Shown here piece after piece: positions 1-64,000 of a stretch of DNA of 64,000 nucleotides. The position numbers and the translations under genes were made by a program. Within the stretch, counting starts at the first letter, position 1, and each line of letters starts with the position of its first letter. Origin of the DNA: a virus (Duplodnaviria > Caudoviricetes). The notes under the pieces are model-generated. The model saw only the letters and a program-made list of their open reading frames with translations, had not been told where the DNA came from and ran no database searches. The stretch covers positions 26,707 through 90,706 of IMG/VR virus record IMGVR_UViG_3300025018_000003; one strand, written 5' to 3'.

Positions 1-2
1 AG

Positions 3-869
3 ATGAAGGACAAGGATGGGAACGAAGTCTCCCTGTGGGACGCGTTCACCAACGAAGGAGAGTGGGACGTCGAGAAGATGGGCCCGCAACCGGCGGAGTG
101 GAAGTTCAGACTGGACTCGGATGAGCAGAACGAGTTCACGAAGACTCGTGACCGCATCATTGGGGTCAACAAGAAGCTCCACGGTAACTACGACCCCAAC
201 TCCCTGGTCGAGGCCAAGAAGTGGGTGGCCGGGCGCATGCTCCTCATGTTCCGGTCCTGGATGGCTGAAGGATTCGAGTGGCGCTTTGCCCACGAGCACT
301 TCGACCAGCAGCTTGGCCGCACCATCAAGGGTCGCTGGCTCTCCTACCGTGACCTGGCCCGGGAGCATGGTGCAGGCAAGACAGCCCAGCTCATGCTGCG
401 CATGTTGCTCAACAAGAAGGGCCAGTTGGCCATCGAAGGGAAGCCGCTCAGTGAGTTGGACATGCAGAACATGCGGTCCAACATCATGGAGATCCAGTTT
501 TACATCGCGTTGACCGCCTTGACGGTCATGTTGAAGGCCGGTCTGCAGGACGACGACGAGGAAGAAGAAGGATTGGGGATTGCAACTGCCCGAATCCTGA
601 TCTCCCAGCTGTACAGAGTCGAGGCGGACATCGTGTTCTACGCCTCTCCGGACACCATGCTGGAGATCTCGAAGAACTCGATCCCTGCCATGAAGACCAT
701 TGCGGACTTCCAGGCGGCCATGTCCTCATCGATTGCCTACATCCGGAAGGGAGAGGAGTACACCGGTCTGGATCCCTGGTACAAGTGGATGAAGGCCTTC
801 CCGATTGGGACGCAGGGCTACAAGATGTGGTACATGGGTACCCACGACGTCAACTGGGGCGACCTCTAA
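3..869 (+). CDS. C-terminal part of a large crAss-like virion (cargo/ejection-type) protein, 5'-truncated by the window
   Basis: Open frame from the window edge to TAA at 869. Motifs SLWDAF, KLHGNYD and MFRSW resemble C-termini of giant Crassvirales virion proteins (recognition from memory). Confidence 0.55.
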   Translation: MKDKDGNEVSLWDAFTNEGEWDVEKMGPQPAEWKFRLDSDEQNEFTKTRDRIIGVNKKLHGNYDPNSLVEAKKWVAGRMLLMFRSWMAEGFEWRFAHEHFDQQLGRTIKGRWLSYRDLAREHGAGKTAQLMLRMLLNKKGQLAIEGKPLSELDMQNMRSNIMEIQFYIALTALTVMLKAGLQDDDEEEEGLGIATARILISQLYRVEADIVFYASPDTMLEISKNSIPAMKTIADFQAAMSSSIAYIRKGEEYTGLDPWYKWMKAFPIGTQGYKMWYMGTHDVNWGDL

Positions 870-888
870 AATCCGTGACAGGAGGCTG

Positions 889-924
889 AAAAAAGGGGAC
901 CCCCCGCGGATGCGGAGAGTCCCC
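889..924 (-). terminator. Intrinsic terminator at the convergence of the plus- and minus-strand blocks
   Basis: GGGGAC-CCCCGC...GCGGAGA-GTCCCC hairpin with an adjacent A6 (U6 on the minus strand). Confidence 0.75.
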
Positions 925-965
925 TCGCTGGACCCCGTCTCACCAACCTTGCCGTGCGGCAAGTC

Positions 966-1292
966 TCAGAGGCCCTGGAACGGATCCTGCAGAAGGTCCA
1001 GTATCTCCTGCAGTGACTTGTGCTTCGTCCAGTTACCGTTGCGATTTACGATGAAGAAGGAAGGCCCGTAGACACGGATGACCATGTCCAGGGTCGCAGG
1101 GCACGAGAGGGCGATGCTCCAGTACGGCTTCTTGCCTGCTGGTACCTCTCGCTCAGACATCCATTGGATCCCCTGCAAGGGTCCACGGAAGCGTCCAGAG
1201 GACGTGGCTCGGATGTAGATGTCGTAGGCAATCTCCTCGGTCTTCTTGACCTTGGCTACCTGTGCGGCATCCGACGTATAGTTCGGGTCCAT
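966..1292 (-). CDS. Hypothetical protein (108 aa)
   Basis: ORF in operon orientation with plausible composition. Confidence 0.7.
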   Translation of the reverse strand: MDPNYTSDAAQVAKVKKTEEIAYDIYIRATSSGRFRGPLQGIQWMSEREVPAGKKPYWSIALSCPATLDMVIRVYGPSFFIVNRNGNWTKHKSLQEILDLLQDPFQGL

Positions 1293-1332
1293 GAAAGATG
1301 ACAGTCCTTACTCGGACTGTTGGGTTATCTAC

Positions 1333-1566
1333 TCAGAGTAGGTAGACCGAGGAGGGAGAGAGCCGGATCTCCTGTTCGTCCTCATCGAAGTCCAGTTCAG
1401 ACTCGAAGGAATCATCGCCGCGTGCCAGCGACAGGATCTCGTTGCCGTACTCTTCCAGAAGGGCCGCGCACAATGGGTGGCCGCTTGGGAAGAAGGCTTC
1501 CATCTCTCCCTCCTCATGGTCCACCCTGAGGGGACCCAGGACCTGATGTGTGATGTACGTGGTCAT
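1333..1566 (-). CDS. Hypothetical acidic protein (MTTYITH...)
   Basis: ORF whose start overlaps the upstream stop (ATGA). Confidence 0.65.
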   Translation of the reverse strand: MTTYITHQVLGPLRVDHEEGEMEAFFPSGHPLCAALLEEYGNEILSLARGDDSFESELDFDEDEQEIRLSPSSVYLL

Positions 1567-1652
1567 ACACACGAAAAGGCAAATCCTGGACCAGATCCCT
1601 CATTCTCCATCCTCGGATGTGAAATGTAGGTGCTCATGGCCGAAAGGGTCAT
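1563..1652 (-). CDS. 29-aa micro-ORF MTLSAMSTYISHPRMENEGSGPGFAFSCV
   Basis: Read by hand. ATGA overlaps at both ends with the flanking genes. Confidence 0.4.
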   Translation of the reverse strand: MTLSAMSTYISHPRMENEGSGPGFAFSCV

Positions 1653-2389
1653 GACTCACCTCCAATCAAATCGCTTGCCGTAAGCCCGTCTGGCAGCGGA
1701 GGGAGAACGGAAAGAACCCCCTGTTTCCCAGCGAGCCTGGCACTGATCTCGTTGGCCTCCTTGGTGGAGATGATCTGCCGGGCATGGAGATCATCGACCT
1801 CCCACTGGTCTTCAGGATCGAACTCCACTGGGATATTCCGGTCTGTCATCTCCTTCCACTGGATGGGAGCGGAGACGTCTATCGGATTCTCCTTGTTGAC
1901 GAAGATCGGCCCAAGGGACGGAGGCCTCACGATCTTCTGGGGCTCGTAGTCCACGAACACCAGATGGTGGCCGGACAACCGATCTTCGAAGACCGGCTTG
2001 ACGTCCTCCCACTTCAATCCGCCGATCCCACATCCCACCTGAGGGATCCCGATGACGAACTTCTTGGGGTTCGTCCAGATGAGCCATGAAGCCAATGCGT
2101 CCAAGCTGTGCTCGATGAACGAGATCTGGGCATTGGCCCCAGGAAGGTTCTGGGTGTAGAGGTTGACAAGGATTCCGTGTTGAACCGGCACAGGCAGGAT
2201 CGAGCCTGCGACTACTCCGTGCTGGGTGCAGAGCAGATGATCCGCTCTTTGCACCTCCGGGTAGGCTTGGGCAATCTGCTTGGCAATGCCAGCGCCCATG
2301 ATACCACGGCAATTGCAGCCGTGGACGATGACGTCGAAGTGACCAGCTTGGAATAGGGCGAGCAGGTCACCCTTGACTGTTCTGTTCAT
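1649..2389 (-). CDS. Macrodomain (Appr-1''-p / ADP-ribose glycohydrolase family) protein with C-terminal extension
   Basis: VKGDLL...VIVHGCNCRGIMGAGIAKQI...NLYTQ...GIPQVGCGIGGLKW are hallmark macrodomain motifs. Start reassigned to MNRTVKGD. Confidence 0.88.
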   Translation of the reverse strand: MNRTVKGDLLALFQAGHFDVIVHGCNCRGIMGAGIAKQIAQAYPEVQRADHLLCTQHGVVAGSILPVPVQHGILVNLYTQNLPGANAQISFIEHSLDALASWLIWTNPKKFVIGIPQVGCGIGGLKWEDVKPVFEDRLSGHHLVFVDYEPQKIVRPPSLGPIFVNKENPIDVSAPIQWKEMTDRNIPVEFDPEDQWEVDDLHARQIISTKEANEISARLAGKQGVLSVLPPLPDGLTASDLIGGES

Positions 2390-2684
2390 CAGAGTTGGGT
2401 TTGAATGGTTCTCCGCAGTGCGGACAAATAGGGATGGGCTCTTCGTCGTGGAAGGTGAAGCGCTCATCGATGGATTCCGTGATACGCCGCATGGCGTTGT
2501 CGACGACCTCGGCGATGTGCCGATCAACATCTCCGTCAGGCACCTTCTCGTAGACGAAGGCATTCCCGACGTATCGGGTGCGTTCCCACTTGATGTACCT
2601 GGAGTGCTTGTTGACACGGTTGAAGAAGCCGCGGAGACCGCTCTCAATGGCTTCGTCGAGGAGGTCCCTTAGGCGTACTTTCAT
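2367..2684 (-). CDS. Hypothetical protein with C-terminal CPHC knuckle
   Basis: ORF in operon context. Confidence 0.65.
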   Translation of the reverse strand: MKVRLRDLLDEAIESGLRGFFNRVNKHSRYIKWERTRYVGNAFVYEKVPDGDVDRHIAEVVDNAMRRITESIDERFTFHDEEPIPICPHCGEPFKPNSDEQNSQG

Positions 2685-2853
2685 AGGGGTCGGGGAGGTT
2701 GAGACGACGTTGGGCCCACAACAAGGTGGGATAGTTCAGCCTGTTGACGACGTGGAGAGTCTTCCCTCCTCTCCGGCACACGATCTCACAGAGACCGTGG
2801 ACCGGATTGGAGGGACGAAGGGTGATGATGGTTGGGTTGCCCACGGGTGTCAA
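2644..2853 (-). CDS. Hypothetical protein (69 aa)
   Basis: Fills the gap between neighbours; ATGA overlap with the upstream gene. Confidence 0.5.
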   Translation of the reverse strand: MTPVGNPTIITLRPSNPVHGLCEIVCRRGGKTLHVVNRLNYPTLLWAQRRLNLPDPYESTPKGPPRRSH

Positions 2854-3212
2854 CCAGGCAGTACAGGAGGAACCGGATCTTCAGGAGTCGATCCTTCATC
2901 GAGTAGGCTCTTCAGCCTGATGATTTCCTGGGCCAGCGCATCCCTGCCGTAGAAGCAGTTGTCGCAGGCACAGTTCTCTCTTGGTGTTGGGGTTTCCTCC
3001 TCTGGGTCGTCCATCATCCACCCATAGATAGTTTCGAAAAGAGGATTACGGGGATCCTTGTAACAGAGGTTGCCAAGAATCTCCCGCATGGACAGTCCCG
3101 CTTCCAGTTCCTTTTTTAACTCGTCAGTGTAGACGAGATAGCCACCCTTGGGATTTTCGAAGAGCGGGTGAGCGCTCCAGTCACCCGAGATGGCTAGTCG
3201 TTTCAGTGGCAT
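2850..3212 (-). CDS. Hypothetical protein with CACDNC motif
   Basis: Start MPLKRL preceded by an A/C-rich leader (ataacc ATG). Confidence 0.65.
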   Translation of the reverse strand: MPLKRLAISGDWSAHPLFENPKGGYLVYTDELKKELEAGLSMREILGNLCYKDPRNPLFETIYGWMMDDPEEETPTPRENCACDNCFYGRDALAQEIIRLKSLLDEGSTPEDPVPPVLPG

Positions 3213-3214
3213 GG

Positions 3215-3400
3215 TTATCGTGGTTTGTGACGGGATCTCCGTCGGTATTCGTCCTGCCAGCCCTTCCTCTCCTTGAACTCCCACCACCAGTCACGAATGC
3301 CCAGGTAGGCGAAGATGGAGAGCCAGAAGAGCGTGATCAGGACAAGTAGTCCCAGACCGATCAAGGTCTCGATGGACACGAAGACTTCAAGTGTGATCAC
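3215..3400 (-). CDS. Small membrane protein
   Basis: GTG start overlapping the upstream TGA (GTGA). One hydrophobic segment followed by a basic tail. Confidence 0.6.
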   Translation of the reverse strand: MITLEVFVSIETLIGLGLLVLITLFWLSIFAYLGIRDWWWEFKERKGWQDEYRRRSRHKPR

Positions 3401-3984
3401 GGCTTGCTCTCCCCGACCTGGTGTGTCGGTGGCAGGTTCTCCAGTGCCATCCTGATCGCCTCCTTCAGCTCGAAGGGGCGGGGGACACCGAAGTACTTCC
3501 ATGCAGGATCTACTCCGACATCCAGACGGCCTGGTGGGTTGGGGGTGACTCCATGGACATGTCCGTGGAGGTTGACGACGTCGCCCTTCCAGAACTCGTC
3601 GATCATCATGGGCCGGTGGGTCATGAAGACCTCGACTGGGAGTCCCTTGACTCGCAGGATCTTGGCGTCAAGGATCTGGTCAAAACACCCCAGGAGAGTG
3701 TCCGGCCAACTGCGCAGGTTGTCGTGATTGCCGATGACCAGGATCTTCCTGGACGCCGACCTTGACAGGTGCAGAGCCACGTCCTCGCCCTTCTCCTTGC
3801 CGCCGAAGTAGACGTCGCCGAGATGGTAGAGAGTGTCTCCTGCCCTGCACGACGCCTGCAGCATGTCTCCCATCAGCTCGTTCATCTCAGCCACCCCTTC
3901 ATCCGTCAGAGGGACGGGGCGTCCGGTGTACTGGATGATGTTGCGGTGGAAGAAGTGGGTGTCTGCGGTGACGTACGTTTCCAT
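3397..3984 (-). CDS. Calcineurin-like metallophosphoesterase
   Basis: ADTHF, HLGD, GNHD and HGHVH motifs. Confidence 0.9.
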   Translation of the reverse strand: METYVTADTHFFHRNIIQYTGRPVPLTDEGVAEMNELMGDMLQASCRAGDTLYHLGDVYFGGKEKGEDVALHLSRSASRKILVIGNHDNLRSWPDTLLGCFDQILDAKILRVKGLPVEVFMTHRPMMIDEFWKGDVVNLHGHVHGVTPNPPGRLDVGVDPAWKYFGVPRPFELKEAIRMALENLPPTHQVGESKP

Positions 3985-4136
3985 GCTTCGTATTCCTCTG
4001 GTTTGAACAGGTAGTCACAGTGACCATCCATGTCCGGTTTCATGTTGCCTGAGAACTTGTCAGGATTGCCGTTGGGGCGGACACAGTCGCGGGCACAGGA
4101 GTACCCGGGACAGTATTCGACATCGAGGTAGATCAT
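3906..4136 (-). CDS. Small Cys-rich hypothetical protein (MIYLDVEYCPGYSC...)
   Basis: ATGA overlap with the upstream micro-ORF; four Cys residues. Confidence 0.55.
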   Translation of the reverse strand: MIYLDVEYCPGYSCARDCVRPNGNPDKFSGNMKPDMDGHCDYLFKPEEYEAWKRTSPQTPTSSTATSSSTPDAPSL

Positions 4137-4246
4137 GACAGGCACCCCAGGATGAATAGGCCGATCAGGACCATGAGGCCCAGTCCCAGGAACACCACAA
4201 AGGTGCGCCACAGGAAGATCAGCAGAGTGCGTGTGGATTGGTTCAT
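4133..4246 (-). CDS. 37-aa single-TM peptide MNQSTRTLLIFLWRTFVVFLGLGLMVLIGLFILGCLS
   Basis: Read by hand. Hydrophobic, and its stop overlaps the next start. Confidence 0.6.
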   Translation of the reverse strand: MNQSTRTLLIFLWRTFVVFLGLGLMVLIGLFILGCLS

Positions 4247-4311
4247 ATCTTTTTTGGTATGTCAGATGTGACATCTCACTCGGTGGAAGAGTCGCCTCTC
4301 CCACCGGTGAA

Positions 4312-6291
4312 TCAGAGACCTGGCAGCTCGCAGGCTTCTCCGTCGCAGCCCCGTTCAGGAGCCTTCTGGAAACCTTCTACGATGCTGTCGAAGTCGACTG
4401 GGAGCAGCTTTGCGGCCATCTCCAAGTACTTCTCTTCCGTGATCTCTTCGTAGGGCATCTGTGCGTACGCCCCACCTGATTCGAGCTTGGGCAGGAAGCT
4501 GACTCCCTTGAGCTGATACTGGTAGTAGTTCAGCGCGTGGGGAATCTGATCCGCCTCATGCGGCTTGAAGGTGATCGTTGCCGACACCTGGTTGTCCGCC
4601 CAGTGCTTCTGCAGGAAGGCCGCCAGTGCAAGCTGCTCCCACATGGACACCTCGTTGACCGTTCTGATGTTGTTGCCGAGGCTCACAGGGAACTCGACAA
4701 TCATGGTACCAGAGTCGTTCACCGAAGGCTCCATGGTGTAGCCAGCCTTGAATAAGGGCTCCAGCAGAGGGCTTGTTTTAGCCACACGAACACGACGGAT
4801 GTAGAACTGGCTCTCCGGGTAGTGCAACCCAGGAGTCGCACCAGCGAGCAGAGAGACGGTACCTGACGGCTTGATGCTCGTGGTCTTGATAGATCGCGGC
4901 ACCGCCAGCCAGTCAGAGTACACCTCGTCGTAGTACTGGATGGTCTCGTAGCCGGACTCCGCCCAGTTGCGGAGAGTCGACAGGCCTCGTTGAGTGATGA
5001 ACTGGGCGATGCCAGTCATCGAGGTGCCGATTCTCCTGTTCCGGAGCAGAACCCGGTTGGTCTCCGCCCAGTGAGTGGCCCCGAGGGTCACTGTCTTGGC
5101 GTAGAGGTAGGCGAACTTGAGGGTCCGCTTGAAGGCCTCCAGTGACTCGTGGTTGTGCGGGTAGGTCTCGACCAGGCAACAGAGTTCGTACGGCTCCAGT
5201 GTCTGTTCGAGGCACGGATTCCCACCACGGGCCCGGTGATCCTTGTAGTCAGGACCATTGTTCATGCGGCTGTAGTTCTGCATGTTGGCCAACCAGGCGT
5301 AGCCCGGTTCACCATTACGCGCAGTGCGTAGTGCCGCATGCTCATAGTCCTGGCCGATCTCGGCGAAGATGGAGTTGTTGGACGTCCATCCCCAACCGCT
5401 TTTCCAGTCATTCCTCTCCGGGTTGACCTCATGGTTCTTGAGGTCGAGGTACTCGTCGGTATCAGGACCAAACACGATTTCCGCGGTTCGGCGGACGTTT
5501 CCAGCGATGACGCAGGCCCCGATCATGTTCATGATGTCGACGATGTCCGTTGCCGTGAGCATGTTGCCCACGCGGTTCTCCAGCACCTGGATGATCCGCT
5601 GGTGCAGGAGATAGAGAGGCTCTGGACCTGCAGCCACACCACCGAAGCCCTTGATGGGGGTTCCGGCAGGGCGGATCTTCGAGTAGTCGAACTGCGGAAG
5701 CTGTCTTCCGTGGTTCAACAGGTAGGCATCGATAATCTTGCACGTCGTCACCACCCAGCCCTCCCGGGTATCCGGGATGACGAAGACTTCGTCGACGTGT
5801 TCGACAGGATGCACCATACAGGTGTCGGCACCACGGACATCGAAGCCCACTCCGACTCCCAGCATGGACATGTCCATGAGGAACTCGAAGGGCTTCCCTC
5901 CTTCCGTGGAGACGTGCTCGGTGCTGACGAACCCGCAGTTGTTCAAGGCCGCGAAGACCTTGCGCTGATCAGTCAGTTCCGAGCCCATGGCCCAGAGACC
6001 ACGCCCGGGTGGGGTGAACTTGAGACTCCAGATGCGGTCGAACATCTCCTGCGCAGACTCCTGGGCCTTCTTCGGGTCCCAGCCAAGTCCGTGGCGGTTG
6101 ATGTGATCTTCCTGCATCCGGTAGGTCCCTTCCACCACACGGCGGACAGTCTCGAACCACCTTTCATTGGTCCCATCCGCCTTGACCCGCGAGTAGGTCC
6201 GCAGGTAGGTGAACTGACCAAGAGCGCCGAATCCGAAGGGCGGTTTCCGATGCGCATACTTGGCCACGAAGGCGTCATCGAGTTTGAACAT
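4312..6291 (-). CDS. nrdJ: Class II (B12-dependent) monomeric ribonucleoside-triphosphate reductase
   Basis: TPPGRGLW, ALNNC, NVRRTAE, GNPCLEQ (thiyl Cys), LCCLVE, IKPSGTVS, and C-terminal CDGEAC. Start reassigned to MFKLDD. Confidence 0.93.
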   Translation of the reverse strand: MFKLDDAFVAKYAHRKPPFGFGALGQFTYLRTYSRVKADGTNERWFETVRRVVEGTYRMQEDHINRHGLGWDPKKAQESAQEMFDRIWSLKFTPPGRGLWAMGSELTDQRKVFAALNNCGFVSTEHVSTEGGKPFEFLMDMSMLGVGVGFDVRGADTCMVHPVEHVDEVFVIPDTREGWVVTTCKIIDAYLLNHGRQLPQFDYSKIRPAGTPIKGFGGVAAGPEPLYLLHQRIIQVLENRVGNMLTATDIVDIMNMIGACVIAGNVRRTAEIVFGPDTDEYLDLKNHEVNPERNDWKSGWGWTSNNSIFAEIGQDYEHAALRTARNGEPGYAWLANMQNYSRMNNGPDYKDHRARGGNPCLEQTLEPYELCCLVETYPHNHESLEAFKRTLKFAYLYAKTVTLGATHWAETNRVLLRNRRIGTSMTGIAQFITQRGLSTLRNWAESGYETIQYYDEVYSDWLAVPRSIKTTSIKPSGTVSLLAGATPGLHYPESQFYIRRVRVAKTSPLLEPLFKAGYTMEPSVNDSGTMIVEFPVSLGNNIRTVNEVSMWEQLALAAFLQKHWADNQVSATITFKPHEADQIPHALNYYQYQLKGVSFLPKLESGGAYAQMPYEEITEEKYLEMAAKLLPVDFDSIVEGFQKAPERGCDGEACELPGL

Positions 6292-6568
6292 CGATTTCTC
6301 CGGCCTCCCACCGGCGGCAGTATTCCAGGAATTGCTCCCTGACTTCGTTGATAGCAAATCCGATCAGAGGATAAGTTGCCCTTTCCGCCTGACCAGGGTT
6401 GATCTCGTAGCGTTGGCGCAGCGTCGTCCCAGGGACGTGCTTGCCGAACTCCACGGTGATGCGGCCCATGTGGATCATGATGGAGAACCAGGCTGAATCG
6501 CCCAGATCGCCCATCCTGTTGAAGATCTCCATGACCGCAAGGTGAAGATCACCATGCTGCCTAGTCAT
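6275..6568 (-). CDS. Hypothetical protein (97 aa)
   Basis: ORF between dut and nrdJ. Confidence 0.65.
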   Translation of the reverse strand: MTRQHGDLHLAVMEIFNRMGDLGDSAWFSIMIHMGRITVEFGKHVPGTTLRQRYEINPGQAERATYPLIGFAINEVREQFLEYCRRWEAGEIDVQTR

Positions 6569-6570
6569 GA

Positions 6571-6999
6571 TTACCTCCCTGTGGATCCAAATCCACCTTC
6601 CCCGCGCTCTGACTCGGAGAGTTCTTCTGCGAGTACCGGGTAGGCGAGGATCACCGGAACGATGAGCAGCTGGGCCACTCGGTCTCCGGCAAGGTAGTAC
6701 TGGTTGTATCGAGGACCACCTACACGACGGAATCGAACCTGGATGGTACCCCGGTATCCGGAGTCGATGACTCCGATGGAGTTAGCCAGGGTCAGTCCTG
6801 TCGTGGAGATGGACGATCTTGGAGCGATGAGTCCAACGAAGCCCTCCGGAATCTCGACAGCCAGTCCGGTTTCATACCAGGCCTCGCTGTCAGAAAACAC
6901 CATGCGCTCCGCTGCCACCAGATCCAGTCCCGCATCCGTGGAGTTGGCCCTCGTAGGCAGTACGGCTTTCTCGTGCCGTAAGTGAAATTTCAAGTCCAT
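6571..6999 (-). CDS. dut: Trimeric dUTPase
   Basis: AGLDL, APRSS, GVIDSGYRG, RVAQL and RGEGGFGSTG are the five dUTPase motifs. Confidence 0.95.
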   Translation of the reverse strand: MDLKFHLRHEKAVLPTRANSTDAGLDLVAAERMVFSDSEAWYETGLAVEIPEGFVGLIAPRSSISTTGLTLANSIGVIDSGYRGTIQVRFRRVGGPRYNQYYLAGDRVAQLLIVPVILAYPVLAEELSESERGEGGFGSTGR

Positions 7000-7026
7000 G
7001 AGTATAGGCTCTTGGGGGCTAGAGAC

Positions 7027-7063
7027 AAAAGCACCCGGCCAGATACCCCAACTGACCGGGTGC
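7027..7063 (-). terminator. Intrinsic terminator after rIIB
   Basis: GCACCCGGTCAG / CTGGCCGGGTGC stem followed by TTTT on the minus strand. Confidence 0.75.
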
Positions 7064-7136
7064 TGCACGCAGAGAGCGTATGAGACATGAGGGGCCTTAC
7101 AGGGCCCCCCATATCTCGTAGCCATTTCTGTGCCGA

Positions 7137-8729
7137 CTACCAGGTCCAGTCTTCGACGAACACGTCGTCGCAGACCAGCTTGTCCTCGACGAACAGCTCG
7201 AAGGATTCTTCGTAGGAGCCATCGACTACGGCAGCACGCCACCGGGCCTTGGCTTCATCACGAGTGATGACCTCACGGCCATCATTCTCCTCTTCGCAGT
7301 CGCACTCCTCACACCCACAGTCCGGGCAGCAAGAGTCGTCCTCGTTCTCGTGGTAGTCCTCCAGGAACTCGTCGAAGGATCCTTCGAAGCCATCCTTCTC
7401 GATGGTCTGCTTCCAAGCATTCCTGGCCCGCTCCATGAAGAACAGATCACGATCCCCGCAATAGTTCTCCCGATAGGAGTCTGCAGGAGACTTCTGGTTC
7501 GTAGCCCACGGATCATCGACGTCGAAGTAGGTCTCCTCAAAAGGAGCTTCGATAGGCTCTTCGAGTTCCACGTCGTCAGCATCCGGATTCTCCTTGTAGA
7601 TGCTGTTGAGCTTCGTCTTCACGATGTGAGCCTGCTCTTCGATCAGCTTGAAGGCCTCGGTGGACATGTCCACGTTGGCCAGCCGGTCGAGCAGGTTCAT
7701 CTCCAGATCCTTGAGAGCCCGGAGAGAGTACGGGGTGTACTCGCCTTCGAAGAACGCGGAAGGAAGCTCCTCCCAGTCGTTGGCATTCCCGGTGTTCATC
7801 ACGGCGTACGGGTAGTACTCGCACACCCGGATCTTCGAGTTGTCGTAGTTCGGTAGAGCCACGACGTTCATCGGGTTCACCAGACAGGCGAACACGGTGT
7901 CGTTGCCGCTACCGAAGTGACGGACGTACTTGAAGGATCCGACATGCAGACCGTAGGAGCACTCGTTGTGGATGTTCGGGTCACACTGCTCACGCGGCTT
8001 GAAGACCGGCACGCCCAACTTGATGTCCATCGAGCGGGAGTGCTTGTCGGTGTAGACCGTCCGTCCTTCCAGCGACTGCTCGTGGATCCGGTTGAACAGA
8101 TCCTGCAGCGATCCCAGGGACTTGGTGCACGGAGCAGGATTCGTGTCCGACATGATGGGCCGGATGCTCCGGAAACCATTTGGATTCTCGAACACGTAGT
8201 AGTGCTCCGGATTCTCTCCCTGTCGCTTCACCTGCAGCCACTCGGTGGCCACGAAGTGCGCGAGATCGAAGGCCCGGTTGTCCTCCTTCTGGGTGACCGC
8301 CTTGTACAGAACCGCCATCCCGGAGTCCGTGATGGTGATGCCGTAGTTCTGGCAGTACTCGAAGAAGCGGTCCCTGGCCGTCGTGTTCGGGTTGAGCAGA
8401 CACCAGTGCCAGAAGTTGACCAGCGGATCGATGGGGTATCCCCTGTCAAGGTACTCCATGATCGTCTTGGCCAGCGTAGCAGGCAGCGGGATGTTGCTCT
8501 CGCCGAGGTACAGAGCACCGTTGTCCTCCCGGAGCACACCCGTGCGGATGTACTTCTGGTAGGGGTTGACGATGTCCAGGAGGGCGTCGAGCGCCTCATC
8601 AGACCGTGTGGCACGGTAGGTCTGAGCAGCCTCGTAGAGCTGGTCAGCTTCCCTGCCGGTACGCACACAGTGCTTGGTGCCGAGGATGACGGTTACCTTG
8701 TCATCCCGACGGATTGCAAAGACTCTCAT
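7137..8729 (-). CDS. rIIB-like protein with an acidic, Cys-containing C-terminal extension
   Basis: PLVNFWHWCLLNP, ECSYGLHVGS, VNPMNVVALP and KIRVCEY motifs; adjacent to the rIIA-like gene. Confidence 0.82.
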   Translation of the reverse strand: MRVFAIRRDDKVTVILGTKHCVRTGREADQLYEAAQTYRATRSDEALDALLDIVNPYQKYIRTGVLREDNGALYLGESNIPLPATLAKTIMEYLDRGYPIDPLVNFWHWCLLNPNTTARDRFFEYCQNYGITITDSGMAVLYKAVTQKEDNRAFDLAHFVATEWLQVKRQGENPEHYYVFENPNGFRSIRPIMSDTNPAPCTKSLGSLQDLFNRIHEQSLEGRTVYTDKHSRSMDIKLGVPVFKPREQCDPNIHNECSYGLHVGSFKYVRHFGSGNDTVFACLVNPMNVVALPNYDNSKIRVCEYYPYAVMNTGNANDWEELPSAFFEGEYTPYSLRALKDLEMNLLDRLANVDMSTEAFKLIEEQAHIVKTKLNSIYKENPDADDVELEEPIEAPFEETYFDVDDPWATNQKSPADSYRENYCGDRDLFFMERARNAWKQTIEKDGFEGSFDEFLEDYHENEDDSCCPDCGCEECDCEEENDGREVITRDEAKARWRAAVVDGSYEESFELFVEDKLVCDDVFVEDWTW

Positions 8730-11101
8730 TCGTCTTCGTCCTCATCGTTGTTGTTGGTGATGAGCCCTTTCCGCTTGGAGTTGCGGTAGAGAAGCTCGGG
8801 GTTGTCCATGCCCACCTGTTCCATGATCCAGAGCAGGTCGTCGTCAGGGATGGCGTGCATGTTGATGTAGCGTAGGAGACGCCAGCGCCAAGCGAAGGCC
8901 ACCAGGGTCTTGAAGAGATTCACGATCTCCTGATCCCAGTGGCCCATTTGCATGAGCCGCTCCTTCTGCTGTTCCAGGATCGCTTCCTGGGTTCTGGGAA
9001 TCCATCCAATTCGCGTGTACGAGTTGGAGTAGTTTCTCAGGTCGTTCATCTTCTTTTTGATCGACACAAGGATCGGAATCTGCGTCGTCGTCTGGAAGAC
9101 TTCTGTACCGACTGGCCAGGCTCTCGTCAGGAGCTGAGCCGTCAACCATCGCCTCCAGAAACCAGAAGGTGAGTTCATGAAGGCCTTCACATGGATGCAC
9201 CTGGGAATCTCATCGAGAACCCGCATGGTGTCCTGCGCTACCTTTACGACGATCACTTTCTGCTTAAGGAGGTTCCAGCGACCTTCGGTATCGTACCTCA
9301 TCTGACTCACTGCGAACTGCGCCGCGAGGAGCAGATCGTGGTCTTCAGAGCCACCATAAATGAAGGTGCCCTTGTGCTTCTCCACATCGCCGATGGTGGT
9401 GTTGTGGATAAAGTATCGGGCCGCGCTGTTGTATCCTTCCAGCACCAGCGGTCTCAGGGTCAAGGGCATTTTGGCTCTGATCACCACCTGTTCCTTCGGT
9501 ATCTTGGATGCGCCTTGACGACGCAGCTTGGAACGCTCACGGAGCTTCTCCGACCACTCATCAGGGATCTGGATGTCATCGTAGACACCCTGGGACTTGT
9601 CGAGGAGGAACTCCTCGATCTCCAATAGGGTGGCCACGAAGTCCATTCTCTCCTGATCGTTGGCCCAGTTCGACTTTCCGCCGAGTTGCCAGTGACCGAA
9701 AGAGATACTCTTGATCGAAGGATCATCAGGATCGAAGCTGAACCTGCGCTTCACGAGGTAAAAGCTGTGGAGTCCCATCCCCTCGTTGAGGTACGAGTTG
9801 ATGTTCGGCTTGGAGACGTTGTCCACAGTGAGCAGGAAGGCCTTGTCTTCAAGCAGCAATCTGAAGAGGTCAGTACCGTAGTACTTCGTCTTGCTGGTTC
9901 GGCCATCTTCCACGAGCTTCGTGATTTCCCACGCGTAGAGTGGGTCTTTCATCACGAAGGGATGATCAGGCCACACCACTTCCATCTTGAGGATGTTGTT
10001 GACGTGCGGGATGACCACCCCGTTCGGAAGCTTCAGAGAAGAAGACTGGGTCTGGGCCCGGGCAGTGATGAACTGCTCCGCGGTCTTGATGTCAGCAAAC
10101 TGACTGTCCCAGATGTCCTGAAGCTCCTGCTTGGCCTCTTCGAAGCGCTGCTTGATGATCTCCTTGGAGTCCTTCGTATACTCGATAGACTCCCTGTTCC
10201 ACACCACCGGCAGCTCGCCGATGTCGAAGTACAGACCGATGGGCACACGACCCTCCGAGTAGGAGGAGAGGCCCAGGGCGATGAAGTCCAGCGGGTAGTA
10301 AACCTTCCCGAGGCAGATGTGCATCTGATCGACCACCTGGTCATTGCGGTAGACGAAGTGTTTCCCGCGGTAGACAGTGGTGTCCTTCAGATCCAGGCCG
10401 ATGATGGTGAAGCCGTCGAAGTACCGCAACTGGGTTGTCACAGACTTCCGGAATTCCCCATAGTCGGTCTCTGTCTCGATGGGCACGATGACTTCAGTGC
10501 CATTGGCCCGTCGGTCAGGAAACTGTCCGATCAGCTCCAGGCGAGGAGCAGTGGCACCTGAGTGGATCAGGTACTCGTACCTGGTACCGAAGAACCAGGT
10601 ATTCATCTGGAAGGCGTTGGTGTAGCCCAGAGGACTCTTGCTTCCCAGACCGAAAGCTCCGATGAAGTCGTTGCTGGCACGCTTCGTTGAGGAAAAGAAC
10701 TTCGTCATGATGTTCTTCATCCTGCTCGGGGAGATGCCTACCCCGTAGTCACGGAAGATGATCTTCCGGTCAGTGCTTCCCAGTCCGCGTGGTGAGACCA
10801 GTTCGATCTCAATGTCGCGCTCCTTCCACTTGCTGAAGTGCGCTCTCAACGAGTCCAGGTCCCCGGTATACCCGAGGGCTCTCAGCTCGTCGTCAGACAT
10901 CTTGGGAATCGCCATCGCTTCACGGTGAGCATCGAAGGAGTTCGAGGCTACCTCACGGACGATGGCATCGATGGGCTTGGCGTACTGGTAGAAGGCCCTG
11001 ATGGCCATCCCCATACCTTCTGCAGCGATGCCGTAATCCTGTCCCTGGAGGTCGTCTCCATCGGTCAGAATTTCAGCATCGACCATATGGTCAAGCTTCA
11101 T
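8726..11101 (-). CDS. rIIA-like protein with N-terminal GHKL (Hsp90-like) ATPase domain
   Basis: REVASNSFDA, DYGVGISP, STKR...GAFGLGSKSP and NGTEV motifs. Confidence 0.85.
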   Translation of the reverse strand: MKLDHMVDAEILTDGDDLQGQDYGIAAEGMGMAIRAFYQYAKPIDAIVREVASNSFDAHREAMAIPKMSDDELRALGYTGDLDSLRAHFSKWKERDIEIELVSPRGLGSTDRKIIFRDYGVGISPSRMKNIMTKFFSSTKRASNDFIGAFGLGSKSPLGYTNAFQMNTWFFGTRYEYLIHSGATAPRLELIGQFPDRRANGTEVIVPIETETDYGEFRKSVTTQLRYFDGFTIIGLDLKDTTVYRGKHFVYRNDQVVDQMHICLGKVYYPLDFIALGLSSYSEGRVPIGLYFDIGELPVVWNRESIEYTKDSKEIIKQRFEEAKQELQDIWDSQFADIKTAEQFITARAQTQSSSLKLPNGVVIPHVNNILKMEVVWPDHPFVMKDPLYAWEITKLVEDGRTSKTKYYGTDLFRLLLEDKAFLLTVDNVSKPNINSYLNEGMGLHSFYLVKRRFSFDPDDPSIKSISFGHWQLGGKSNWANDQERMDFVATLLEIEEFLLDKSQGVYDDIQIPDEWSEKLRERSKLRRQGASKIPKEQVVIRAKMPLTLRPLVLEGYNSAARYFIHNTTIGDVEKHKGTFIYGGSEDHDLLLAAQFAVSQMRYDTEGRWNLLKQKVIVVKVAQDTMRVLDEIPRCIHVKAFMNSPSGFWRRWLTAQLLTRAWPVGTEVFQTTTQIPILVSIKKKMNDLRNYSNSYTRIGWIPRTQEAILEQQKERLMQMGHWDQEIVNLFKTLVAFAWRWRLLRYINMHAIPDDDLLWIMEQVGMDNPELLYRNSKRKGLITNNNDEDEDE

Positions 11102-11155
11102 GATTCAGTGTCCTTAATTGTGGTCAGTGGGTGTACACCATTGGGGGCAGGCATA

Positions 11156-11199
11156 GCGGTAGTGAACAGATTCACTGGATGTGGGCTGTCCACTACCGC
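11156..11199 (-). terminator. 14-bp intergenic hairpin (terminator or processing site)
   Basis: GCGGTAGTGGACAG / CTGTTCACTACCGC with one G-U pair on the minus strand; no U tract. Confidence 0.5.
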
Positions 11200-11205
11200 A
11201 TACAC

Positions 11206-11907
11206 CTACCATTCGATAGGGCTGATACCGGCCTCCTCCAGGAAGGCGTTGGCCTTGGAGAAGGGCTTGCTTCCGAAGAAGCCGCGATGGGCCGACAACG
11301 GGCTTGGATGAGGGGACCGAATGGCCAGATGAGTGTGCCAGTCAGTCTCCAAGCTGTCGACCATGTTCTCGGCATGCTTGCCCCAAAGGATGAACACAGT
11401 GGGTCGAATTCCGTCTATCACGTCCTGCAGTACCGCAGAGGTGAACTGCTCCCACCCAATGTTGGCGTGTGAAGCCGCCTGCCCTGACCTGACGGTGAGA
11501 GCAGTGTTCAGCAACAGCACGCCCTGCTCTGCCCATCTGGACAGATCCGGGTTCGGATACGGCTCACGGAAACCAAGATCATCCTCAAGCTCCCTGAAGA
11601 TATTCTTGAGGGAAGGAGGTAGCTTGGAGGAGTCCGTGTTCGCAGGTACAGAGAAGGCGAGGCCGGTGGCCAAGCCCGGAGTGTGATAGGGATCCTGGCC
11701 GACGATGACGACCTTAACCGACTCTCGGGACGTCAGGATCAGACTCCTGAAGACTTGGTCCGGAGACGGAAAGATCTGCCTGGTCGACCTCTCCTTCCGG
11801 AGTATCGACGACAGCTTCGTCAGGTACGGCTTCTCCCACTCGCTCCACAGACACTGACTCCAGCTGGGGCCCACCAGCTGTGTCGCCAGCTCCTTGGCTC
11901 TGCTCAT
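11206..11907 (-). CDS. ung: Uracil-DNA glycosylase, family 1
   Basis: GQDPYH, GLAFSV, LPPSLKNI, GVLLLN, LWGKHA and HPSPLS motifs. Confidence 0.96.
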   Translation of the reverse strand: MSRAKELATQLVGPSWSQCLWSEWEKPYLTKLSSILRKERSTRQIFPSPDQVFRSLILTSRESVKVVIVGQDPYHTPGLATGLAFSVPANTDSSKLPPSLKNIFRELEDDLGFREPYPNPDLSRWAEQGVLLLNTALTVRSGQAASHANIGWEQFTSAVLQDVIDGIRPTVFILWGKHAENMVDSLETDWHTHLAIRSPHPSPLSAHRGFFGSKPFSKANAFLEEAGISPIEW

Positions 11908-12319
11908 TGGATGCCTCCTCGGCTTCTCGTTCACGGATGTCGGCGATGATCTTCTTCATCCGCTTCAGGGCCGTCTTCCGGAGAAGACGTCCGCCGAAGA
12001 AGGACTGGCGGCCTTCGAGATACTCCTCGATGGCATCGATCAGGTTGTCCCGATCATTCATCATCTCGGTGCCGAGCTTGACAGCCTCGTTGAACTGCTG
12101 CTGAATCTGCTGCGTCTGACGCATCGAGTTCCAGAGGCCGTACTGAAGGCTGATTGCGGTGAACCGCACGGCGTCCAGGCGATCCTTGAACATCGCAGAT
12201 CCCGCGGCCATGGCCTGCGCGAGCTGGTTGCTCTTGTCCTCCTGGAGAGACGCCCAATCCCGCTTGAGATCGGACGGGGAGAGACGCTTCTGCGTCTTGG
12301 CAGTGGTGGACTCACTCAT
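11714..12319 (-). CDS. Hypothetical coiled-coil protein; C-terminus overlaps ung
   Basis: ORF MSESTT...; helical composition. Confidence 0.6.
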   Translation of the reverse strand: MSESTTAKTQKRLSPSDLKRDWASLQEDKSNQLAQAMAAGSAMFKDRLDAVRFTAISLQYGLWNSMRQTQQIQQQFNEAVKLGTEMMNDRDNLIDAIEEYLEGRQSFFGGRLLRKTALKRMKKIIADIREREAEEASNEQSQGAGDTAGGPQLESVSVERVGEAVPDEAVVDTPEGEVDQADLSVSGPSLQESDPDVPRVG

Positions 12320-13373
12320 TGTCTTCGTCCTCGTAGATTTCGTCGGGGACATAGGTTTCGTCCCCGAAGTTGTCGTAGGCTTCCCGGGTCATCGCCCACT
12401 TGTTGTGGAGCGTGTGCCACTGGATCTCGGTGAGATACGCATTGACAGTGTGCTCCAGCACTTCGATGGCAAAGTCCGGGATGAGAATGGAACGAGCTTC
12501 GAAGAGACCATTCGTCTGTACCACCATCAGGCGGTACTCGATGGTCCACTCCGCAGTCTCGTCGATGCCGTGCGCGGCCTCCAGGAGAGCACGCACCGCC
12601 TTGGTGTACATCACCGCCTGCTTGTCGTAGCCGTAGATGGGGATGTACCGGTAGAAGGCTGGCCAGGGCTTGGCCGTCGTCTTGACGTCGTAGATCTTGA
12701 CCAACTTCTCCTCGGGAAGGATGATCATCCTGTCGATCATGCCCTTGCAGGCAACCTCGCGGGTACCTTCCTCCGACCAGGGATAAGGAACGGTCTCGGT
12801 CCAGCGGATCTTGATCTGGTTGAAGACGGTGACTCCGTTGGGAGCCTCCTCGAAATCCACCCCACGGGGATGGTTCTCGATGGCCTGCCGCATCAGCACC
12901 AGCTCGTCCTTGTCCTTCTGGAACAGAACCACGCGACCTTTTACGGTACGCATGAAAGAGATGTACTGCTTCAGGTCGGAGAAGAGGGCGTCTGCAGCCT
13001 TCTCCACCGCCTCATCCTTCTTGCCGTCGAGCTTGTACCCGCAGAGGCGGTAGGCTTCCACATGGTTCATCTCCGGGTTGGCCGTCAGGATCTCGCAGAA
13101 CGTCTGCTGCTGCGTGGAGCTGGAGCTGGGAGTGGCTTCGAACTCCGGCTGCACGACGTAGAGGTCGTCGAACTGATCCGGCGTGAGAAAGAAGACGTCG
13201 AAGGCGGAGCCTGTCCGGAAGCCAGACGACGTGATGCCGTCGCCTCCTTCGAACTTTGCCTTGTAGTACTTCAGCGGGGACTGGATGAACAGCCCGATGT
13301 CTGAAGTGGAGACAGCAGGGTCGAGACGGTAAGCCTCTTCCGTGGTATCGAGAATCTGAGCTTGCGTGTTCAT
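12312..13373 (-). CDS. PD-(D/E)XK exonuclease (RecE/exonuclease VIII-like)
   Basis: STSDI...SP, ACKGMIDR, IYDVKTT and YDKQAVMY motifs. Confidence 0.82.
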   Translation of the reverse strand: MNTQAQILDTTEEAYRLDPAVSTSDIGLFIQSPLKYYKAKFEGGDGITSSGFRTGSAFDVFFLTPDQFDDLYVVQPEFEATPSSSSTQQQTFCEILTANPEMNHVEAYRLCGYKLDGKKDEAVEKAADALFSDLKQYISFMRTVKGRVVLFQKDKDELVLMRQAIENHPRGVDFEEAPNGVTVFNQIKIRWTETVPYPWSEEGTREVACKGMIDRMIILPEEKLVKIYDVKTTAKPWPAFYRYIPIYGYDKQAVMYTKAVRALLEAAHGIDETAEWTIEYRLMVVQTNGLFEARSILIPDFAIEVLEHTVNAYLTEIQWHTLHNKWAMTREAYDNFGDETYVPDEIYEDEDNE

Positions 13374-13990
13374 GATATTGGGTTGAAGTGGCCCTTCCAC
13401 AAGTCGTGATCCCGAAGGACAGGGCGGTCATCCTGATAGAACCTGAAGACGAACTTGCGATCATCGAAGTCGTCAACAGGCACTAGAATAGGTGCCGCAG
13501 GACTGGTGACGAATTGGACGGAATCATCAGGAATGATCCCTTCCGCGGTCATCGTGTCCTCGAAGTACTTGTAGTAGAACCAGAAATTGGACATGTCGAA
13601 GTTCGCCGGGTCCACCGTAGTCCAGAACTCCCACTTCACGCGGAGAGGGAAGACCTGGAACGGCTTCATCTGGCGAACAAAAGGGCGGTAGAAGTCCTTG
13701 AGGGCTGTCGAGATACGGTTCCGGATGTGAGGTGTTGAGTACCCGGAAGTGATCTTGTTGCCTGACAGGACTTCGAACTTGGGTGTACCAGCGGCACGAG
13801 GGTTCTTCAGCACCCGATTACCTTCAGGATCCAGTAGGAATCCCTTGGCATCGAAGCTGAAGCCCGGCTTCTGATACTTCTTGGGCAGATCTTCCCCTTG
13901 TCGAAGGTACTTGGCCCGGCGTGCTTTCGAAATCTGCACGCGAGTGATGTACCTGGGGATGACCAGCTCTGTGATCAGAACTGATTCCAT
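13370..13990 (-). CDS. RusA-like Holliday junction resolvase (crAss type)
   Basis: NFDMSN..YYKYFED...IIPDDS pattern; located in the replication block. Confidence 0.6.
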   Translation of the reverse strand: MESVLITELVIPRYITRVQISKARRAKYLRQGEDLPKKYQKPGFSFDAKGFLLDPEGNRVLKNPRAAGTPKFEVLSGNKITSGYSTPHIRNRISTALKDFYRPFVRQMKPFQVFPLRVKWEFWTTVDPANFDMSNFWFYYKYFEDTMTAEGIIPDDSVQFVTSPAAPILVPVDDFDDRKFVFRFYQDDRPVLRDHDLWKGHFNPIS

Positions 13991-15033
13991 GACCAGGAGG
14001 TGTCGGGTTTGAGACCCAGCTCAGAGGCAGCTCGTGCCAGAAGAGCTTCCGTTGCAGAGAACGAGTTGTCCCGGATGTAGTCCGAGATGTCCTTGGCTCC
14101 GTAGTCCACACTGCCAAACCTCCCATTCGTGAGGAAGAGAGGAGGGATTCCGTACACTCGCTTGAGCTTCTGGGCTCCGTTGATCCCGGCGTAGTCGAAG
14201 TCGTAGAGGCTGACGATCTTGTTGAATCGTCCCCTCAACTCATCGATGATCTCCGGGTAGGGAAATGTGGTCTCAGATTGCATGGAGATGGCTGGGACTC
14301 CGAAGAGATCCAGCACCATGACGTCCTTCAGGGACTTCGTGATGACGAGCGCCTCCCCCGACTTGGGGAGCTGAACCCACCCCGCAATGCGGTTGGTGTT
14401 TCCCAGAAATCTGGGCCGGTTTGGGTCTCCATGTCGGCGGTAGAAGTAGATCTTCCAGCGCTGGGACTTCATCTCGTCGGTCCCGAAGTAGTAACCAAGG
14501 GCAGGGTCGTTCGCCTGCCGGATGTAGTAAGTCTGACCGCCGACCCAGACATACTTCAGAGAGAAAACCCTGAATTTGTCAGTCTGGGCGGATGTCAGGC
14601 CGTAGGACTGAAGGAAGTCGATGTCCTGCGCAGTGAATTCCTGCACCTTGACCGCGATCTCTTTCTTCCTGCTCTTCTGACTCTCTGGTTGATCCAGGAG
14701 GAACGTGGGCTCCAGTGATGGTTCCACTTCCCAGAGGTCAAGCTCATCTGCTATGTGCCGAAGCGCATCACGGTATGAGAGACGATGCTTGTGTTGCACG
14801 AATCCGAAGACGTCCAAGGCCTCAGGCATGCTCCAGTCCCTGTAGTACAGGCGGCCACCGAAGTAGGCCATGGAGCAGGTGGGGTTCTTGTCGTTTCTCA
14901 GCGGACTCCTGAACCTGGTGGCTAGATTCAGAGGCCTGCCCATGTAGTGCTGGAAGATCTCTTCCTGCGACACTCTGGACAGGATCCACTCTCGTGTCAA
15001 CTCCACAAGGTCTCCCTTCGTCAGGTTCAGCAT
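13975..15033 (-). CDS. DNA primase (DnaG/TOPRIM, crAss type)
   Basis: FRSPLRNDKNPTCS, ITKSLKDVM, YDFDYAG and KDISDY motifs. Confidence 0.88.
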   Translation of the reverse strand: MLNLTKGDLVELTREWILSRVSQEEIFQHYMGRPLNLATRFRSPLRNDKNPTCSMAYFGGRLYYRDWSMPEALDVFGFVQHKHRLSYRDALRHIADELDLWEVEPSLEPTFLLDQPESQKSRKKEIAVKVQEFTAQDIDFLQSYGLTSAQTDKFRVFSLKYVWVGGQTYYIRQANDPALGYYFGTDEMKSQRWKIYFYRRHGDPNRPRFLGNTNRIAGWVQLPKSGEALVITKSLKDVMVLDLFGVPAISMQSETTFPYPEIIDELRGRFNKIVSLYDFDYAGINGAQKLKRVYGIPPLFLTNGRFGSVDYGAKDISDYIRDNSFSATEALLARAASELGLKPDTSWSWNQF

Positions 15034-15048
15034 GTTGGGTCTGTGGAT

Positions 15049-15081
15049 AAGAAGAGGGGGCCCGGCAGCCCGAGCCCCCTC
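15049..15081 (-). terminator. Intrinsic terminator-like hairpin
   Basis: GAGGGGGCTCGG / CCGGGCCCCCTC followed by TTCTT on the minus strand. Confidence 0.6.
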
Positions 15082-15101
15082 CTGGTTCAGCGATGGGTTG
15101 C

Positions 15102-15716
15102 TTAGAACGTGTTGGCTTCCGCGGTGGGAGAGCCTTCCACTTCCGAAGCCTCCGTTGCCGGAGTCTCCAACGCGGCCTTGTAGGCGGCGTTGTCAGCGAT
15201 CTCCCGACGGCTCCACTGCAGCGGCGAGCCCGAGGACTCGTCTGCGATGAATCCGAGGTAGCCCGGGAAGTCCAGGCGAGCCTTGCCGTTGTAGACAGAT
15301 CCGAGGATCTTGCCGGTCACGGTCTTGGTCTTCCAGGACGCCTCCGTGCGCTCCAGGGCCTTCTTGACGTTGGTCGCCAGACCCTGGAAGGACGTCGCGG
15401 CGTTGACGGCGGCCAGCGCCATCTCTTCTCCGCAGAAGTACTTCAGGATGTAGGCGACACGCGTGCGCATCTTGTCAACGCGCTCGTCGTCATTCGAGTC
15501 CTGGGGCTCGAAGATCACATGCTCGTGCTGAAGACCCTTGGCGTCGTCACCCAGCAGCTCGAACGTGAACTGGATGACAGGGTACTTGACCTCGCGGCCA
15601 ACCTCGGACGGGCCCCCCGAGAGGAGCTTCATGGGCCCAAGGTAGGGCTGGGTCGTGCGAGCAGCAAAATCGCTGCCCTTGAGGGCTTCACCGCCCAGTT
15701 GAGTTCCGTATCCCAT
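15102..15716 (-). CDS. Conserved replication-block protein (possible ssDNA-binding protein)
   Basis: Position between the AAA ATPase and primase; acidic tail. Function inferred only. Confidence 0.5.
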   Translation of the reverse strand: MGYGTQLGGEALKGSDFAARTTQPYLGPMKLLSGGPSEVGREVKYPVIQFTFELLGDDAKGLQHEHVIFEPQDSNDDERVDKMRTRVAYILKYFCGEEMALAAVNAATSFQGLATNVKKALERTEASWKTKTVTGKILGSVYNGKARLDFPGYLGFIADESSGSPLQWSRREIADNAAYKAALETPATEASEVEGSPTAEANTF

Positions 15717-15761
15717 TGGATTGATGTACGGTTTGAGTTGAAGGTCTCTGTGAGACCGGGG

Positions 15762-16508
15762 TCAGAACGAGGTGAAGGGATTTTTCACCGGAGCCGGGGC
15801 TTCGGGTGCTGACTCCGGGATGTTCTCCAGGTCGAAGTCGTCACCAGACGTTGCCTCCGTCTCTTCCGTGAAGCCATCGTCTTCTGAGCCGAAGTCGTAG
15901 TTGTCCTGCTCGGCCTCGGTTTCCCCGCTGCCTACCAGTTCCGGCTCCAGCTCGTCGATAGGGACGATGTCGTTCACTTCCTCGGTGACTTCCGCTTCTT
16001 CCGCTTCCGCGGCTACGGCAGCCACCATCTCCGCCGTCTCCTCGTCATCCTCTTCGACGATGGTTTCCACCGTAGTGGTCACCGTCGTCTCCATGGTCTG
16101 ATCGAGAGAGTCGACTTCCACCGAACCATCTTCCCAGGGAGTGATGGCGAGGAACTCGTTCCCCTGCTCATTCTCTCCAAGGTTCGACAGCCGGAAATCG
16201 TTGATGCCCTCGAACTTGCCGTCGAGAAGCGTGCGGAGGCTGTCCGAGGTGAACGACAAGCCCTTGGTCGTCGTGTTGCTACGACGGCGCATGAGCTGGG
16301 CTTCTCCTTCGGGGACGAGCATCAGCACGACATACCCTTCGGGGCTGAGCATCAAGTTGAACCCCTGGTTGTTGAGGTCCAGACGGGCGAACACCACGTC
16401 GGTGACCCGCCACTTCCCGTTGCTGGGAGTGTACTGCAGGTCGTACGTGAGCTTGTTGCGCCGCTTGTGGGCTGACACGGGTGCCAGCTTCGTCAGATCG
16501 ATCTTCAT
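15762..16508 (-). CDS. Hypothetical protein with a long acidic low-complexity C-terminus
   Basis: ORF; Glu/Asp-rich second half. Confidence 0.75.
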   Translation of the reverse strand: MKIDLTKLAPVSAHKRRNKLTYDLQYTPSNGKWRVTDVVFARLDLNNQGFNLMLSPEGYVVLMLVPEGEAQLMRRRSNTTTKGLSFTSDSLRTLLDGKFEGINDFRLSNLGENEQGNEFLAITPWEDGSVEVDSLDQTMETTVTTTVETIVEEDDEETAEMVAAVAAEAEEAEVTEEVNDIVPIDELEPELVGSGETEAEQDNYDFGSEDDGFTEETEATSGDDFDLENIPESAPEAPAPVKNPFTSF

Positions 16509-16532
16509 GTCTCTCTGTGTTGAAGTGATGGA

Positions 16533-17288
16533 TCAGTCTTCGGGAACGAAGATCCGATCCCAGTGAGTGATGACCGACCCATCGGTCTGCAGCTCGGAGA
16601 TCACGATCTCCTGATCCCGCAGGTGAAGGGGCCGGGCACCGGCGATCACAGCCTCGTCCTTGCGCTTGAAGCTCATGATGCCGCGGTTGACGCCGTCCTC
16701 ACCGGTCTCACGGTAGAGACGGGCGATGGCGTCAGCATGGCCGGACATGATGCTTCGCAGCTTGCCGGTGAGGTCGATCTCCACGAAGGAGACTTCCTTG
16801 CCATCCTTCTCCAGGAGCTTCTCACGAAGGTGACCGGAGAGGATGAGGGCTTTCGTCGGGAAGTCCTTGAACCCAAAGACCACGTCTTCGAAAGCCTGAC
16901 GGAGCCAGAGGTATCCGGCACCGTTGGGCAGGTGGAGAACATTGTCCCCCGCGAAGGTGCTGCCCTGCGGCGTGGACTTGTACTTGGCCAGAGCCAGCGG
17001 GAGGACGATGTCCTCAAGCCGGGTGATCGGGTCCAAGGCCACATAGTCGTACCGCGGAGCATCAGGAGCGGACAGAGCCTTCTTGATGTCCCGGAGTTTG
17101 ACCAGGGAGCTACCATCGACCGACATCGCATTCACGAAGTCGGTGCCCCCTTCGAGGTCGATGATCAGGCAGTTCTTGAGTCCTGCCAGGATCGTCGTCT
17201 TGCCAGCCTTGGGGGTCGAGTAGAACATCAGAATCCGGGGATTCTTCGTCTTCGGTTGGCTGGGCTTGGTTGGGAGTACGAGAGTCAT
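16533..17288 (-). CDS. AAA/P-loop ATPase (Sak4-like recombination NTPase)
   Basis: Walker A YSTPKAGKTT, IIDLEGGT, GAGY.WLR and LSGH motifs. Confidence 0.85.
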   Translation of the reverse strand: MTLVLPTKPSQPKTKNPRILMFYSTPKAGKTTILAGLKNCLIIDLEGGTDFVNAMSVDGSSLVKLRDIKKALSAPDAPRYDYVALDPITRLEDIVLPLALAKYKSTPQGSTFAGDNVLHLPNGAGYLWLRQAFEDVVFGFKDFPTKALILSGHLREKLLEKDGKEVSFVEIDLTGKLRSIMSGHADAIARLYRETGEDGVNRGIMSFKRKDEAVIAGARPLHLRDQEIVISELQTDGSVITHWDRIFVPED

Positions 17289-18487
17289 CGTTGGAGATTG
17301 GCTAGTTCGTTGTATTCACGGTCGCCTATCTGATTCGGCTGCACCAGTTCATCGAACTGGCCAACCTCACCGACAAAGCGGAGTCCGACCTGGAAGTCGT
17401 CCATGCCGTAGGAATTCTTCAGGACATGCAGGGAGCGGAATCGGTTGACCCCTTCCTTGCTGACGAGCTTGTGGGCCTGGTAGCCTGCATGCTCGCGCTT
17501 CCCGTACTTCATCGGGTTGAACAGCGCCATGGCGAAGTCAGAGTCTTCGTACATGTTGCTGGCACCCTTGAAGTCACGCTCCTCGGGCTCGATGAATCCT
17601 CGTCGGGAGGTCTCCTGCAGTCCACGGTTGAACTGGTTGATGACCACCGGCGAGAACCCATAGAGGTCTCGGACGATTGACAGATACTCCGACATCTTCT
17701 TGAGCGTCATGCGCTCATCGAAGCCCCTCTCAGTCGAGATGCGGCCTATGTGGTCGATGACCACCAGCGTTATCTGCTTGGGATCGTGAGGCTTGTAGGC
17801 CTTCACGTACTGGCTCAGCTGCGTCACCACACCATCCTGGTTGGCGACGGCCTTCAGCTGGTTCCAGATTCCTGTCGGGTTCTCTGATCCAGGGATGATC
17901 TGGACGACGTCAAGCATCTGCTCGAAGTAGTCCAGAGCCTCTGACACCTTGCTGAAGACGTCATCGCTGATCTTGGATTTCTGCTGACCGAAGCCGAGCA
18001 GGGTAGTGACATCCATCAGGATGCCGTACTTGATCCACAGGTACAGACAGGCCCACTTGCCGATCAGGATCGGGGTAGGTCTCTCCATGTTTCTCACGAT
18101 GATCTTCAGCTTGATGTCGGTCTCTTGCTTCTCGATGGCGTTCTTCCTGTACCAGGCGTAGGGAGACAGGATGAACATCTGGTGTCCAAGCGCAGTCTTG
18201 CCTGTGCCTGAGGCACCACCGAGCAGGTAGTAGCGCTTCTGCGCGATCTGGACGTGCTTGCCGAGCCTTGGCAAGGCCAGCGGGATCCAGACGGCTTCAC
18301 CCTTTCTACCGTGGTCGATGAGAGTCTTCAGGGCCTCCAGATGTGCAACTCCTACGGCTCCACCGGTGGCCCTTCCAGACGTTTGCGGAAGTGGAGTCTC
18401 CTTAGGAGGGGAGAACTCCAGATCCTCAGTGCTGATAGGCTCCGGGTCTTCCCACGGAGGTCTGTCATCTTCTGCCTGAGTACTCAT
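17285..18487 (-). CDS. DnaB-like (SF4) replicative helicase
   Basis: GGASGTGKT, VIDHIG, INQFNRG and DFKGASNMYEDSD motifs. Confidence 0.88.
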   Translation of the reverse strand: MSTQAEDDRPPWEDPEPISTEDLEFSPPKETPLPQTSGRATGGAVGVAHLEALKTLIDHGRKGEAVWIPLALPRLGKHVQIAQKRYYLLGGASGTGKTALGHQMFILSPYAWYRKNAIEKQETDIKLKIIVRNMERPTPILIGKWACLYLWIKYGILMDVTTLLGFGQQKSKISDDVFSKVSEALDYFEQMLDVVQIIPGSENPTGIWNQLKAVANQDGVVTQLSQYVKAYKPHDPKQITLVVIDHIGRISTERGFDERMTLKKMSEYLSIVRDLYGFSPVVINQFNRGLQETSRRGFIEPEERDFKGASNMYEDSDFAMALFNPMKYGKREHAGYQAHKLVSKEGVNRFRSLHVLKNSYGMDDFQVGLRFVGEVGQFDELVQPNQIGDREYNELANLQR

Positions 18488-18488
18488 G

Positions 18489-19109
18489 TCAGATGAGTCT
18501 GTGCTCAGTGACGTCGGGTGATCCCTGATTCTTCAGCTGCATGTGCTGATCGAACATCATGGATCCGACGTACTTAGCGATGTTCATGTTGATGAGCCCG
18601 CGCTTCTTCGCCCAGTCAAGGATCTCCATGACCTGCTTGTGCTTGGCGATAGTGCGGACCCGCTTCTTGTAGAGGACTTCCACCTCCTCCATCACCGTCG
18701 CCTTGAGAGGTATCATCGGGCCACGAGGGCCGTCGAAGTTCTCAACGAAAGACGGATATGATTCCCAGAACTGCTCAAAGCGGTCACCAGACACGAACAC
18801 CTTATCGATGAACTCGTCGGTGACCTGATAGTGGTCTGGATAGGCTTGCCTCTTGCCGTCTGCACCGGTCTTGTTACGGTCCACCATCCAGCCCTTCTTG
18901 ACGAGATCGTCGATCTCATCGAAGGACCAGGTGGTCACCTTCTCCGCGTACCTGTACAGGTTGGCAATCGCAGGCCCGTCTGACACCAGCTTTCCTCCAC
19001 TCTCCTCTCTATCGGTGTAGAGAAGCCAGAGCAGCATCAGCTGGTTGAGTGAGATGTCACACTCGATGAGCAGTGACACCAGATGTCGAGCACTCAATCC
19101 ATTCAACAT
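18489..19109 (-). CDS. Hypothetical replication protein (winged-helix-like N-terminus, FEQFWESYP motif)
   Basis: ORF adjacent to the helicase. Start reassigned to MLNGLS. Confidence 0.6.
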   Translation of the reverse strand: MLNGLSARHLVSLLIECDISLNQLMLLWLLYTDREESGGKLVSDGPAIANLYRYAEKVTTWSFDEIDDLVKKGWMVDRNKTGADGKRQAYPDHYQVTDEFIDKVFVSGDRFEQFWESYPSFVENFDGPRGPMIPLKATVMEEVEVLYKKRVRTIAKHKQVMEILDWAKKRGLINMNIAKYVGSMMFDQHMQLKNQGSPDVTEHRLI

Positions 19110-19144
19110 ACGGGCACCCCGTTTGAGTGATAGATGAGCGCCAG

Positions 19145-20386
19145 CTAGACGATGTCGTGGATGTCTTCGATCCAGCGGACAGTGCCCCGGGGGAGCTTCT
19201 TCTGTCTGGATCGCAACCACTTCTCGTCCTGAGTCCCCTTGGCGTAGACCTCGACGATGACCGTTCTCTTGCCCTCCACTGCTCGCAGGGACCTTCCATA
19301 TCGCTGGATGGCCTGCAGAGGAGTGGCGGACGCAGAGACGACCACGACCATGTCCACGTCTGGGATGTCTGCTCCCTGGTCCATCGCCTTCGCCGTGCAG
19401 AGTACACTGCAGGTATTGAGATGGTGCTTGGAGGCAAAGCGGTCGATGGCAGCTTGCTTAACCGCGGTCGCGGTTATCTTTTTGCCGTTGACCTTCTTGC
19501 CCTTCATCTGGGAGTGGTAGACTTCAGCACGAGATCCCAGAGCCTTGGCCAGACGTTCTGCAGACTCGATGGTCTGACTGAACGTGATGACCATCCTCTC
19601 CGGGAAGAGGTTGATGACGTCGATGGCAGCGTCATGCTTGGAGGGTAGATTGTACAGGAAGTCCTTGCGTTGCCGCATGTTGGACATCCACTGATACGCT
19701 GATGCCTGCAGCCGCTTCTCGTCCCACTGCAGCTGAGCCGCGTAGGCCCGCAGAGCAGTAGGATTCGTCACGCACTTCATTGCGAGATCGAAGTTGTGAC
19801 CGAAGGCAGCAAAGTACCGGTTGAAGTCCTTGGCGAGCTTCTCGTAGGTCTCTGCTTCATCACCCTCCAGAGTGAGTCCCAGGTTGTACACCTGGAAGGG
19901 CGCAATCCATCCGTTGTCCAGAGCTTCCTTCATGGTGACCTGATCGATCACCGGACATCTCTGGTGGATGAGTTCCGTCCTTGAATCGTTCTCACGCAGG
20001 GTTGCAGTGAGACCGAACACATAGCCATAGCTGACGCGGTCGAAGATCTGGCCAAAGACCTCCGCCGTGTACTGGTGGATCTCATCCAGCACCAGCAGAT
20101 CCACAAAGTGAGTCTGCTTGACGGCGCTGTTGATGACCCAGACTTCGACGTTGTCAAGATCGAAGTCAGCCAGTCTCTCCAGCCATTGTTCCTGGAGATA
20201 GAGAGTGGGCACGACCACCATGACCGACAGCTCCGGGTAGATGCTTCGAACATGCTTGATGCCGAGCATCGCCATGATCGTCTTCCCGAAACCCGTGGCA
20301 CATTCAGCTGTGCCAACCATCCCGGCCTCAAGCCATTTGCGGATGATCCGGTCCTGTCTGGCCTTGCGTACCGGGTCTAGTTGCAT
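19145..20386 (-). CDS. Superfamily II DNA/RNA helicase
   Basis: ATGFGKT, DEIH, LTAT and QRYGRSLR motifs. Confidence 0.92.
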   Translation of the reverse strand: MQLDPVRKARQDRIIRKWLEAGMVGTAECATGFGKTIMAMLGIKHVRSIYPELSVMVVVPTLYLQEQWLERLADFDLDNVEVWVINSAVKQTHFVDLLVLDEIHQYTAEVFGQIFDRVSYGYVFGLTATLRENDSRTELIHQRCPVIDQVTMKEALDNGWIAPFQVYNLGLTLEGDEAETYEKLAKDFNRYFAAFGHNFDLAMKCVTNPTALRAYAAQLQWDEKRLQASAYQWMSNMRQRKDFLYNLPSKHDAAIDVINLFPERMVITFSQTIESAERLAKALGSRAEVYHSQMKGKKVNGKKITATAVKQAAIDRFASKHHLNTCSVLCTAKAMDQGADIPDVDMVVVVSASATPLQAIQRYGRSLRAVEGKRTVIVEVYAKGTQDEKWLRSRQKKLPRGTVRWIEDIHDIV

Positions 20387-20437
20387 GGGACAGTGGTGCC
20401 TTGAGTGGACAGGTGTCCACTGGTGTGTACAGGTGTT

Positions 20438-20878
20438 TCAGCGTTCCCCGAGAGTGAACAAATCACCCCCTGAAATCATCAAAAACAGAAGGGTTTTGAC
20501 CCTTTCGTAGGGGTTGGGGAAGAGCTTGGCAAAGCGTTCTATCTGTTGCCAGAATCGTTCCGCTTCTCCCTCCCCACAGTAGAGTTTGAAGAACCGGTCC
20601 ATCAGATGGGCACGGTGAGGATCGGCGTAGAACGCCGCCTCCATCTTCATCAGCTCGACGTCGTCGAAGAGATGCTCTACGATGAACCTCCGGTTGTGCT
20701 GAAACTCGATGTATGAGGCGTCGGCCAGGAGCAGCAGGTGGTAGAGGAAGTCGACAAGGTCGACGGTCTTGAACACCGGCTGGAACTGATGCTCCAGTCG
20801 ATCATCATGACCGTCGAACCTGCCGAGCTTCTCATATCCCTGCAGCGCCAGCTCAGCCCCCTTGGGTTTGTCCTTCAT
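20438..20878 (-). CDS. Hypothetical protein
   Basis: TGATG-coupled to PolB. Confidence 0.7.
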   Translation of the reverse strand: MKDKPKGAELALQGYEKLGRFDGHDDRLEHQFQPVFKTVDLVDFLYHLLLLADASYIEFQHNRRFIVEHLFDDVELMKMEAAFYADPHRAHLMDRFFKLYCGEGEAERFWQQIERFAKLFPNPYERVKTLLFLMISGGDLFTLGER

Positions 20879-22728
20879 CAGAACAGCTCCGCTTGCTTGG
20901 ATTGGAAGAGCTGGATGATCTTGTTCGCCTCCCGGATGTACCAGACGTACTTGATCGGCTCACGGTTGTCGTTCACCAGATCGTTCAGGATGCAGACGGA
21001 TTCACCAGCCACGAGGGAGATGGTCTTCGTGTCAGAGACCTTCAGGAGAGACCCGCCTCTCGTGGAGACGTAGTACCTGTTGGCCTTCTGACACTTCGTA
21101 CGACGCACCTGCATGGTGTCAGTATCGATCTCGTCGTAGACGATGTCGAAGGCTGCTCCAGCATTCTGCGCCATGCAGAAGTCCAGGATATCCTCGTGGT
21201 TCGGGATGAACTCTTCCGGGGGGATGCCGTCGATGAAGAAGGCTCTGACAGCCATCGGGACGATGGGCTTGTCGAAGCCCTTGCGGAGGTCCTTCCACCT
21301 CTCGGTGTCCAGCACTCCCTTCATCTTGACGCTGCCACCCTTCTTCGTGACCAGGTAGTTGTTCACATCCCTGATCACCGCGGTATCGAACTCCATGAAC
21401 TCCAGGGAGAACCCAGTGTACTCCTCCCAGTACCTGCAGATCGCGTTGTACGTCTCACGCTGGTCTGGTCTCACCTGAGAGGTGATACCGTCGGTGTTGG
21501 CGTAGATCACGGGGATCCCCACCTCCTCCAGCGCCTCGACGAGCATCAACAGGAAGAGCTGGCCGTTCACCGTGACTCGGTACATGCAGAGCATGTCGTA
21601 GAGCCAGTGGTGTTCGAAGCCGGTCTTCCCGAAGATGCTGTTCACTACGATCTTCAGGGCAGCCGCAGCCACCTTGTCTCCATGTGCCTTGGCTGCCAGC
21701 CGCCTCTCGGTGAGAGACTGCAGCAGGACCAGGAACGAATCGTTGAGGTGCTCCGGTTTGAGCGAGTACTTGGTCATGATGGTCGGGTAGTACGACCCAA
21801 CGTCAGCATCCACCAGAGCCAGGTCAGGTGAAGACTCAAAGAGAGAGGTGGGGTTGTTCGAGTGGAGACCACCCACACCCACATCATAGACTCCTCCGTT
21901 GATCCTGACACGATACTCCAGCTTGGTGCCTGAGGTAGGGATCGTTCCCTTCTTCACGTCGGCCAGCCACTGCTGCATCTTCTTCGTCTGGAAGCGGATT
22001 TGCGGCAGCACGACGTCGGACATCTGGATCTCATTGCGCTGGGTCCTTCCGTTGATGAACATCTCCGGAGGCATACCAGTCGCATCTGAGTACAGCTTCT
22101 CCAGCAGGCGGTTGGCCATGCCGGAATCAGGCTCGTCCATCACGTTCACCTTGTAGGAGAAGGAGATCGAGGCCCGCAGGTTGATGTCCTCTCGCATGCT
22201 GTTGTACAGCTCACGGGTGACGAGGACATCGTTGATGTTGTAGTCCCTGGCTTCCTGGAACGAATCCTCAGGCAGGGGACTGAACGGAGAGTGGGGCATG
22301 TCCCTGATCAACGGCCAACGCAGGTTGATGGCGACCATCTTCAGGGACTTCTGAATGTTGCCCACTCTCATGAGATCGAACGACTGGAAGTAGCTCCGAT
22401 ACTTCAGGTGCTTCGGTGAACCACCATCGATGATCTTCTGGGCCATCGAGAAGACCAACTCGCAGAACTCTGCGGAGTCGCCCTTCTTCAGATAAGGCCA
22501 GTAGTACAGGATGTAGTTCATCACCACGTTGTCGAAGTAGTGGTTGTTGTACCCTACAAAGTGGCGTGTCTGCACGTTGAAGAACTCGAAGATCTGTTCC
22601 CGCTGATCGATCTCCTCCGACACTTCGAGCAGCTGAACCTCGTCGTGATCAGGGCGCATGACCCCAACCAGGAAGAAGTTCGACCAGGTCTCGATGTCGT
22701 AGATCCACACATCAGCTTGCTTGGCCAT
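20878..22728 (-). CDS. polB: DNA polymerase family B (crAss type)
   Basis: ExoI YDIET, ExoII GYNNHYFD, ExoIII YNINDV; Pol motifs DVGSYYP, KIVVNSIFGKTG and YANTDG. Confidence 0.93.
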   Translation of the reverse strand: MAKQADVWIYDIETWSNFFLVGVMRPDHDEVQLLEVSEEIDQREQIFEFFNVQTRHFVGYNNHYFDNVVMNYILYYWPYLKKGDSAEFCELVFSMAQKIIDGGSPKHLKYRSYFQSFDLMRVGNIQKSLKMVAINLRWPLIRDMPHSPFSPLPEDSFQEARDYNINDVLVTRELYNSMREDINLRASISFSYKVNVMDEPDSGMANRLLEKLYSDATGMPPEMFINGRTQRNEIQMSDVVLPQIRFQTKKMQQWLADVKKGTIPTSGTKLEYRVRINGGVYDVGVGGLHSNNPTSLFESSPDLALVDADVGSYYPTIMTKYSLKPEHLNDSFLVLLQSLTERRLAAKAHGDKVAAAALKIVVNSIFGKTGFEHHWLYDMLCMYRVTVNGQLFLLMLVEALEEVGIPVIYANTDGITSQVRPDQRETYNAICRYWEEYTGFSLEFMEFDTAVIRDVNNYLVTKKGGSVKMKGVLDTERWKDLRKGFDKPIVPMAVRAFFIDGIPPEEFIPNHEDILDFCMAQNAGAAFDIVYDEIDTDTMQVRRTKCQKANRYYVSTRGGSLLKVSDTKTISLVAGESVCILNDLVNDNREPIKYVWYIREANKIIQLFQSKQAELF

Positions 22729-22949
22729 CAGCTCACCCACGCTAACTGATCACGAGCCTCTTCGAGGTAGGAGAGAGCATCCTTCAGGCTGCGGTAGGCC
22801 TCATCCAGATTGTCAGAGGCTTCTTCGCCCGCGGAGTAAAGAGCCTGGAGATCTTCCAGCTGCTCCTTCAGAGCCTTGGACTGCGTGTGGATCCTCTCTT
22901 TCTCCTTGGTGAGCTTCGAGATCATCGAATCAAGTTGTTGCTTGGTCAT
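22728..22949 (-). CDS. Small coiled-coil protein (MTKQQLD...)
   Basis: Coupled by overlaps on both sides. Confidence 0.65.
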   Translation of the reverse strand: MTKQQLDSMISKLTKEKERIHTQSKALKEQLEDLQALYSAGEEASDNLDEAYRSLKDALSYLEEARDQLAWVS

Positions 22950-23074
22950 GTCCATGCTCCGGTTGGTGGATCTTGGTGTTCGTCGTCCCAGCGCTTGGCC
23001 TTCGTCCACATGACGAGGATGAAGGCAATGAAAGAGACCAGGGAAATGGCTTCAATGATGTTCATCTTTTTCAT
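22946..23074 (-). CDS. 42-aa single-TM peptide MKKMNIIEAISLVSFIAFILVMWTKAKRW...
   Basis: Read by hand; ATGA overlap with the next gene. Confidence 0.6.
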   Translation of the reverse strand: MKKMNIIEAISLVSFIAFILVMWTKAKRWDDEHQDPPTGAWT

Positions 23075-23261
23075 TCTCGCCTTGGCGGATTAGGTGGAGG
23101 TGTTCGTTGGCCTGCTGCAGCTCCTCGACGATCAGTCGGTAGTGCTGCAGCTGCATCTTGGCGTTCTCCTTGGAGATGTTGTTCGCCTCCTTCATCCGAC
23201 CAGCGATCAGGGCGAGGATGAAGATGATGGCCACTACGATGATGATGAGAGCAGGTGACAT
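23052..23261 (-). CDS. Small membrane-anchored coiled-coil protein
   Basis: N-terminal hydrophobic stretch MSPALIIIVVAIIFILALIAG. Confidence 0.65.
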   Translation of the reverse strand: MSPALIIIVVAIIFILALIAGRMKEANNISKENAKMQLQHYRLIVEELQQANEHLHLIRQGENEKDEHH

Positions 23262-23262
23262 G

Positions 23263-23511
23263 TCAGTCCTCGTAGGTGATGAGGAGAACGTTCTCCAGCT
23301 CGATGTTGTGAGTCTTGTATCCACCCTCACCATCGACGATGTCGACGCAGAGCATATCCCTGGTGGGATCGAAGTTTCTGCCGGTGTCGTGCAGGCGGAG
23401 CCCGATGAACTCCACGGTCCACTTCGGGAAGAAGGGATCCTGGTGCCCAACGGTGAACGAGAGGTTGGTGTCGCCCTGCATCGCGTGCAGGACAGCGTGG
23501 ACGACGTTCAT
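23263..23511 (-). CDS. Hypothetical protein (MNVVHAV...)
   Basis: ATGA overlap with the upstream gene. Confidence 0.65.
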   Translation of the reverse strand: MNVVHAVLHAMQGDTNLSFTVGHQDPFFPKWTVEFIGLRLHDTGRNFDPTRDMLCVDIVDGEGGYKTHNIELENVLLITYED

Positions 23512-23708
23512 TTTTTCTTGGGTTTGATGACCAGCGTGTTGAGCGCTGACCAGAATGGGACGACGTCTCCCTTCTTGGCCTTGCACTTGTCGCAGACCTT
23601 GATGGAGATGCCGCCGTTGGTGTTGACGTTGTGTTTTGCCGTGTTCTTGCAGCGATAGCCGAGCTTGTCGGACGCATGCTCACACTGCGGTCCAGTCTTT
23701 CGTGGCAT
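23508..23708 (-). CDS. Small zinc-finger-like protein
   Basis: C-x9-C...H...C-x2-C pattern. Confidence 0.65.
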   Translation of the reverse strand: MPRKTGPQCEHASDKLGYRCKNTAKHNVNTNGGISIKVCDKCKAKKGDVVPFWSALNTLVIKPKKK

Positions 23709-23711
23709 GGT

Positions 23712-23747
23712 AAAAAAATGGGAGAAGGGCCCGAAGACCCCCCTCCC
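23712..23747 (-). terminator. Intrinsic terminator with UUCG loop
   Basis: GGGAGGGGGGTC-TTCG-GGCCCTTCTCCC-A-T7 on the minus strand. Confidence 0.85.
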
Positions 23748-23792
23748 TGTCCACCACCACGCGGACAGCCGGTCATGTACCGGCAGACAGGG

Positions 23793-24140
23793 TCAGGGGT
23801 TGTTGGCCCAGAACTTGGTGACGTGATCCAGGACTTCTTGAGGTTCCATCCCAAAACGTCTGCGACGGACAATACCCATCTCCTGACGCATGCGGGAGAA
23901 CTCCTGGTACACGTTGTCCGGTACCAGACAGTCGAGCACCGGAGAAATGTGATCCATGGGGAGAGACCCCTTGGAGGCGCGGACATAGTGAGCTCACTTG
24001 TGACCATACTTGATGACACGGATGGTCTTGGCGTTGGTCTTCACGTACAGCGCCCATTTGATGTTCTGACTGCTCCACCAGGAGTCGTTCGTCAGGATGA
24101 CGATATCTCCCGGTTCAGCTTTCATGCCGAATGGTATCAT
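23793..24140 (-). pseudogene. 115-codon reading frame interrupted by one in-frame TGA (23994-23996)
   Basis: Hand translation MIPFGMK...KYGHK*AHYVRASKGSLPMDH...FWANNP*. Confidence 0.5.
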
Positions 24141-24263
24141 GGTGGTCTGTGGCTGGTGAAAATGGATGAGGCCCCCCAGTGATGGCTGGGAGGCCTCTCT
24201 ATTAGGTCCCCACCCCCATCAAGGCGAGTCTGAGGGGACCATAGGTGCTGCCGTGGCAGCTTG

Positions 24264-24627
24264 TGGAGGTGCCGGGAGTCGAACCCGGGTCCTGTATGTC
24301 TTCTCTCAGTCCTGACGAGCGTCCTCAAGTTGGGGAGTGAGGTCTCCCTGGGGCTCCTAAGAGCATCTCCACCACCAAGTGATCAATCCCGGCTCACTTG
24401 GAAGCCGACGGGTCTTTCCCCCGCAGTCAACAGATGGATGGCACCGGTCTGATCCCTATCTGCGTCAGGGACCGATGGCTCTAGGCCGCCAGACGAGTCT
24501 GACGAACCATGGCGTATGCGTAATCGTTGGCGATTATGCTGTTGCAGCGCATGTTGATGAGGTGTTGCTGCAGTTCCTCAGCTCGTGTTCCTTGATCTGT
24601 CCATCCAGTCGAAGCCGTTACACCCCC
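24264..24627 (-). ncRNA. ssrA: tmRNA; tag ANDYAYAMVRQTRLAA* at 24481-24531
   Basis: 5' GGGGGTGTAACGGCTTCGAC; 3' GGACCCGGGTTCGACTCCCGGCACCTCCA; G3-U70 Ala acceptor stem; ATAATC before the resume codon; tag ends in AA. Confidence 0.95.
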
Positions 24628-24673
24628 AGAGCGCCTCCCGGGTGTGACCCCGGGAGGACTTGGAAGGGAGCTT

Positions 24674-26116
24674 CTACTCCTCCAGCAGGGCTTCGAGTTC
24701 CTCGATGGACTTGCCTTCGAGGTCCTCCTCCTGCTTGCGGGCGATGAGTTCCGCAATCCGCTGACGCTTCTTGCGAGTCTCAGCCGCAGCCAGAGCACGG
24801 TCACGATCAATGACCTTGGTCTGGAGGATGTCGAGCACGACGTCGAAAGCCAGCTGAGCCTCGATGTTCTTCGCTGACCTCTCGGTCAGGAAGGACTTGG
24901 CCGCGGACTTCTCCACGGCTGCTTCGAGGTTCACCGCCAGCTCATCCAGCACCTGGAGATCGAGATCCCACAGCTGCTCGACGGACAGAGGTCCGCGCTC
25001 GGTGTTGATCCGCAGCTTCTTGCGGGAAGCTGCCTTGACGCCGTCGAAGATCGAGATGTCCTTGACCGAGCCATCACCCGGGTTCAGGTGCAGGATCTCC
25101 GAGACCTTGATGTCACGCAGGGTCGCCAGCCGACGCTTGAAGGCGGAGGTGTACCCGTTCTCCTCACAGAACTCACGAGCATTCTCGATCATCTGCTTGG
25201 TGATGGGGGCCTTCGCCTTCATGTAGTTGGCCGGGTCCACACGGACGTTCCAGGCCCTGCAGGCCGCGTTCAGTTCCATACCCTCGGACAGTTCCACGCA
25301 GAGCACGCCGATGAGTTCGTTCCTGAACTTGGCCATCGGGAATCCACGTGACTCCACCCAACACCAGCGGTCCCGAAGAGCCGGAGGAATCTGGTCGAAC
25401 ACGCGCTTCTTCTCGATCATAGCCTGGACTTTCGACAGGTGCGCATCACCATTCAGGAGCGAGCCCTGAGTGATGAGGTCACGCACCAGTTCCAGCGTGT
25501 CCAGCGGGATCTCGTTGAGACCACGCTTGAACACGTTGTAGGCATCGCGCATGCGGCCCTGCACTGCCTCGATGGAAACCTCGTTCATGAGAACGAAGGC
25601 CTTGTCGACGAACAGGTGCATGTGTTCCCACACGCGGGTCTCATTCGCCTTGACCACGCCGAACTTGTCCGCCTCGTCCTGGGTGTAGCACTTCACGTTG
25701 GAAGACACACCCAGCTGGAAGCGTTCGTTCTTGCGGCTGCAGGACTCGTAGGGCAGACTCTTCAGTGCGTCGAAGGTCTCGTAGAAGACATCCTGGATGT
25801 CCGCTCCTCGCAGGAGGATGGACAGGACGCGAGCCACATCCTGCATCTCCAGGTCAGTGACCTCGTCGAAGATCGACATGACCTGGAGTTCATCATCGAT
25901 GGCAACGATGTTACCGTACCGACGGATGAAGTTGTGGCAGTTGTTGCAGTTGTGGTACGAGCTGGACGGATCCCTGAACACCGGGTTGGTGCCTTCCGGG
26001 AACGAGGCCAGGTACGCATTCCACAGCTCACTGCCGGTGATGCTCGATCTGAAGAGCAGACCAGTGGCCTGCATCTCCTCAAATCGCTTCTGCATCTGCT
26101 GAGCCATCTGTTTCAT
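24674..26116 (-). CDS. Conserved phage hypothetical protein (CxxCxxF motif), apparently fused to a C-terminal coiled-coil domain
   Basis: HNCNNCHNFIRRYGNIV and VDPANY motifs; C-terminal RKKLR...LSVEQLWDL...KSIEELEALL. Start reassigned to MKQMAQ. Confidence 0.75.
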   Translation of the reverse strand: MKQMAQQMQKRFEEMQATGLLFRSSITGSELWNAYLASFPEGTNPVFRDPSSSYHNCNNCHNFIRRYGNIVAIDDELQVMSIFDEVTDLEMQDVARVLSILLRGADIQDVFYETFDALKSLPYESCSRKNERFQLGVSSNVKCYTQDEADKFGVVKANETRVWEHMHLFVDKAFVLMNEVSIEAVQGRMRDAYNVFKRGLNEIPLDTLELVRDLITQGSLLNGDAHLSKVQAMIEKKRVFDQIPPALRDRWCWVESRGFPMAKFRNELIGVLCVELSEGMELNAACRAWNVRVDPANYMKAKAPITKQMIENAREFCEENGYTSAFKRRLATLRDIKVSEILHLNPGDGSVKDISIFDGVKAASRKKLRINTERGPLSVEQLWDLDLQVLDELAVNLEAAVEKSAAKSFLTERSAKNIEAQLAFDVVLDILQTKVIDRDRALAAAETRKKRQRIAELIARKQEEDLEGKSIEELEALLEE

Positions 26117-26306
26117 TGGTGTTGTTGGTTTCGGGGAGGGCCCCATGTTTGAGAAGCCAGGTGTCAGGATCCTGACGGATCTCGAAGTAGAACTCAAACT
26201 GCGGGAGTCTGCGGTCTACCTTGGAAATCTGTATTGGGAGAGTGTCACGGCAGATCCGGGTACGGCTGTGAGCCTTCCGGGTCTGGGTGTCGTTGATGCG
26301 GATCAT
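26079..26306 (-). CDS. Hypothetical protein (MIRINDT...)
   Basis: ATGA overlap with the upstream gene. Confidence 0.55.
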   Translation of the reverse strand: MIRINDTQTRKAHSRTRICRDTLPIQISKVDRRLPQFEFYFEIRQDPDTWLLKHGALPETNNTNETDGSADAEAI

Positions 26307-26626
26307 GGAAGCTCCCTCCAGCTGATGATGCAAGAGACATCCTGATCTGCAGGCACGGCGTTGACCTGGTTGTCGAAGTGCCAGATCTCAATGTGCATCG
26401 GACGATAACGGTACTTGTTTGAGCCACTATAGGCCCTTACGGTCATAGTCACTTTCCTGCAGTAGCCGGATGGCTGGTTCAGGAACATGCGACTCTTCCC
26501 GAACCCCGTCTTGATGGCTTCAAGAGAGGAGTTGAAAGGGAGAGCGCTGAAGGACGAGTGGGGTGGGTGGAATCCTTCGTCGATCTCTTCGAGTTCGAGG
26601 ATCCACAGTCTTGGGGTCGCGTTCAT
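26303..26626 (-). CDS. Hypothetical protein (MNATPRL...)
   Basis: accacc-ATG leader. Confidence 0.65.
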   Translation of the reverse strand: MNATPRLWILELEEIDEGFHPPHSSFSALPFNSSLEAIKTGFGKSRMFLNQPSGYCRKVTMTVRAYSGSNKYRYRPMHIEIWHFDNQVNAVPADQDVSCIISWRELP

Positions 26627-26634
26627 GGTGGTGT

Positions 26635-27076
26635 TCGAAAGGTGAGCCCTGCAGTTGGCACAGAGATTGAACCGCAGGTACAGGAAGCATTGATGTGAGG
26701 ACCATGGCCATGCGCGAGAAGCGAGGCGGAAAGAAGGGAGGCAAGGGCGGCAAGAAGTGCTGACCCATTGAGGCAACTCCCAACGGAAGTCAGTTGTGAC
26801 CTCTCCACACGTTCAGTTCGCTGCAGGGCTGTTCGATCAGGCAACAGGTCCTCACCAGGGATGCCAGTCGGGTTACTTGCTGCTTCGATCCCCCACCGGC
26901 TGGTCAAATGTGACCGCAACTCACGAGAGTGTGCATGCAGCCTGGTGTTGGAGCCGACGAGAGTCTCGGCACGGGAGTCACCCCAGCGATGAAGCAGCCG
27001 CCGCAAGGCGAAGGCCGGTCAGCGATGGCCGCAGGGGAGGGGGACGTCCGACCGTCCGTTCGTCCGCCCAATCCCC
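26635..27076 (+). ncRNA. Candidate large structured non-coding RNA (unassigned)
   Basis: 456-nt gap in the minus-strand operon with multiple long-range helices, four GNRA-capped hairpins on the plus strand and a crossing 8-bp helix. Confidence 0.65.
26704..26763 (+). CDS. 19-aa basic micro-ORF MAMREKRGGKKGGKGGKKC
   Basis: GAGG-ACC-ATG context; lies inside the structured RNA candidate. Confidence 0.4.
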   Translation: MAMREKRGGKKGGKGGKKC

Positions 27077-27082
27077 CACAAC

Positions 27083-27301
27083 CTACCAGTCCTGCTGAAG
27101 AACAGGTTCGACATCGGAGTGTCCACGATCATAGACGTGGTACGTCCCACATTGACGACACTGCAAGTGAGTCCTGTCCCCGACATGAGGGCCAAGGTAG
27201 AACTTGGTGTGACCACAGGAATGGCAAGAGTACCGTGGGCGAGAGACCTGAAGCCACCACGCCATCAGCTTGATGAACCATGGGGGGCCGTGCCTATCCA
27301 T
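27083..27301 (-). CDS. Zinc-ribbon protein
   Basis: CHSC...CRQC. Confidence 0.65.
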   Translation of the reverse strand: MDRHGPPWFIKLMAWWLQVSRPRYSCHSCGHTKFYLGPHVGDRTHLQCRQCGTYHVYDRGHSDVEPVLQQDW

Positions 27302-27467
27302 TGGACTTCTCCGTCGCCTTCTGGCGACGATGAGCCTTGTAGCACGAAGCCCTGCAGTACTTCTGATCCGGGTTTGGGCCGAGTCTGAAGCGCTGACCAC
27401 AGGCAGGGTTCTCACACCTACGATACCTCTCCTGCTTGAGGAGCCGCCGGTATTCTCGTTCATTCAT
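27294..27467 (-). CDS. 57-aa zinc-finger peptide (CENPAC...YCRASC)
   Basis: Read by hand. C-x4-C...C-x3-C pattern, basic. Confidence 0.65.
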   Translation of the reverse strand: MNEREYRRLLKQERYRRCENPACGQRFRLGPNPDQKYCRASCYKAHRRQKATEKSNG

Positions 27468-27534
27468 GAGCAACCTGGCTAGGTGACATCCCGCAATGGG
27501 CTGTCTAGTCCTGGTGCTCAGACTGTTGAGATTC

Positions 27535-27993
27535 CTATACGGTTCCTCTCACAGTGATGTTGATCTCGATGGCTGTGTCAGGCCCCAGTTTCTCACGAAT
27601 CTGGGCGATGGCATCTGCCACCTGAGCCTGTGCATCAGCCACGGGATCAATCTCGATGTCGGCACCCTCATCCACGTCAGTGGGGGTAGCCACTGGAGGG
27701 AGACCATGGTCAACCTCCATCTGGGCAGTCCTCGGATTCTTGATCCGGTTTCTGTCCTTGATGATCTTGCGGACGCGCCTGACGAGGTTCCAGGGCCCTT
27801 CAGGGATTGACCCTTCCTCGATGTCGCTGGTCATGATGTCGAACTCCAGCAACGTCATGTTGTACCTGGTGTTCTTGTCATCAAAAACGAGGAAGAAGAA
27901 CGCGTCATCATACGTCAGTCTTCCATAGTGCAGGGTCTCCGGTTCTTTCCGGATGACGTCCAGCACCTTGTAGTATCGTCGACCTCTTGCCAT
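27535..27993 (-). CDS. Hypothetical protein
   Basis: ORF. Confidence 0.7.
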   Translation of the reverse strand: MARGRRYYKVLDVIRKEPETLHYGRLTYDDAFFFLVFDDKNTRYNMTLLEFDIMTSDIEEGSIPEGPWNLVRRVRKIIKDRNRIKNPRTAQMEVDHGLPPVATPTDVDEGADIEIDPVADAQAQVADAIAQIREKLGPDTAIEINITVRGTV

Positions 27994-28071
27994 GTTTGAT
28001 GCTCGGATGAAGGAAAGTAGGGAGCGGCCTCAGTGATCGAGGAGCTTGACCTCCCATCTCTCCAGGGTGGA

Positions 28072-28356
28072 TCAGACCTTGCGTCTGCTGAAGAACTTCT
28101 CCTTCATACGAGTGAAGAAGCCCTTCTTCTGTTCAGTTCGCGCAGTGGTGCGCGGGGTGGCCGTCTTCTGCGCCGTCAGGTCCCGGATGAAATCCTGAAT
28201 CTTCGAAAACGTGCCAGCCTGCTCCTTCTTCCGTCGGTTGGCCAGAGTCCTGAGCTGCTTCATGGTGAAGTGCGGGCGCTTGGTCTTCTTCGGGAAGTAA
28301 TCGGAGTAGTCGGTGTACCCTCCGCCAAGGCGGATGGTGCGGTGCTGTCTTGACAT
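28072..28356 (-). CDS. Highly basic hypothetical protein
   Basis: accacc-ATG leader; Lys/Arg-rich. Confidence 0.65.
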   Translation of the reverse strand: MSRQHRTIRLGGGYTDYSDYFPKKTKRPHFTMKQLRTLANRRKKEQAGTFSKIQDFIRDLTAQKTATPRTTARTEQKKGFFTRMKEKFFSRRKV

Positions 28357-28560
28357 GGTGGTGCCCGGTTGGGTTGTGAAATGGATGAGGGGCTGGTCAA
28401 GCCCCTCGGTTGAGATTCACGTTAGCGGATCAGTTGACCAGACTGCCGACGTGTCTAATGCCAGTCTCAAGGCATACTCTAGTCATCGAGCAGATGCCAC
28501 GTTGATTGGGCCAACAGTGGAAGCCCCTCGGACCAGGTATACTCTGGTTACCCGAGCAAG

Positions 28561-28666
28561 GCGCGATGGCAGGGGTCGAACCTGCACACTGAGGTGAGCA
28601 AAACACGGAAACTCTGCCTCACAAGGGTATATGAGCCCAAGGCCCTACCATTAGGCTACACCGCGC
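28561..28666 (-). tRNA. tRNA-like gene, CAT anticodon, with a roughly 34-nt insertion 3' of the anticodon and a G-1:C73 pair
   Basis: Acceptor (G)CGCGGTG / CATCGCG(C); D arm GCCT/GGGC; T arm GCAGG-TTCGACC-CCTGC; TTGGG-CTCATA followed by extra sequence. Confidence 0.65.
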
Positions 28667-28695
28667 ACCCTCTGCCCATAAACAGGGCAGGGAAG

Positions 28696-28767
28696 CAGCA
28701 ACGGGTGGACTTGAACCACCAACCTCCCCCTTACCATGGGGGGCTCTACCAGTTGAGCTACGTTGCT
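28696..28767 (-). tRNA. tRNA-Thr(GGT), no encoded CCA
   Basis: Cloverleaf AGCAACG/CGTTGCT; anticodon arm CCCCC-ATGGTAA-GGGGG; appears one nucleotide short at position 26. Confidence 0.85.
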
Positions 28768-28822
28768 TCCACACTGTATTCAGTTGAGGTACCCCAGTGA
28801 TATCCTGATAAGGACGGGACCT

Positions 28823-28899
28823 TGGTAGCGGCGGTGGGATTCGAACCCACGACCTCCAGGTTATGAGCCTGGCGAGCTGGACCTCTGCTCTACGCCGCA
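28823..28899 (-). tRNA. tRNA-Met(CAT), initiator-like, CCA encoded
   Basis: Full cloverleaf; 1:72 U:U mismatch; CCAGG-CTCATAA-CCTGG; ends ACCA. Confidence 0.92.
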
Positions 28900-28905
28900 G
28901 TGTTG

Positions 28906-28984
28906 TTGTGGTGGGAGGAATCGAACCTCCGGCCTCCGTTATGTGCATGGAGAACGGCGCTCTGCCTTGCTGAGCTACACCACA
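28906..28984 (-). tRNA. tRNA-like gene with a 12-nt anticodon loop (identity ambiguous)
   Basis: Perfect acceptor TGTGGTG/CACCACA, D and T arms; anticodon stem CCGTT/AACGG closes CTCCATGCACAT. Confidence 0.75.
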
Positions 28985-29051
28985 GGGAAACCGGTTTTGA
29001 ACAGGACCGGAAACTGTCGCGGGGGGCTGCCAGAGCAGGTGCTCCCAAAGA

Positions 29052-29315
29052 TCACTCACCACGCTTGCGAAGCGGGTGGTCCCAAGGCAGTTCTTCAGGG
29101 AGCATGTCCCATCCGTAGACTGCGGTCTCCAAGGTCTTGATGCCGACACCCTGGCGAGGACGGTTGGTAGTGTAGATCCTCCACTCCATCGAGATGAAGG
29201 AGAGAAATCCGATGTGGTAGTGTCCTTCCACGTCGAGGATGACGAGGTCAGGGGACACGGTGGGATTGCCCGCCAGTTGAGGCGGGAGGGACGAGGATGC
29301 GCGGTTGATGTACAT
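29052..29315 (-). CDS. Hypothetical protein
   Basis: ORF in the early cluster. Confidence 0.55.
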   Translation of the reverse strand: MYINRASSSLPPQLAGNPTVSPDLVILDVEGHYHIGFLSFISMEWRIYTTNRPRQGVGIKTLETAVYGWDMLPEELPWDHPLRKRGE

Positions 29316-29317
29316 GG

Positions 29318-29581
29318 TCAGTTGACGGCTGTGTGGTGGTAGAGAACACCGCAGATGTTGTTGCAGACGTGGTCTGTTTCGTAGCCATTGAGGTCTTCGA
29401 AGCAGATCGGCTTCAGTATCTGGGTGTCAGGGTGATCGTGTGTCTCGATGAGACAGAGACGACAGGGAAAGGTGATGTGGTTCACGAAGTAGTCGTACTG
29501 CTTGATGGCAGATTCGATGGTATCGTGGACCGTGTTGAACCGGTGGAGAGGAGACTCCGAGGCGCAGACGATGATGATCAT
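29318..29581 (-). CDS. Hypothetical Cys/His-rich protein
   Basis: ORF in the early cluster. Confidence 0.6.
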   Translation of the reverse strand: MIIIVCASESPLHRFNTVHDTIESAIKQYDYFVNHITFPCRLCLIETHDHPDTQILKPICFEDLNGYETDHVCNNICGVLYHHTAVN

Positions 29582-29587
29582 GGTAAG

Positions 29588-29776
29588 CTACCTGTTGTAG
29601 GCCCAACGGTTGAAGAGGAAGAGGATGAGGCCAGCAGTCAGCATGGCCCAGCCTCCGTACCAGCGAGCGTAGTCGTGGATGGGAGCGGAGATGATCATGT
29701 CCAGCACCATGGAGGCTCCGAGGAGGATGGCAGCGACGGACAGGATCGAGAGCGTGGTGAAGGTCAGTGTCTGCAT
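29588..29776 (-). CDS. Small two-TM membrane protein (MQTLTF...)
   Basis: accaccacc-ATG leader; two hydrophobic segments. Confidence 0.65.
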   Translation of the reverse strand: MQTLTFTTLSILSVAAILLGASMVLDMIISAPIHDYARWYGGWAMLTAGLILFLFNRWAYNR

Positions 29777-29816
29777 GGTGGTGGTTGACAGTGGCTGCAC
29801 CCTGGAGATCAAGGTG

Positions 29817-29909
29817 TCACCAAGCAGCAAGCTCGGTGAGGAATGCTTGCAGTGCCCCCCGTGTAGGGAAGCAGTGGCAGATGCCGTTGACTACGATGGT
29901 GTACGTCAT
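29817..29909 (-). CDS. 30-aa peptide MTYTIVVNGICHCFPTRGALQAFLTELAAW
   Basis: Read by hand; cacc-ATG leader. Confidence 0.5.
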   Translation of the reverse strand: MTYTIVVNGICHCFPTRGALQAFLTELAAW

Positions 29910-30035
29910 GGTGACAAGTCCTCGTGTCAATTGAGAGAGTCGAAGGTCCCTCTCAGGATACCCTGTTGTCATGATCGTCCTCGTTGTTGGTAGGATGATC
30001 TCAGGGTGCAGCCAGTTGTCAGTTGTGCCCTATCA

Positions 30036-30185
30036 CTAGGGTGTGGTGGTGGATGGTGAACGGAGGTCTGTGTAGGCAGAGAGGAAGAGGATGCTGGTGA
30101 TCAGCAGCCAGAGGAATGGGTCGTAGAAGAAGATGAACCACGAGCCCCAGATAGTGCCGACAAGGAGGTATGCGAGTGCTTTCAT
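30036..30185 (-). CDS. 49-aa membrane peptide MKALAYLLVGTIWGSWFIFFYDPFLWLLIT...
   Basis: Read by hand; accacc-ATG leader; hydrophobic. Confidence 0.6.
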   Translation of the reverse strand: MKALAYLLVGTIWGSWFIFFYDPFLWLLITSILFLSAYTDLRSPSTTTP

Positions 30186-30385
30186 GGTGGTACTCCAGTG
30201 AGACAGTGGGATAGATCAGTGTACTAGCTGTTCAATCCGTCGGTGCAGAGTGAGTCAGCAGTTTGGAGGATGGAGGAGGAGGAGGACCACAGTCACGTAC
30301 TTACGAGCACACTTGTGACCCAACTTGTTAGCCTAGTTGATAGTCAACTTAGCATAACATTTGAGCCATCAGTTGAGCCCACTCA

Positions 30386-30473
30386 AACTGAAGGCCTCGG
30401 GGACCATTCGTTTCCGACTTCCGCGGGTCTGTGGTGGCCATCTCCACAGGCGGGTTTACCGAGACCTTCAGTT
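30386..30473 (-). ncRNA. Candidate 88-nt three-way-junction RNA
   Basis: 15-bp closing stem, internal CTGTGG/CCACAG hairpin and TCG-GAAA-CGA hairpin. Confidence 0.5.
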
Positions 30474-30486
30474 GAGGAGAGACTTA

Positions 30487-30506
30487 GAGGCCCCCGAAGG
30501 GGCCTC
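30487..30506 (-). terminator. UUCG hairpin after the first early gene
   Basis: GAGGCCCC-TTCG-GGGGCCTC on the minus strand; weak U tract. Confidence 0.55.
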
Positions 30507-30512
30507 AGAGGC

Positions 30513-31052
30513 TCAGGCAGTCGCAACCTGCCGCTCCTCGATGAACGGAGAATCCGTATCATCGTGAGCGAGCATGGTGGCGACGTCCGCCTGGCGCTGG
30601 TCTACGTCCTGGATCGCAGGATCAAGGACGAAGACATTGCGCCCGAAGGTGGCGAATCCCTCGAAGAGGATTTCGTTACCTTCGCTGGTGACGAGGCGAT
30701 GGCGGTTCTCGAAGTTGTCGAGAAACGCTTGCGCTTCGTCGCCAGACAGGGCCCGGTAGCGGGCCAGCTGCCCCTCGGACATCACGCTCTGCGGGATGCA
30801 TCCGAGGTGGCGCTGGACAGCACCGCCCTGGATCGCGTCTGCGATCTTCGCATCGTCCCATTCAGCAGGGACTGCGACGAAGCAGTAGCGCTCCGACGTA
30901 AACTCACGCTGTCCCTTGACGAAGGGACTGCGCGAGTAGTCGTACGAAGTGACCACGCTCTGCTTGACATGAGCGCTCTTGGTGCTCGGGTCAAACTGAT
31001 CGGGGTACACGTTCACGAGTTCCACCTTGGAACGAGAGATCGACTTTGCCAT
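30513..31052 (-). CDS. Hypothetical protein, first gene of the leftward block (MAKSISR...)
   Basis: ORF with coding-like composition. Confidence 0.75.
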   Translation of the reverse strand: MAKSISRSKVELVNVYPDQFDPSTKSAHVKQSVVTSYDYSRSPFVKGQREFTSERYCFVAVPAEWDDAKIADAIQGGAVQRHLGCIPQSVMSEGQLARYRALSGDEAQAFLDNFENRHRLVTSEGNEILFEGFATFGRNVFVLDPAIQDVDQRQADVATMLAHDDTDSPFIEERQVATA

Positions 31053-31355
31053 GGGTAAAGCACCGACGAAGTTGGTGATACAAAACAGGTCCGGGGGCCT
31101 TTGGACCCCGAGACCAAGCGGGGGTCGCTGATCAGGGTCCTTCACGCTCTCGTAAACCTTCTCCAGTAGGGGGGGGGTTGTTCTATCACAACAGGACGAC
31201 GGGGGGTATTTTGAACTAGCCTGCTAGGCCGGGCGCTTACGCAGATGCCTACACTACCATTTCGCACCGGCACTTCACAGGTGAGGATGCAAGGAGGTAT
31301 GGTTGTTGGATGACGTGTTGTTGAAATCCTCTTTTGACGACACGACTGTACAGTA

Positions 31356-31445
31356 ATGTCTATGGCGAGTACACGTCCCCTGTACCTGGCACCACTCATA
31401 ATCACAGTCATCATACTGGTGGTGCTGGCAACAGCTATGGGCTGA
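31356..31445 (+). CDS. 29-aa hydrophobic peptide MSMASTRPLYLAPLIITVIILVVLATAMG
   Basis: Read by hand; a single TM-like stretch in the divergent region. Confidence 0.35.
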   Translation: MSMASTRPLYLAPLIITVIILVVLATAMG

Positions 31446-31482
31446 GCGCAGGATTTTCGGCCTCTGCGCACTGATTTCAGGG

Positions 31483-31523
31483 TTTGTTGAGAAATCCTCA
31501 ACAGGTTGTATCTTGTTGGCACA
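31483..31523 (+). promoter_or_regulatory. Bipartite palindromic motif, copy 1 (candidate late promoter/operator)
   Basis: TTTGTTGAGAAATCCTCAACA-n10-TGTTGGCACA; near-identical copy at 41141. Confidence 0.6.
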
Positions 31524-31573
31524 CGATGTGCTCTAGGAGCAGTCGAGTGTCACTCAACCAACCCTGAACGACC

Positions 31574-31879
31574 ATGGACATCCTGTCCTATTTCTCGAAT
31601 CCGTTCGCCCTGGTCCCTCTCGTGATGATCGTGGGCGGCTTCATCAACACCAAGATCGGACTGAAGGGGACTGCTGCACAGGCAGTGATCGCCGCGTCCG
31701 CTCTGGCACTGGCTTTCCTCGGCAACTGGCTCGAACTCGGGTTCTTCGGGACCCAGGATCTGCTCTGGACCGGGATCTACGGAGTTGCGGCGGCTCTGTC
31801 CAGCATGGGGATCGCGTCCAACGACTTCATCAAGATGATCCTGGAGCTGGTCAAGCTCAAGGTGCCGAAGAAGAACTGA
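31574..31879 (+). CDS. Three-TM membrane protein (holin-like)
   Basis: Three hydrophobic segments and a basic C-terminus. Confidence 0.6.
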   Translation: MDILSYFSNPFALVPLVMIVGGFINTKIGLKGTAAQAVIAASALALAFLGNWLELGFFGTQDLLWTGIYGVAAALSSMGIASNDFIKMILELVKLKVPKKN

Positions 31880-31963
31880 CGGGAGAGAGGGGTGGGGTGG
31901 CCTGATACCCCAATGAGGCCGCCCCGCCCTCCTTCCTGCACCTGCACACACAGAGAGAAAGAG

Positions 31964-32686
31964 ATGACTGGATGCATGCACCCCATCAGTCGTCCCGATT
32001 TTACCGCTGAAGCGGGACAAAGTGACTTTCAGAGAGACGTTCAACGCGTCGAGAAGTCTCTGAACGAGCGGATTGCCGCTGCGGCAGTAAAAAGGGATGT
32101 GGAAGAGGAGGGACTGGAACAGGCTGTTCAGCAGATCCTGCGTGGAGACTGGGACAAGATGGATCCCTGGACACGGAACGACAAGATCTTCCTGCTGATT
32201 CGGGCCGCCAACCGTCTCAGCCGTACGGATTTGATCAGTGCTCTGGCCGAGTACCACGAAAAGGTCTGGCACCAACCGGCAGTTTGCAGCGATCCCAGCA
32301 GGCAATCTGCAGCCTACCACAAGTACCGGCCCGGGAAGGCCAACCCCCCTGAACTGCAGAGGGAGATGGCCATCGCCGCAGGTACGGGATGGAAGGACGA
32401 TCAGGAGAAGTTTCCCTGGCACATGATGCCGATGGAGTTCCTGGACTGGGTCTCCCAGATCTACCACCACGGAGCACTGAAGTACGCCTGGGACAACTGG
32501 AAGAACCTCGACTCCGACCGGATGGCGGATGCTGCCTTCCGACATGTGAAGCACCACATTGAGGAGCGTCAGAGGGGGACCCAACTTCCCAAGGACAAGG
32601 ATTCCGGTTTCGACTCACTCGCCCACGCCGCCTGCGGATCCCTGATGGCGCTGTGGCTGGCCCATAAGGAGGGAAACGATGACTAG
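31964..32686 (+). CDS. dATP/dGTP diphosphohydrolase-domain (DUF5664-like) protein with N-terminal extension
   Basis: K.D.EK..W.MMP, GA.KY..DNW, DAAFRH and D.DSG...LAHAAC motifs. Confidence 0.8.
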   Translation: MTGCMHPISRPDFTAEAGQSDFQRDVQRVEKSLNERIAAAAVKRDVEEEGLEQAVQQILRGDWDKMDPWTRNDKIFLLIRAANRLSRTDLISALAEYHEKVWHQPAVCSDPSRQSAAYHKYRPGKANPPELQREMAIAAGTGWKDDQEKFPWHMMPMEFLDWVSQIYHHGALKYAWDNWKNLDSDRMADAAFRHVKHHIEERQRGTQLPKDKDSGFDSLAHAACGSLMALWLAHKEGNDD

Positions 32687-32963
32687 CTGCAAGTCCTACC
32701 CCGAATACAAGGGTATCCGTCCTCCGACCTGCGGGTGCGATGCCTGCTGGGAGCGGTACAACGCCAGGCACCTGGTCCCCGGAACAATGGTCCAGACCAT
32801 CAAGGGAGACCGGTTCGACAAGAACGCCAGGTCGAGGAAGATGGAGTTCGTCGGACTGGGGGGCCAGTGGAGAGAGTTCCAGCAGGCCAAGGTCCGGATC
32901 CGTCTCTACAGACGTGAACGTCTGGCCACATTCCTTCTGAAGAATCTGAGAGAAGCGGCATGA
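32679..32963 (+). CDS. Hypothetical protein with CGCDAC motif
   Basis: Overlap-coupled ORF. Confidence 0.65.
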   Translation: MTSCKSYPEYKGIRPPTCGCDACWERYNARHLVPGTMVQTIKGDRFDKNARSRKMEFVGLGGQWREFQQAKVRIRLYRRERLATFLLKNLREAA

Positions 32964-33133
32964 GAACCATCCATCAGCGCTACGAGGACGGGCCCCGCCC
33001 CGGGCCTCCGCCCAACCAGATCCGTCCTTACCTGCTCTTTGCATGGCAGCTGGTGAAAAAGGTGGCCACGTTTCTGGCCATCCTGATCGTCGTCACCTGG
33101 GCCATGCTCTCCATCATCGAGGTGCTCAAGTGA
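32960..33133 (+). CDS. 57-aa membrane peptide (MRTIHQR...)
   Basis: Read by hand; ATGA and GTGA overlaps at the two ends. Confidence 0.6.
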   Translation: MRTIHQRYEDGPRPGPPPNQIRPYLLFAWQLVKKVATFLAILIVVTWAMLSIIEVLK

Positions 33134-33399
33134 AAGAGGTTGTGAAGGTCTACGCTGTCCTGGCTTACATAGCGTGGGACAAGGTGGAGGTCGACGGGAA
33201 GAAGCTGATCCCTACCGGGCTGGGGGTTGGCTTCCTGCCGATCTTCGATTCAGAGGAAGTGGCCCGGAAGAAGTATCCCAACCACGAAGTCATCTCCATC
33301 GAGATGGAGGTGGAGGTCAAGAAGGATGATGTTGAAGTTCATGGACGGGCCGTACAAGGGGACGACGATGTCTGCCCCTATGGCTCCTTCGACCTATAA
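33130..33399 (+). CDS. Hypothetical protein (GTG start, VKEVVKVY...)
   Basis: GTGA overlap with the upstream stop. Confidence 0.6.
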   Translation: MKEVVKVYAVLAYIAWDKVEVDGKKLIPTGLGVGFLPIFDSEEVARKKYPNHEVISIEMEVEVKKDDVEVHGRAVQGDDDVCPYGSFDL

Positions 33400-33553
33400 C
33401 ATGATCGGCACCCTCAACAGGGAGCGGGTCAGACTCACCTACGAACGCACCACGATCCACGGCGATGAAGCAGAATACGAACTCTCAGAAGGTAGTCGGC
33501 GAGGCACGCATCCCGTTGGAGGAGTGGCTCCGGATGAGGAACGCGCAGGCTGA
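33326..33553 (+). CDS. Hypothetical protein (MMLKFMDGP...)
   Basis: Phage-like .F.DGP..G N-terminus; overlaps both neighbours. Confidence 0.5.
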   Translation: MMLKFMDGPYKGTTMSAPMAPSTYNMIGTLNRERVRLTYERTTIHGDEAEYELSEGSRRGTHPVGGVAPDEERAG

Positions 33554-33755
33554 CGCCCAGGAGTACAAGGAGAAGACCGAGATCGCCCTGAAGCACGTTC
33601 AGACCCTGCTCAGCTATCTTCTCCGCAGCGATGAGGAAGTCGGGCGCAAGTTGGTGCAGGCCATCCAGACGTTCAACAACCAGTCCCACGCCGCGGTCTT
33701 CAGGGTCGAGGAAGGGAAGGTGTACGTAGAACTGAAGGAAGATGAGCCGTCCTAA
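33465..33755 (+). CDS. Hypothetical protein
   Basis: ORF. Confidence 0.6.
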   Translation: MKQNTNSQKVVGEARIPLEEWLRMRNAQADAQEYKEKTEIALKHVQTLLSYLLRSDEEVGRKLVQAIQTFNNQSHAAVFRVEEGKVYVELKEDEPS

Positions 33756-33796
33756 GAAGATCCCACGACAGCACGAACACACGTACAGGCGCAGAA

Positions 33797-34150
33797 ATGG
33801 CCACCAACATCAAAAGGAAGATCCTGAAGGTCCCGGCCAAGACCATCCTTCAGTATCTGCAGCTGTTCAACGGGCTGTTCGAGCTGACCACCAAGGAGCT
33901 GGAGGTACTTGCCGCTTTTGTGACGCTCCACCTGCACTTGAAGAAGACTGGTGTACTGGCGAATGCCTTCAGCTCGGACATGAAGAAGAAGGTCGGGGAG
34001 ACCCTCGGCTTCGACAACTGGAACCACCTGAACGTCTACATCAAACAGCTCCGCGACAAGAGGGCTATCCGGAAGATTCCAGGCGGCTATGAGATCCACC
34101 CTTTCCTGATCCCACAAGGGGAGAAGGAGATCATCTTCAGACTGACGTGA
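33797..34150 (+). CDS. Winged-helix-like DNA-binding protein
   Basis: LTTKELEVL...LNVYIKQLRDKRAI...YEIHP pattern. Confidence 0.6.
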   Translation: MATNIKRKILKVPAKTILQYLQLFNGLFELTTKELEVLAAFVTLHLHLKKTGVLANAFSSDMKKKVGETLGFDNWNHLNVYIKQLRDKRAIRKIPGGYEIHPFLIPQGEKEIIFRLT

Positions 34151-34506
34151 AAAAGAACCTGCAACCCATCCTGTTCCTGACCATCGCCATCCTGGTCCTG
34201 GTCAGCCTTCTGGCAGCCCGTCCTGCAGATGATTCCGTCCTGGTGGCCCAGATCAAATACGAGGACTCGCTCGGTGGTCCGATCTTCAAGACGACGACGG
34301 CCAAGGTGGCTGTCGAGAGACTGAACGACGGCACCTTCATGGTGCTCTGGCCCGTGGAGCCCGGCCCCAACGGTGCCCGGGTGGCCATGCTGCGTGTGGA
34401 AGGTGTCTGGAGTACCCTGATGTCGGTCCAACACACCGTTCTGTATGGAGACCCGTCGGTCTTCTACAAGGGCGTCCCACTCAACGAACTCCCCACATAC
34501 GAATGA
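34147..34506 (+). CDS. Exported/membrane-anchored protein
   Basis: Signal-peptide-like N-terminus. Confidence 0.65.
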   Translation: MKKNLQPILFLTIAILVLVSLLAARPADDSVLVAQIKYEDSLGGPIFKTTTAKVAVERLNDGTFMVLWPVEPGPNGARVAMLRVEGVWSTLMSVQHTVLYGDPSVFYKGVPLNELPTYE

Positions 34507-34844
34507 TCCTCCAGCTCCTTCTCCTGGCCGTCTTCGGCTTCCTGCAGAACATGGCCTTCACCTGGACCTCCAGGTCCAGGAACTCTGGTGATCCGTCCTA
34601 CCACCGGTATGCGGCGTGGTGCTCCAACGGCATCTGGCTGGTCACGAACCTGACCGCCCTGAACATGCTGCTGGATCCCATCAAGAACGGGGACTACCTG
34701 ACGGCGCTTCCTGCGGGCATCGTCTACGTTCTGGCCACTACCGAGGGATCGGTGTACATGATGAGGCTCCTCCTGGGTCACTCACACCTTCCTTTCCTGT
34801 CCAAGTACCTGGTCGAGAAGGGAGATCGTAAGGTGGGGGCCTGA
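34503..34844 (+). CDS. Multi-TM membrane protein
   Basis: Hydrophobic segments; ATGA overlap. Confidence 0.7.
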   Translation: MILQLLLLAVFGFLQNMAFTWTSRSRNSGDPSYHRYAAWCSNGIWLVTNLTALNMLLDPIKNGDYLTALPAGIVYVLATTEGSVYMMRLLLGHSHLPFLSKYLVEKGDRKVGA

Positions 34845-34848
34845 TACC

Positions 34849-35094
34849 ATGGCGAAGCCAGTCCACAAGAAGGAGATCATCCGGAAGATCGCCAGGGAGC
34901 TTGGGCTCTCCATCGGCGAAGTAGAGGAGGCTGTGGACTCGCAGTTCCATTTCGTCGCCAGCGTGATGAAGTCTGACACCTTCGACCAGATCCGGCTGCC
35001 CTTCTTCGGTCGGTTCTGGGTGAAGGCTCAGAGACTCAAGCACCTTCAGAAGTTCGGCAAGCGCATGCCGGAGGACACAGATGAGGCTGAATAG
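34849..35094 (+). CDS. HU/IHF-like DNA-binding protein
   Basis: KKEIIRKIARELGLS...VDSQF...IRLPFFGRFWVK. Confidence 0.85.
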   Translation: MAKPVHKKEIIRKIARELGLSIGEVEEAVDSQFHFVASVMKSDTFDQIRLPFFGRFWVKAQRLKHLQKFGKRMPEDTDEAE

Positions 35095-35584
35095 CAACTA
35101 CTTCGACGGAGTCCGGGCCATGAGAGCCCGGCTCCTGGACATCGAGGGTGTGATCGGGCACCCCCACGCCCGTCTCCTGATCAGGAACGCGAGGTACTCC
35201 CTCGGTCTGGTCCTGGAGCACACCGGCAACCCCCACAATCCCTACACCCGGGCGCACAACACCAGGAAGCTGCACGGGGAGAACTACCGGGCTCCGCAGG
35301 CAGACATGCCGACGAACCCCAAGAGCTGGCCCATCGGGGATGTGATCGCCAAGATGGAAGTGGTCAGACAGGAGCTGAACGACGTAGCCCGCCTGATCCA
35401 CTCCTCCCTGTACCTGCCGCTTGGGGAGATGGAGTTGTCCCACGTCGCTGATTTCGTCTCCAGGGCCTGGCAGGACACGCTGCTGGCACGCTGCTACGTG
35501 AGCGCCACCCTCGCCGCAGCCGCGGAGAAGGACCTTCCTCCCATCGAAGACTCAACCATCGATGATGAAGACAAGCAGTTTTGA
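35081..35584 (+). CDS. Hypothetical protein
   Basis: ORF. Confidence 0.65.
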   Translation: MRLNSNYFDGVRAMRARLLDIEGVIGHPHARLLIRNARYSLGLVLEHTGNPHNPYTRAHNTRKLHGENYRAPQADMPTNPKSWPIGDVIAKMEVVRQELNDVARLIHSSLYLPLGEMELSHVADFVSRAWQDTLLARCYVSATLAAAAEKDLPPIEDSTIDDEDKQF

Positions 35585-35885
35585 CGAGCACGAGCAGGCG
35601 CAGGGCAGGATAGGGCGTGTGTTCTTCGAAGGCATGCATCCTGACTACGGAGCGTCTACAGTTCTTCTTCTGCTGCTGCCAGTGTTCGAGCAGAAGGGAC
35701 TCCGCGGAACCTGCTTCATGAGAGTGGCCCACAAGCCGGATGCGTTCACCGTCGGGCACTGGGTCAGGTTTGAGGGGTTGAAGGGGACTGTGGTCTACCC
35801 AAACGGCAACGAATTCCCGATCAACAGGGTAGGGCCTACCTTCTCGACCTACGAGAGCCCAGGCAAGATCTTCTCCGGAGGCTGA
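35562..35885 (+). CDS. Hypothetical protein
   Basis: ORF. Confidence 0.6.
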   Translation: MMKTSSFDEHEQAQGRIGRVFFEGMHPDYGASTVLLLLLPVFEQKGLRGTCFMRVAHKPDAFTVGHWVRFEGLKGTVVYPNGNEFPINRVGPTFSTYESPGKIFSGG

Positions 35886-35886
35886 T

Positions 35887-36453
35887 ATGGATCTGCTGCG
35901 TGTTGAGGACGACCTGAGGGCCTACCCGTCCCCAGAGATCGCCAACATCCCTGAGTTCAAGGAACTGATCAGACGTGACCGTGGGTCACCGGGGGACTCC
36001 CAGGGCCGCATGAAACAGCGGGCCGCCAGGGAGTTCGCCTACATCTACCACGTCGCTTCCCACCAGTCGCCCTACCGGGTGTACGACGGGGACCTGCGTG
36101 AGGAGGAGGTCCGCAAGGACATCTTCCACGACATGCCGGAGTGGAAGCCGGACAGCATCCTGGAGGCGGCCCTGGCCAAGTACAGGGCTCTGACGGAGAC
36201 GGAGCTGACGAAACTGCTCTCCGGGGCGGTCTCCGCGGTCAACAAGCTCCGGGACTACTTCGAGAAGGTCAACTTCACCGACGTGGATGCCGATGGGCGG
36301 CCTATCTACAACGCCAAGGACGTTGTTTCCAACCTGGCCAATCTTGGCAAAGTAGTTGAAGGGCTACAGAAGCTGAAGGAACAGGTCGAGAAAGACGAAC
36401 TGGGAAGTGCCCAAAATCGTCGTGGAGTTGACACCAACAAATACTCGGAGTAG
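35887..36453 (+). CDS. Conserved crAss-like protein, candidate terminase small subunit
   Basis: Position upstream of TerL; helical; role inferred. Confidence 0.55.
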   Translation: MDLLRVEDDLRAYPSPEIANIPEFKELIRRDRGSPGDSQGRMKQRAAREFAYIYHVASHQSPYRVYDGDLREEEVRKDIFHDMPEWKPDSILEAALAKYRALTETELTKLLSGAVSAVNKLRDYFEKVNFTDVDADGRPIYNAKDVVSNLANLGKVVEGLQKLKEQVEKDELGSAQNRRGVDTNKYSE

Positions 36454-36455
36454 AC

Positions 36456-36797
36456 ATGCCACCGTTCTTGAAGGCCAGCAAGATCTACATGGTACCTGAG
36501 CAGTTCGAGAAAGGGCCCCAGAAGCTTCTGGACACCCTTTCCGAGCTGGGTGTGGAGTTCGACCAGGATCAGAAGGAGACGAGGGAGATCGAGGGGGAAG
36601 ACGGGGTCAAGGTCCTGATGGTGGAGGTGAAGATCCCAATACTGGTCGACATGGACGACATCTACGAGATCACCGCCATCTACGGCAGGCCTGAGCTGAC
36701 CGGTCTGATGTACAGGACCGATGATCAGCGTGTGATCGACAGGCCCTTCACGGAGATGATGGAGCTGTGGCAACAGATCTACGGGGAGGCCAAGTGA
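36456..36797 (+). CDS. Hypothetical protein
   Basis: ORF coupled to TerL (GTGA). Confidence 0.7.
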   Translation: MPPFLKASKIYMVPEQFEKGPQKLLDTLSELGVEFDQDQKETREIEGEDGVKVLMVEVKIPILVDMDDIYEITAIYGRPELTGLMYRTDDQRVIDRPFTEMMELWQQIYGEAK

Positions 36798-38830
36798 GCA
36801 GGATTCTGGTCAACACGGATCTTCTGAGGGAGCGGGCTCTCCACTTCCTGAGGCACGGGTATTACACCGATGCTCCGCCCGGCACGCGTGCCTACCACGA
36901 GTTCTGGGACGAGGAGATCCGCAGGATCAACAACGGCTACTCCGTTGGGGGCCTTCACATTACGGGCTACCACTACTGGTACCTGAACTACTGCCAGATC
37001 CTCCGTGTCGAGGATCAGGCGGAGATCTCAGGTCGGAGAGGAGTGGGCAAGATCCAGACGTTCCCGGCATTCTGGGACGGCGACTACAACTACTTCTGGG
37101 CCGTCGAGATTGCTCGCCATGGCATCGACCCCAAGCTCTACGAGAAGCTGGGCCTGGAGATCTCCATCATCCCGGAGGACCTGAAGGGTGGCCGCCATCT
37201 CGTGGTGCTGAAGGCCCGCGGCAAGGGCTACTCGTACAAGGCCGGGTCCATGCTGTCCAAGTTGTTCAACACCGGGCGGAAGATGAAGTCCTACGCCATG
37301 GCGTTTGAGAAGGAGTACCTTATCAAGGACGGCGTTCTCAATAAGGCGTGGGACAACATTTCCTTCGTGGACAACCACACCGCCTTCCGTCAGCCGCGGA
37401 TCAAGGACCAGGAGATGCACAAGCAGTCCGGGTACCGCAGGAACGTGGGAGGCACGGACATCACCCGGGGGACCCAGAACGAGGTGATCGGGGTCTCGCT
37501 GAAGGACGACCCTGACAAGGCCCGTGGTAAGCGCGGTGAGCTGATCTTCTTCGAAGAGGCCGGTAAGTTTCCTGGCCTGCTGAAGGCCTGGGGCGTGTCC
37601 CGTCCATCAGTCGAGCAGGGTGCCTTCACCTCCGGGATCATGATCGCCTACGGCACCGGTGGTACTGAGGACGCCAACTACGACGGCCTGGAAGAGCTGT
37701 TCTACAACCCCGAAGCCCACAACGTCCTGGCGATGGAGAACATCTGGGACGACGGAGCCACAGGCACGTTCTGCTCCTTCTTCGTACCTGCGTACCAGAA
37801 CTGGGAAGGGTACATCGACAAGGAGGGCAACTCGGACAACGACGGGGCCAAGGACTACCACCAGCATCAGAGGGACCTGAAGAAGAAGAGCCAGGACCCG
37901 AATGCTCTGGAGCAGTACATCTGTGAGAACCCGTTCACTCCGCGGGAAGCCACTCTGCAGACGACGGCCAATCTCTTCCCAACGGTGGCCATTCAGGAGC
38001 AGCTGAACAGCGTGATGACCCACAACCGGCACAACGCCGGGACACCGGGTATCCTGCATGTGTGGGACGGCAAGGTCCGTCTCAAGGTGACCGAGGACGC
38101 AGTGCCTGTCTACGAGTACCCGTTGAAGAAGGGGCAGGACACCTCGGGCTGCGTTGTGGTGTACGAAGCTCCGTACAGGGGAGAAAACGGTCTCGTCCCC
38201 CATGGACTCTACGCCATCGGCCACGACCCCTATGCCCACGATGACGCGGTTGGTGGATCCCTCGGGGCCGCCTACGTCATCAAGCGGGCCAACAACTTCA
38301 GCCAGACCCTGTCCGAAAGCGTCGTGGCCTCCCTCGTTGGGCGGCCAGGATCCCAGGACGAGTACAACGAGCAGCTCTTCCTGCTCGCCGAGTACTACGG
38401 CTGCAAGATCGGTTTTGAGAATGATCGCGGTGACGTCATCGGCTACGCCAAGCGGTTCCACAAGCTCCACCTGCTCGAAGAGGAGTTCGAAATGCTGGAC
38501 AAGAAGGAGCTGCAGTCCAGGCGTGTCAGGCGTCCCTACGGCATGCACATGACCGAAGCACGCAAGAAGCAGGGCGAGATCTACATCCGGGACTGGCTCA
38601 ACGGGCTGGTCACTCACTACGACGACGGAACTCAGCGCACCAGGGTCCAGACGATTTTGGACCCAGGTTTGCTGCGTGAGCTTCTGAAGTTCAACCACAA
38701 AGGGAACTTCGACCGTGTGATGGCGCTCATGGTAGCCATGTACTATCTGAAGGAGCTTCACAACGCCGAGGTGGCACCCAGGGACCAGTCAACACACCAA
38801 GAATTCTTCGAAAGAGCGCTCTTCGCATGA
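36794..38830 (+). CDS. terL: Terminase large subunit
   Basis: LKARGKGYSYK Walker A, FFEEAG Walker B, GTGG, GHDPY, FENDRG and NFDRVMA nuclease motifs. Confidence 0.95.
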   Translation: MSRILVNTDLLRERALHFLRHGYYTDAPPGTRAYHEFWDEEIRRINNGYSVGGLHITGYHYWYLNYCQILRVEDQAEISGRRGVGKIQTFPAFWDGDYNYFWAVEIARHGIDPKLYEKLGLEISIIPEDLKGGRHLVVLKARGKGYSYKAGSMLSKLFNTGRKMKSYAMAFEKEYLIKDGVLNKAWDNISFVDNHTAFRQPRIKDQEMHKQSGYRRNVGGTDITRGTQNEVIGVSLKDDPDKARGKRGELIFFEEAGKFPGLLKAWGVSRPSVEQGAFTSGIMIAYGTGGTEDANYDGLEELFYNPEAHNVLAMENIWDDGATGTFCSFFVPAYQNWEGYIDKEGNSDNDGAKDYHQHQRDLKKKSQDPNALEQYICENPFTPREATLQTTANLFPTVAIQEQLNSVMTHNRHNAGTPGILHVWDGKVRLKVTEDAVPVYEYPLKKGQDTSGCVVVYEAPYRGENGLVPHGLYAIGHDPYAHDDAVGGSLGAAYVIKRANNFSQTLSESVVASLVGRPGSQDEYNEQLFLLAEYYGCKIGFENDRGDVIGYAKRFHKLHLLEEEFEMLDKKELQSRRVRRPYGMHMTEARKKQGEIYIRDWLNGLVTHYDDGTQRTRVQTILDPGLLRELLKFNHKGNFDRVMALMVAMYYLKELHNAEVAPRDQSTHQEFFERALFA

Positions 38831-41106
38831 ACCTGACCACCAACACCTCACAGATCCCGCGGCAGAAGGTCTCCCGCCGGGAGAAGACCGACAAGTGGGC
38901 CAAGGATACGATCCAGGCCATCATCGGGTCTTCCAACTTCGAACCTGGACACATCGGGGATCGGGACCTGGTACGCAAGGCCTACGAGTACTACAACGGC
39001 ATCATCGACGATGATGACTACACCCACGTCCTCCGTCCCTACGGCAAGACGAGGAAGAACTTCCCTGCCAAGCTCCACAACTACCCGATCATCAAGCCCG
39101 TCATCGACCTCCTACTGGGTGAGAAGCGCAAGCGGCCCCTGACCTTCACGGTGGCCATCGCCAACCCGGATGCAGTCACCAAGAAGGAAGAGGCCATCAA
39201 GGCCGCGGTTCTCCAGAACCTCCAGCAGCAGTTCATCAACGAGCTGGAGCGACAGGGGGTAGACACCGGGGGGATGGGTCAGGAAGAGACACCGCCTCCT
39301 GAAGTGGTGGCACGCACTGCGGCGACGTCCTACCAGGATGCCCGGGCCATCAGGGGCCAGGAGTCGTTGGACTACATCATGCAGAAGCTCCGGCTGCGCA
39401 ATGAGTTCAACAAGGGCTGGTTCCACTTCCTGGTCAGCGGAATGGTGGTGACGTTCAGGGATGTCATCGCTGACGAGGTCTACTACGAGGTCCTGAATCC
39501 GCTGGAGGTGGACTTCGACAAGTCTCCGGACACCGAGTTCATCGAGGACGGGGACTGGGTAGTTCACCGCATGCTGGCCACACCTGCGAAGGTGATCGAC
39601 CTTTTCTACGACGAGCTGAGCGACAGCCAGGTAGACCGCATTGAGCGCCCTGAGCACAACCGCTCAGAGGCCTTCCTGCTGTACGCGGACATCGAGAAGA
39701 ACGAGGAGACCAAGGACCGGCTGGTCGAGGTCTTCCGCGTGTTCTGGAAGTCCCTGAAGAAGATCGGCATCCTCACGTACATCGACGAGGATGGCATGAT
39801 GCAGGAGATGGAGGTGGATGAGACGTACAAGGCAGGGCCGGATGAGAAGGTCGAATGGTTCTGGATCAACGAGGTCTGGGAGGGCTACCGCATCGATGGG
39901 GACATCTTCCTGAAGATGCGCCCGATGGAGATCCAGCGCGGCTCTCTCGACAACCTCTCGACCTGCAAGCTCCCCATCAACGGGCGGAAGTACTCGGACA
40001 CCAATGCTCCGAACATCTCCGTGGTGATGCTCGGGATCCCCTACCAGCTCAACTACAACATCTTCAAGTACCGGCTGGAGGTCGCTCTGGCCAAGTCCAA
40101 GGACCTGATCGCGCAGTTTGACATCAACATGATGCCGAAGGGCTGGGACATGGACAAGTGGATGTACTTCCTGGACGCCACTGGCATCGCCTGGTCCGAC
40201 TACGCCAAGGAGGGCATCACCCTCAATCCCCAGCACCAGGCGGTCCTGGACCTGTCTCTGCGGACCATCCAGGACTGGGTGGCCCTGATGGAGTCTGTCC
40301 GCAACGAGTGGATGGAACTGGCTGGAGTCAACCGTCAGCGGCTTGGTGGTGTGAGCCAGTACGACGGCAAGGCGACCACCGAGCAGTCCATCATCCAGTC
40401 GTCTCACGTCACGGAGGATCTCTTCGCCAAGTTTGCGGAACTGGAACAGCGTGACCTGCAGGCTCTCATCGACCTTTCGAAGCTTGCGTGGATCAACGGG
40501 AAGAAGGCCATGTACGTGCTCTCTGACCGTTCCCAGGCGTATCTTCAGGTGGATGGTGTGGATCACATGGAGACCGAGTACGGGATCTTCGTGACCGATG
40601 CTGCCCGCGAGCTTGAGAAGGTGCAGATGGTCCAGGCCCTCGGCCAGGCCATGGCACAGAACGGAACCCCGATCTCCGCCATCATCGACATCATCGACGC
40701 CACCAGTCTTCCGCAGATCCGCGAGAAAATCAAGGCAGCCGAGGCATCCATGCAGCAGCTCCAGCAGGCGCAGCAGCAGGCGGAGATGGAAGCGCAGCAG
40801 GCAGCCGCACAGGCTGAGCAGATGCGCCTCGACGAAGAGTCCCGCCAGAAGGACCTGGATCGCCAGAACAGGATCGAGGTCGCTCTCATCCAGGCCGATA
40901 CCCAGCGCGGCGTTGCCGAGCTGAACTTCGGTGCTCTGGATGATGACCGCAGTCTTCAGCTTGAACGTGAGAAGCTGGCCCAGAAGGACCGCATCGAACA
41001 GCAGAAAGTGGAGATCGAGAGCAAGCGGGCAGAGAACGACCGCATCAAGGCTGATGCCGCGATGAAGTCAGCAAACAGGCCTCCTTCATCTGGGGGTGGC
41101 CGGTGA
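38827..41106 (+). CDS. Portal protein (crAss type)
   Basis: 759 aa directly after TerL; PRQK, NYPIIKP.I.LL.GE, INEVWEG and coiled-coil tail. Confidence 0.92.
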   Translation: MNLTTNTSQIPRQKVSRREKTDKWAKDTIQAIIGSSNFEPGHIGDRDLVRKAYEYYNGIIDDDDYTHVLRPYGKTRKNFPAKLHNYPIIKPVIDLLLGEKRKRPLTFTVAIANPDAVTKKEEAIKAAVLQNLQQQFINELERQGVDTGGMGQEETPPPEVVARTAATSYQDARAIRGQESLDYIMQKLRLRNEFNKGWFHFLVSGMVVTFRDVIADEVYYEVLNPLEVDFDKSPDTEFIEDGDWVVHRMLATPAKVIDLFYDELSDSQVDRIERPEHNRSEAFLLYADIEKNEETKDRLVEVFRVFWKSLKKIGILTYIDEDGMMQEMEVDETYKAGPDEKVEWFWINEVWEGYRIDGDIFLKMRPMEIQRGSLDNLSTCKLPINGRKYSDTNAPNISVVMLGIPYQLNYNIFKYRLEVALAKSKDLIAQFDINMMPKGWDMDKWMYFLDATGIAWSDYAKEGITLNPQHQAVLDLSLRTIQDWVALMESVRNEWMELAGVNRQRLGGVSQYDGKATTEQSIIQSSHVTEDLFAKFAELEQRDLQALIDLSKLAWINGKKAMYVLSDRSQAYLQVDGVDHMETEYGIFVTDAARELEKVQMVQALGQAMAQNGTPISAIIDIIDATSLPQIREKIKAAEASMQQLQQAQQQAEMEAQQAAAQAEQMRLDEESRQKDLDRQNRIEVALIQADTQRGVAELNFGALDDDRSLQLEREKLAQKDRIEQQKVEIESKRAENDRIKADAAMKSANRPPSSGGGR

Positions 41107-41140
41107 ACCACAAAAGTGCCATATTGTAAGGGTCACAAAC

Positions 41141-41180
41141 TTTGTTGAGAAAACCTCAACATTGGCCCACTGTTGGCATA
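41141..41180 (+). promoter_or_regulatory. Bipartite palindromic motif, copy 2
   Basis: TTTGTTGAGAAAACCTCAACA-n9-TGTTGGCATA upstream of the scaffold/MCP genes. Confidence 0.6.
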
Positions 41181-41204
41181 TAACCACACGAACCCAAGAG
41201 AGCT

Positions 41205-42293
41205 ATGGCGAAGAACGATAAGCTGAACCTCGACGACATCGACTTTGACGCTGCCCTGGGCGTTGAGACCGAGGAAGCCCCCCAAGGCCTCGAACTCGAC
41301 AACCTGGATGGCACCAAGGACGATGGTCAGCAGGCGGACACCGCCACCGACGAGGAAACCAAAACTGACGAGTCCGGGGAGACCCAGGACGACTCAGGTA
41401 CCAACGATGCCGCCGATGGCGAGGCTGACACTACCGTAGACGACGGCGAGGAGCTGACGCTCGTTGCCGAGATCCGCGGGGCCCTTGGCTTCGAAATCGA
41501 AGGTGACTTCGAAGACACCCCCGAGGGGCTGGTCAATCTGGCGAAGGCTGCCGCAAGTCGGGTAGCACAGGAGCAGCTCGATGAGCTGTTCGGTGCTCTC
41601 CCGGACGTGCAGCAGTACCTCCAGTTCCGGCTCAACGGAGGTGACTCCGCCCAGTTCTTCAACACGTTCTACGGTGACGTCAACTACTCCGAGCTGAAGC
41701 TCGAAGAGCAGGACAGCGTCACCCAGGAGCACCTGGTCCGGCAGGCCATGATCCTCAAGGGCTTCGAGCCCGAGGATGTGACTGAGTCAATCCAGGAGTT
41801 CAAGAACTCAGGTATCCTGTACTCGCAGGCCCAGAAGGCCCAGAAGGGGCTGGCCAAGCACCAGCAGCGGGAACAGGCACGCCTGGTTCAAGAACAGGAG
41901 CGGGCGGCTCAGGAGGCTCAGCAGCAAGCGGAGACTTTCTGGCGGACTGCCAACGAGACCGTCCAGAAGTCCAACGAGCTGCGTGGGATTCCGATCTCGG
42001 AGAAGGACAAGAAGGAGCTGATCGACTACGTGAGTAGGCCGATCAAGGACGGAATGTCTGCCTTCCAGGTTGCGATGAACGAGGCTCCTATGGACGTCTA
42101 CCTGGCCATCGCGGCCCTCATGAAGAGGGATTTCGATCTCACCGGACTTGTGTCCCGCAAGGCGAAGACCGAGCAGGCCAAGTCCCTGAGGGAGAGGCTC
42201 TCCAAGGGCAATGAGAAACTCCGCTCGAAGCCGGAAGGCAAGAAGGGCGTAGTCGACAAGCCCGATTTCGACACCCTTGATCTGACCATCTGA
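41205..42293 (+). CDS. Acidic scaffold-like protein
   Basis: Between portal and MCP; acidic N-terminus and coiled coil. Confidence 0.75.
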   Translation: MAKNDKLNLDDIDFDAALGVETEEAPQGLELDNLDGTKDDGQQADTATDEETKTDESGETQDDSGTNDAADGEADTTVDDGEELTLVAEIRGALGFEIEGDFEDTPEGLVNLAKAAASRVAQEQLDELFGALPDVQQYLQFRLNGGDSAQFFNTFYGDVNYSELKLEEQDSVTQEHLVRQAMILKGFEPEDVTESIQEFKNSGILYSQAQKAQKGLAKHQQREQARLVQEQERAAQEAQQQAETFWRTANETVQKSNELRGIPISEKDKKELIDYVSRPIKDGMSAFQVAMNEAPMDVYLAIAALMKRDFDLTGLVSRKAKTEQAKSLRERLSKGNEKLRSKPEGKKGVVDKPDFDTLDLTI

Positions 42294-42316
42294 TCATCAA
42301 CCGCAGCAACAGCGCC

Positions 42317-43729
42317 ATGAAGGTAACCCGTACTTTCTTCAACGATGCGCAGATGACGGACATGAACTCCCTGGCCAATGCGCTCCTGGCGCGGCCTGCG
42401 GAGATCAGCCCGATTCTGACGCACCTCGGTGGCCGGGAAGACAAGCGATTCCCGCTCACCATGCTCACGGAAGGCGTGGGCAACACCCAGTCCATCGACC
42501 AGCTGGAATACGAGTATCGTGTCCAGACCCGCCTGCGCAAGACGCGCCCGGTGGCTCTGACGAACTCAGGCACCACGCTGGGTCTTGGTGGAGCACTCTT
42601 CACCATCGAGTTCCCCGACAAGTGGTTCATCAAGGACTACGTCCTCGTGAGCCAGAGCGGTGCCCAGGCCCGTGTCATGTCGGAACCCGTCCCCAACGGC
42701 ACCAACTGGGTCTACACACTCCGTCTGGTGGATCCGGATCCCGCGGCCTTCCTTCCGTCGGCGGATGCCGCACAGGGAGCGCTCTGGGGTCAGCTCTTCG
42801 CCCCTGTCGGCACGGACTTCTCGCGTGGCAACGCCAGCAACTGGCAGACCCCGGAGAAGATTCGTCACAAGCTCACGACCATCCGTAAGTCGTACTCTTT
42901 CAGCGGCAACGCCAAGGACTACGTCGTAGTGTTCGACCTCCCGCTCAGCGATGGACGGACCACGCGCCTGTGGATGGACTACGAGGAGTGGCAGTACATG
43001 CTCCAGTGGAGGGAAGAGGCTGAGATGTTGTTCTGGTACGGCCAGCAGTCGTACAATAGCAACGGCGAGACCAACCTCCTCGACGAGAATGGTCAGCCCA
43101 TCGTGATCGGCCCCGGTCTCTTCGAGCAAGTCATCAACAAGGACACGTACTCCGAGTTGACGGCGACGAAGCTCAAGAACACTATCGGCGATCTGTTCTA
43201 CGGCATGACCGACGGACAGAACAAGCAGATCACGGTGTTCACCGGCACCGGTGGTGCCCGCGAGTTTGACGATGCCATGAAGGATGAGCTGTCGGGATAC
43301 CGCCAGTTCAACGACGGCAAGTTCGTCTCCGGCAGTGGCCGCAGCCTCACGCTCACCGGCTTCTTCACGACCTACGAGCATGTGGATGGTCACACCGTCC
43401 GCGTGGTCAAGGTCCCGCTCTTCGATCATGGCACTGTGGCCCAGGCGGCCTCCAAGCACCCGGTGACGGGCTACAGCATGGAGTCGTACCGCATGGTCTT
43501 CGTCGACCAGTCGTCCTACGACGGCCAGTCAAACCTCACCATGATCAACAAGAAGGGACGTGAGATGCTCCGCTGGGCCGTCGCTGGCTCCGTGGTTCCG
43601 AACGGCTTTGGTGCCAGCCTCCTCCGCGCTTCGGATGTCGACGGTGCCTCCGTCCACTTCCTGAAGACGGCTGGTGTGCTGCTCCGCCGGTTCGACACCT
43701 CCATCGACCTCTCCTGTGTTGCCAGCTAG
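42317..43729 (+). CDS. Major capsid protein (crAss type)
   Basis: 470 aa; position; .TIRKSY, GPGLFEQ, FTGTGG.REFD and HPVTG..MES motifs. Confidence 0.92.
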   Translation: MKVTRTFFNDAQMTDMNSLANALLARPAEISPILTHLGGREDKRFPLTMLTEGVGNTQSIDQLEYEYRVQTRLRKTRPVALTNSGTTLGLGGALFTIEFPDKWFIKDYVLVSQSGAQARVMSEPVPNGTNWVYTLRLVDPDPAAFLPSADAAQGALWGQLFAPVGTDFSRGNASNWQTPEKIRHKLTTIRKSYSFSGNAKDYVVVFDLPLSDGRTTRLWMDYEEWQYMLQWREEAEMLFWYGQQSYNSNGETNLLDENGQPIVIGPGLFEQVINKDTYSELTATKLKNTIGDLFYGMTDGQNKQITVFTGTGGAREFDDAMKDELSGYRQFNDGKFVSGSGRSLTLTGFFTTYEHVDGHTVRVVKVPLFDHGTVAQAASKHPVTGYSMESYRMVFVDQSSYDGQSNLTMINKKGREMLRWAVAGSVVPNGFGASLLRASDVDGASVHFLKTAGVLLRRFDTSIDLSCVAS

Positions 43730-43744
43730 GTGACCCTGACGTCG

Positions 43745-43773
43745 GGCCCCTGGGGCTAACCACCCCGGGGGCC
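43745..43773 (+). terminator. GC-rich hairpin after MCP
   Basis: GGCCCCTGGGG / CCCCGGGGGCC; no U tract. Confidence 0.5.
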
Positions 43774-43802
43774 TGAACGTGTACCACAAAAAGCCCCAAA
43801 CG

Positions 43803-44612
43803 ATGAAAGAGATTCAGATCAGACGGAAGGAGAAGCCCCATTCCTACCTCCCCATCCGCGTGGTGGCCGAGGCCCGGAAGAAGATCGGCTCAATCTTCGT
43901 CTCACGCAGCCCCCTTCGCGGCCTGACCAGAGAGCAGGAACGCAAGTACCTCCCGCAGGTGATCGGTACCTCTGCCGAGCACCCGGACTTCGAGAAGGAG
44001 GTCCGGAAGTTCTGGGCCGACTTCAACATCGATGTGCCGTCTGACGGCGTGGTGCTCGACGTCACCACCAACGAGGCAGGCGAGCCTCTCAACCTGGACG
44101 ACTGGATCAAGTACCAGTGGGCCCTGAAGCATCGCTTCGTGGCTGCCAGCCAGGAAGAGCTTCGTCAGGATCCGCTGAAGGCCTTCTACATCTATGATCC
44201 TGAGCGCGAGGTGCGCAAGCAGCACTCTAGTCTGCAGGACAAGAAGGCGGCCTTCCGCGAGTTCGTCAAGGTCACCGATGATCCGGATGCCGTCAAGCGG
44301 CTCCTCCGGGTGCTCTCCCAGACCAACCCTGACCGCATGTCGCAGGAACAGTGCGAGAACATGCTGGCTCAGCTTCTGGAGGAGAACCCCAAGCGGTTCA
44401 TCCAGGTGGCCACCGACAAGGATCTGGAACTCCGCGATCTCCTCTACCAGCTGGTGGAAGGAGACGTGGTCCGCCAGATCGGCCAGTCCTTCCTGTACCT
44501 GGACACCACGATTGGGGAGACCCAGGAAGAGGCCATCCAGTACCTGAAGAACAAGCGGAACTCCGCTTCCTTCAACGAGATGAGAACCAAGCTGAAGGAG
44601 TTCAGCCACTAG
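43803..44612 (+). CDS. Conserved crAss capsid-block protein
   Basis: Directly downstream of MCP, typical crAss synteny. Confidence 0.75.
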   Translation: MKEIQIRRKEKPHSYLPIRVVAEARKKIGSIFVSRSPLRGLTREQERKYLPQVIGTSAEHPDFEKEVRKFWADFNIDVPSDGVVLDVTTNEAGEPLNLDDWIKYQWALKHRFVAASQEELRQDPLKAFYIYDPEREVRKQHSSLQDKKAAFREFVKVTDDPDAVKRLLRVLSQTNPDRMSQEQCENMLAQLLEENPKRFIQVATDKDLELRDLLYQLVEGDVVRQIGQSFLYLDTTIGETQEEAIQYLKNKRNSASFNEMRTKLKEFSH

Positions 44613-44616
44613 ACCC

Positions 44617-45279
44617 ATGACCGCTGCGCAGCTTCATGTAGCCATCAACCTCCGCCTCCAGCAGGTAGGAGCGCACGTCAATGACGATTTCCTCCTGGAT
44701 GAAATCGACTACTACCTGACGGCGGCGCAGCGCGAGATTGTCCTGGACCGCGTGCAGCAGGCAGCAGGGGAGCCTGCTCGCTTGGCAGTGAACGACCTCC
44801 GTCCACTGGTGAGTGAGCAGGTTCTCCTGCCAGCCATCGACGCCATCACCTTCCCGGCTGGCGTATCAGGCGAGTACCTGATCCCGTACCCTGACGACTA
44901 CATCATGTGGCTGTCTTCAGAGTCTGGCATGACCAGGACCGGAGACCCGCTGATCTCCACCAAGGAGTACGTGCAGAACCTGGCGATCACGGAGGACCAG
45001 GTGATGCGTGTTCGTACCACCACAGAGCACAAGCCTCACATCCGGCAGCCCCGCGTACTGGTCAGGGAGGACTTCATTCATGTGTTCTGTGACTACCAGA
45101 CGACTCTGATTGACCAGAAGATCGTGTACCTCCGTTACCCGCTGGACATCGTTCTCGACGAGTCTGATGATTTCCTCAACCAGGATCCGGAGCTTCCGGA
45201 CCACATGCACGAGGAGATCATCGAGAGGGCTCTGCAGAAGATGCTCCGTGACCTCAACGCCAGCCCTGAAGAAGGATGA
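44617..45279 (+). CDS. Tail ring/stabilisation protein
   Basis: MT..QLH.A...EIDYYL..AQ...ELP.HMHEEII pattern. Confidence 0.75.
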   Translation: MTAAQLHVAINLRLQQVGAHVNDDFLLDEIDYYLTAAQREIVLDRVQQAAGEPARLAVNDLRPLVSEQVLLPAIDAITFPAGVSGEYLIPYPDDYIMWLSSESGMTRTGDPLISTKEYVQNLAITEDQVMRVRTTTEHKPHIRQPRVLVREDFIHVFCDYQTTLIDQKIVYLRYPLDIVLDESDDFLNQDPELPDHMHEEIIERALQKMLRDLNASPEEG

Positions 45280-46001
45280 CACCGCGAGAGATGCAGATCG
45301 CCTTCCAGGACGCCTTTGATCGGGCTGGCCTGGACCTGGAGATCACCTCCACTGAACTGTTCCGTGAGCTGAACGATGCTCAGGACCAGATCGTGGCCCA
45401 GTTCTTCACCGAGTTCGAACTCAACAACCAGATCTCGGCTGCTCTGGCCCCGCTCGTGGTGCGCAACAGCGCCATCACGACGGTGTACCCTGGTGCGGCC
45501 ATCCTGGACGACTTCACCATCGACAGGGCCTCCGTACCTGCGGACTACCGCTTCTTCATCGCCCTCAGGGCCGGTGTCGAGTGGAAGTACGGCGGGTACA
45601 CCTCCGTCACCGTGGATGGGGTTACCGACAACCGTACCATCGACGATGTCGACAAGGTGCAGAAGATCGTTCCAGTCAAGATCGTGCAGCAGGATGACAT
45701 CTACACCATCCTGCAGGACCCGTTCAACAGACCTCTGTTCCGGAGTCCGGTGGCTGTTCTGCACGACGCATACATCGACGTGTATGCGGACGACAGCTCA
45801 TTCGTGGTCCCAACCATCTACCTCGACTACCTGAAGGTGCCTGACACCATCGCACTGACAGGTGGAGGACAAGGTGGATTGGATCCCGTGCCATCGGAAC
45901 TGCCGGAGCATTTGCACCGGCAGATCGTAGACACAGCTGTGGAACGCTATTTGCGGCGTACCACAACTTCACAGTCCCAAGTGAACCAAGCCCAAGAGTA
46001 A
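45276..46001 (+). CDS. Tail ring/stabilisation protein (paralog)
   Basis: MT.REMQ.AF...LNDAQ...YLK.P...ELPEHLH..IVD.AV pattern. Confidence 0.75.
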   Translation: MTPREMQIAFQDAFDRAGLDLEITSTELFRELNDAQDQIVAQFFTEFELNNQISAALAPLVVRNSAITTVYPGAAILDDFTIDRASVPADYRFFIALRAGVEWKYGGYTSVTVDGVTDNRTIDDVDKVQKIVPVKIVQQDDIYTILQDPFNRPLFRSPVAVLHDAYIDVYADDSSFVVPTIYLDYLKVPDTIALTGGGQGGLDPVPSELPEHLHRQIVDTAVERYLRRTTTSQSQVNQAQE

Positions 46002-46007
46002 CATACC

Positions 46008-47153
46008 ATGAACCCTCTCGTTTTCATCCAGAACACCGGAGCGCTGGCCAATGGAACGGCCACGCATCCCTCGGGTGTGACTGCTGGCAAAATCGCCGTG
46101 TTCAACGCGGCAACTGGAGCCGAGCATTCTTTCGAGGACACTGCAGCTCCGACGAAGTTCTACATCGTGCAGGGTCACGCGACCCAGCCCATCATCTCTC
46201 CGGTCATCGAGAAGGCCAACATCGTCAGTGCCGAGTACCTCGCGTACGCGGCTCCGGTGAAGAAGCTCGTGACCGTGACCAGCATCCCTGCTGGACCCAC
46301 TGGCGGTGACGTCTACACCGTGAAGGTGGTGAACCTCAAGACGGACACGGAGCCCTTCACGCGGGCGAACTACGAAGTCGTGGTCCCGGCCTCCCAGACG
46401 GATGAGGACTCGATCTACGCTCTCGTGGCAGCCAACAAGGCGGATGCCAACCGCTTCGTGGACTTCGGTGCCAACAAGATCGCCACTGGTGTCATCTCCA
46501 CTATGTCGGGCACGCTGGGCATCACCATCACCGATGGTGAGACCGGCAACGCGGCTACCTACACCCAGGCCTACGCGGTTTCCCTCGCAGCCACGGGTGC
46601 AGCCTTCGTGTCTGCCCACGGTGCTTCGATCCTGGCGACCTTCGGTATCACGGTGACCTTCGATACCGCGACCTTCACCTTCACCGGCGGCGTCGGTTCT
46701 GGTGACTGGACGGCGGTGGACGACGGCTCTGGTGGCTGCACGATGGCTGCTGCGTCGTACACGGAAGCCACTTCGCTGCTCATCCAGTCGGATACGGTGG
46801 ATGACAACTTCCAGGTGTTCCTGAACGACACCACGGGAAGCGGTATCTCGACGGCGACGGCGACGGTGACCACGGCGTGGAAGCAGGGCTCGGGTTCCGC
46901 CGCTCAGATCTACGCGCTGGAGCTGGAGTCGCATGGCCGTCGCGGCAACTACTACCGCGAGACCCCGCAGCCGCTCACGCCGGAGACCTTCGCTGACACG
47001 TCGACGCCGCTGAACTACAATGTCTGGAACTTCCTGGTGAAGACGAACCAGGACGGTCAGATCCCGGTCAAGGGCAACCAGTACTACATGGTGGTGCTGG
47101 CCGCGGCCTCGGCGGTCACGGGCGACTTCAATACCTTCCTCGCCGTGTCGTAG
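46008..47153 (+). CDS. Virion structural protein (auxiliary capsid-like) carrying the shared module
   Basis: Thr/Ala-rich; module at about 46488-46745. Confidence 0.7.
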   Translation: MNPLVFIQNTGALANGTATHPSGVTAGKIAVFNAATGAEHSFEDTAAPTKFYIVQGHATQPIISPVIEKANIVSAEYLAYAAPVKKLVTVTSIPAGPTGGDVYTVKVVNLKTDTEPFTRANYEVVVPASQTDEDSIYALVAANKADANRFVDFGANKIATGVISTMSGTLGITITDGETGNAATYTQAYAVSLAATGAAFVSAHGASILATFGITVTFDTATFTFTGGVGSGDWTAVDDGSGGCTMAAASYTEATSLLIQSDTVDDNFQVFLNDTTGSGISTATATVTTAWKQGSGSAAQIYALELESHGRRGNYYRETPQPLTPETFADTSTPLNYNVWNFLVKTNQDGQIPVKGNQYYMVVLAAASAVTGDFNTFLAVS

Positions 47154-47182
47154 GAGGGCTCCCAGATGGGAGAGACGAAGTA

Positions 47183-47220
47183 ACAGAGGGCGGTCTTCCA
47201 CTTGGGGGACCGCCCTCTGT
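47183..47220 (+). terminator. Intrinsic terminator
   Basis: ACAGAGGGCGGTCTTCC-ACTT-GGGGGACCGCCCTCTGT, then GTTT. Confidence 0.75.
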
Positions 47221-47300
47221 GTTTACAGCACTTTTTCACGGGAGAGATCTGTCGCGTCCGGAGTACTTCTTGCGTTGGATCTTCCAAACAGGGTCGACTC

Positions 47301-47588
47301 ATGCTCTTCTTGTTCAATATGCTGATGCAGGACGTTCCAGATGGCGTCGTGGATGCTGTCACCAGGATCTCTCCGTACGACGGTGCCGCCTACGGAGGAC
47401 TGGTGCTCGTCCTCCTCATCGTCCTGTACCTGCAGTACAAAGACAAGCAGAAGCAGGCGGAGGCCCTTGAGAAAGCAGTCGAGACTCTCAACGACATCGA
47501 GATCAGCCTGAGAGCCATCCCCGAGTTGAAGTTGCTGATTCTCTCGAAACTTCTCAACACCAATCCACCGAACACCAACGATGCTTAA
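47301..47588 (+). CDS. Single-TM holin-like protein
   Basis: YGGLVLVLLIVLYLQY TM segment plus coiled coil. Confidence 0.55.
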   Translation: MLFLFNMLMQDVPDGVVDAVTRISPYDGAAYGGLVLVLLIVLYLQYKDKQKQAEALEKAVETLNDIEISLRAIPELKLLILSKLLNTNPPNTNDA

Positions 47589-48096
47589 CGGTCTGAAAAG
47601 AATGTTCCAGACCATCACCAGACACCGTGCTGCTCATGAAGCTCTGCGTCATCAGAGCCTCAAGATCAAGGCGTTGCGCCTGCGTGAAGTGGAACCTCGT
47701 GAAGTGCCCATTGAGTTCCGTTCCTCCGGGTTCTGGGACCGGGTGAGCAACAACCTTGGCCACGGCATCATGTTTGCCAGGACATCCTACCAGACGGAGG
47801 ATGAGGCCGCAATTTCCTGTCACTGGGAGGAGGGTGCGATGATGCATCCGCACTGCCACCCAGAGTCAGAGGAATACGTGTACGTCATCCGTGGGGCGTT
47901 GAAGGATCACGTCAAGGGCGCGATCCTTTACCCAGGGGAGAGGGTCTCTATTGAGGATGTGCTGGCGGGCACGGCGCAAGCCCAGCCCTACGTGATTCCA
48001 GCTGGCCAGGCACACTTCCTGCAGGCACTTGAACCTGACACCTTCTTCGTGATCAAGTTCAAGCGTCAAGATGGCAACACAGATAACTGTCAATGA
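47581..48096 (+). CDS. Cupin-domain protein
   Basis: HPHCHPESEEYVYVIRG and YVIPAGQAH cupin motifs. Confidence 0.8.
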   Translation: MLNGLKRMFQTITRHRAAHEALRHQSLKIKALRLREVEPREVPIEFRSSGFWDRVSNNLGHGIMFARTSYQTEDEAAISCHWEEGAMMHPHCHPESEEYVYVIRGALKDHVKGAILYPGERVSIEDVLAGTAQAQPYVIPAGQAHFLQALEPDTFFVIKFKRQDGNTDNCQ

Positions 48097-48697
48097 CGGT
48101 GGGAAGTCAGGGAAGCTCTCCCTGTGGCTCAACGTCATCCTACTGGCCCTACTCGTAATTTGTTGGGTCACAAGACCCAAGGTCTCTGAACCAGAGATCG
48201 TGGAACGGGTGGAGACTGTTGTAACGGTGGACACCGTCTACGTGGACAGGACCATCCGTGAGATCGCGGTGGTGACCGACACCGTCGTGGTTCACGACGA
48301 TGGGCCAACCATACCGCCCAGTATTCTGGGCACTCTTCCCCCATTGCGCACATACTACCAGAGCTTCGCTGACACGCTCATCATGGGCAACATCACGTCT
48401 CTGGTGCGCGGAGAACTCCTTGAGCAGCGGATGTTCTACAAGCCGCTGCAGCCTGACTACGTCCTCCGAACTGTGACCAACACTGAGTACAGGACTGAAA
48501 GAATCGTGGTTCGCCAGAGTTTCTTCCAGGCTGGTCTCGAAGTTGGCATGGTGGATGCAGGGCTGCAGGTCAACCCGATGGTAGGGTACACCCACCATAC
48601 CGGACACTCTGTCTTCTACCGGTACACTCCCTGGGAAGGAGGTGGTCACGCCGTCGGTTTTCTGACACCAATCAGAATCCCTTGGATCAACCTATGA
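48071..48697 (+). CDS. Membrane-anchored spanin-like protein
   Basis: N-terminal TM, VDTVYV repeats, C-terminal beta-rich G.G.G segment typical of Bacteroidota phage spanin-like genes (from memory). Confidence 0.55.
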   Translation: MATQITVNDGGKSGKLSLWLNVILLALLVICWVTRPKVSEPEIVERVETVVTVDTVYVDRTIREIAVVTDTVVVHDDGPTIPPSILGTLPPLRTYYQSFADTLIMGNITSLVRGELLEQRMFYKPLQPDYVLRTVTNTEYRTERIVVRQSFFQAGLEVGMVDAGLQVNPMVGYTHHTGHSVFYRYTPWEGGGHAVGFLTPIRIPWINL

Positions 48698-49917
48698 CTA
48701 TCGAAGTAGCCAAGAGCTTCCTCCGAGAGCATCCAGGATACCTAAGATGGGGAGATGGTCGACTCTCAGAGAAGCTCGGGCTCTCGGTGTCACTGGTCCG
48801 CGACCTGAGATCCATCATCAAGGTAGAACAGGCTGTGGGCATCGACACAGAGTCCACGAATCAGGGAGGGTACCAGCCCCCCTCGTCCTTCCAGTTCCTC
48901 AGCTCCAACCCCTACGAGGAGTTCCTGGCTGAGCGTGGGATCAACCCCGACGACGTCGTCTCCGTCAAGCACTGGCAGAACATGGCCGGTGATCCACGCT
49001 TCAGCGTGGTGACGTGTGACAACGATGAGCTGACGCAGGCGCAGATGGAAGACGGCATCATCAAGATGCTGTCCGAGTACTCCCCGGCTCTGTACGTAGA
49101 GCCTCCGCAGGTGCAGGGAGAGCGGTGCGCGGTTGTACACCTCTACGACGCACACGTCGACAAGATCGTGCTCTCCAGCGAGGTCTACGACGATGACTCC
49201 GATCTGACCCTGGAAGAGCGCTTTCAGCAGCTCGAAGACAGGTTCGATGAAGTGGTGGCTGGTCTGGTCCACCACAACGTGGAGAAAGTCTTCTTCCCAG
49301 TCGGGAACGACTTCTTCACCACCAACGGTCCTGAGCAAGGTACCAGACGCGGTACACCCCAACGTACCATTGTGCCCCACGAAGAGGTCTTCTTGCGTGG
49401 GGTTCGTTTTTATCTGGACTGCATCACCAAGCTCCTGTCGGTGGCCAACCAGGTGGAAGTCATCGTCATCCGCGGCAACCATGACACGGATGCCGTCTTC
49501 TACCTCGGCGTGGCTCTTCAGATGGCCCTGGGACGAGAGGAGCGGGTGAACGTCAACATGAGCCGCCATGCCCGCAAGTACTTCGAGTACGGCATCTGGG
49601 GCTTCGGCTTCGGCCATGGAGACAACGAGAAGCGGAACATGGACCGCATGCCTCTCTGGTTCGCCCAGGAAGGCAAAGCCATCTGGTACCGGACCAAGTT
49701 CCACGAGCTGTTCCTGGGAGACGTCCACCACAAGGAGGTCTACAAGTTCAGATCATCCTACGACGGGGTGGGCATGACCGCCCACTTCATGCGGAGCACC
49801 AACGGGGTGGACCAGTGGCACTCTGATTCCGGCTGGACCGGCATCCCGAAGGAGATCTCCGCCACCGTCTACCACCGTTCCACTGGACGCAAGAACTCTG
49901 TGTCCGTTTCCTGGTAA
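48694..49917 (+). CDS. Metallophosphoesterase with N-terminal HTH-like segment
   Basis: YDAHVDK, VGNDFF, RGNHD, FGHGD and GDVHH motifs. Confidence 0.85.
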   Translation: MTIEVAKSFLREHPGYLRWGDGRLSEKLGLSVSLVRDLRSIIKVEQAVGIDTESTNQGGYQPPSSFQFLSSNPYEEFLAERGINPDDVVSVKHWQNMAGDPRFSVVTCDNDELTQAQMEDGIIKMLSEYSPALYVEPPQVQGERCAVVHLYDAHVDKIVLSSEVYDDDSDLTLEERFQQLEDRFDEVVAGLVHHNVEKVFFPVGNDFFTTNGPEQGTRRGTPQRTIVPHEEVFLRGVRFYLDCITKLLSVANQVEVIVIRGNHDTDAVFYLGVALQMALGREERVNVNMSRHARKYFEYGIWGFGFGHGDNEKRNMDRMPLWFAQEGKAIWYRTKFHELFLGDVHHKEVYKFRSSYDGVGMTAHFMRSTNGVDQWHSDSGWTGIPKEISATVYHRSTGRKNSVSVSW

Positions 49918-49922
49918 CATCG

Positions 49923-50216
49923 ATGTCCGAGTACACCGACAAGAAGCTTGGTTTCCATGAACCAAACTTGGCGTACGATTTGCCGGAGATGATCATACGG
50001 ATCAGAACGCTCATCAGGAATGGTGAGTTGGAGGGACTCTCGACGTTCCTAGACAACGCCCAGGTCCTACTGGACGTCGTCAAGAGGGATGTGGAGTCTC
50101 ACCTTCTGCTCCTTTCACACGAGCTGGACAGAGTCCGAACCCTCTTGAACCATGATCACGCTGAATCAGGCGGCCTACAACCTTCTCAACCAGGCACGAG
50201 GGGGCAGGTCCAGTAA
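49923..50216 (+). CDS. Hypothetical protein
   Basis: ORF. Confidence 0.5.
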   Translation: MSEYTDKKLGFHEPNLAYDLPEMIIRIRTLIRNGELEGLSTFLDNAQVLLDVVKRDVESHLLLLSHELDRVRTLLNHDHAESGGLQPSQPGTRGQVQ

Positions 50217-50859
50217 CAACGAGTACTTGAGTCTGGAGCAGATCAAGTACTGGATCCGGTACTACAGGGCGCTTCTCATCCGCCGTGATGAGGAGCGCTT
50301 CTCCCGTGTTGAGGAGCACGCACAGACTATCTCTGTGCCCATCAACACCACCAATGTGAGCTGGTCCTCCGGGGCGCAGACCTTCCCCGAGAATGCGTCA
50401 TCCGCACCTGCGGACACGGCTATCTCTGACAACCCTCTTCCGACCATCGTCAGGTTGAAGGATCGCCCTGCCGTCATGCAGGTGCTGATCGAGGGAACGC
50501 GGCAGCAGATCCCCTACGTGGACAGCCGTAGGAGCGTCTGGAACCAGTACGACAAGTACACCTCGGCATCCCGTCGCTGCTGGATCCACAAGGGGTTCCT
50601 GTACGTCAGCAACTGGGATCTGACTGGTGTAGCGACTCCGGTGGTAGAACTGACGGCGATCTTCGAGGATCCGGAGCAGGCCTACAACTTCAATCTGGGA
50701 GCCAACTCCCCCTGGGACGACAACCTCAACGAATTCCCGCTCTCCGCGGATCTGCTGCAGCAGGTCACCCAGAGTATCATGAGTGGGGAACTGCAGGTCA
50801 TGGCGTCAGCGCCATCTGACCACTCTCTCGACAACCTTCCTGACAGACAAGCTGAATAG
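50152..50859 (+). CDS. Conserved crAss tail ring-type protein
   Basis: MITLNQ.AY...QIKYWI...RA.LI...FEDP pattern. Confidence 0.72.
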   Translation: MITLNQAAYNLLNQARGGRSSNNEYLSLEQIKYWIRYYRALLIRRDEERFSRVEEHAQTISVPINTTNVSWSSGAQTFPENASSAPADTAISDNPLPTIVRLKDRPAVMQVLIEGTRQQIPYVDSRRSVWNQYDKYTSASRRCWIHKGFLYVSNWDLTGVATPVVELTAIFEDPEQAYNFNLGANSPWDDNLNEFPLSADLLQQVTQSIMSGELQVMASAPSDHSLDNLPDRQAE

Positions 50860-50861
50860 CC

Positions 50862-51275
50862 ATGGCCAACACCGCATACGCCAAGTTCCTGCAGGCCCTG
50901 GGGACGGGATCCATCGATCTCTCCGCCGGGACCTTCAAGATCGCCCTCGTGGACACGGGGACGTACACCGTCGACGCCTCTGATGCCGGTCACGAGTTCC
51001 TCAGTGACCTCTCCGGTGTTCTGGAGACTGCCACCCTTGTCACCCCCACCTGGGTTGCCCGGGTCTTCGATGCCGACGACTTCGTGGGCACCTTCCCTGA
51101 CGGCGGGGGCGGCTTCACAGGGGAAGCCCTCGTCATTTACAAGGACACTGGCGTGGCTGCCACCAGCCCGCTGATGTTCTACCTGGACACGGTCACAGGT
51201 CTGCCCATCACCCTGGACGGTACCGATGACTCCCTCACCTTCAACGCCTCTGGCATCTGGAAACTGGGTAGCTGA
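50862..51275 (+). CDS. Small virion structural protein of tail-fibre modules
   Basis: IDL....KIALV...FDADD...GI..L pattern, common next to tail-fibre genes. Confidence 0.6.
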   Translation: MANTAYAKFLQALGTGSIDLSAGTFKIALVDTGTYTVDASDAGHEFLSDLSGVLETATLVTPTWVARVFDADDFVGTFPDGGGGFTGEALVIYKDTGVAATSPLMFYLDTVTGLPITLDGTDDSLTFNASGIWKLGS

Positions 51276-51277
51276 TC

Positions 51278-51574
51278 ATGCTGAACGACCTTCTACAGAA
51301 GCTCATCTCTATCTTCTCAACCACACACGACGCTGCCACTGGGAAGAAGGGATTCGTGGCCATCGCGGACACCGATGCTCACACTGGCGTCTTCTTCGCC
51401 ATCACGACAGTGGGTGGAGCAGCGGTTCTCAACTCCGCAGGCACTATCTCGCGGGAAGGAGACTCCGTCATCAACAACCACTCCATCCCTGACGGCTTCA
51501 CCCTGTACGGCAACTGGTCGTCGGTGCAGCTGGCTTCCGGCAACGCCTACTCCTACCACGACGGAGAGGTCTGA
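51278..51574 (+). CDS. Hypothetical beta-rich protein
   Basis: ORF coupled by TGATG. Confidence 0.65.
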   Translation: MLNDLLQKLISIFSTTHDAATGKKGFVAIADTDAHTGVFFAITTVGGAAVLNSAGTISREGDSVINNHSIPDGFTLYGNWSSVQLASGNAYSYHDGEV

Positions 51575-52488
51575 TGCACAATCTGCTGGGCAACAACAAG
51601 ATCTCCAACGGAGGGGCCAACAGGGGAGGGAAAACCTTTCCGTACCTCTTTGCTATGGCTTCCTCCTCCAACGCTACAGTCAATAGTGGTCTGTACCGCT
51701 ACCTCATTGATCCCGCTACCGGCTTGCTAAGTGGAGAGACCCTTTTGATTGATCACGGATTGAACGCATCGACTGGGATCAATAAACTGGTGTACATCCC
51801 GAAAACGAAGTTGGTCTATTTCATCAACGGCAAAACCGGGGTCGGAAATGTTGAGGCTTGCAGTGTACTGACTGGAGATCTGGTCTACTCTTTCGATGCG
51901 GCGTACACCAATTGCCCTGGCCTGTATGCAGATGAAACTCATCTCTACCACATGGCTGGGTCCAACACGGTTGTTAAGCGTCTACCGTTGGACCTGAGTT
52001 CAGAAGAAGCGGCCTTCACCTTCAATGCCACCTGCTACGATTTTGTACCAAGTGGACTGGCTGATTACCCTCTGTTCGCCAGATTCACTGGAGGCTCTTA
52101 CTCGTACCACAAGAGTAAGCTGGCAGCAAATGATAGAGTTCAGATTGTGACTGGTATATCCTCCTTCTACGCGCAATCTCGACTTCCAATCGTGTCCAGT
52201 GATGGTCTTTCCTTCTGGGCTTCTGGTGACAATCCTAATAATCCGGCGTTCCAACTCTCCCACAAACGAAGCATGGTAGACGGCACCATTGAAATCACGT
52301 ATTTAGGAAACGGTACGCACTACCTCAATGGGGCCTGTTTCGGAAAGACCAACGAGCATCTTTTTGCCGTGAACGGACTTGGTAGAACCATATACGCGTG
52401 GCCCATTGACGGAGGGACCATCATCCCCAACGTGTTCAGTGGCAACAACTACTCTATAATGTTCATCGCTTACCTTCCTGAGCAATAG
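51574..52488 (+). CDS. Beta-propeller-like putative receptor-binding protein, lower GC
   Basis: Repeated short beta-strand/aromatic pattern; visibly more AT-rich codons. Confidence 0.6.
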   Translation: MHNLLGNNKISNGGANRGGKTFPYLFAMASSSNATVNSGLYRYLIDPATGLLSGETLLIDHGLNASTGINKLVYIPKTKLVYFINGKTGVGNVEACSVLTGDLVYSFDAAYTNCPGLYADETHLYHMAGSNTVVKRLPLDLSSEEAAFTFNATCYDFVPSGLADYPLFARFTGGSYSYHKSKLAANDRVQIVTGISSFYAQSRLPIVSSDGLSFWASGDNPNNPAFQLSHKRSMVDGTIEITYLGNGTHYLNGACFGKTNEHLFAVNGLGRTIYAWPIDGGTIIPNVFSGNNYSIMFIAYLPEQ

Positions 52489-53813
52489 TGGATAGACACC
52501 AGCACGATAACCTGGCCACCCTGCTCCGCATCATTGCGGATAGGATCTACAATCCCAACTACTCTCTAGATGGGACTGGCCCTGACTACTCGTTGGTGGG
52601 GGCTATCGCTGCTTCTTTAGGTCTGGACAGCGCGGCCAGAGACGGCTTCTCTAGGTACCGAGTCTCCAACCCGGTCACCATCTTTGACAGCAAGCTCCTG
52701 TTCGACAAGGCTCCACTGGTATGGGATGAGGAAACGATCTCTGGCTCAGGAATCTCCAGCACCTGGTCGAAGAATCGTGCGTCGGTAACGCTGACATCGA
52801 CCAATGAGACGGCCTGTAACTTCGTCCGACAGACCTTCCAGCGGTTCAACTACCAGCCGGGCAAGGGCAACTTGGTAGAGGTGACTGGGGTCCTGTACTC
52901 TCCGCAGGTCGGGAGAACGATCACCCTTGGACAGTTCGATGCCCAGAACGGCTTCATGTTCAGGGATGACGCTGGCACATACCAGTGGGGTATCCGCTCC
53001 TACAAGACCGGCTCTCCGGTTGATACCTGGTTCACCCAGGACGAGTGGAACATCGACAAGATGGACGGCACAGGGCCTTCCGGGATCACCGCCGACTTCA
53101 CCCAGAACCAGATCTTCATCTGGGACTATCAGTGGCTCGGAGTTGGTAGAGTCCGCGTGGGTCTGGACATCGACGGCAAGATCTTTTACTGCCACGAGTT
53201 CAACCACGCCAACGTCACCCAGGGAGTGTACATGTCCACTCCGAACCTCCCGTTGAGGTGGGAGATGACGACGACTGCCGATACCCCAGCTACCAGTGTC
53301 GAGGTCGTCTGTGGTGCAGTCCTGTCGGAAGGTGGATCCAACGACACTGGCATCCTGCGGTACGAGAGCACCAACGGAGCCCACGTCGACGCCAACGCGG
53401 CTGATACCTGGTACCCCATCATCGGAATCCATCTGAAGACCACCCACATTGGATGCACGGTCAAGCTAGCATCCATGTCGATGATCAACGAGCAGAGCCA
53501 GGACTTCGAGTGGGCCATCGCCATGAACCCTACCGTCACAGGCTCTCCGACCTGGAATCCGATGACCAACAGCGCCGTTGAGACCATGCTGGGAGCGACG
53601 GCCATCACTGTATCATGGGACACCGGGATCTGGTTCACCGGAGGAATGGTGAAGTCTGGTGCTTCTGCTGATCAGGTTGCCTCAGATCTCGAAAATGCTG
53701 TGACCCTGGGGTCAGACATCAGCGACAACCGAGATCAGATCTTCCTGTGTGCCAGGCCGCTGGCGATCAACGCAGACATCGAAGCAACCCTTTCGTGGAG
53801 AGAGATTCAGTGA
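52488..53813 (+). CDS. Virion structural protein with lectin/LamG-like beta domain
   Basis: GTG start; RQT..RFNYQPGK, Q...D.WN.DKMDGTGPSG and YQWLGVGRVR motifs widespread in environmental phages. Confidence 0.7.
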   Translation: MDRHQHDNLATLLRIIADRIYNPNYSLDGTGPDYSLVGAIAASLGLDSAARDGFSRYRVSNPVTIFDSKLLFDKAPLVWDEETISGSGISSTWSKNRASVTLTSTNETACNFVRQTFQRFNYQPGKGNLVEVTGVLYSPQVGRTITLGQFDAQNGFMFRDDAGTYQWGIRSYKTGSPVDTWFTQDEWNIDKMDGTGPSGITADFTQNQIFIWDYQWLGVGRVRVGLDIDGKIFYCHEFNHANVTQGVYMSTPNLPLRWEMTTTADTPATSVEVVCGAVLSEGGSNDTGILRYESTNGAHVDANAADTWYPIIGIHLKTTHIGCTVKLASMSMINEQSQDFEWAIAMNPTVTGSPTWNPMTNSAVETMLGATAITVSWDTGIWFTGGMVKSGASADQVASDLENAVTLGSDISDNRDQIFLCARPLAINADIEATLSWREIQ

Positions 53814-54298
53814 GAAGAAACAGATCACAGAAGGACATCTTCCAGTTCTACGTCTCCCGAGGAGGAAATCTGGATTGGAAGGTCTGGGCAGACGTCGTGG
53901 CCAGGTTCAACAACTCGGTCATGGACGAGATCATCATGGAGGGACGTGAGTTCGACATGGGCGCTGGACTCTCCAGGATCTGCGTGCTGCGCATTGATCG
54001 CAACCACGCAACCCCCAGAGTCGACTGGGTTTCAACCCGCAAGCTGAAAGAAGAACTCCTGGTTGAAGGAAAGAATCTGATGTCGGAAGACACTCCGGAT
54101 GGAGAGCCGTACCTGGTCTACTACACCGACGACTGGTACTGCCGCTTCTTCTGGGAGAAGAGATCCTGTATGGTGCGGAACAAGAGCGCCTACAGGTTCG
54201 ATGCATCACGCGGACTCAAGGGCAACAAGACCAAGCTGGTCCAGCATTTGCTGTCCGATGACCTTGCCTACCTCAAGTACGACAAAGCAAAACCATGA
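53810..54298 (+). CDS. Conserved crAss-like protein (HU/IHF-related)
   Basis: GTG start overlapping TGA; VDWVSTRKL...VYYTDDWYCRFFW pattern. Confidence 0.6.
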   Translation: MRRNRSQKDIFQFYVSRGGNLDWKVWADVVARFNNSVMDEIIMEGREFDMGAGLSRICVLRIDRNHATPRVDWVSTRKLKEELLVEGKNLMSEDTPDGEPYLVYYTDDWYCRFFWEKRSCMVRNKSAYRFDASRGLKGNKTKLVQHLLSDDLAYLKYDKAKP

Positions 54299-55326
54299 AA
54301 CCTCAATCCAAAATCATCGCGGCTCCTGGGGCGACCGTTCTGATTCCCCTCTTCCGCAGCGAGAAGGACTCCGCTCCAGTGGGGTTCGTTAAGCTGTCGG
54401 ACCTCTCCACCGTGGACTCGGCCTACGACACCTCGGACTTCGCCACCGATCTGGAGGCAGCCATCCAGGCCCAGGGAATCGACCCTGCATCTGACCTGGG
54501 TGTTGCCGTAGCCAACCTAGTCGGGGCCCTGACGACTCCCGTGGTTGTCACGGCAGCAGAGGCCCAGGAAACCCTTGCTTGGGATGAGTCCAACTACATG
54601 ACCACGCTGGTGGATGCTGTTGGGCATGTCATCCGGGCAGCCACCTCTGGCGTCTACATCGATCAGGCCACCATCGGAGACAGCGGCTTCCGCGTCAAGA
54701 GCTACGCCCACGAAGTCGACTTCGACAATGGGGACATCTTCAATACCGTGCTTACAGGAGCCATCGAGGCAGGATGTCTGCTGCTCGGTGTCTCCCTGAC
54801 GGTGGACCGGGATCTGATCTCCGACCAGTTGATCACGGTCTCCGGCACCAACGGCAACCTCGTACTGACCATCGATGGCGTCGACTACACAGAGGCCTTC
54901 GACACCAGTGCGACGGTGACGGTCCAGAACTTCCTGACCACCCACGGAGCCGCTCTTCTTGCTGCTGGAATCATTGCCGTCGAGGAATCTGCTGCGGTCA
55001 TCAAGATCTCGTCCAATACGCTGGTGGCTATCTCCGACGCCAACTCCACCGGGGACATGGCGGGTGTGGTGACAGTGAACGCGAGCTTTGATCTCGGTCT
55101 GGGCTCCGGAGATGTGGACGCCTTTGGTGCAGCCATCGCTCTGACAGCTGGTGTTCTGGGTGCAGGTGAAGTCGTCAGCATCGAGGATACAACCCTCACC
55201 AGCCCGCTGTACTTCACGGCGGCAGACGACATCGCTCTTGCTGGAGACGTCACCACCTTCGGTGGCGGCAAAGTCACGGTGACTGTCGTGATGCTGGACG
55301 TCAGATTCGGCACCATGAACCCGTAA
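54295..55326 (+). CDS. Virion structural protein carrying the shared module
   Basis: Module at about 54832-55062. Confidence 0.75.
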   Translation: MKPQSKIIAAPGATVLIPLFRSEKDSAPVGFVKLSDLSTVDSAYDTSDFATDLEAAIQAQGIDPASDLGVAVANLVGALTTPVVVTAAEAQETLAWDESNYMTTLVDAVGHVIRAATSGVYIDQATIGDSGFRVKSYAHEVDFDNGDIFNTVLTGAIEAGCLLLGVSLTVDRDLISDQLITVSGTNGNLVLTIDGVDYTEAFDTSATVTVQNFLTTHGAALLAAGIIAVEESAAVIKISSNTLVAISDANSTGDMAGVVTVNASFDLGLGSGDVDAFGAAIALTAGVLGAGEVVSIEDTTLTSPLYFTAADDIALAGDVTTFGGGKVTVTVVMLDVRFGTMNP

Positions 55327-55345
55327 CCTTGAACCAGGGCCTCTC

Positions 55346-56404
55346 ATGATCTACAGAACCATCTCTGCTGGCAAGGTTATCGCCAAGATCTACCGGGACC
55401 TCGGCAACACCATTCAGATAGCTGACTGGGAGCAGGATGCTTTTGAGTGGGTCGGGGAGGCCCTGGAGCACATCGGTGCCGGTGTCCAGCTGACCAAGAA
55501 GAACGACGTGCTGGAGATCTCCTCATTCAAGGCGATCCTACCCAGCGATCTGGTCCAACTCATCGACGTCTTCTACGCTCCTTCGGTGACTACTGACACG
55601 GTGACCGGGCAGAGCTTCGAATGCACGGTCTCCGGGGACAACCTTTCGGCACCGCCGCTGGACAACATCGTCACCCTCGTAATCAACGGGACCTCGTACT
55701 CCGAGATCCTGGATACGGACAACGCCACCACAGCTGCGAACTGGGTGACCACCCACGGAGCCACCCTGTTGGCTCTGGGCATCACAGCCACCTCCGTCGG
55801 AGACGTCATCACACTGGAGGTCGAAGATCCTCTGGCCGACGCTACCGTGGTGGACGGCTCCCAGATCATGAATGTGATGGTTGTCGAGACCGCGGCTGTC
55901 ACAGGTATCCCGGATGCAGTGAAGTACCCGCTCAACAGGAGTGGGGCATCCATCCATGCAGGGGTCCACACGCAGATCCGCGGCGAGAGCCCGGGCTTCG
56001 TGGGAGAGTCCTACGTGCTGAACCCTGACTACATCCACGTCAGCTACGAGACCGGCTACATCTCCATCTCCTACCTGGGATTCCCTCTGGACGCCAACGG
56101 CTATCCGCTGGTGCCGGATGACATCTCGTACAAGGAGGCGATGTTCTGGTACATCCTCAAGAAGCTGATGATGCGTGGATGGGTTCATCCAGGCGGATTC
56201 AACTACCAGTTCGCGGAAGCCAACTGGCAGCGGTACTGCACGCAGGCCCGCAACGCAGCCAACATGCCGGACATTGGTCAGTACGACCAGTTCCTGCGGT
56301 CCTGGAGGCGTCTGGTGATGCCACCGACGTCGAGGGAGCAATTCTTCGATGAGGATGACTTGCGCAACCCGAACTGGAGCTACGGACTTAGCGAATACGA
56401 GTAA
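55346..56404 (+). CDS. Tail ring-type protein with inserted shared module
   Basis: WVGEALEHIG...LP.DL...Y.LNPDYI...GYPLVPD...EA.FWYI; insertion at about 55622-55875. Confidence 0.78.
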   Translation: MIYRTISAGKVIAKIYRDLGNTIQIADWEQDAFEWVGEALEHIGAGVQLTKKNDVLEISSFKAILPSDLVQLIDVFYAPSVTTDTVTGQSFECTVSGDNLSAPPLDNIVTLVINGTSYSEILDTDNATTAANWVTTHGATLLALGITATSVGDVITLEVEDPLADATVVDGSQIMNVMVVETAAVTGIPDAVKYPLNRSGASIHAGVHTQIRGESPGFVGESYVLNPDYIHVSYETGYISISYLGFPLDANGYPLVPDDISYKEAMFWYILKKLMMRGWVHPGGFNYQFAEANWQRYCTQARNAANMPDIGQYDQFLRSWRRLVMPPTSREQFFDEDDLRNPNWSYGLSEYE

Positions 56405-56410
56405 ACAACC

Positions 56411-56956
56411 ATGCCTGCAAACGGACCCCACATCGTTCCTCTGGTCTACGACAAGCTGCAGTACTTCAGCGACCAGGGCCGCATTCTGCAGTACCTGACC
56501 AGGGTCAACCGCGCTGACGGCAACACCAAACAGCTGATCCAGCGGATCTTCGACTTGGTGGACGGCAACACGACGGCCACGGTCCTTGGGTGGATCGAAG
56601 AGATGCTCTCAGAGGTTGCGTACAACCAGCAGCCGAAGATCTTCTACACCAACGAAGGCGAGGACTTCGTCATCGAGATCGATCTGGAGGCTGGCCGCGA
56701 CTTCACCGGGTACCTGCTGACGGCGCGTTTGGCAAGCGGACTCACCCTGATCTCTACCAACGACCAGGCTGGAGACAGCTACGACAACGCACCCACGCAG
56801 TACATCCAGATCCCGGACAACACCCTGACGGCAGGGACCTTCGTCAAGATCTACTGCAATCTGGAGCATCCTGACCTCTCCAACCTGGCGTCTGGAGACG
56901 TGGCCACGGTGCTGACCAAGGCCTACATTTACGTCGAACCCCTTGTTGATGCGTAG
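56411..56956 (+). CDS. Hypothetical structural protein
   Basis: ORF with acaacc-ATG leader. Confidence 0.7.
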   Translation: MPANGPHIVPLVYDKLQYFSDQGRILQYLTRVNRADGNTKQLIQRIFDLVDGNTTATVLGWIEEMLSEVAYNQQPKIFYTNEGEDFVIEIDLEAGRDFTGYLLTARLASGLTLISTNDQAGDSYDNAPTQYIQIPDNTLTAGTFVKIYCNLEHPDLSNLASGDVATVLTKAYIYVEPLVDA

Positions 56957-57801
56957 TGGCTACCAGATTCAGACAGATCACTGCTGCACGGCGACCCAGG
57001 TTTGTCAGATCTGCGAACTACCTTGAAGCAGAGATAGACATCCCTCGGGGCATGCGCGTTGAAAGCCTCCTCGTGGAGGCTGAGGCGTTGTATGCACCTG
57101 AGTACGGAGAAGTCGATCTGATGGCGGTGCTGAACCGCCTGGATGAGATCAGCACGTTCTACCTGGCCTCTCTGGTTCTGAACGCTCACACCATGGATCT
57201 GCTGACCCTGCAGACCGTGGCTTCGACGGTGTACCAGCCAACGTATGCGGTTACTCCGAATACGTTGAGCATTGCGGCGATGATGACCGAGGCTTCGTCG
57301 GTGTACACCCCGACGTACGAGGAGCCGGTGCTGATGACGGTACCGCTGGTCACGGAAGCAGAGACCCTGTACCTGGCCGCGGTCATCCAGTGGACGATCA
57401 ACTTCAACGAGTCTCCTGGCCTGATCACGGTTCCGGAAACAGTGTACACGCCGGTCTACGCGGCCTCTCCGGTACAGATGTCGCTGGATCTGCTGTCCAA
57501 TCCTGGCACACTGTATGCTCCCACTGTCGCTGAAGGGTTCAACCCGGAAACCAGTACTCCATACGACCTTATCATACAGGAGTGGCTGTCTGATTGGGGA
57601 GCGGAGTTCTACACTGGCAACAAGACCTTCACCGAAGTCACCACTGACTTCCTGGAAGTCTCTGGGGCCTACTCCATCGACACCACTGCAGCCAACGCCA
57701 CAACCACTGAGAGAAGGCTTCAGGGAAAGGACCCGCAGGTGGATCCTGCCTGGACAGAAGCCAACCCAGATCCTCCTGTTCTTGTGACCTGGACCCCATA
57801 G
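56956..57801 (+). CDS. Structural protein with about six ~22-aa (T/A)(V/L)YxPx(Y/V) repeats
   Basis: ALYAPEY, TVYQPTY, SVYTPTY, TLYLAAV, TVYTPVY, TLYAPTV. Confidence 0.75.
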   Translation: MATRFRQITAARRPRFVRSANYLEAEIDIPRGMRVESLLVEAEALYAPEYGEVDLMAVLNRLDEISTFYLASLVLNAHTMDLLTLQTVASTVYQPTYAVTPNTLSIAAMMTEASSVYTPTYEEPVLMTVPLVTEAETLYLAAVIQWTINFNESPGLITVPETVYTPVYAASPVQMSLDLLSNPGTLYAPTVAEGFNPETSTPYDLIIQEWLSDWGAEFYTGNKTFTEVTTDFLEVSGAYSIDTTAANATTTERRLQGKDPQVDPAWTEANPDPPVLVTWTP

Positions 57802-57804
57802 GAC

Positions 57805-58911
57805 ATGTTTTACACCAACGTCGGTTCACCCAACAAGCTGTCGCTCAACGACACCTACCATGACGCCGCAATCAGGCTCGTGGGATGGATCACTGGTGCT
57901 GCCAGTTCTCCGTGGGCGGAGGTAACCGGGTCTGCTCCTACCCCGACCTGGCTGCAGCCCTACGCCTCCACTGCGGTCTCAGGCTACAGTTCTGCGACGT
58001 ACAATGGGCCATCGTGGCACACCACGATGTATCTGACCACGGACCCAGGTCTCCTGGCGGGCACTCCTCACTGTGTACTGGTCAAGTTCGTCGTCGGGTA
58101 CCAGGGGCTCGGCATGATGATCATTGATACTGCGGTTGGTGATCCAGACAACGTGGCAGATTGGAACCTGCACTACGCGTACTACGATCTTGCAAACAAC
58201 AGCACCTCTTCGTATGGCTACGATGAGGTTCAGGGAAAACTTCTTTCCTGGTCTTCTGGCTCTATTCTCGCCCCTGTCGCAGACGTCAACAAGATCGAGA
58301 TCAACATCTGGATCTGGGATGAGTGTTTTGCGATCCTCTGCAAAGATACCGGCAACACCTCCTATGATTACCACGGAGGAGGTGTTTTTTGCTGGCACCC
58401 TGCAGTATCCGGAGTGATTGGAGCTGCTCGCAGTGACGCCCCGCACATCTGGCTTGTGAGCGGTGGATACCAAAATTCAAGAGACACCTATATCACTGAA
58501 GGCCATGTAGTAGTGCAGATTCCGTCTGATGGAGGTCCTTCTGGTCGAGGCACCATCAACACACAGGTAAGTGGCGGTTTCAACGTCAACAAGATGGGTT
58601 GGTCTCCTGAACTCGGCCTTCACATTGAGACAGAAGCCGTGGATGTCAATGGGGACAACACCATCCAGCGACTGAACTTCATTTTTGGACCATCTGGTGA
58701 CAGTGCGTTCTCAATCGGCTGTTTCCTAAGTGGTCCATGGGATGAAGGACCTCGGTGCATCCGACGTGGACTGCTCTCGACCAACACCTATCTCGACACC
58801 CCTTACGTCATCGATGGAGTCACGTACACCCTGGCCAAGGACGCCTTGGTTACCACTGTGCCAGGATACGATTGTCTCTGGATCCTCCCTCACTCTGACT
58901 TAACGGTCTAA
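57805..58911 (+). CDS. Tail-fibre-like protein A1 (paralog of 58915)
   Basis: Shares SPWAEVTGSAPTP.WLQPYA.TAV and SGPW.EG.R with the next gene. Confidence 0.75.
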   Translation: MFYTNVGSPNKLSLNDTYHDAAIRLVGWITGAASSPWAEVTGSAPTPTWLQPYASTAVSGYSSATYNGPSWHTTMYLTTDPGLLAGTPHCVLVKFVVGYQGLGMMIIDTAVGDPDNVADWNLHYAYYDLANNSTSSYGYDEVQGKLLSWSSGSILAPVADVNKIEINIWIWDECFAILCKDTGNTSYDYHGGGVFCWHPAVSGVIGAARSDAPHIWLVSGGYQNSRDTYITEGHVVVQIPSDGGPSGRGTINTQVSGGFNVNKMGWSPELGLHIETEAVDVNGDNTIQRLNFIFGPSGDSAFSIGCFLSGPWDEGPRCIRRGLLSTNTYLDTPYVIDGVTYTLAKDALVTTVPGYDCLWILPHSDLTV

Positions 58912-58914
58912 CCC

Positions 58915-60276
58915 ATGTTCTACGAAGACTTCAGCACCCGTGGTACTCTCATCTCAGTAGGAGACACCTACCATGATGTGGCCTTGGCGATCAAGGACGC
59001 CCTTGTTGGAATCCCTGGTTCTCCATGGGCAGAGGTCACTGGAAGCGCTCCGACCCCAGTGTGGTTGCAGCCCTATGCTACCACGGCGGTTGCAGGACGC
59101 GACAGTTCTACGGCAGCTTATAATGGCTGGGATGTACACGCCACCATGTACATGACGACGGATGCTGGTCACAAGACCAAGACCATCACCGTGGCTGGCA
59201 GCGCAGGTACCCTGATCATCGACATCGATGGCACCGACTACTCCCAGGCATTCAACACCTCGGCTGCCCAGACTGCTACCGATTGGCTCACCACGCACAC
59301 TGCCACGCTCGCTGCCTTGGGATCTCCCATTGTGGCTACCGCAGGAGGGTCTGCGGAGATCGTCCTGTACAAGGCCGCTGCAGAGCCCGTGTTGACTGAT
59401 GATTCTACGGGAGGCATGTCCTTTACTTGGTCGGCCAACTGCGTGTTGTTCAGGATCGTCATCGGCTATCATGGCGTCGTAGGTACGATCATTGACACCC
59501 ATCAGGGAAATCCGGTCACCACTGCAGAATGGTGCATTCTTGGTCGACCTTCGACCATATGGAATCCGGACACCAATAGCGGCACTTATTACGCAGCTGC
59601 AGACTCTCCTGACTTCCTGTTCAAGTACGACACCAACGAGTTGACTTGTCCAACAAGCGGAAACTTCCGATTCTACATCTGGATGTGGGACGAATTCTTC
59701 GCCATCATAACCACTTCTGCATCCAACTCCATCAACGGTCATGGTGGAGTCATGGTCTGGCATCCTGCAGAAAATGGTATTGAAGGTTTGAGCAGAGCCA
59801 GTTTCCCACATATCTGGGGTATGATGGCCAAGCACACTGTCTACCTGGGCAACAGCGTACCCTATGCTGAATCATTTCCAAGACTTCCATATTTCAACGA
59901 CTATGCTCGTGCAGCAGACTACCGCTGTGACATCAGTGGTATTGAGACAAGGTCTATTGAGTGGATCCCAGAGTTCGGATTCCTGACCTCTGGTCCTGGG
60001 GTGAATGGAAACATCTTCGTGCAGCGGGTGGCGTTCCACTCCGTCATCACCGTCAACGAGAATACGGACTACTCCTTCTACAGCGGGCCCTGGACAGAAG
60101 GAGTGCGCCTGATCGATCATAGTAGCGGGTACACCGAAGACCCGCTCTACGGAGCCCTGAAGAAGATCACCATTGGAGGAGTGAGCTACATCCAGTGCAA
60201 ATGTCTGTTCGACGGGGGTGGCTATGCCAGCAAAGATGCGGTATGGCTTCTTCCTCTATCTGACCTGACCCTCTAA
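58915..60276 (+). CDS. Tail-fibre-like protein A2 with inserted shared module
   Basis: Paralog of 57805; insertion at about 59185-59424. Confidence 0.75.
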   Translation: MFYEDFSTRGTLISVGDTYHDVALAIKDALVGIPGSPWAEVTGSAPTPVWLQPYATTAVAGRDSSTAAYNGWDVHATMYMTTDAGHKTKTITVAGSAGTLIIDIDGTDYSQAFNTSAAQTATDWLTTHTATLAALGSPIVATAGGSAEIVLYKAAAEPVLTDDSTGGMSFTWSANCVLFRIVIGYHGVVGTIIDTHQGNPVTTAEWCILGRPSTIWNPDTNSGTYYAAADSPDFLFKYDTNELTCPTSGNFRFYIWMWDEFFAIITTSASNSINGHGGVMVWHPAENGIEGLSRASFPHIWGMMAKHTVYLGNSVPYAESFPRLPYFNDYARAADYRCDISGIETRSIEWIPEFGFLTSGPGVNGNIFVQRVAFHSVITVNENTDYSFYSGPWTEGVRLIDHSSGYTEDPLYGALKKITIGGVSYIQCKCLFDGGGYASKDAVWLLPLSDLTL

Positions 60277-60968
60277 TGGCTGATTCCCACTACAAGAGCT
60301 ACACCATCAAGAAGGCTTCCGACGTCAAGAGCGTCGTCCGGAAGAGCTTCATCACCAGGGCTCAGTACGAGTTCGAGGGTGGGAACGCGGTTGTATCCGG
60401 CACACTGGTGCTGGAGAACATCATGGGGGAGGAGGACATCTTCCGCTATGATGACATGGAGCCCTCAGGTCGGGCAGACAACGCCCTGACTGGCAGGATC
60501 ATCTGGTCGTCTGGCGTCAAGGCCAACTCCAGGGTCTACTACTCCCCTGAGACCGCCACCCTGCACCTGGACTCAGGTCTGCAAGATGATCCAGTTGAAA
60601 CGGATGGGGTGGTCTACCACGAGATCTTCCTCTCTTCGCTGGACATCGACACCCTGTACGCCTTCCAGGTTGAGTCTTACGATGCCGACGGCAACAGTCT
60701 GCGCAGTGAGACCTACTGGTTCCACACACACGGGTCCATTGTTCTTGAAAACAGTGGCCTGGATATTGTGGTTGCTCTCCTGGTCGAGGTCATCGATCTT
60801 GCGAAGAACGTTGAGCAGGAGGTCCCCACAACTGTTGTTGCCCTTTCGTCGATCCTGTTCTCAGGAGATCTCTCCTCTGAGGTCGTTGTAGTTCAGGATA
60901 CCATCAACGTCGTAGAAACACTCACTCAGGATGAAGGCGAGTTCTTCACCGAAATCATCACCAGCTGA
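60276..60968 (+). CDS. Protein with FN3 / purple-acid-phosphatase-N-like domain
   Basis: IIWSS...NSRVYY...HEIFLSSL..DTLY.FQV.S.D..GN...S...F.T. Confidence 0.75.
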   Translation: MADSHYKSYTIKKASDVKSVVRKSFITRAQYEFEGGNAVVSGTLVLENIMGEEDIFRYDDMEPSGRADNALTGRIIWSSGVKANSRVYYSPETATLHLDSGLQDDPVETDGVVYHEIFLSSLDIDTLYAFQVESYDADGNSLRSETYWFHTHGSIVLENSGLDIVVALLVEVIDLAKNVEQEVPTTVVALSSILFSGDLSSEVVVVQDTINVVETLTQDEGEFFTEIITS

Positions 60969-60970
60969 CC

Positions 60971-62626
60971 ATGAATCCTCTTCAGATCAACCATAAGATC
61001 GCCATCGGAGAAGGTGATCTGGAACTCTACCACAGGGTCTCTATCGATGGCCACGTCGTCATCGAACAAAAAGGAGACTCGCTGGTCGGCAACTTCATGA
61101 AGCTGCTGTTCTCGTTCTGCGGTGGGATCCCTGCTCGCGGCGACATCTACGGCCACTACGACATCAACAATACCAACTACCACAACTGGTTTACTGGTGG
61201 TAGCATCACCAATGCGGTGTCTTCTGGTGCCAACACCATTCTGACCCTATCTGGAACAGCTTGGAGCACTTCAGAAGGAATCCAGGTCACTGGTATGATC
61301 GGTGACTGGGAGGCATGTAATGGGTTCTGGATCCCGGTTTCTTCTGGGCCTTCTACGGTAACCATTGCTGTCAACTCTGCTAGCTTCGGTGCCTTCTCTA
61401 CGGCCAACACTCCGTATGCGATCAAGAAGTGGCTGTCTGCAACCGCTGACTCCGAAAGATCAGAACAAAAAACCTTCGGCAGTCCGGTCATCAAGCTTGG
61501 CCGCAGTATAGATGCAATCGGTCTTGATGATCAGACTCTGGGTGACGAAGTCCTGAACGGGACAAGTCCTGGTCGTCTAGAGCATACTGATAACGTCATT
61601 GCCGTGCCTTCGTCTGATGGTAGCAACGTGGAACTGGCCATCTCTACCTCGGTGTCCAACAACTCAGGTGGAAGTATTGCTATCAAAGAAGCTGGTCTCT
61701 ACACATGGTTTACCGACTATCAGAGCGCGAACGATAACTGTTGGGTCCTGATCGCCAGAGATCTCTTCACCACGAACATCGCAGATGGAAAATCTGCATC
61801 CGTCGAATACAAAATTACTTCTGGGCTGAACGTGGAAGGTGGTCTCACGATGCAGTTTATGGAACTACTGCATCGACAGATATCTCTCTCGTCCACCTAC
61901 ATCACTGACATCAACAACACGGAAGACTTTGAACCCAACACTGGTGGAGCCTTCATGTTGGCCGGTGGATCTGGAGACAACATCCAGTACCCATCTTACA
62001 CTGGACTCTCCGGAGAGTGGGTAGGTGTCCAGATTGGTACCGGCAACACCGCGGTCACCACCGATGACTACAAAATGGAGACCAGGATCGCCCATGGTGA
62101 CGCCAGCATCCTCACAGTGACTGGTTCGTCTGGCAACTTGGTGATCAGTATCAACGCGGCGAACTACTCAGAGGCGTACTCGGCCAGCATCTCCACGACG
62201 ATAGCCAACTGGATCACCTCTCATGCAGCCACCCTCGCTGCACTTGGCACCCCGATCACCGCGATCCAGGGAGCAGGAGGTAACACCATCGAGCTGACTA
62301 GCAACGGTAGCGCTATCACTCTGGTCGACAACTCGACTGGCACCATGGCCTTCACGACGGTCAGGGAGATTCGGTACTACGGTCAGCTGGTAGAAAACTT
62401 CCAGTACGATACCGGAACTGGCCTGTCCAGCTTCGATGTTGTCCGGATCTTCGAGAACGTCTCAGGCGGGGATGTCATCATCAACGAGACCGGCCTCTAC
62501 GCCGCCAACCAGAACAGCTACGCAGACGGGGCCTACTGCATCGCCAGACACGTCCTTGCTGTACCTGTGACCGTCGCCACTGGAGAAATCCTCAAAGTCA
62601 CCTACACCTTTACTCTGCAGGTCTGA
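60971..62626 (+). CDS. Tail-collar/fibre-like protein B1 with two E.GLY repeats and the shared module
   Basis: NNSGGSIAIKEAGLY...IARD and NVSGGDVIINETGLY...IARH; module at about 62111-62353. Confidence 0.75.
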   Translation: MNPLQINHKIAIGEGDLELYHRVSIDGHVVIEQKGDSLVGNFMKLLFSFCGGIPARGDIYGHYDINNTNYHNWFTGGSITNAVSSGANTILTLSGTAWSTSEGIQVTGMIGDWEACNGFWIPVSSGPSTVTIAVNSASFGAFSTANTPYAIKKWLSATADSERSEQKTFGSPVIKLGRSIDAIGLDDQTLGDEVLNGTSPGRLEHTDNVIAVPSSDGSNVELAISTSVSNNSGGSIAIKEAGLYTWFTDYQSANDNCWVLIARDLFTTNIADGKSASVEYKITSGLNVEGGLTMQFMELLHRQISLSSTYITDINNTEDFEPNTGGAFMLAGGSGDNIQYPSYTGLSGEWVGVQIGTGNTAVTTDDYKMETRIAHGDASILTVTGSSGNLVISINAANYSEAYSASISTTIANWITSHAATLAALGTPITAIQGAGGNTIELTSNGSAITLVDNSTGTMAFTTVREIRYYGQLVENFQYDTGTGLSSFDVVRIFENVSGGDVIINETGLYAANQNSYADGAYCIARHVLAVPVTVATGEILKVTYTFTLQV

Positions 62627-64000
62627 TGCATCACATTGTCCAGGAGATCGACATCAACCGGGACAATCTGAGGCTCGAACTTGAGATTGTCTCTGATGGT
62701 GAAACCGTCTATGACGGGCCAGGGAATTCGTTCACTTCGAACTTCCTGGCCGCGTTGTATTCGTTCATGAGCGGTGAACCACCTAAGACTCTCTACGGAG
62801 GATTCAGCACCAGCGACGACAACGATCTCTGGCGCACCCACAATCCCGTTGTCCCGGTTTCTTTCATGCGGGTAGAGGATCCTCCTGCCTCAGGGACTTA
62901 CTTCACTCAGTTGGTTGGAGACGACCCCAACATTTGGACGGACGGAACAAACCTGTACATCGGAGGCATCTCTCCCCTTGCTGCTGGCGGGGGGATTGCT
63001 GGAAGAGTTGTGAGCATCCAAGAGACTTCCTCTGGATCAGGACTCTGGAGGCTGTACGACATCAACGCTGGGGGTTGGGTTGATGTGGCAGACATCGCAT
63101 CCATCGACTACACGACGTACTACCCCTATGCGATGAAGACGGACCTGATGAATGGGGCAGACCGGACTGACTCTTCCACCTTCGGAATACCTCTAATCAG
63201 CATCGGATATGATAGCACTCCGAATACCTACAACCAGGGATATCTGGGAGCGGAGATTCCTATCGTCTCAGGAGGGACGTCCGCAGGTACAGTGAGTGTG
63301 GGTGCGGTCACAATCTCCACCCCGACTGTTGGTAGTGGCCAGTCCATCATCGAGATCGAGCAGATCTTCACCAACAGAAGCTCGACGAAGGCCATCACGG
63401 TCAACGAGGTTGGTCTGTGGATGAAGTGGTCTGGTGAGCTTAACAACAATCGAGATTTCGTATTGATGGCCAGGGATGTCATCACTCCGTTCAACCTGTC
63501 GGCTTCCGGCACCCTGACAGTCAAGTACCGCATCATTGTGGCGGTTGACTTCGCAGGTGGGTCAGGAGGATTCCTGGCTGCCTTCAACGAGATCCTGTAC
63601 CGCCACATCGCGCAGACCACGCGTGAAGCCAAGGACATCTTCAACAACAACTACACCAGGGATCCGTCGGATGGGCACTTCATGGTGGCTGGTGCCGGAG
63701 GAGAAAATCAGTGGTCGACTGGCTACGGAGTGCTGGCCAACCAGTACCTGGGACCTCAAATCGGTCACTCCACGAAGAACGTAGCCAACACGGACTTCCG
63801 TCTGCAGTATCAGGCCGGAGACACTGTCTACGATGGCTCAGTGGCCGTTGAAGCTCAGGACTCCCGGTATGCTCATGGACGAGACAACTACCAAGTACAA
63901 TGCTTTGGACCATTGGTGCATGGGTGGATCGTATCCGACGGTGGTGGATCGCCCTACGCGCAGTTCCAAGTGGACAACATCTTCCACAACCTGGCGGCGA
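62626..64000 (+). CDS. Tail-collar/fibre-like protein B2 (paralog of 60971), 3'-truncated by the window
   Basis: Absent from the ORF track. Hand translation is open from ATG 62626 to the edge: MHHIVQE...NSFTSNFL...ITVNEVGLW...LMARD...GGFLAAFNEILYRHI. Confidence 0.8.
   Translation, partial: MHHIVQEIDINRDNLRLELEIVSDGETVYDGPGNSFTSNFLAALYSFMSGEPPKTLYGGFSTSDDNDLWRTHNPVVPVSFMRVEDPPASGTYFTQLVGDDPNIWTDGTNLYIGGISPLAAGGGIAGRVVSIQETSSGSGLWRLYDINAGGWVDVADIASIDYTTYYPYAMKTDLMNGADRTDSSTFGIPLISIGYDSTPNTYNQGYLGAEIPIVSGGTSAGTVSVGAVTISTPTVGSGQSIIEIEQIFTNRSSTKAITVNEVGLWMKWSGELNNNRDFVLMARDVITPFNLSASGTLTVKYRIIVAVDFAGGSGGFLAAFNEILYRHIAQTTREAKDIFNNNYTRDPSDGHFMVAGAGGENQWSTGYGVLANQYLGPQIGHSTKNVANTDFRLQYQAGDTVYDGSVAVEAQDSRYAHGRDNYQVQCFGPLVHGWIVSDGGGSPYAQFQVDNIFHNLAA

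Follow-up and report, generated by a model that had tools for sequence, protein, structure and literature searches.

The window that was analysed, a stretch of 64,000 nucleotides, comprises bases 26707–90706 of a 90,706-base virus record with direct terminal repeats. The virus is a crAss-like phage, judging from its predicted proteins: one of 1659 aa matches the Crassvirus muzzle protein, and PHROG matches were obtained for terminase, portal, major head proteins, family B DNA polymerase, RIIA/RIIB-like proteins and ribonucleotide reductase. The G+C content of the phage is about 57%, and the standard genetic code was assumed because the open reading frames (ORFs) are long under table 11. A tmRNA gene, which is a bacterial trait, is found by ARAGORN and Rfam at 24263–24627 on the minus strand, and about 4 kb upstream of it there are four tRNA-type genes on the same strand. 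Three of these are reported by both programs as well: a tRNA with a 12-nt anticodon loop (28905–28984), an initiator-like tRNA-Met(CAU) (28823–28899) and a tRNA-Thr(GGU) (28695–28767). The fourth, at 28561–28666, where the earlier note had placed it, is the tRNA-derived gene that concerns us here.

The Rfam tRNA model (RF00005) matches 28561–28665 on the minus strand with 40.5 bits, which exceeds the gathering score of 29 for a cloverleaf, and with an E value of 4e-5 for the 64-kb window. The alignment spans the full model (positions 1–71), with a 37-nt gap in the anticodon loop. ARAGORN misses the gene with its default settings and reports it only with the intron option. From both programs and from the reading of the sequence, the gene extends from G-1 (28666) to the discriminator C73 (28561), and all its parts lie on the minus strand. 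The 5' acceptor strand CGCGGUG, preceded by G-1 (28659–28666), pairs with 28562–28568, so that C1–G7 face C66–G72 in seven base pairs including one G-U, and G-1 can pair with C73. The Rfam alignment gives a D arm GCCU / AAUGGUA / GGGC (28642–28656) with a 4-bp stem, and then UUGGG (positions 27–31) followed by CUCAUA, an anticodon-loop-like stretch displaying CAU (28630–28640, with CUCAUA itself at 28635–28630). Directly after it come 35 extra nucleotides (28629–28595), placed by the Rfam gap and formed by UACCCUU and most of a 29-nt imperfect hairpin. In the Rfam register the gene resumes with C38, the 3' anticodon-stem strand CUCAG (39–43) and a 3-nt variable loop UGU (28586–28594), and it ends with the T arm GCAGG / UUCGACC / CCUGC, whose stem has 5 bp, the 3' acceptor strand CAUCGCG and the discriminator C (28561–28585). 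The conserved bases of the elbow are all kept (U8, A14, G18 G19, U54 U55 C56 and A58), and CCA is not encoded. The sequence is identical in three assemblies, namely the IMG/VR record, a 90,720-base ENA contig and a Logan contig, which rules out an assembly error; the ENA and Logan assemblies agree with the record at 100% identity wherever they were compared, and the source data of the phage are ENA ERZ27293386 and run SRR6053076. Thus, the observation is real, and the earlier note was correct in describing a tRNA-like gene that carries an insert at the anticodon loop while its acceptor, D and T arms are intact.

Several features of the surroundings are worth recording. In the tRNA at 28905–28984 the stems are perfect and the anticodon loop, CUCCAUGCACAU, is 12 nt long, with five extra bases in comparison with the elongator tRNA-Met of Gordonia phage Phendrix and Streptomyces phage LuckySocke; with introns allowed, ARAGORN takes it for a Val(CAC) tRNA interrupted by a 5-nt 'intron', CCAUG. 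The tRNA-Met at 28823–28899 bears the marks of an initiator, namely a U-U mismatch at 1:72, A11:U24 and a CCA that is part of the gene; of the three G-C pairs at the anticodon-stem base, however, it has only two. The spacer that separates the target from tRNA-Thr contains a 9-bp bulged hairpin at 28667–28700 on the minus strand (−14.7 kcal/mol, z −1.9). The 205 nt after the target (28357–28560, minus strand) contain several hairpins and two copies of AGAGUAU(A/G)CCU (28470–28480 and 28535–28545), a count that is not above chance, and the search for a promoter or terminator context around the target likewise gave nothing above chance. The ORFs flanking the target are without Pfam or PHROG match; scans of 36 ORFs against these collections found nothing related to RNA and left about half of them without any match. 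In the early region, a 332-aa Macro-domain protein (1649–2647, minus strand) and a 195-aa calcineurin-like phosphoesterase (3397–3984, minus strand) may process an ADP-ribose or nucleotide signal, and no link with tRNA was found for them.

A normal anticodon arm would have a 5-bp stem closing a 7-nt loop, and here 42 nt separate UUGGG from CUCAG. How this region should be folded depends on the method. In the Rfam register CAU is displayed and the insert follows position 37; its removal at 37/38 leaves the stem UUGGG/CUCAG with two G-U pairs and a variable loop of just 3 nt, which is abnormal for a tRNA. ARAGORN with the intron option proposes a tRNA-Asn(GUU) with a 28-nt intron after position 32, the stem UGGGC/GCUCA and a 9-nt variable loop. 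Free-energy folding gives a third answer, in which GGG pairs locally with CCC at 28625–28627 and forms a 3-bp stem with an 8-nt loop, CUCAUAUA, plus a side hairpin. This last fold has −33.3 kcal/mol, compared with −29.6 kcal/mol for the Rfam register, and the middle segment folded alone returns the same stem-loop and hairpin; the global minimum-energy fold of the whole gene is not a cloverleaf. The ambiguity arises because GCUCA occurs at both ends of the insert and UGAG is able to pair with either copy. Hence, a unique splice register cannot be fixed, and the mini-intron at 37/38 that had been proposed is one of at least three registers.

It had also been argued that removal of the insert restores a tRNA of normal length. 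All 714 possible deletions of 18–45 nt between the D and T arms were generated and submitted to ARAGORN at its default threshold. As many as 497 of these artificial deletions were called tRNA, with more than 20 isotypes. The upper half of the molecule is so strong that arbitrary deletions restore a tRNA, and this kind of test therefore has no discriminating power here; the argument is not diagnostic.

As for the insert itself, the imperfect hairpin at 28594–28622 has 10 bp, one bulged G and the loop UUUCCGUG. It is formed by part of the insert plus the next base, and is preceded by 7 single-stranded nucleotides. Its energy is −7.6 kcal/mol (z −1.4), a value equalled by 18 of 200 shuffled sequences, and the whole middle segment has a z of −0.2. 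The hairpin that had been noticed can thus be folded, but it is no better than expected by chance. The source of the insert was not found: no second copy is present in the window at up to three mismatches, TRF detects no tandem repeat, and the local self-alignment is no better than that of shuffled sequences, so that the insert is neither a tandem or internal duplication nor a duplicate of adjoining sequence.

The classes of known introns were considered in turn. The P1–P9 core of a group I intron takes some 200 nt or more. With an insert of 35 nt, and with no match of the Rfam group I model (Intron_gpI) at E values up to 1, this class is ruled out, as it had been from length alone; under the same threshold the locus matches tRNA and otherwise weak YrlA or plastid noise. 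A bulge-helix-bulge consists of two 3-nt bulges on opposite strands with a 4-bp helix between them, at both junctions. None could be drawn by hand on the target sequence, and the earlier statement to that effect holds: the four bases that precede any 3-nt 3' bulge would be UUGC or UGCU, neither of which is complementary to CUCA or UCAU, and CUCA has its sole partner bases at the insert's 5' end, away from the 3' junction. In six-frame searches, PF01974, PF01139 and PF09414 were absent from the genomes of the target phage and of its one relative; neither of them encodes RtcB, an RNA ligase or a tRNA splicing endonuclease.

The acceptor end deserves separate attention, as the pair G-1:C73 had been put forward as the identity element of tRNA-His. 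ARAGORN was run on all the phage and bacterial loci gathered in this work, a sample that is biased by the gathering. Among 933 non-His tRNAs, C73 is present in 32, G-1 in 65 and both in 2 (0.2%), whereas among 29 tRNA-His genes C73 is present in 25 and both bases in 18 (62%). The sample is biased and the contrast is large, and it stands that the acceptor end of the target looks like that of tRNA-His. UUGUGA, which contains the His anticodon GUG, is indeed found within the insert, as had been pointed out. GUG is displayed in no loop, as UUGUGAG has no complementary flanks, and positions 34–36 of a 7-nt loop are not occupied by it. The end is His-like, yet the gene cannot be called a tRNA-His. 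Escherichia coli HisRS relies chiefly on G-1:C73 and charges minihelices bearing that pair.

The rest of the body gives little help in assigning an isotype. Several Bacillota MAGs have a tRNA-Gly(UCC) with exactly the 20-nt stretch that includes the D arm, which marks this arm as generic, and the T arm is no indicator either, as it is common to bacterial Arg, Gln, Asn and other tRNAs. In a nearest-neighbour ranking of the body, a small comparison biased by the gathering of loci, Gln, Arg and Gly come out rather than His. Isotype assignment by similarity was accordingly rejected as uninformative. A role as tRNA-Ile2 is unlikely as well, AUA accounting for 13 of 17,048 codons and 1% of Ile codons.

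The earlier note had suggested looking for conservation of the insert in related phages. A single relative was found, with 76% identity in the polymerase: an 88,239-base contig with direct terminal repeats (G001), which is one and the same in IMG/VR and among the JGI metagenomes. It has no sequence homolog of the target. By protein synteny, the target cluster lies between homologs at 6770–7027 and 11782–12216 of that contig, and the interval holds one tRNA gene (G001:C1:8769–8844, minus strand; L008:1501–1576). The blastn search against 50,697 phage records at E values up to 1 gave no homolog, nor did the IMG/VR pattern searches (D arm to T arm, and the D-arm 20-mer), and the GTDB genomes gave nothing for the 3' half. 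With a profile made from two polymerase sequences, only relatives of about 30% identity were reached, none of which has a comparable tRNA. The protein with a DUF8224 domain (PF26675) has no close relative in IMG/VR, and homologs about 59% identical have ordinary tRNAs upstream. Conservation of the insert is thus not borne out in any of the collections searched.

The tRNA genes of the relative have peculiarities of their own. The gene in the syntenic interval scores 42.2 bits with Rfam and has the anticodon arm ACUCA / AAUGUU / UGAGU, with a loop of 6 nt, or of 8 nt with a 4-bp stem. Downstream of the tmRNA of G001, another tRNA (G001:C1:1134–1728, minus strand; L010:1134–1728) with the acceptor AGUCUCA/UGAGACU and the loop region CUUGCAA is split in the anticodon region by about 520 nt. 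The insertion contains a complete tRNA-Arg(UCU) (1585–1657) and an ORF for a 140-aa HNH_3 endonuclease (1139–1561), which continues across the T arm and stops within the 3' acceptor strand; no group I intron was found by Rfam in this split gene. Of the seven tRNA-like genes in the two phages, four depart from the norm at the anticodon loop and nowhere else (2/4 in the target phage and 2/3 in the relative).

Around the DUF8224 gene some further observations were made. In G001 it is found by tblastn as two pieces (L153:3086–5615) separated by about 950 nt (3493 to 4446), a gap that may correspond to an intron, an intein or an inserted gene. The counterpart in the window lies at 24674–26197 and encodes 480–507 aa, compared with about 700 aa in most homologs. 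In distant relatives (L022:9817–9892 and L023:3192–3342), A34 tRNAs of the types Ile(AAU), Phe(AAA) and Arg(ACG) are located just upstream of this gene; Ile(AAU) and Phe(AAA) are unusual anticodons for bacteria.

Other insert-bearing genes were sought in IMG/VR with a pattern formed by GGGCUCAUA, then 30–60 nt, then the T loop. Most matches were ordinary tRNAs whose acceptor starts with GGGCUCA, and a few were real insert-bearing tRNA-like genes with CAU. The cleanest comparator (L141:5660–5750, in IMGVR_UViG_3300018495_000082) is initiator-like and carries an 18-nt insert at 37/38, directly after CUCAUA. In both this gene and the target GGGCUCAUA is directly followed by a short insert. Nevertheless, removal of the insert from the comparator gives a perfect arm, UCGGG / CUCAUAA / CCCGA, and the gene has 60.4 bits, whereas the restored arm of the target is imperfect and the gene has 40.5 bits. 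The comparator is what a convincing mini-insert looks like. Another CAU gene of tRNA type, L080:2947–3037, has a variable region of 22 nt and scores 34.2 bits, and four more (L060, L067, L098 and L138) have long extra arms and fall below the Rfam threshold. These six IMG/VR genes are often initiator-like.

With all these data, the reading that we tentatively prefer, short of calling it probable, is that the target is a tRNA gene of a four-gene cluster whose anticodon arm was disrupted by about 35 inserted bases, which would make it a non-decoding look-alike, as opposed to a tRNA that is spliced. The most economical account is that the gene was hit at the anticodon arm, as happens repeatedly in this lineage. 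It is supported by the clustering of lesions at anticodon loops (the 12-nt loop, the 6- or 8-nt loop and the tRNA split by an HNH_3 gene), by the combination of no unique register, a weak hairpin, no splicing machinery and no homolog, and by the far higher score of the comparator. The insert would most likely be a by-product of the traffic of mobile elements and endonucleases at the anticodon loops of this lineage. As transcribed, the RNA presumably cannot decode normally because it presents no anticodon in a 7-nt loop closed by a canonical 5-bp stem. It should still be processed because the upper half is intact, and RNase P, the 3' trimming enzymes and the CCA-adding enzyme would be expected to recognise it; it might also be a substrate of HisRS through G-1:C73. 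The transcript could be a relic of recent origin, or else serve some purpose other than decoding.

Some facts do not sit easily with a disrupted gene. The three other stems are perfect and the conserved elbow bases are all kept, which long neutral decay would not leave; this points either to a recent event or to selection on the RNA. The loop-only differences in two of four tRNA-like genes of this phage and two of three of its relative could equally be the result of purposeful design. The occurrence of G-1:C73 together with UUGUGA in the insert is an unlikely coincidence that hints at a specific identity, and no source was found for the inserted bases.

The first alternative is that the 35 nt form a protein-dependent mini-intron, cut after A37 with the halves rejoined, for example by a host endonuclease and host RtcB, to give an elongator tRNA-Met(CAU). 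The insert is indeed at the canonical 37/38 site in the Rfam register, its removal would leave the loop CUCAUAC with U33 and A37, and an elongator would complement the only other Met tRNA of the phage, which is initiator-like. Short unexplained inserts have been published for phage tRNA genes (Devoto et al. 2019, PMC6784885), and the comparator described above is a clean case at this very site. However, the register is not unique, the restored stem has its two G-U pairs and a 3-nt variable loop, and the insert is not a clean hairpin, given the 7 unpaired nucleotides that precede it and the z of −1.4. No bulge-helix-bulge can be formed, no ligase or endonuclease is encoded by the phage and there is no conservation among the sequences searched, while the rarity of AUA among Ile codons speaks against an Ile2 version. 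We consider this mini-intron unlikely; the minor share of probability that we leave to it is due to the perfect stems, which argue for a recent event or for an RNA kept for use.

A second alternative is that the RNA is functional without splicing, its upper half with G-1:C73 being matured to act as a decoy, a sponge or an amino-acid carrier. Its partners might, speculatively, be HisRS (for binding or charging), or else a host anticodon nuclease or another tRNA-binding defence protein, with the enlarged arm barring the ribosome. G-1:C73 is almost exclusive to tRNA-His (2/933 compared with 18/29), it is established that E. coli HisRS charges minihelices with this pair, and UUGUGA, the core of the His anticodon loop, lies inside the insert; the perfect elbow and stems and the neighbouring tRNAs altered in their loops only point in the same direction. 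Against it, the sequence is not conserved, no partner gene is nearby (the flanking ORFs having no Pfam or PHROG match), GUG is displayed in no loop, the body is closer to the Gln and Gly types than to His (in a small and biased comparison) and the structure of the insert is no better than chance. In our opinion, such a role is a doubtful one.

An improbable reading is that of a decoding tRNA with five arms, or similar to class II, used unspliced in the manner of tRNA-Sec or allo-tRNAs. Its fold, to which we give a low probability too, would have an acceptor of 8 bp, the GGG/CCC stem with its 8-nt loop, read as a quadruplet or as CAU, and, in the variable region, a long arm. Compared with the Rfam register it gains 3.7 kcal/mol, and local folding returns it; moreover, once the arm is shortened, the commonest ARAGORN call is the GGG/CCC arm with the 4-base anticodon 'cata', and CAU tRNA-like genes with long extra arms exist in IMG/VR (L060, L067, L080 and L098). 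Nonetheless, only L080 among these reaches the Rfam threshold, and the anticodon stem of the target would have just 3 bp flanked by U-U mismatches. The variable arm of class II tRNAs ends 1–2 nt before the T stem and the D stem of tRNA-Sec has 6 bp, whereas in the target 8 unpaired nucleotides (CUCAGUGU) separate the hairpin from the T stem and the D stem has 4 bp. Finally, a genuine protein-spliced mini-intron or built-in arm that joins a His-type acceptor to CAU, or else an undescribed bacterial cut-and-rejoin route common to insert-bearing phage tRNAs, is improbable as well; if the former were true, we would have a tRNA that is charged by HisRS and yet reads AUG.

The target illustrates that in a little-sampled, high-GC crAss-like lineage the anticodon loops of tRNA genes have undergone repeated alteration. 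On present evidence it serves mainly as a caution: a strong upper half lets almost any deletion 'restore' a tRNA. We think, for this reason, that an intron should be claimed for an insert-bearing phage tRNA gene only once the insert is seen to be conserved or an allele that lacks it is known. Should the insert prove to be removed or used, the gene would be a further hint of an undemonstrated route of tRNA processing in phages of bacteria, and it would join a His-type acceptor to a Met-type anticodon. By its sequence, the target adds to the insert-bearing phage tRNA genes that were already known, and its insert was found in no other phage searched.

Comparison with known systems helps in placing the gene. 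It shares with bacterial tRNA-His the encoded G-1 that pairs with the discriminator C73, but it has no GUG in a 7-nt loop and its body is unlike the tRNA-His genes collected here, within a small and biased comparison. Like tRNA-Sec, the allo-tRNAs of Mukai et al. 2017 are said to have a long extra arm, an 8-bp acceptor and a non-cognate anticodon. The target resembles both in its possible 8-bp acceptor, long extra arm and non-cognate anticodon, and differs from them in the 4-bp D stem with a 7-nt loop, the 3-bp anticodon stem and the 8-nt spacing between arm and T stem. The introns of archaeal and eukaryal pre-tRNAs, which a splicing endonuclease excises at a bulge-helix-bulge, have the same site, after A37 in the Rfam register, and the same size range; in contrast, the target has no bulge-helix-bulge, its phage encodes a tmRNA and no EndA-type domain was found. 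Group I introns of bacterial and phage tRNA genes, some of which carry homing endonuclease genes, also share the anticodon-loop site, and they differ in that a 35-nt insert cannot hold their P1–P9 core. The anticodon-region insert of the relative, with its HNH_3 gene, is similar to those group I introns that carry endonuclease genes. Dense group I introns, inteins and suppressor tRNAs have been described for crAss-like phages, and no short tRNA inserts (Yutin et al. 2021, PMC7886860).

The Lak megaphages offer a close parallel, as their tRNAs have 'enigmatic', highly conserved introns, one of which possibly encodes a tRNA, and tRNA introns in phages were stated to be previously unreported (Devoto et al. 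2019, Nat Microbiol, PMC6784885). The tRNA genes of Lak phages and the target are both missed by finders in bacterial mode, and their inserts are alike in lying in the anticodon loop, in being too short for self-splicing and in having no known splicing mechanism. On the other hand, the Lak inserts are conserved, often identical, across cohorts, and their boundaries were set by aligning genes with and without the insert, whereas the target, identical in its three assemblies, has no second copy, no insert-free allele, no relative that keeps the insert and no unique boundary. The likeness extends to the relative, whose split tRNA with an internal tRNA-Arg recalls the Lak tRNA intron that possibly encodes a tRNA.

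Follow-up and report, generated by a model that had tools for sequence, protein, structure and literature searches.

A small domain of a known outer-domain fold is inserted in six proteins of an uncultured crAss-like phage

Introduction

In crAss001, the FliD-like (FD) domain in auxiliary capsid protein (AuxCP) gp36 (PDB 7qof) engages the major capsid protein in protein-protein contacts and also forms the head-fibre pocket (PMC10172136). The same fold class includes the external domains of type-2 tail sheaths (PhiTE D3, A-1(L), Mu and Milano; PMC11972413, PMC9230969), a T7-like nozzle domain and part of a T4 protein (T7 gp12 residues ~149-250 and T4 gp11 residues 83-183; PMC6702177), and the outer domains of flagellin FliC (D2/D3) and FliD (D2-D3). 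Stabilisation is among the roles that PMC9230969 mentions for additional sheath domains. Citing Fraser et al. 2006, the same source describes the Ig-like domains of phages as small accessory domains that are spread over capsid and tail proteins, often in tandem, and for which weak adhesion to cell-surface carbohydrates was proposed.

Here, we describe a module of this fold class in an uncultured phage with a complete crAss-like genome of 90.7 kb and a 127-bp terminal repeat. The phage seems to be a crassvirus of the podovirus-like kind, and no tail sheath gene was apparent in the scanned ORFs. Unless stated otherwise, positions refer to the window, that is, the whole 64,000-nucleotide stretch of DNA that was analysed (Table 1).

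Results and Discussion

Copies of the module in the genome

The preliminary description had reported one module in five different virion proteins. All five copies and carriers were found, with module starts at 54832, 55622, 59185, 62111 and about 46491, and a sixth carrier was added beyond the window, namely the muzzle protein (1,661 aa; genome positions 3838-4089, aa 1048-1131, E 3e-21). A profile (A6) built from 14 external proteins only was applied to the complete genome (1,237 six-frame ORFs) and detected six copies with E-values of 2.8e-16 to 4.9e-6, the next ORF having an E-value of 1.2. Because a profile made of external sequences only recovers the copies, a chance match or a composition artefact was rejected.

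Table 1. Module-bearing genes, their module-free paralogues and the modules within the window
Feature	Coordinates	Strand	Evidence or remark
g46008, AuxCP homologue, 381 aa	46008..47153	+	
module in AuxCP g46008	46473..46760	+	aa 156-251; external profile E 4.9e-6
g54295, 343 aa	54295..55326	+	no Pfam, PHROG or PDB match
module in g54295	54820..55080	+	aa 176-262; external profile E 2.8e-16
g55346, tail ring protein 1	55346..56404	+	Pfam CrAss_Ring_1 (PF24228) E 1.2e-40
module in ring protein 1 g55346	55607..55891	+	aa 88-182; external profile E 2e-11
g57805, module-free paralogue of g58915	57805..58911	+	pairwise alignment
g58915, 453 aa, presumed virion protein by position only	58915..60276	+	
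module in g58915	59170..59439	+	aa 86-175; external profile E 1.8e-14; copy that was folded
g60971, 551 aa	60971..62626	+	
module in g60971	62096..62368	+	aa 376-466; external profile E 1.4e-7; A1 profile E 2e-38
g62626, module-free paralogue of g60971	62626..63999	+	runs beyond window and record end

The four tail-side copies showed pairwise BLASTP identities of 38-55%, over 81-85 aa for the three pairs among g54295, g58915 and g60971 and over 42-66 aa for pairs with the ring copy. The capsid-side copy was 24-32% identical to three tail-side copies, and BLASTP returned no match between it and the ring copy. Over the whole module, the paralogous copies shared 22-42% identity. At the DNA level, only patches of 25-78 nt with 72-88% identity were shared, and a recent duplication was rejected.

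Fold and sequence family of the module

The AF2 model of the g58915 copy revealed an autonomously folding β3-α-β4 domain of ~88 aa that contains an 18-residue helix (pLDDT 94.4, pTM 0.86). As evident from the three-dimensional similarity over the whole domain, the module belongs to the class of sheath-external and flagellin/FliD outer domains. All PDB ranges that matched the module were contiguous inner segments of larger chains, which suggests that its two ends lie close together; the module could thus enter a surface loop, or follow other copies in tandem, and leave the carrier undisturbed. In the window, the module is seen as an insertion within carrier domains.

At the sequence level, no Pfam, NCBIfam or PHROGs model scored above its cut-off for the module in searches with whole proteins, isolated modules and 111 hit proteins. 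The top Pfam score was that of DUF6517 (16.7 bits against a cut-off of 23.9), and the top NCBIfam match, the FliD equivalog, had an E-value of 0.06; DUF6517, FLgD_tudor and PUA were rejected as the family of the module, being sub-threshold noise. PDB sequence searches with the module carriers gave no match to the module. The type-2 sheath external domains were only 14-18% identical to it with no profile link, and FliC and FliD showed no significant sequence similarity; whereas the context of the latter two is the flagellum, that of the module is the virion and enzymes. The module is therefore a new family, unnamed in sequence, with the fold of an already known type of outer add-on domain. The preliminary description had counted a match to a described domain against its own reading; the fold is indeed known, as sheath/flagellin type, but no Pfam or NCBIfam family covers it. 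Of the checks it had proposed, structure prediction gave a confident fold (pLDDT 94); overall, its interpretation was borne out in part.

The family comprised 337 cluster representatives; it could be curated, and it annotates part of many "hypothetical" structural proteins in environmental Bacteroidota phages. It occurred in at least 65 different backbones, with as many as seven to nine modules in one tandem array. Two of the backbones were Bacteroidota molybdopterin oxidoreductases, that is, cellular enzymes, and in Bacteroidota the module also occurred in a protein that has a T9SS sorting domain, as well as beside BNR sialidase-like domains. For cultured phages, a tblastn search of 50,697 INPHARED records with one module yielded nothing at E<0.01, and megablast of the 20-kb region was likewise negative. 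It is decidedly doubtful that the module is a Bacteroidota-native envelope-binding domain that was captured by the crAss-like lineage and copied into six particle proteins; if it were, the virion would be coated from capsid to muzzle with one host-derived adhesin, and its first contact with the host would be multivalent and independent of orientation.

The module behaves like the Ig-like phage domains but differs in fold, a β3-α-β4 arrangement with a long helix in place of an Ig sandwich; no Ig Pfam hit was obtained, and no Ig-like chain was present among the top structural matches.

The auxiliary capsid protein carrier

The g46008 protein consists of a PH domain with an inserted FD domain, in agreement with the solved structure of crAss001 gp36. 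Sequence comparison failed to link the two proteins (hhalign probability of 6.5%; a PDB profile search found nothing), so the correspondence was settled by the modelled structure. PF25650 scored 23.7 bits on g46008, under its cut-off of 27, and matched only residues 33-137. The gene lies after the ring-3/4 genes, with g44617 and g45276 directly upstream (weak CrAss_Ring_3_4 matches, both below the cut-off); the order of the crAss001 counterparts is gp34-gp35-gp36.

The FD region contains 213 aa in g46008 compared with 163 aa in gp36. In g46008, it is built of two nested copies of the fold, with the module as the inner copy, and sheath domains aligned to the model twice, at residues 82-294 (outer subdomain) and 157-252 (module). 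The module would thereby sit at the tip of the carrier's own domain of the same fold. Other AuxCP homologues were ~40-50 aa shorter at this site, and the module was undetectable by sequence in gp36 and seven other AuxCPs, all of which the module profile missed. This phage also has the module in five proteins for which no such copy is reported in crAss001.

Ring, muzzle and other carriers

In ring protein 1 (g55346), PF24228 matched two stretches that flank the module (140.1 bits, above its cut-off of 27), and the best PDB sequence match was crAss001 gp43. An alignment with 15 homologues revealed that the module stands where 14 of them have a different, shorter middle segment. The muzzle protein was recognised by PF25731 and PF25729 (143.6 and 27.9 bits, both above the cut-offs of 27). 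This crAss_MUZ protein also contains a degenerate seventh copy at aa ~81-169, which was weak here (E 3e-5) but gave a clearer match in the sister genome (E 4.5e-9).

The genes of three further carriers, g54295, g58915 and g60971, would lie between those of ring protein 1 and the muzzle; from gene position only, we infer that all three encode virion proteins. The g54295 backbone is common to metagenomic proteins with 3-5 tandem modules, and with modules masked it clustered with P0001 (five modules) and with P0002 and P0003 (three each). For g58915, one homologue was found, P0032, in which the module occupies the matching site. In the sister genome G001, the orthologue of g60971 (56% identity) has its module at the corresponding site; G001 lacks both g54295 and g58915. 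No match that would indicate fibre or receptor-binding homology was found for g58915 and g60971 in Pfam, PHROGs or PDB sequences, and their Atlas matches were unnamed viral clusters, those of g60971 being viral hypothetical proteins only.

The insertions were clean. Between MY(L/M)TTD(P/A)G and (H/N)CVL, g58915 has about 92 aa compared with 6 aa in g57805, and the g60971 module, which follows AHG, is absent at that place in g62626 (512 aa when completed by joining the terminal repeat). Among 35 ring-1 loci, the module is shared by G001 only and absent from 34. On the insertions in the two paralogue pairs and the interruption of the ring protein, the preliminary description proved accurate.

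These comparisons bear on whether the modules act as structural cement, contacting neighbouring subunits and stabilising the capsid, ring and muzzle. The role proposed for additional sheath domains is in favour of it, but module-free g57805 and g62626 coexist with their module-bearing partners, the 34 related ring-1 loci do without the module, and fast divergence and free-standing tandem arrays are ill-suited to a tightly packed interface. We consider such a main function quite unlikely.

Divergence and probable role of the module

Compared with the closest relative, the module regions were 41-58% identical, while the rest of the same proteins was 58-84% identical; orthologous modules thus diverge faster than their carriers. 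Gly, Thr, Ala and aromatic residues of the core made up most of the conserved positions, and no conserved polar cluster resembling a ligand site was seen. A shared docking module, in which every copy would serve as a protein-protein socket and bring one common partner or partner family (for example head or tail fibres, or whiskers) to capsid, ring, muzzle and further carriers, is favoured by the contacts and head-fibre pocket of the crAss001 FD domain. It would fit poorly with this divergence if there were a single conserved partner, and the low identity of the paralogous copies, the missing surface-polar motif and the occurrence in tandem arrays and cellular enzymes also argue against it; docking therefore appears rather unlikely.

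Both sister genomes retain four of the insertion sites, and among AuxCP homologues the site persists at identities as low as 19-45%. At identities of 22-58% after divergence, all copies still have an open frame, are recognised by profile and can be folded confidently. The kept sites and intact copies indicate selection to keep the fold, and they count against a neutral passenger, accommodated by surface loops and spread through recombination, with no benefit to the phage. The extreme promiscuity of the module, which extends to unrelated cellular enzymes, and the lack of a conserved functional motif are what such a passenger would show, but we regard it as highly improbable.

The explanation that we favour, and hold to be probable, is an accessory domain of known fold that entered six particle proteins (AuxCP, ring protein 1, the muzzle protein, g54295, g58915 and g60971) through old domain duplication and insertion, presumably in a clade of Bacteroidota phages from the environment. 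The copies would stand out from the particle's outer face as a decoration. Its most likely purpose is to adhere weakly and multivalently to polymers of the host surface, and it may also provide lateral stabilising contacts. Because two cellular molybdopterin oxidoreductases carry the module, its role need not be adhesion to host cells. On this accessory-domain explanation, no new mechanism is revealed; a flagellin/sheath-type outer domain in crassviruses would behave much as Ig-like domains do elsewhere, and it nests in its own fold. It would mark exposed, fast-evolving and insertion-tolerant sites on the capsid, ring and muzzle, which may help display engineering in laboratory phages and the interpretation of cryo-EM maps to come.

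A FastTree phylogeny of 235 instances (90 columns) was poorly resolved, and only orthologous pairs and some copies of the same backbone grouped together. In five other genomes checked, module-bearing phages had 1-3 copies per genome compared with 5-7 in this lineage; the known fold is used unusually often within one virus.

Module copies and insertion sites

The module, an approximately 88-residue β3-α-β4 domain carried by several particle proteins of this crAss-like phage (G+C about 57%), was found to be autonomous, insertion-like, very promiscuous, diverging faster than its carriers and long kept intact. The preliminary description had reported five copies; each was found in its place, which confirms the observation, and further copies extend it. 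In BLASTP comparisons, the four tail-side copies showed 38-55% identity, with alignments spanning 81-85 residues for pairs among g54295, g58915 and g60971 (genes are named by their start in the window) and 42-66 residues for pairs with the ring copy. The capsid-side copy was 24-32% identical to three tail-side copies and gave no BLASTP match to the ring copy. An external profile, for which 14 unrelated metagenomic proteins were the sole source, revealed six copies (E 2.8e-16 to 4.9e-6) when all 1,237 ORFs from the six frames of the genome were searched, and no other ORF fell below E 1. The sixth copy was located at residues 1048-1131 of the muzzle protein, outside the window; a degenerate seventh, at muzzle residues ~81-169, was clearer in the sister genome G001 (E 4.5e-9). 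Muzzle residues ~480-700 formed a second fast-diverging stretch (32-45% identity to G001 versus ~70% overall), with segments that appeared faintly module-like by eye but were not significant (profile score -4).

The insertions were evident from paralogue pairs, as previously described: about 92 residues in g58915 correspond to six in g57805, and the module following the AHG motif of g60971 is absent from g62626. In ring protein 1, the module replaced a variable middle segment, and the 14 aligned homologues each contained a different, shorter segment at this site.

Genome organization

The window covers positions 26707-90706 of the source IMG/VR virus record (90,706 bp, 127-bp terminal repeat), which was rated complete. 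The gene order was two ring 3/4 candidates, g46008, ring protein 2, ring protein 1 and the muzzle protein, with other genes intervening after g46008 and after each of ring proteins 2 and 1. This is the order of crAss001 gp34-gp35-gp36, gp40 and gp43-gp44 (PMC10172136). However, gp43 and gp44 (ring protein 1 and muzzle) are adjacent in crAss001, whereas additional genes totalling about 8.6 kb lay between them here, among them one for an Amidase_2 protein. The phrog_704 gene was located inside the structural block, between the auxiliary capsid protein (AuxCP) and ring protein 2, and was kept in G001. The G001 counterparts of the 171-aa ORF and g60276 were 62% and 55% identical, respectively; the 171-aa ORF was surrounded by virion genes, and g60276 was placed between the two module-bearing paralogue pairs.

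Features of the phage genome and of module-bearing MAG contigs
Feature	Position	Assignment	Evidence
g44617		ring protein 3/4 (weak)	below Pfam cut-off
g45276		ring protein 3/4 (weak)	below Pfam cut-off
g46008	module 46488-46745	AuxCP	
171-aa ORF	47581-48096	putative cupin-like	motif by eye (HPHCHPESEEYVYVIRG ... IPAGQAHF)
phrog_704 gene	48682-49917	DNA-repair-exonuclease-like	E 1.5e-41; Metallophos match weak
g50152		ring protein 2	
g54295	module 54832-55062		
g55346	module 55622-55875	ring protein 1	Pfam CrAss_Ring_1, E 1e-40
extra genes	56411-63999 plus genome 1-701		
g58915	module 59185-59424		
g60276	60276-60968 (230 aa)	purple acid phosphatase fibronectin-type N-terminal domain (weak)	PF16656, E 0.001, below cut-off
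g60971	module 62111-62353		
Amidase_2 protein	genome 3-701		
1,661-aa ORF	genome 697-5682, beyond the window once the record end is crossed	muzzle protein	crAss_MUZ, E 1e-41
L133 (JACPRZ010000050.1, Bacteroidota MAG)	3919-6828	molybdopterin oxidoreductase	module E 1e-22
L135 (JAVHPR010000277.1, Bacteroidota MAG)	2389-5310	molybdopterin oxidoreductase	module E 1e-21
L138 (contig binned as Lachnospiraceae MAG)	3230-5647	806-aa ORF	six tandem modules

Fold and family

The module was folded with a 34-sequence alignment, and the model was very confident (pLDDT 94.4, pTM 0.86), with the predicted order β-β-β-α-β-β-β-β. Every structural counterpart was an unbroken stretch from the interior of a longer chain and is thereby a peripheral inserted domain. 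The sheath of PhiTE is described with an external domain called D3 (PMC11972413), which we take to be the segment matched by the module. No Pfam, NCBIfam or PHROG model covered the module. By sequence it is an unnamed family; by fold it belongs to an already described class, which the preliminary description had named as evidence against its proposal. The proposed modularity and mobility were borne out, while novelty at the fold level was not: the module is a new, unnamed sequence family within a type of accessory domain already known from virions.

The capsid copy and possible roles

In crAss001 gp36, a FliD-like FD domain interrupts a PH domain; the FD domain touches the major capsid protein and helps build the head-fibre pocket (PMC10172136). 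In g46008, sheath external domains superposed on two ranges, 82-294 and 157-252, and in the secondary structure a complete second unit interrupted one β3-α-β unit, indicating that the module sits within an outer subdomain that shares its fold. At this point gp36 and seven other AuxCP homologues were about 40-50 residues shorter than g46008, and the profile recognized no module in these eight proteins. More distant AuxCP homologues (19-45% identity) contained the module at the same site as g46008, so the insertion is old within one AuxCP subfamily.

We infer that the copies stick out from the surface of the particle and serve as accessory decoration. Among the possible functions we rank weak multivalent adhesion first; Ig-like domains and additional sheath domains have been proposed to act in this way (PMC9230969). 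The main rival is that the modules may dock fibres, and the way in which the crAss001 FD domain and the A-1(L) gp31 insertion domain behave supports it. Roles as cement or as neutral passengers are ranked below adhesion and docking.

Divergence from the sister genome

The record of G001 has 88,239 bp, and its ring protein 1 shares 64% identity with that of the window phage. The AuxCP, ring-1, g60971 and both muzzle sites were common to the two genomes, and g54295, g57805 and g58915 were wholly absent from G001. In every common carrier the module ranked lowest, or among the lowest, in conservation (identity of module versus rest: AuxCP 47 vs 84%, ring 1 43 vs 73%, g60971 47 vs 58%, muzzle 58 vs 69%, N-terminal muzzle copy 41 vs 70%). 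DNA similarity among copies was confined to short patches, indicating that the duplications are old. Gly, Thr, Ala, Phe and Ile at core positions made up most of the conserved columns; a His invariant among the window copies was present in just 62% of 235 instances.

Across window 51278-60276, G001 additionally lacked g51278, g51574 and g52488 (phrog_1645 virion structural protein) and had a 723-aa protein instead, the first 188 residues of which matched g56956 (281 aa). This looks like tail-fibre-type module exchange, with the N-terminal anchor kept and the C-terminal part and neighbouring cassette swapped.

Distribution of the module

Searched against 1.84 billion cluster representatives, a module profile revealed 337 proteins at E<1e-3 (63 at E<1e-10), many of which contained two to nine back-to-back stretches with a ~90-residue period. 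Wherever a source gave a name, it was 'hypothetical'. When modules were masked, 156 proteins resolved into 65 unrelated backbones, including muzzle proteins (n=9, 2-3 modules each), AuxCPs (n=7), the g60971 family (n=6) and the family of g54295, in which the remaining members had 3-5 tandem modules. At least 121 IMG/VR contigs encoded the module, and 79 of the 80 fetched loci had a single module-bearing ORF within ±8 kb. The window phage carried 6-7 copies in six proteins and G001 five in four; five other complete or near-complete genomes had 1-3 copies in 1-2 proteins each.

A narrow pattern scan of 185,579 species genomes found nine loci, mostly in Bacteroidota MAGs. One was the tail protein of a prophage, on a contig of 2.47 Mb, and two were molybdopterin oxidoreductases of ~970 residues with Fe4S4, Molybdopterin and Molydop_binding domains, in which a canonical module occupied residues ~690-785, between the catalytic and dinucleotide-binding domains. 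A phage-virion domain within a cellular redox enzyme was unexpected, and it shows that the domain is not specific to virions. Three points set the module apart: a single phage uses it six times, it nests within its own fold, and it is present in cellular enzymes. Additionally, the L138 ORF and the metagenomic protein P0017 (1,099 aa, seven to nine tandem modules) contained almost nothing else, and their repeat pattern suggests a beads-on-a-string fibre made of the module.
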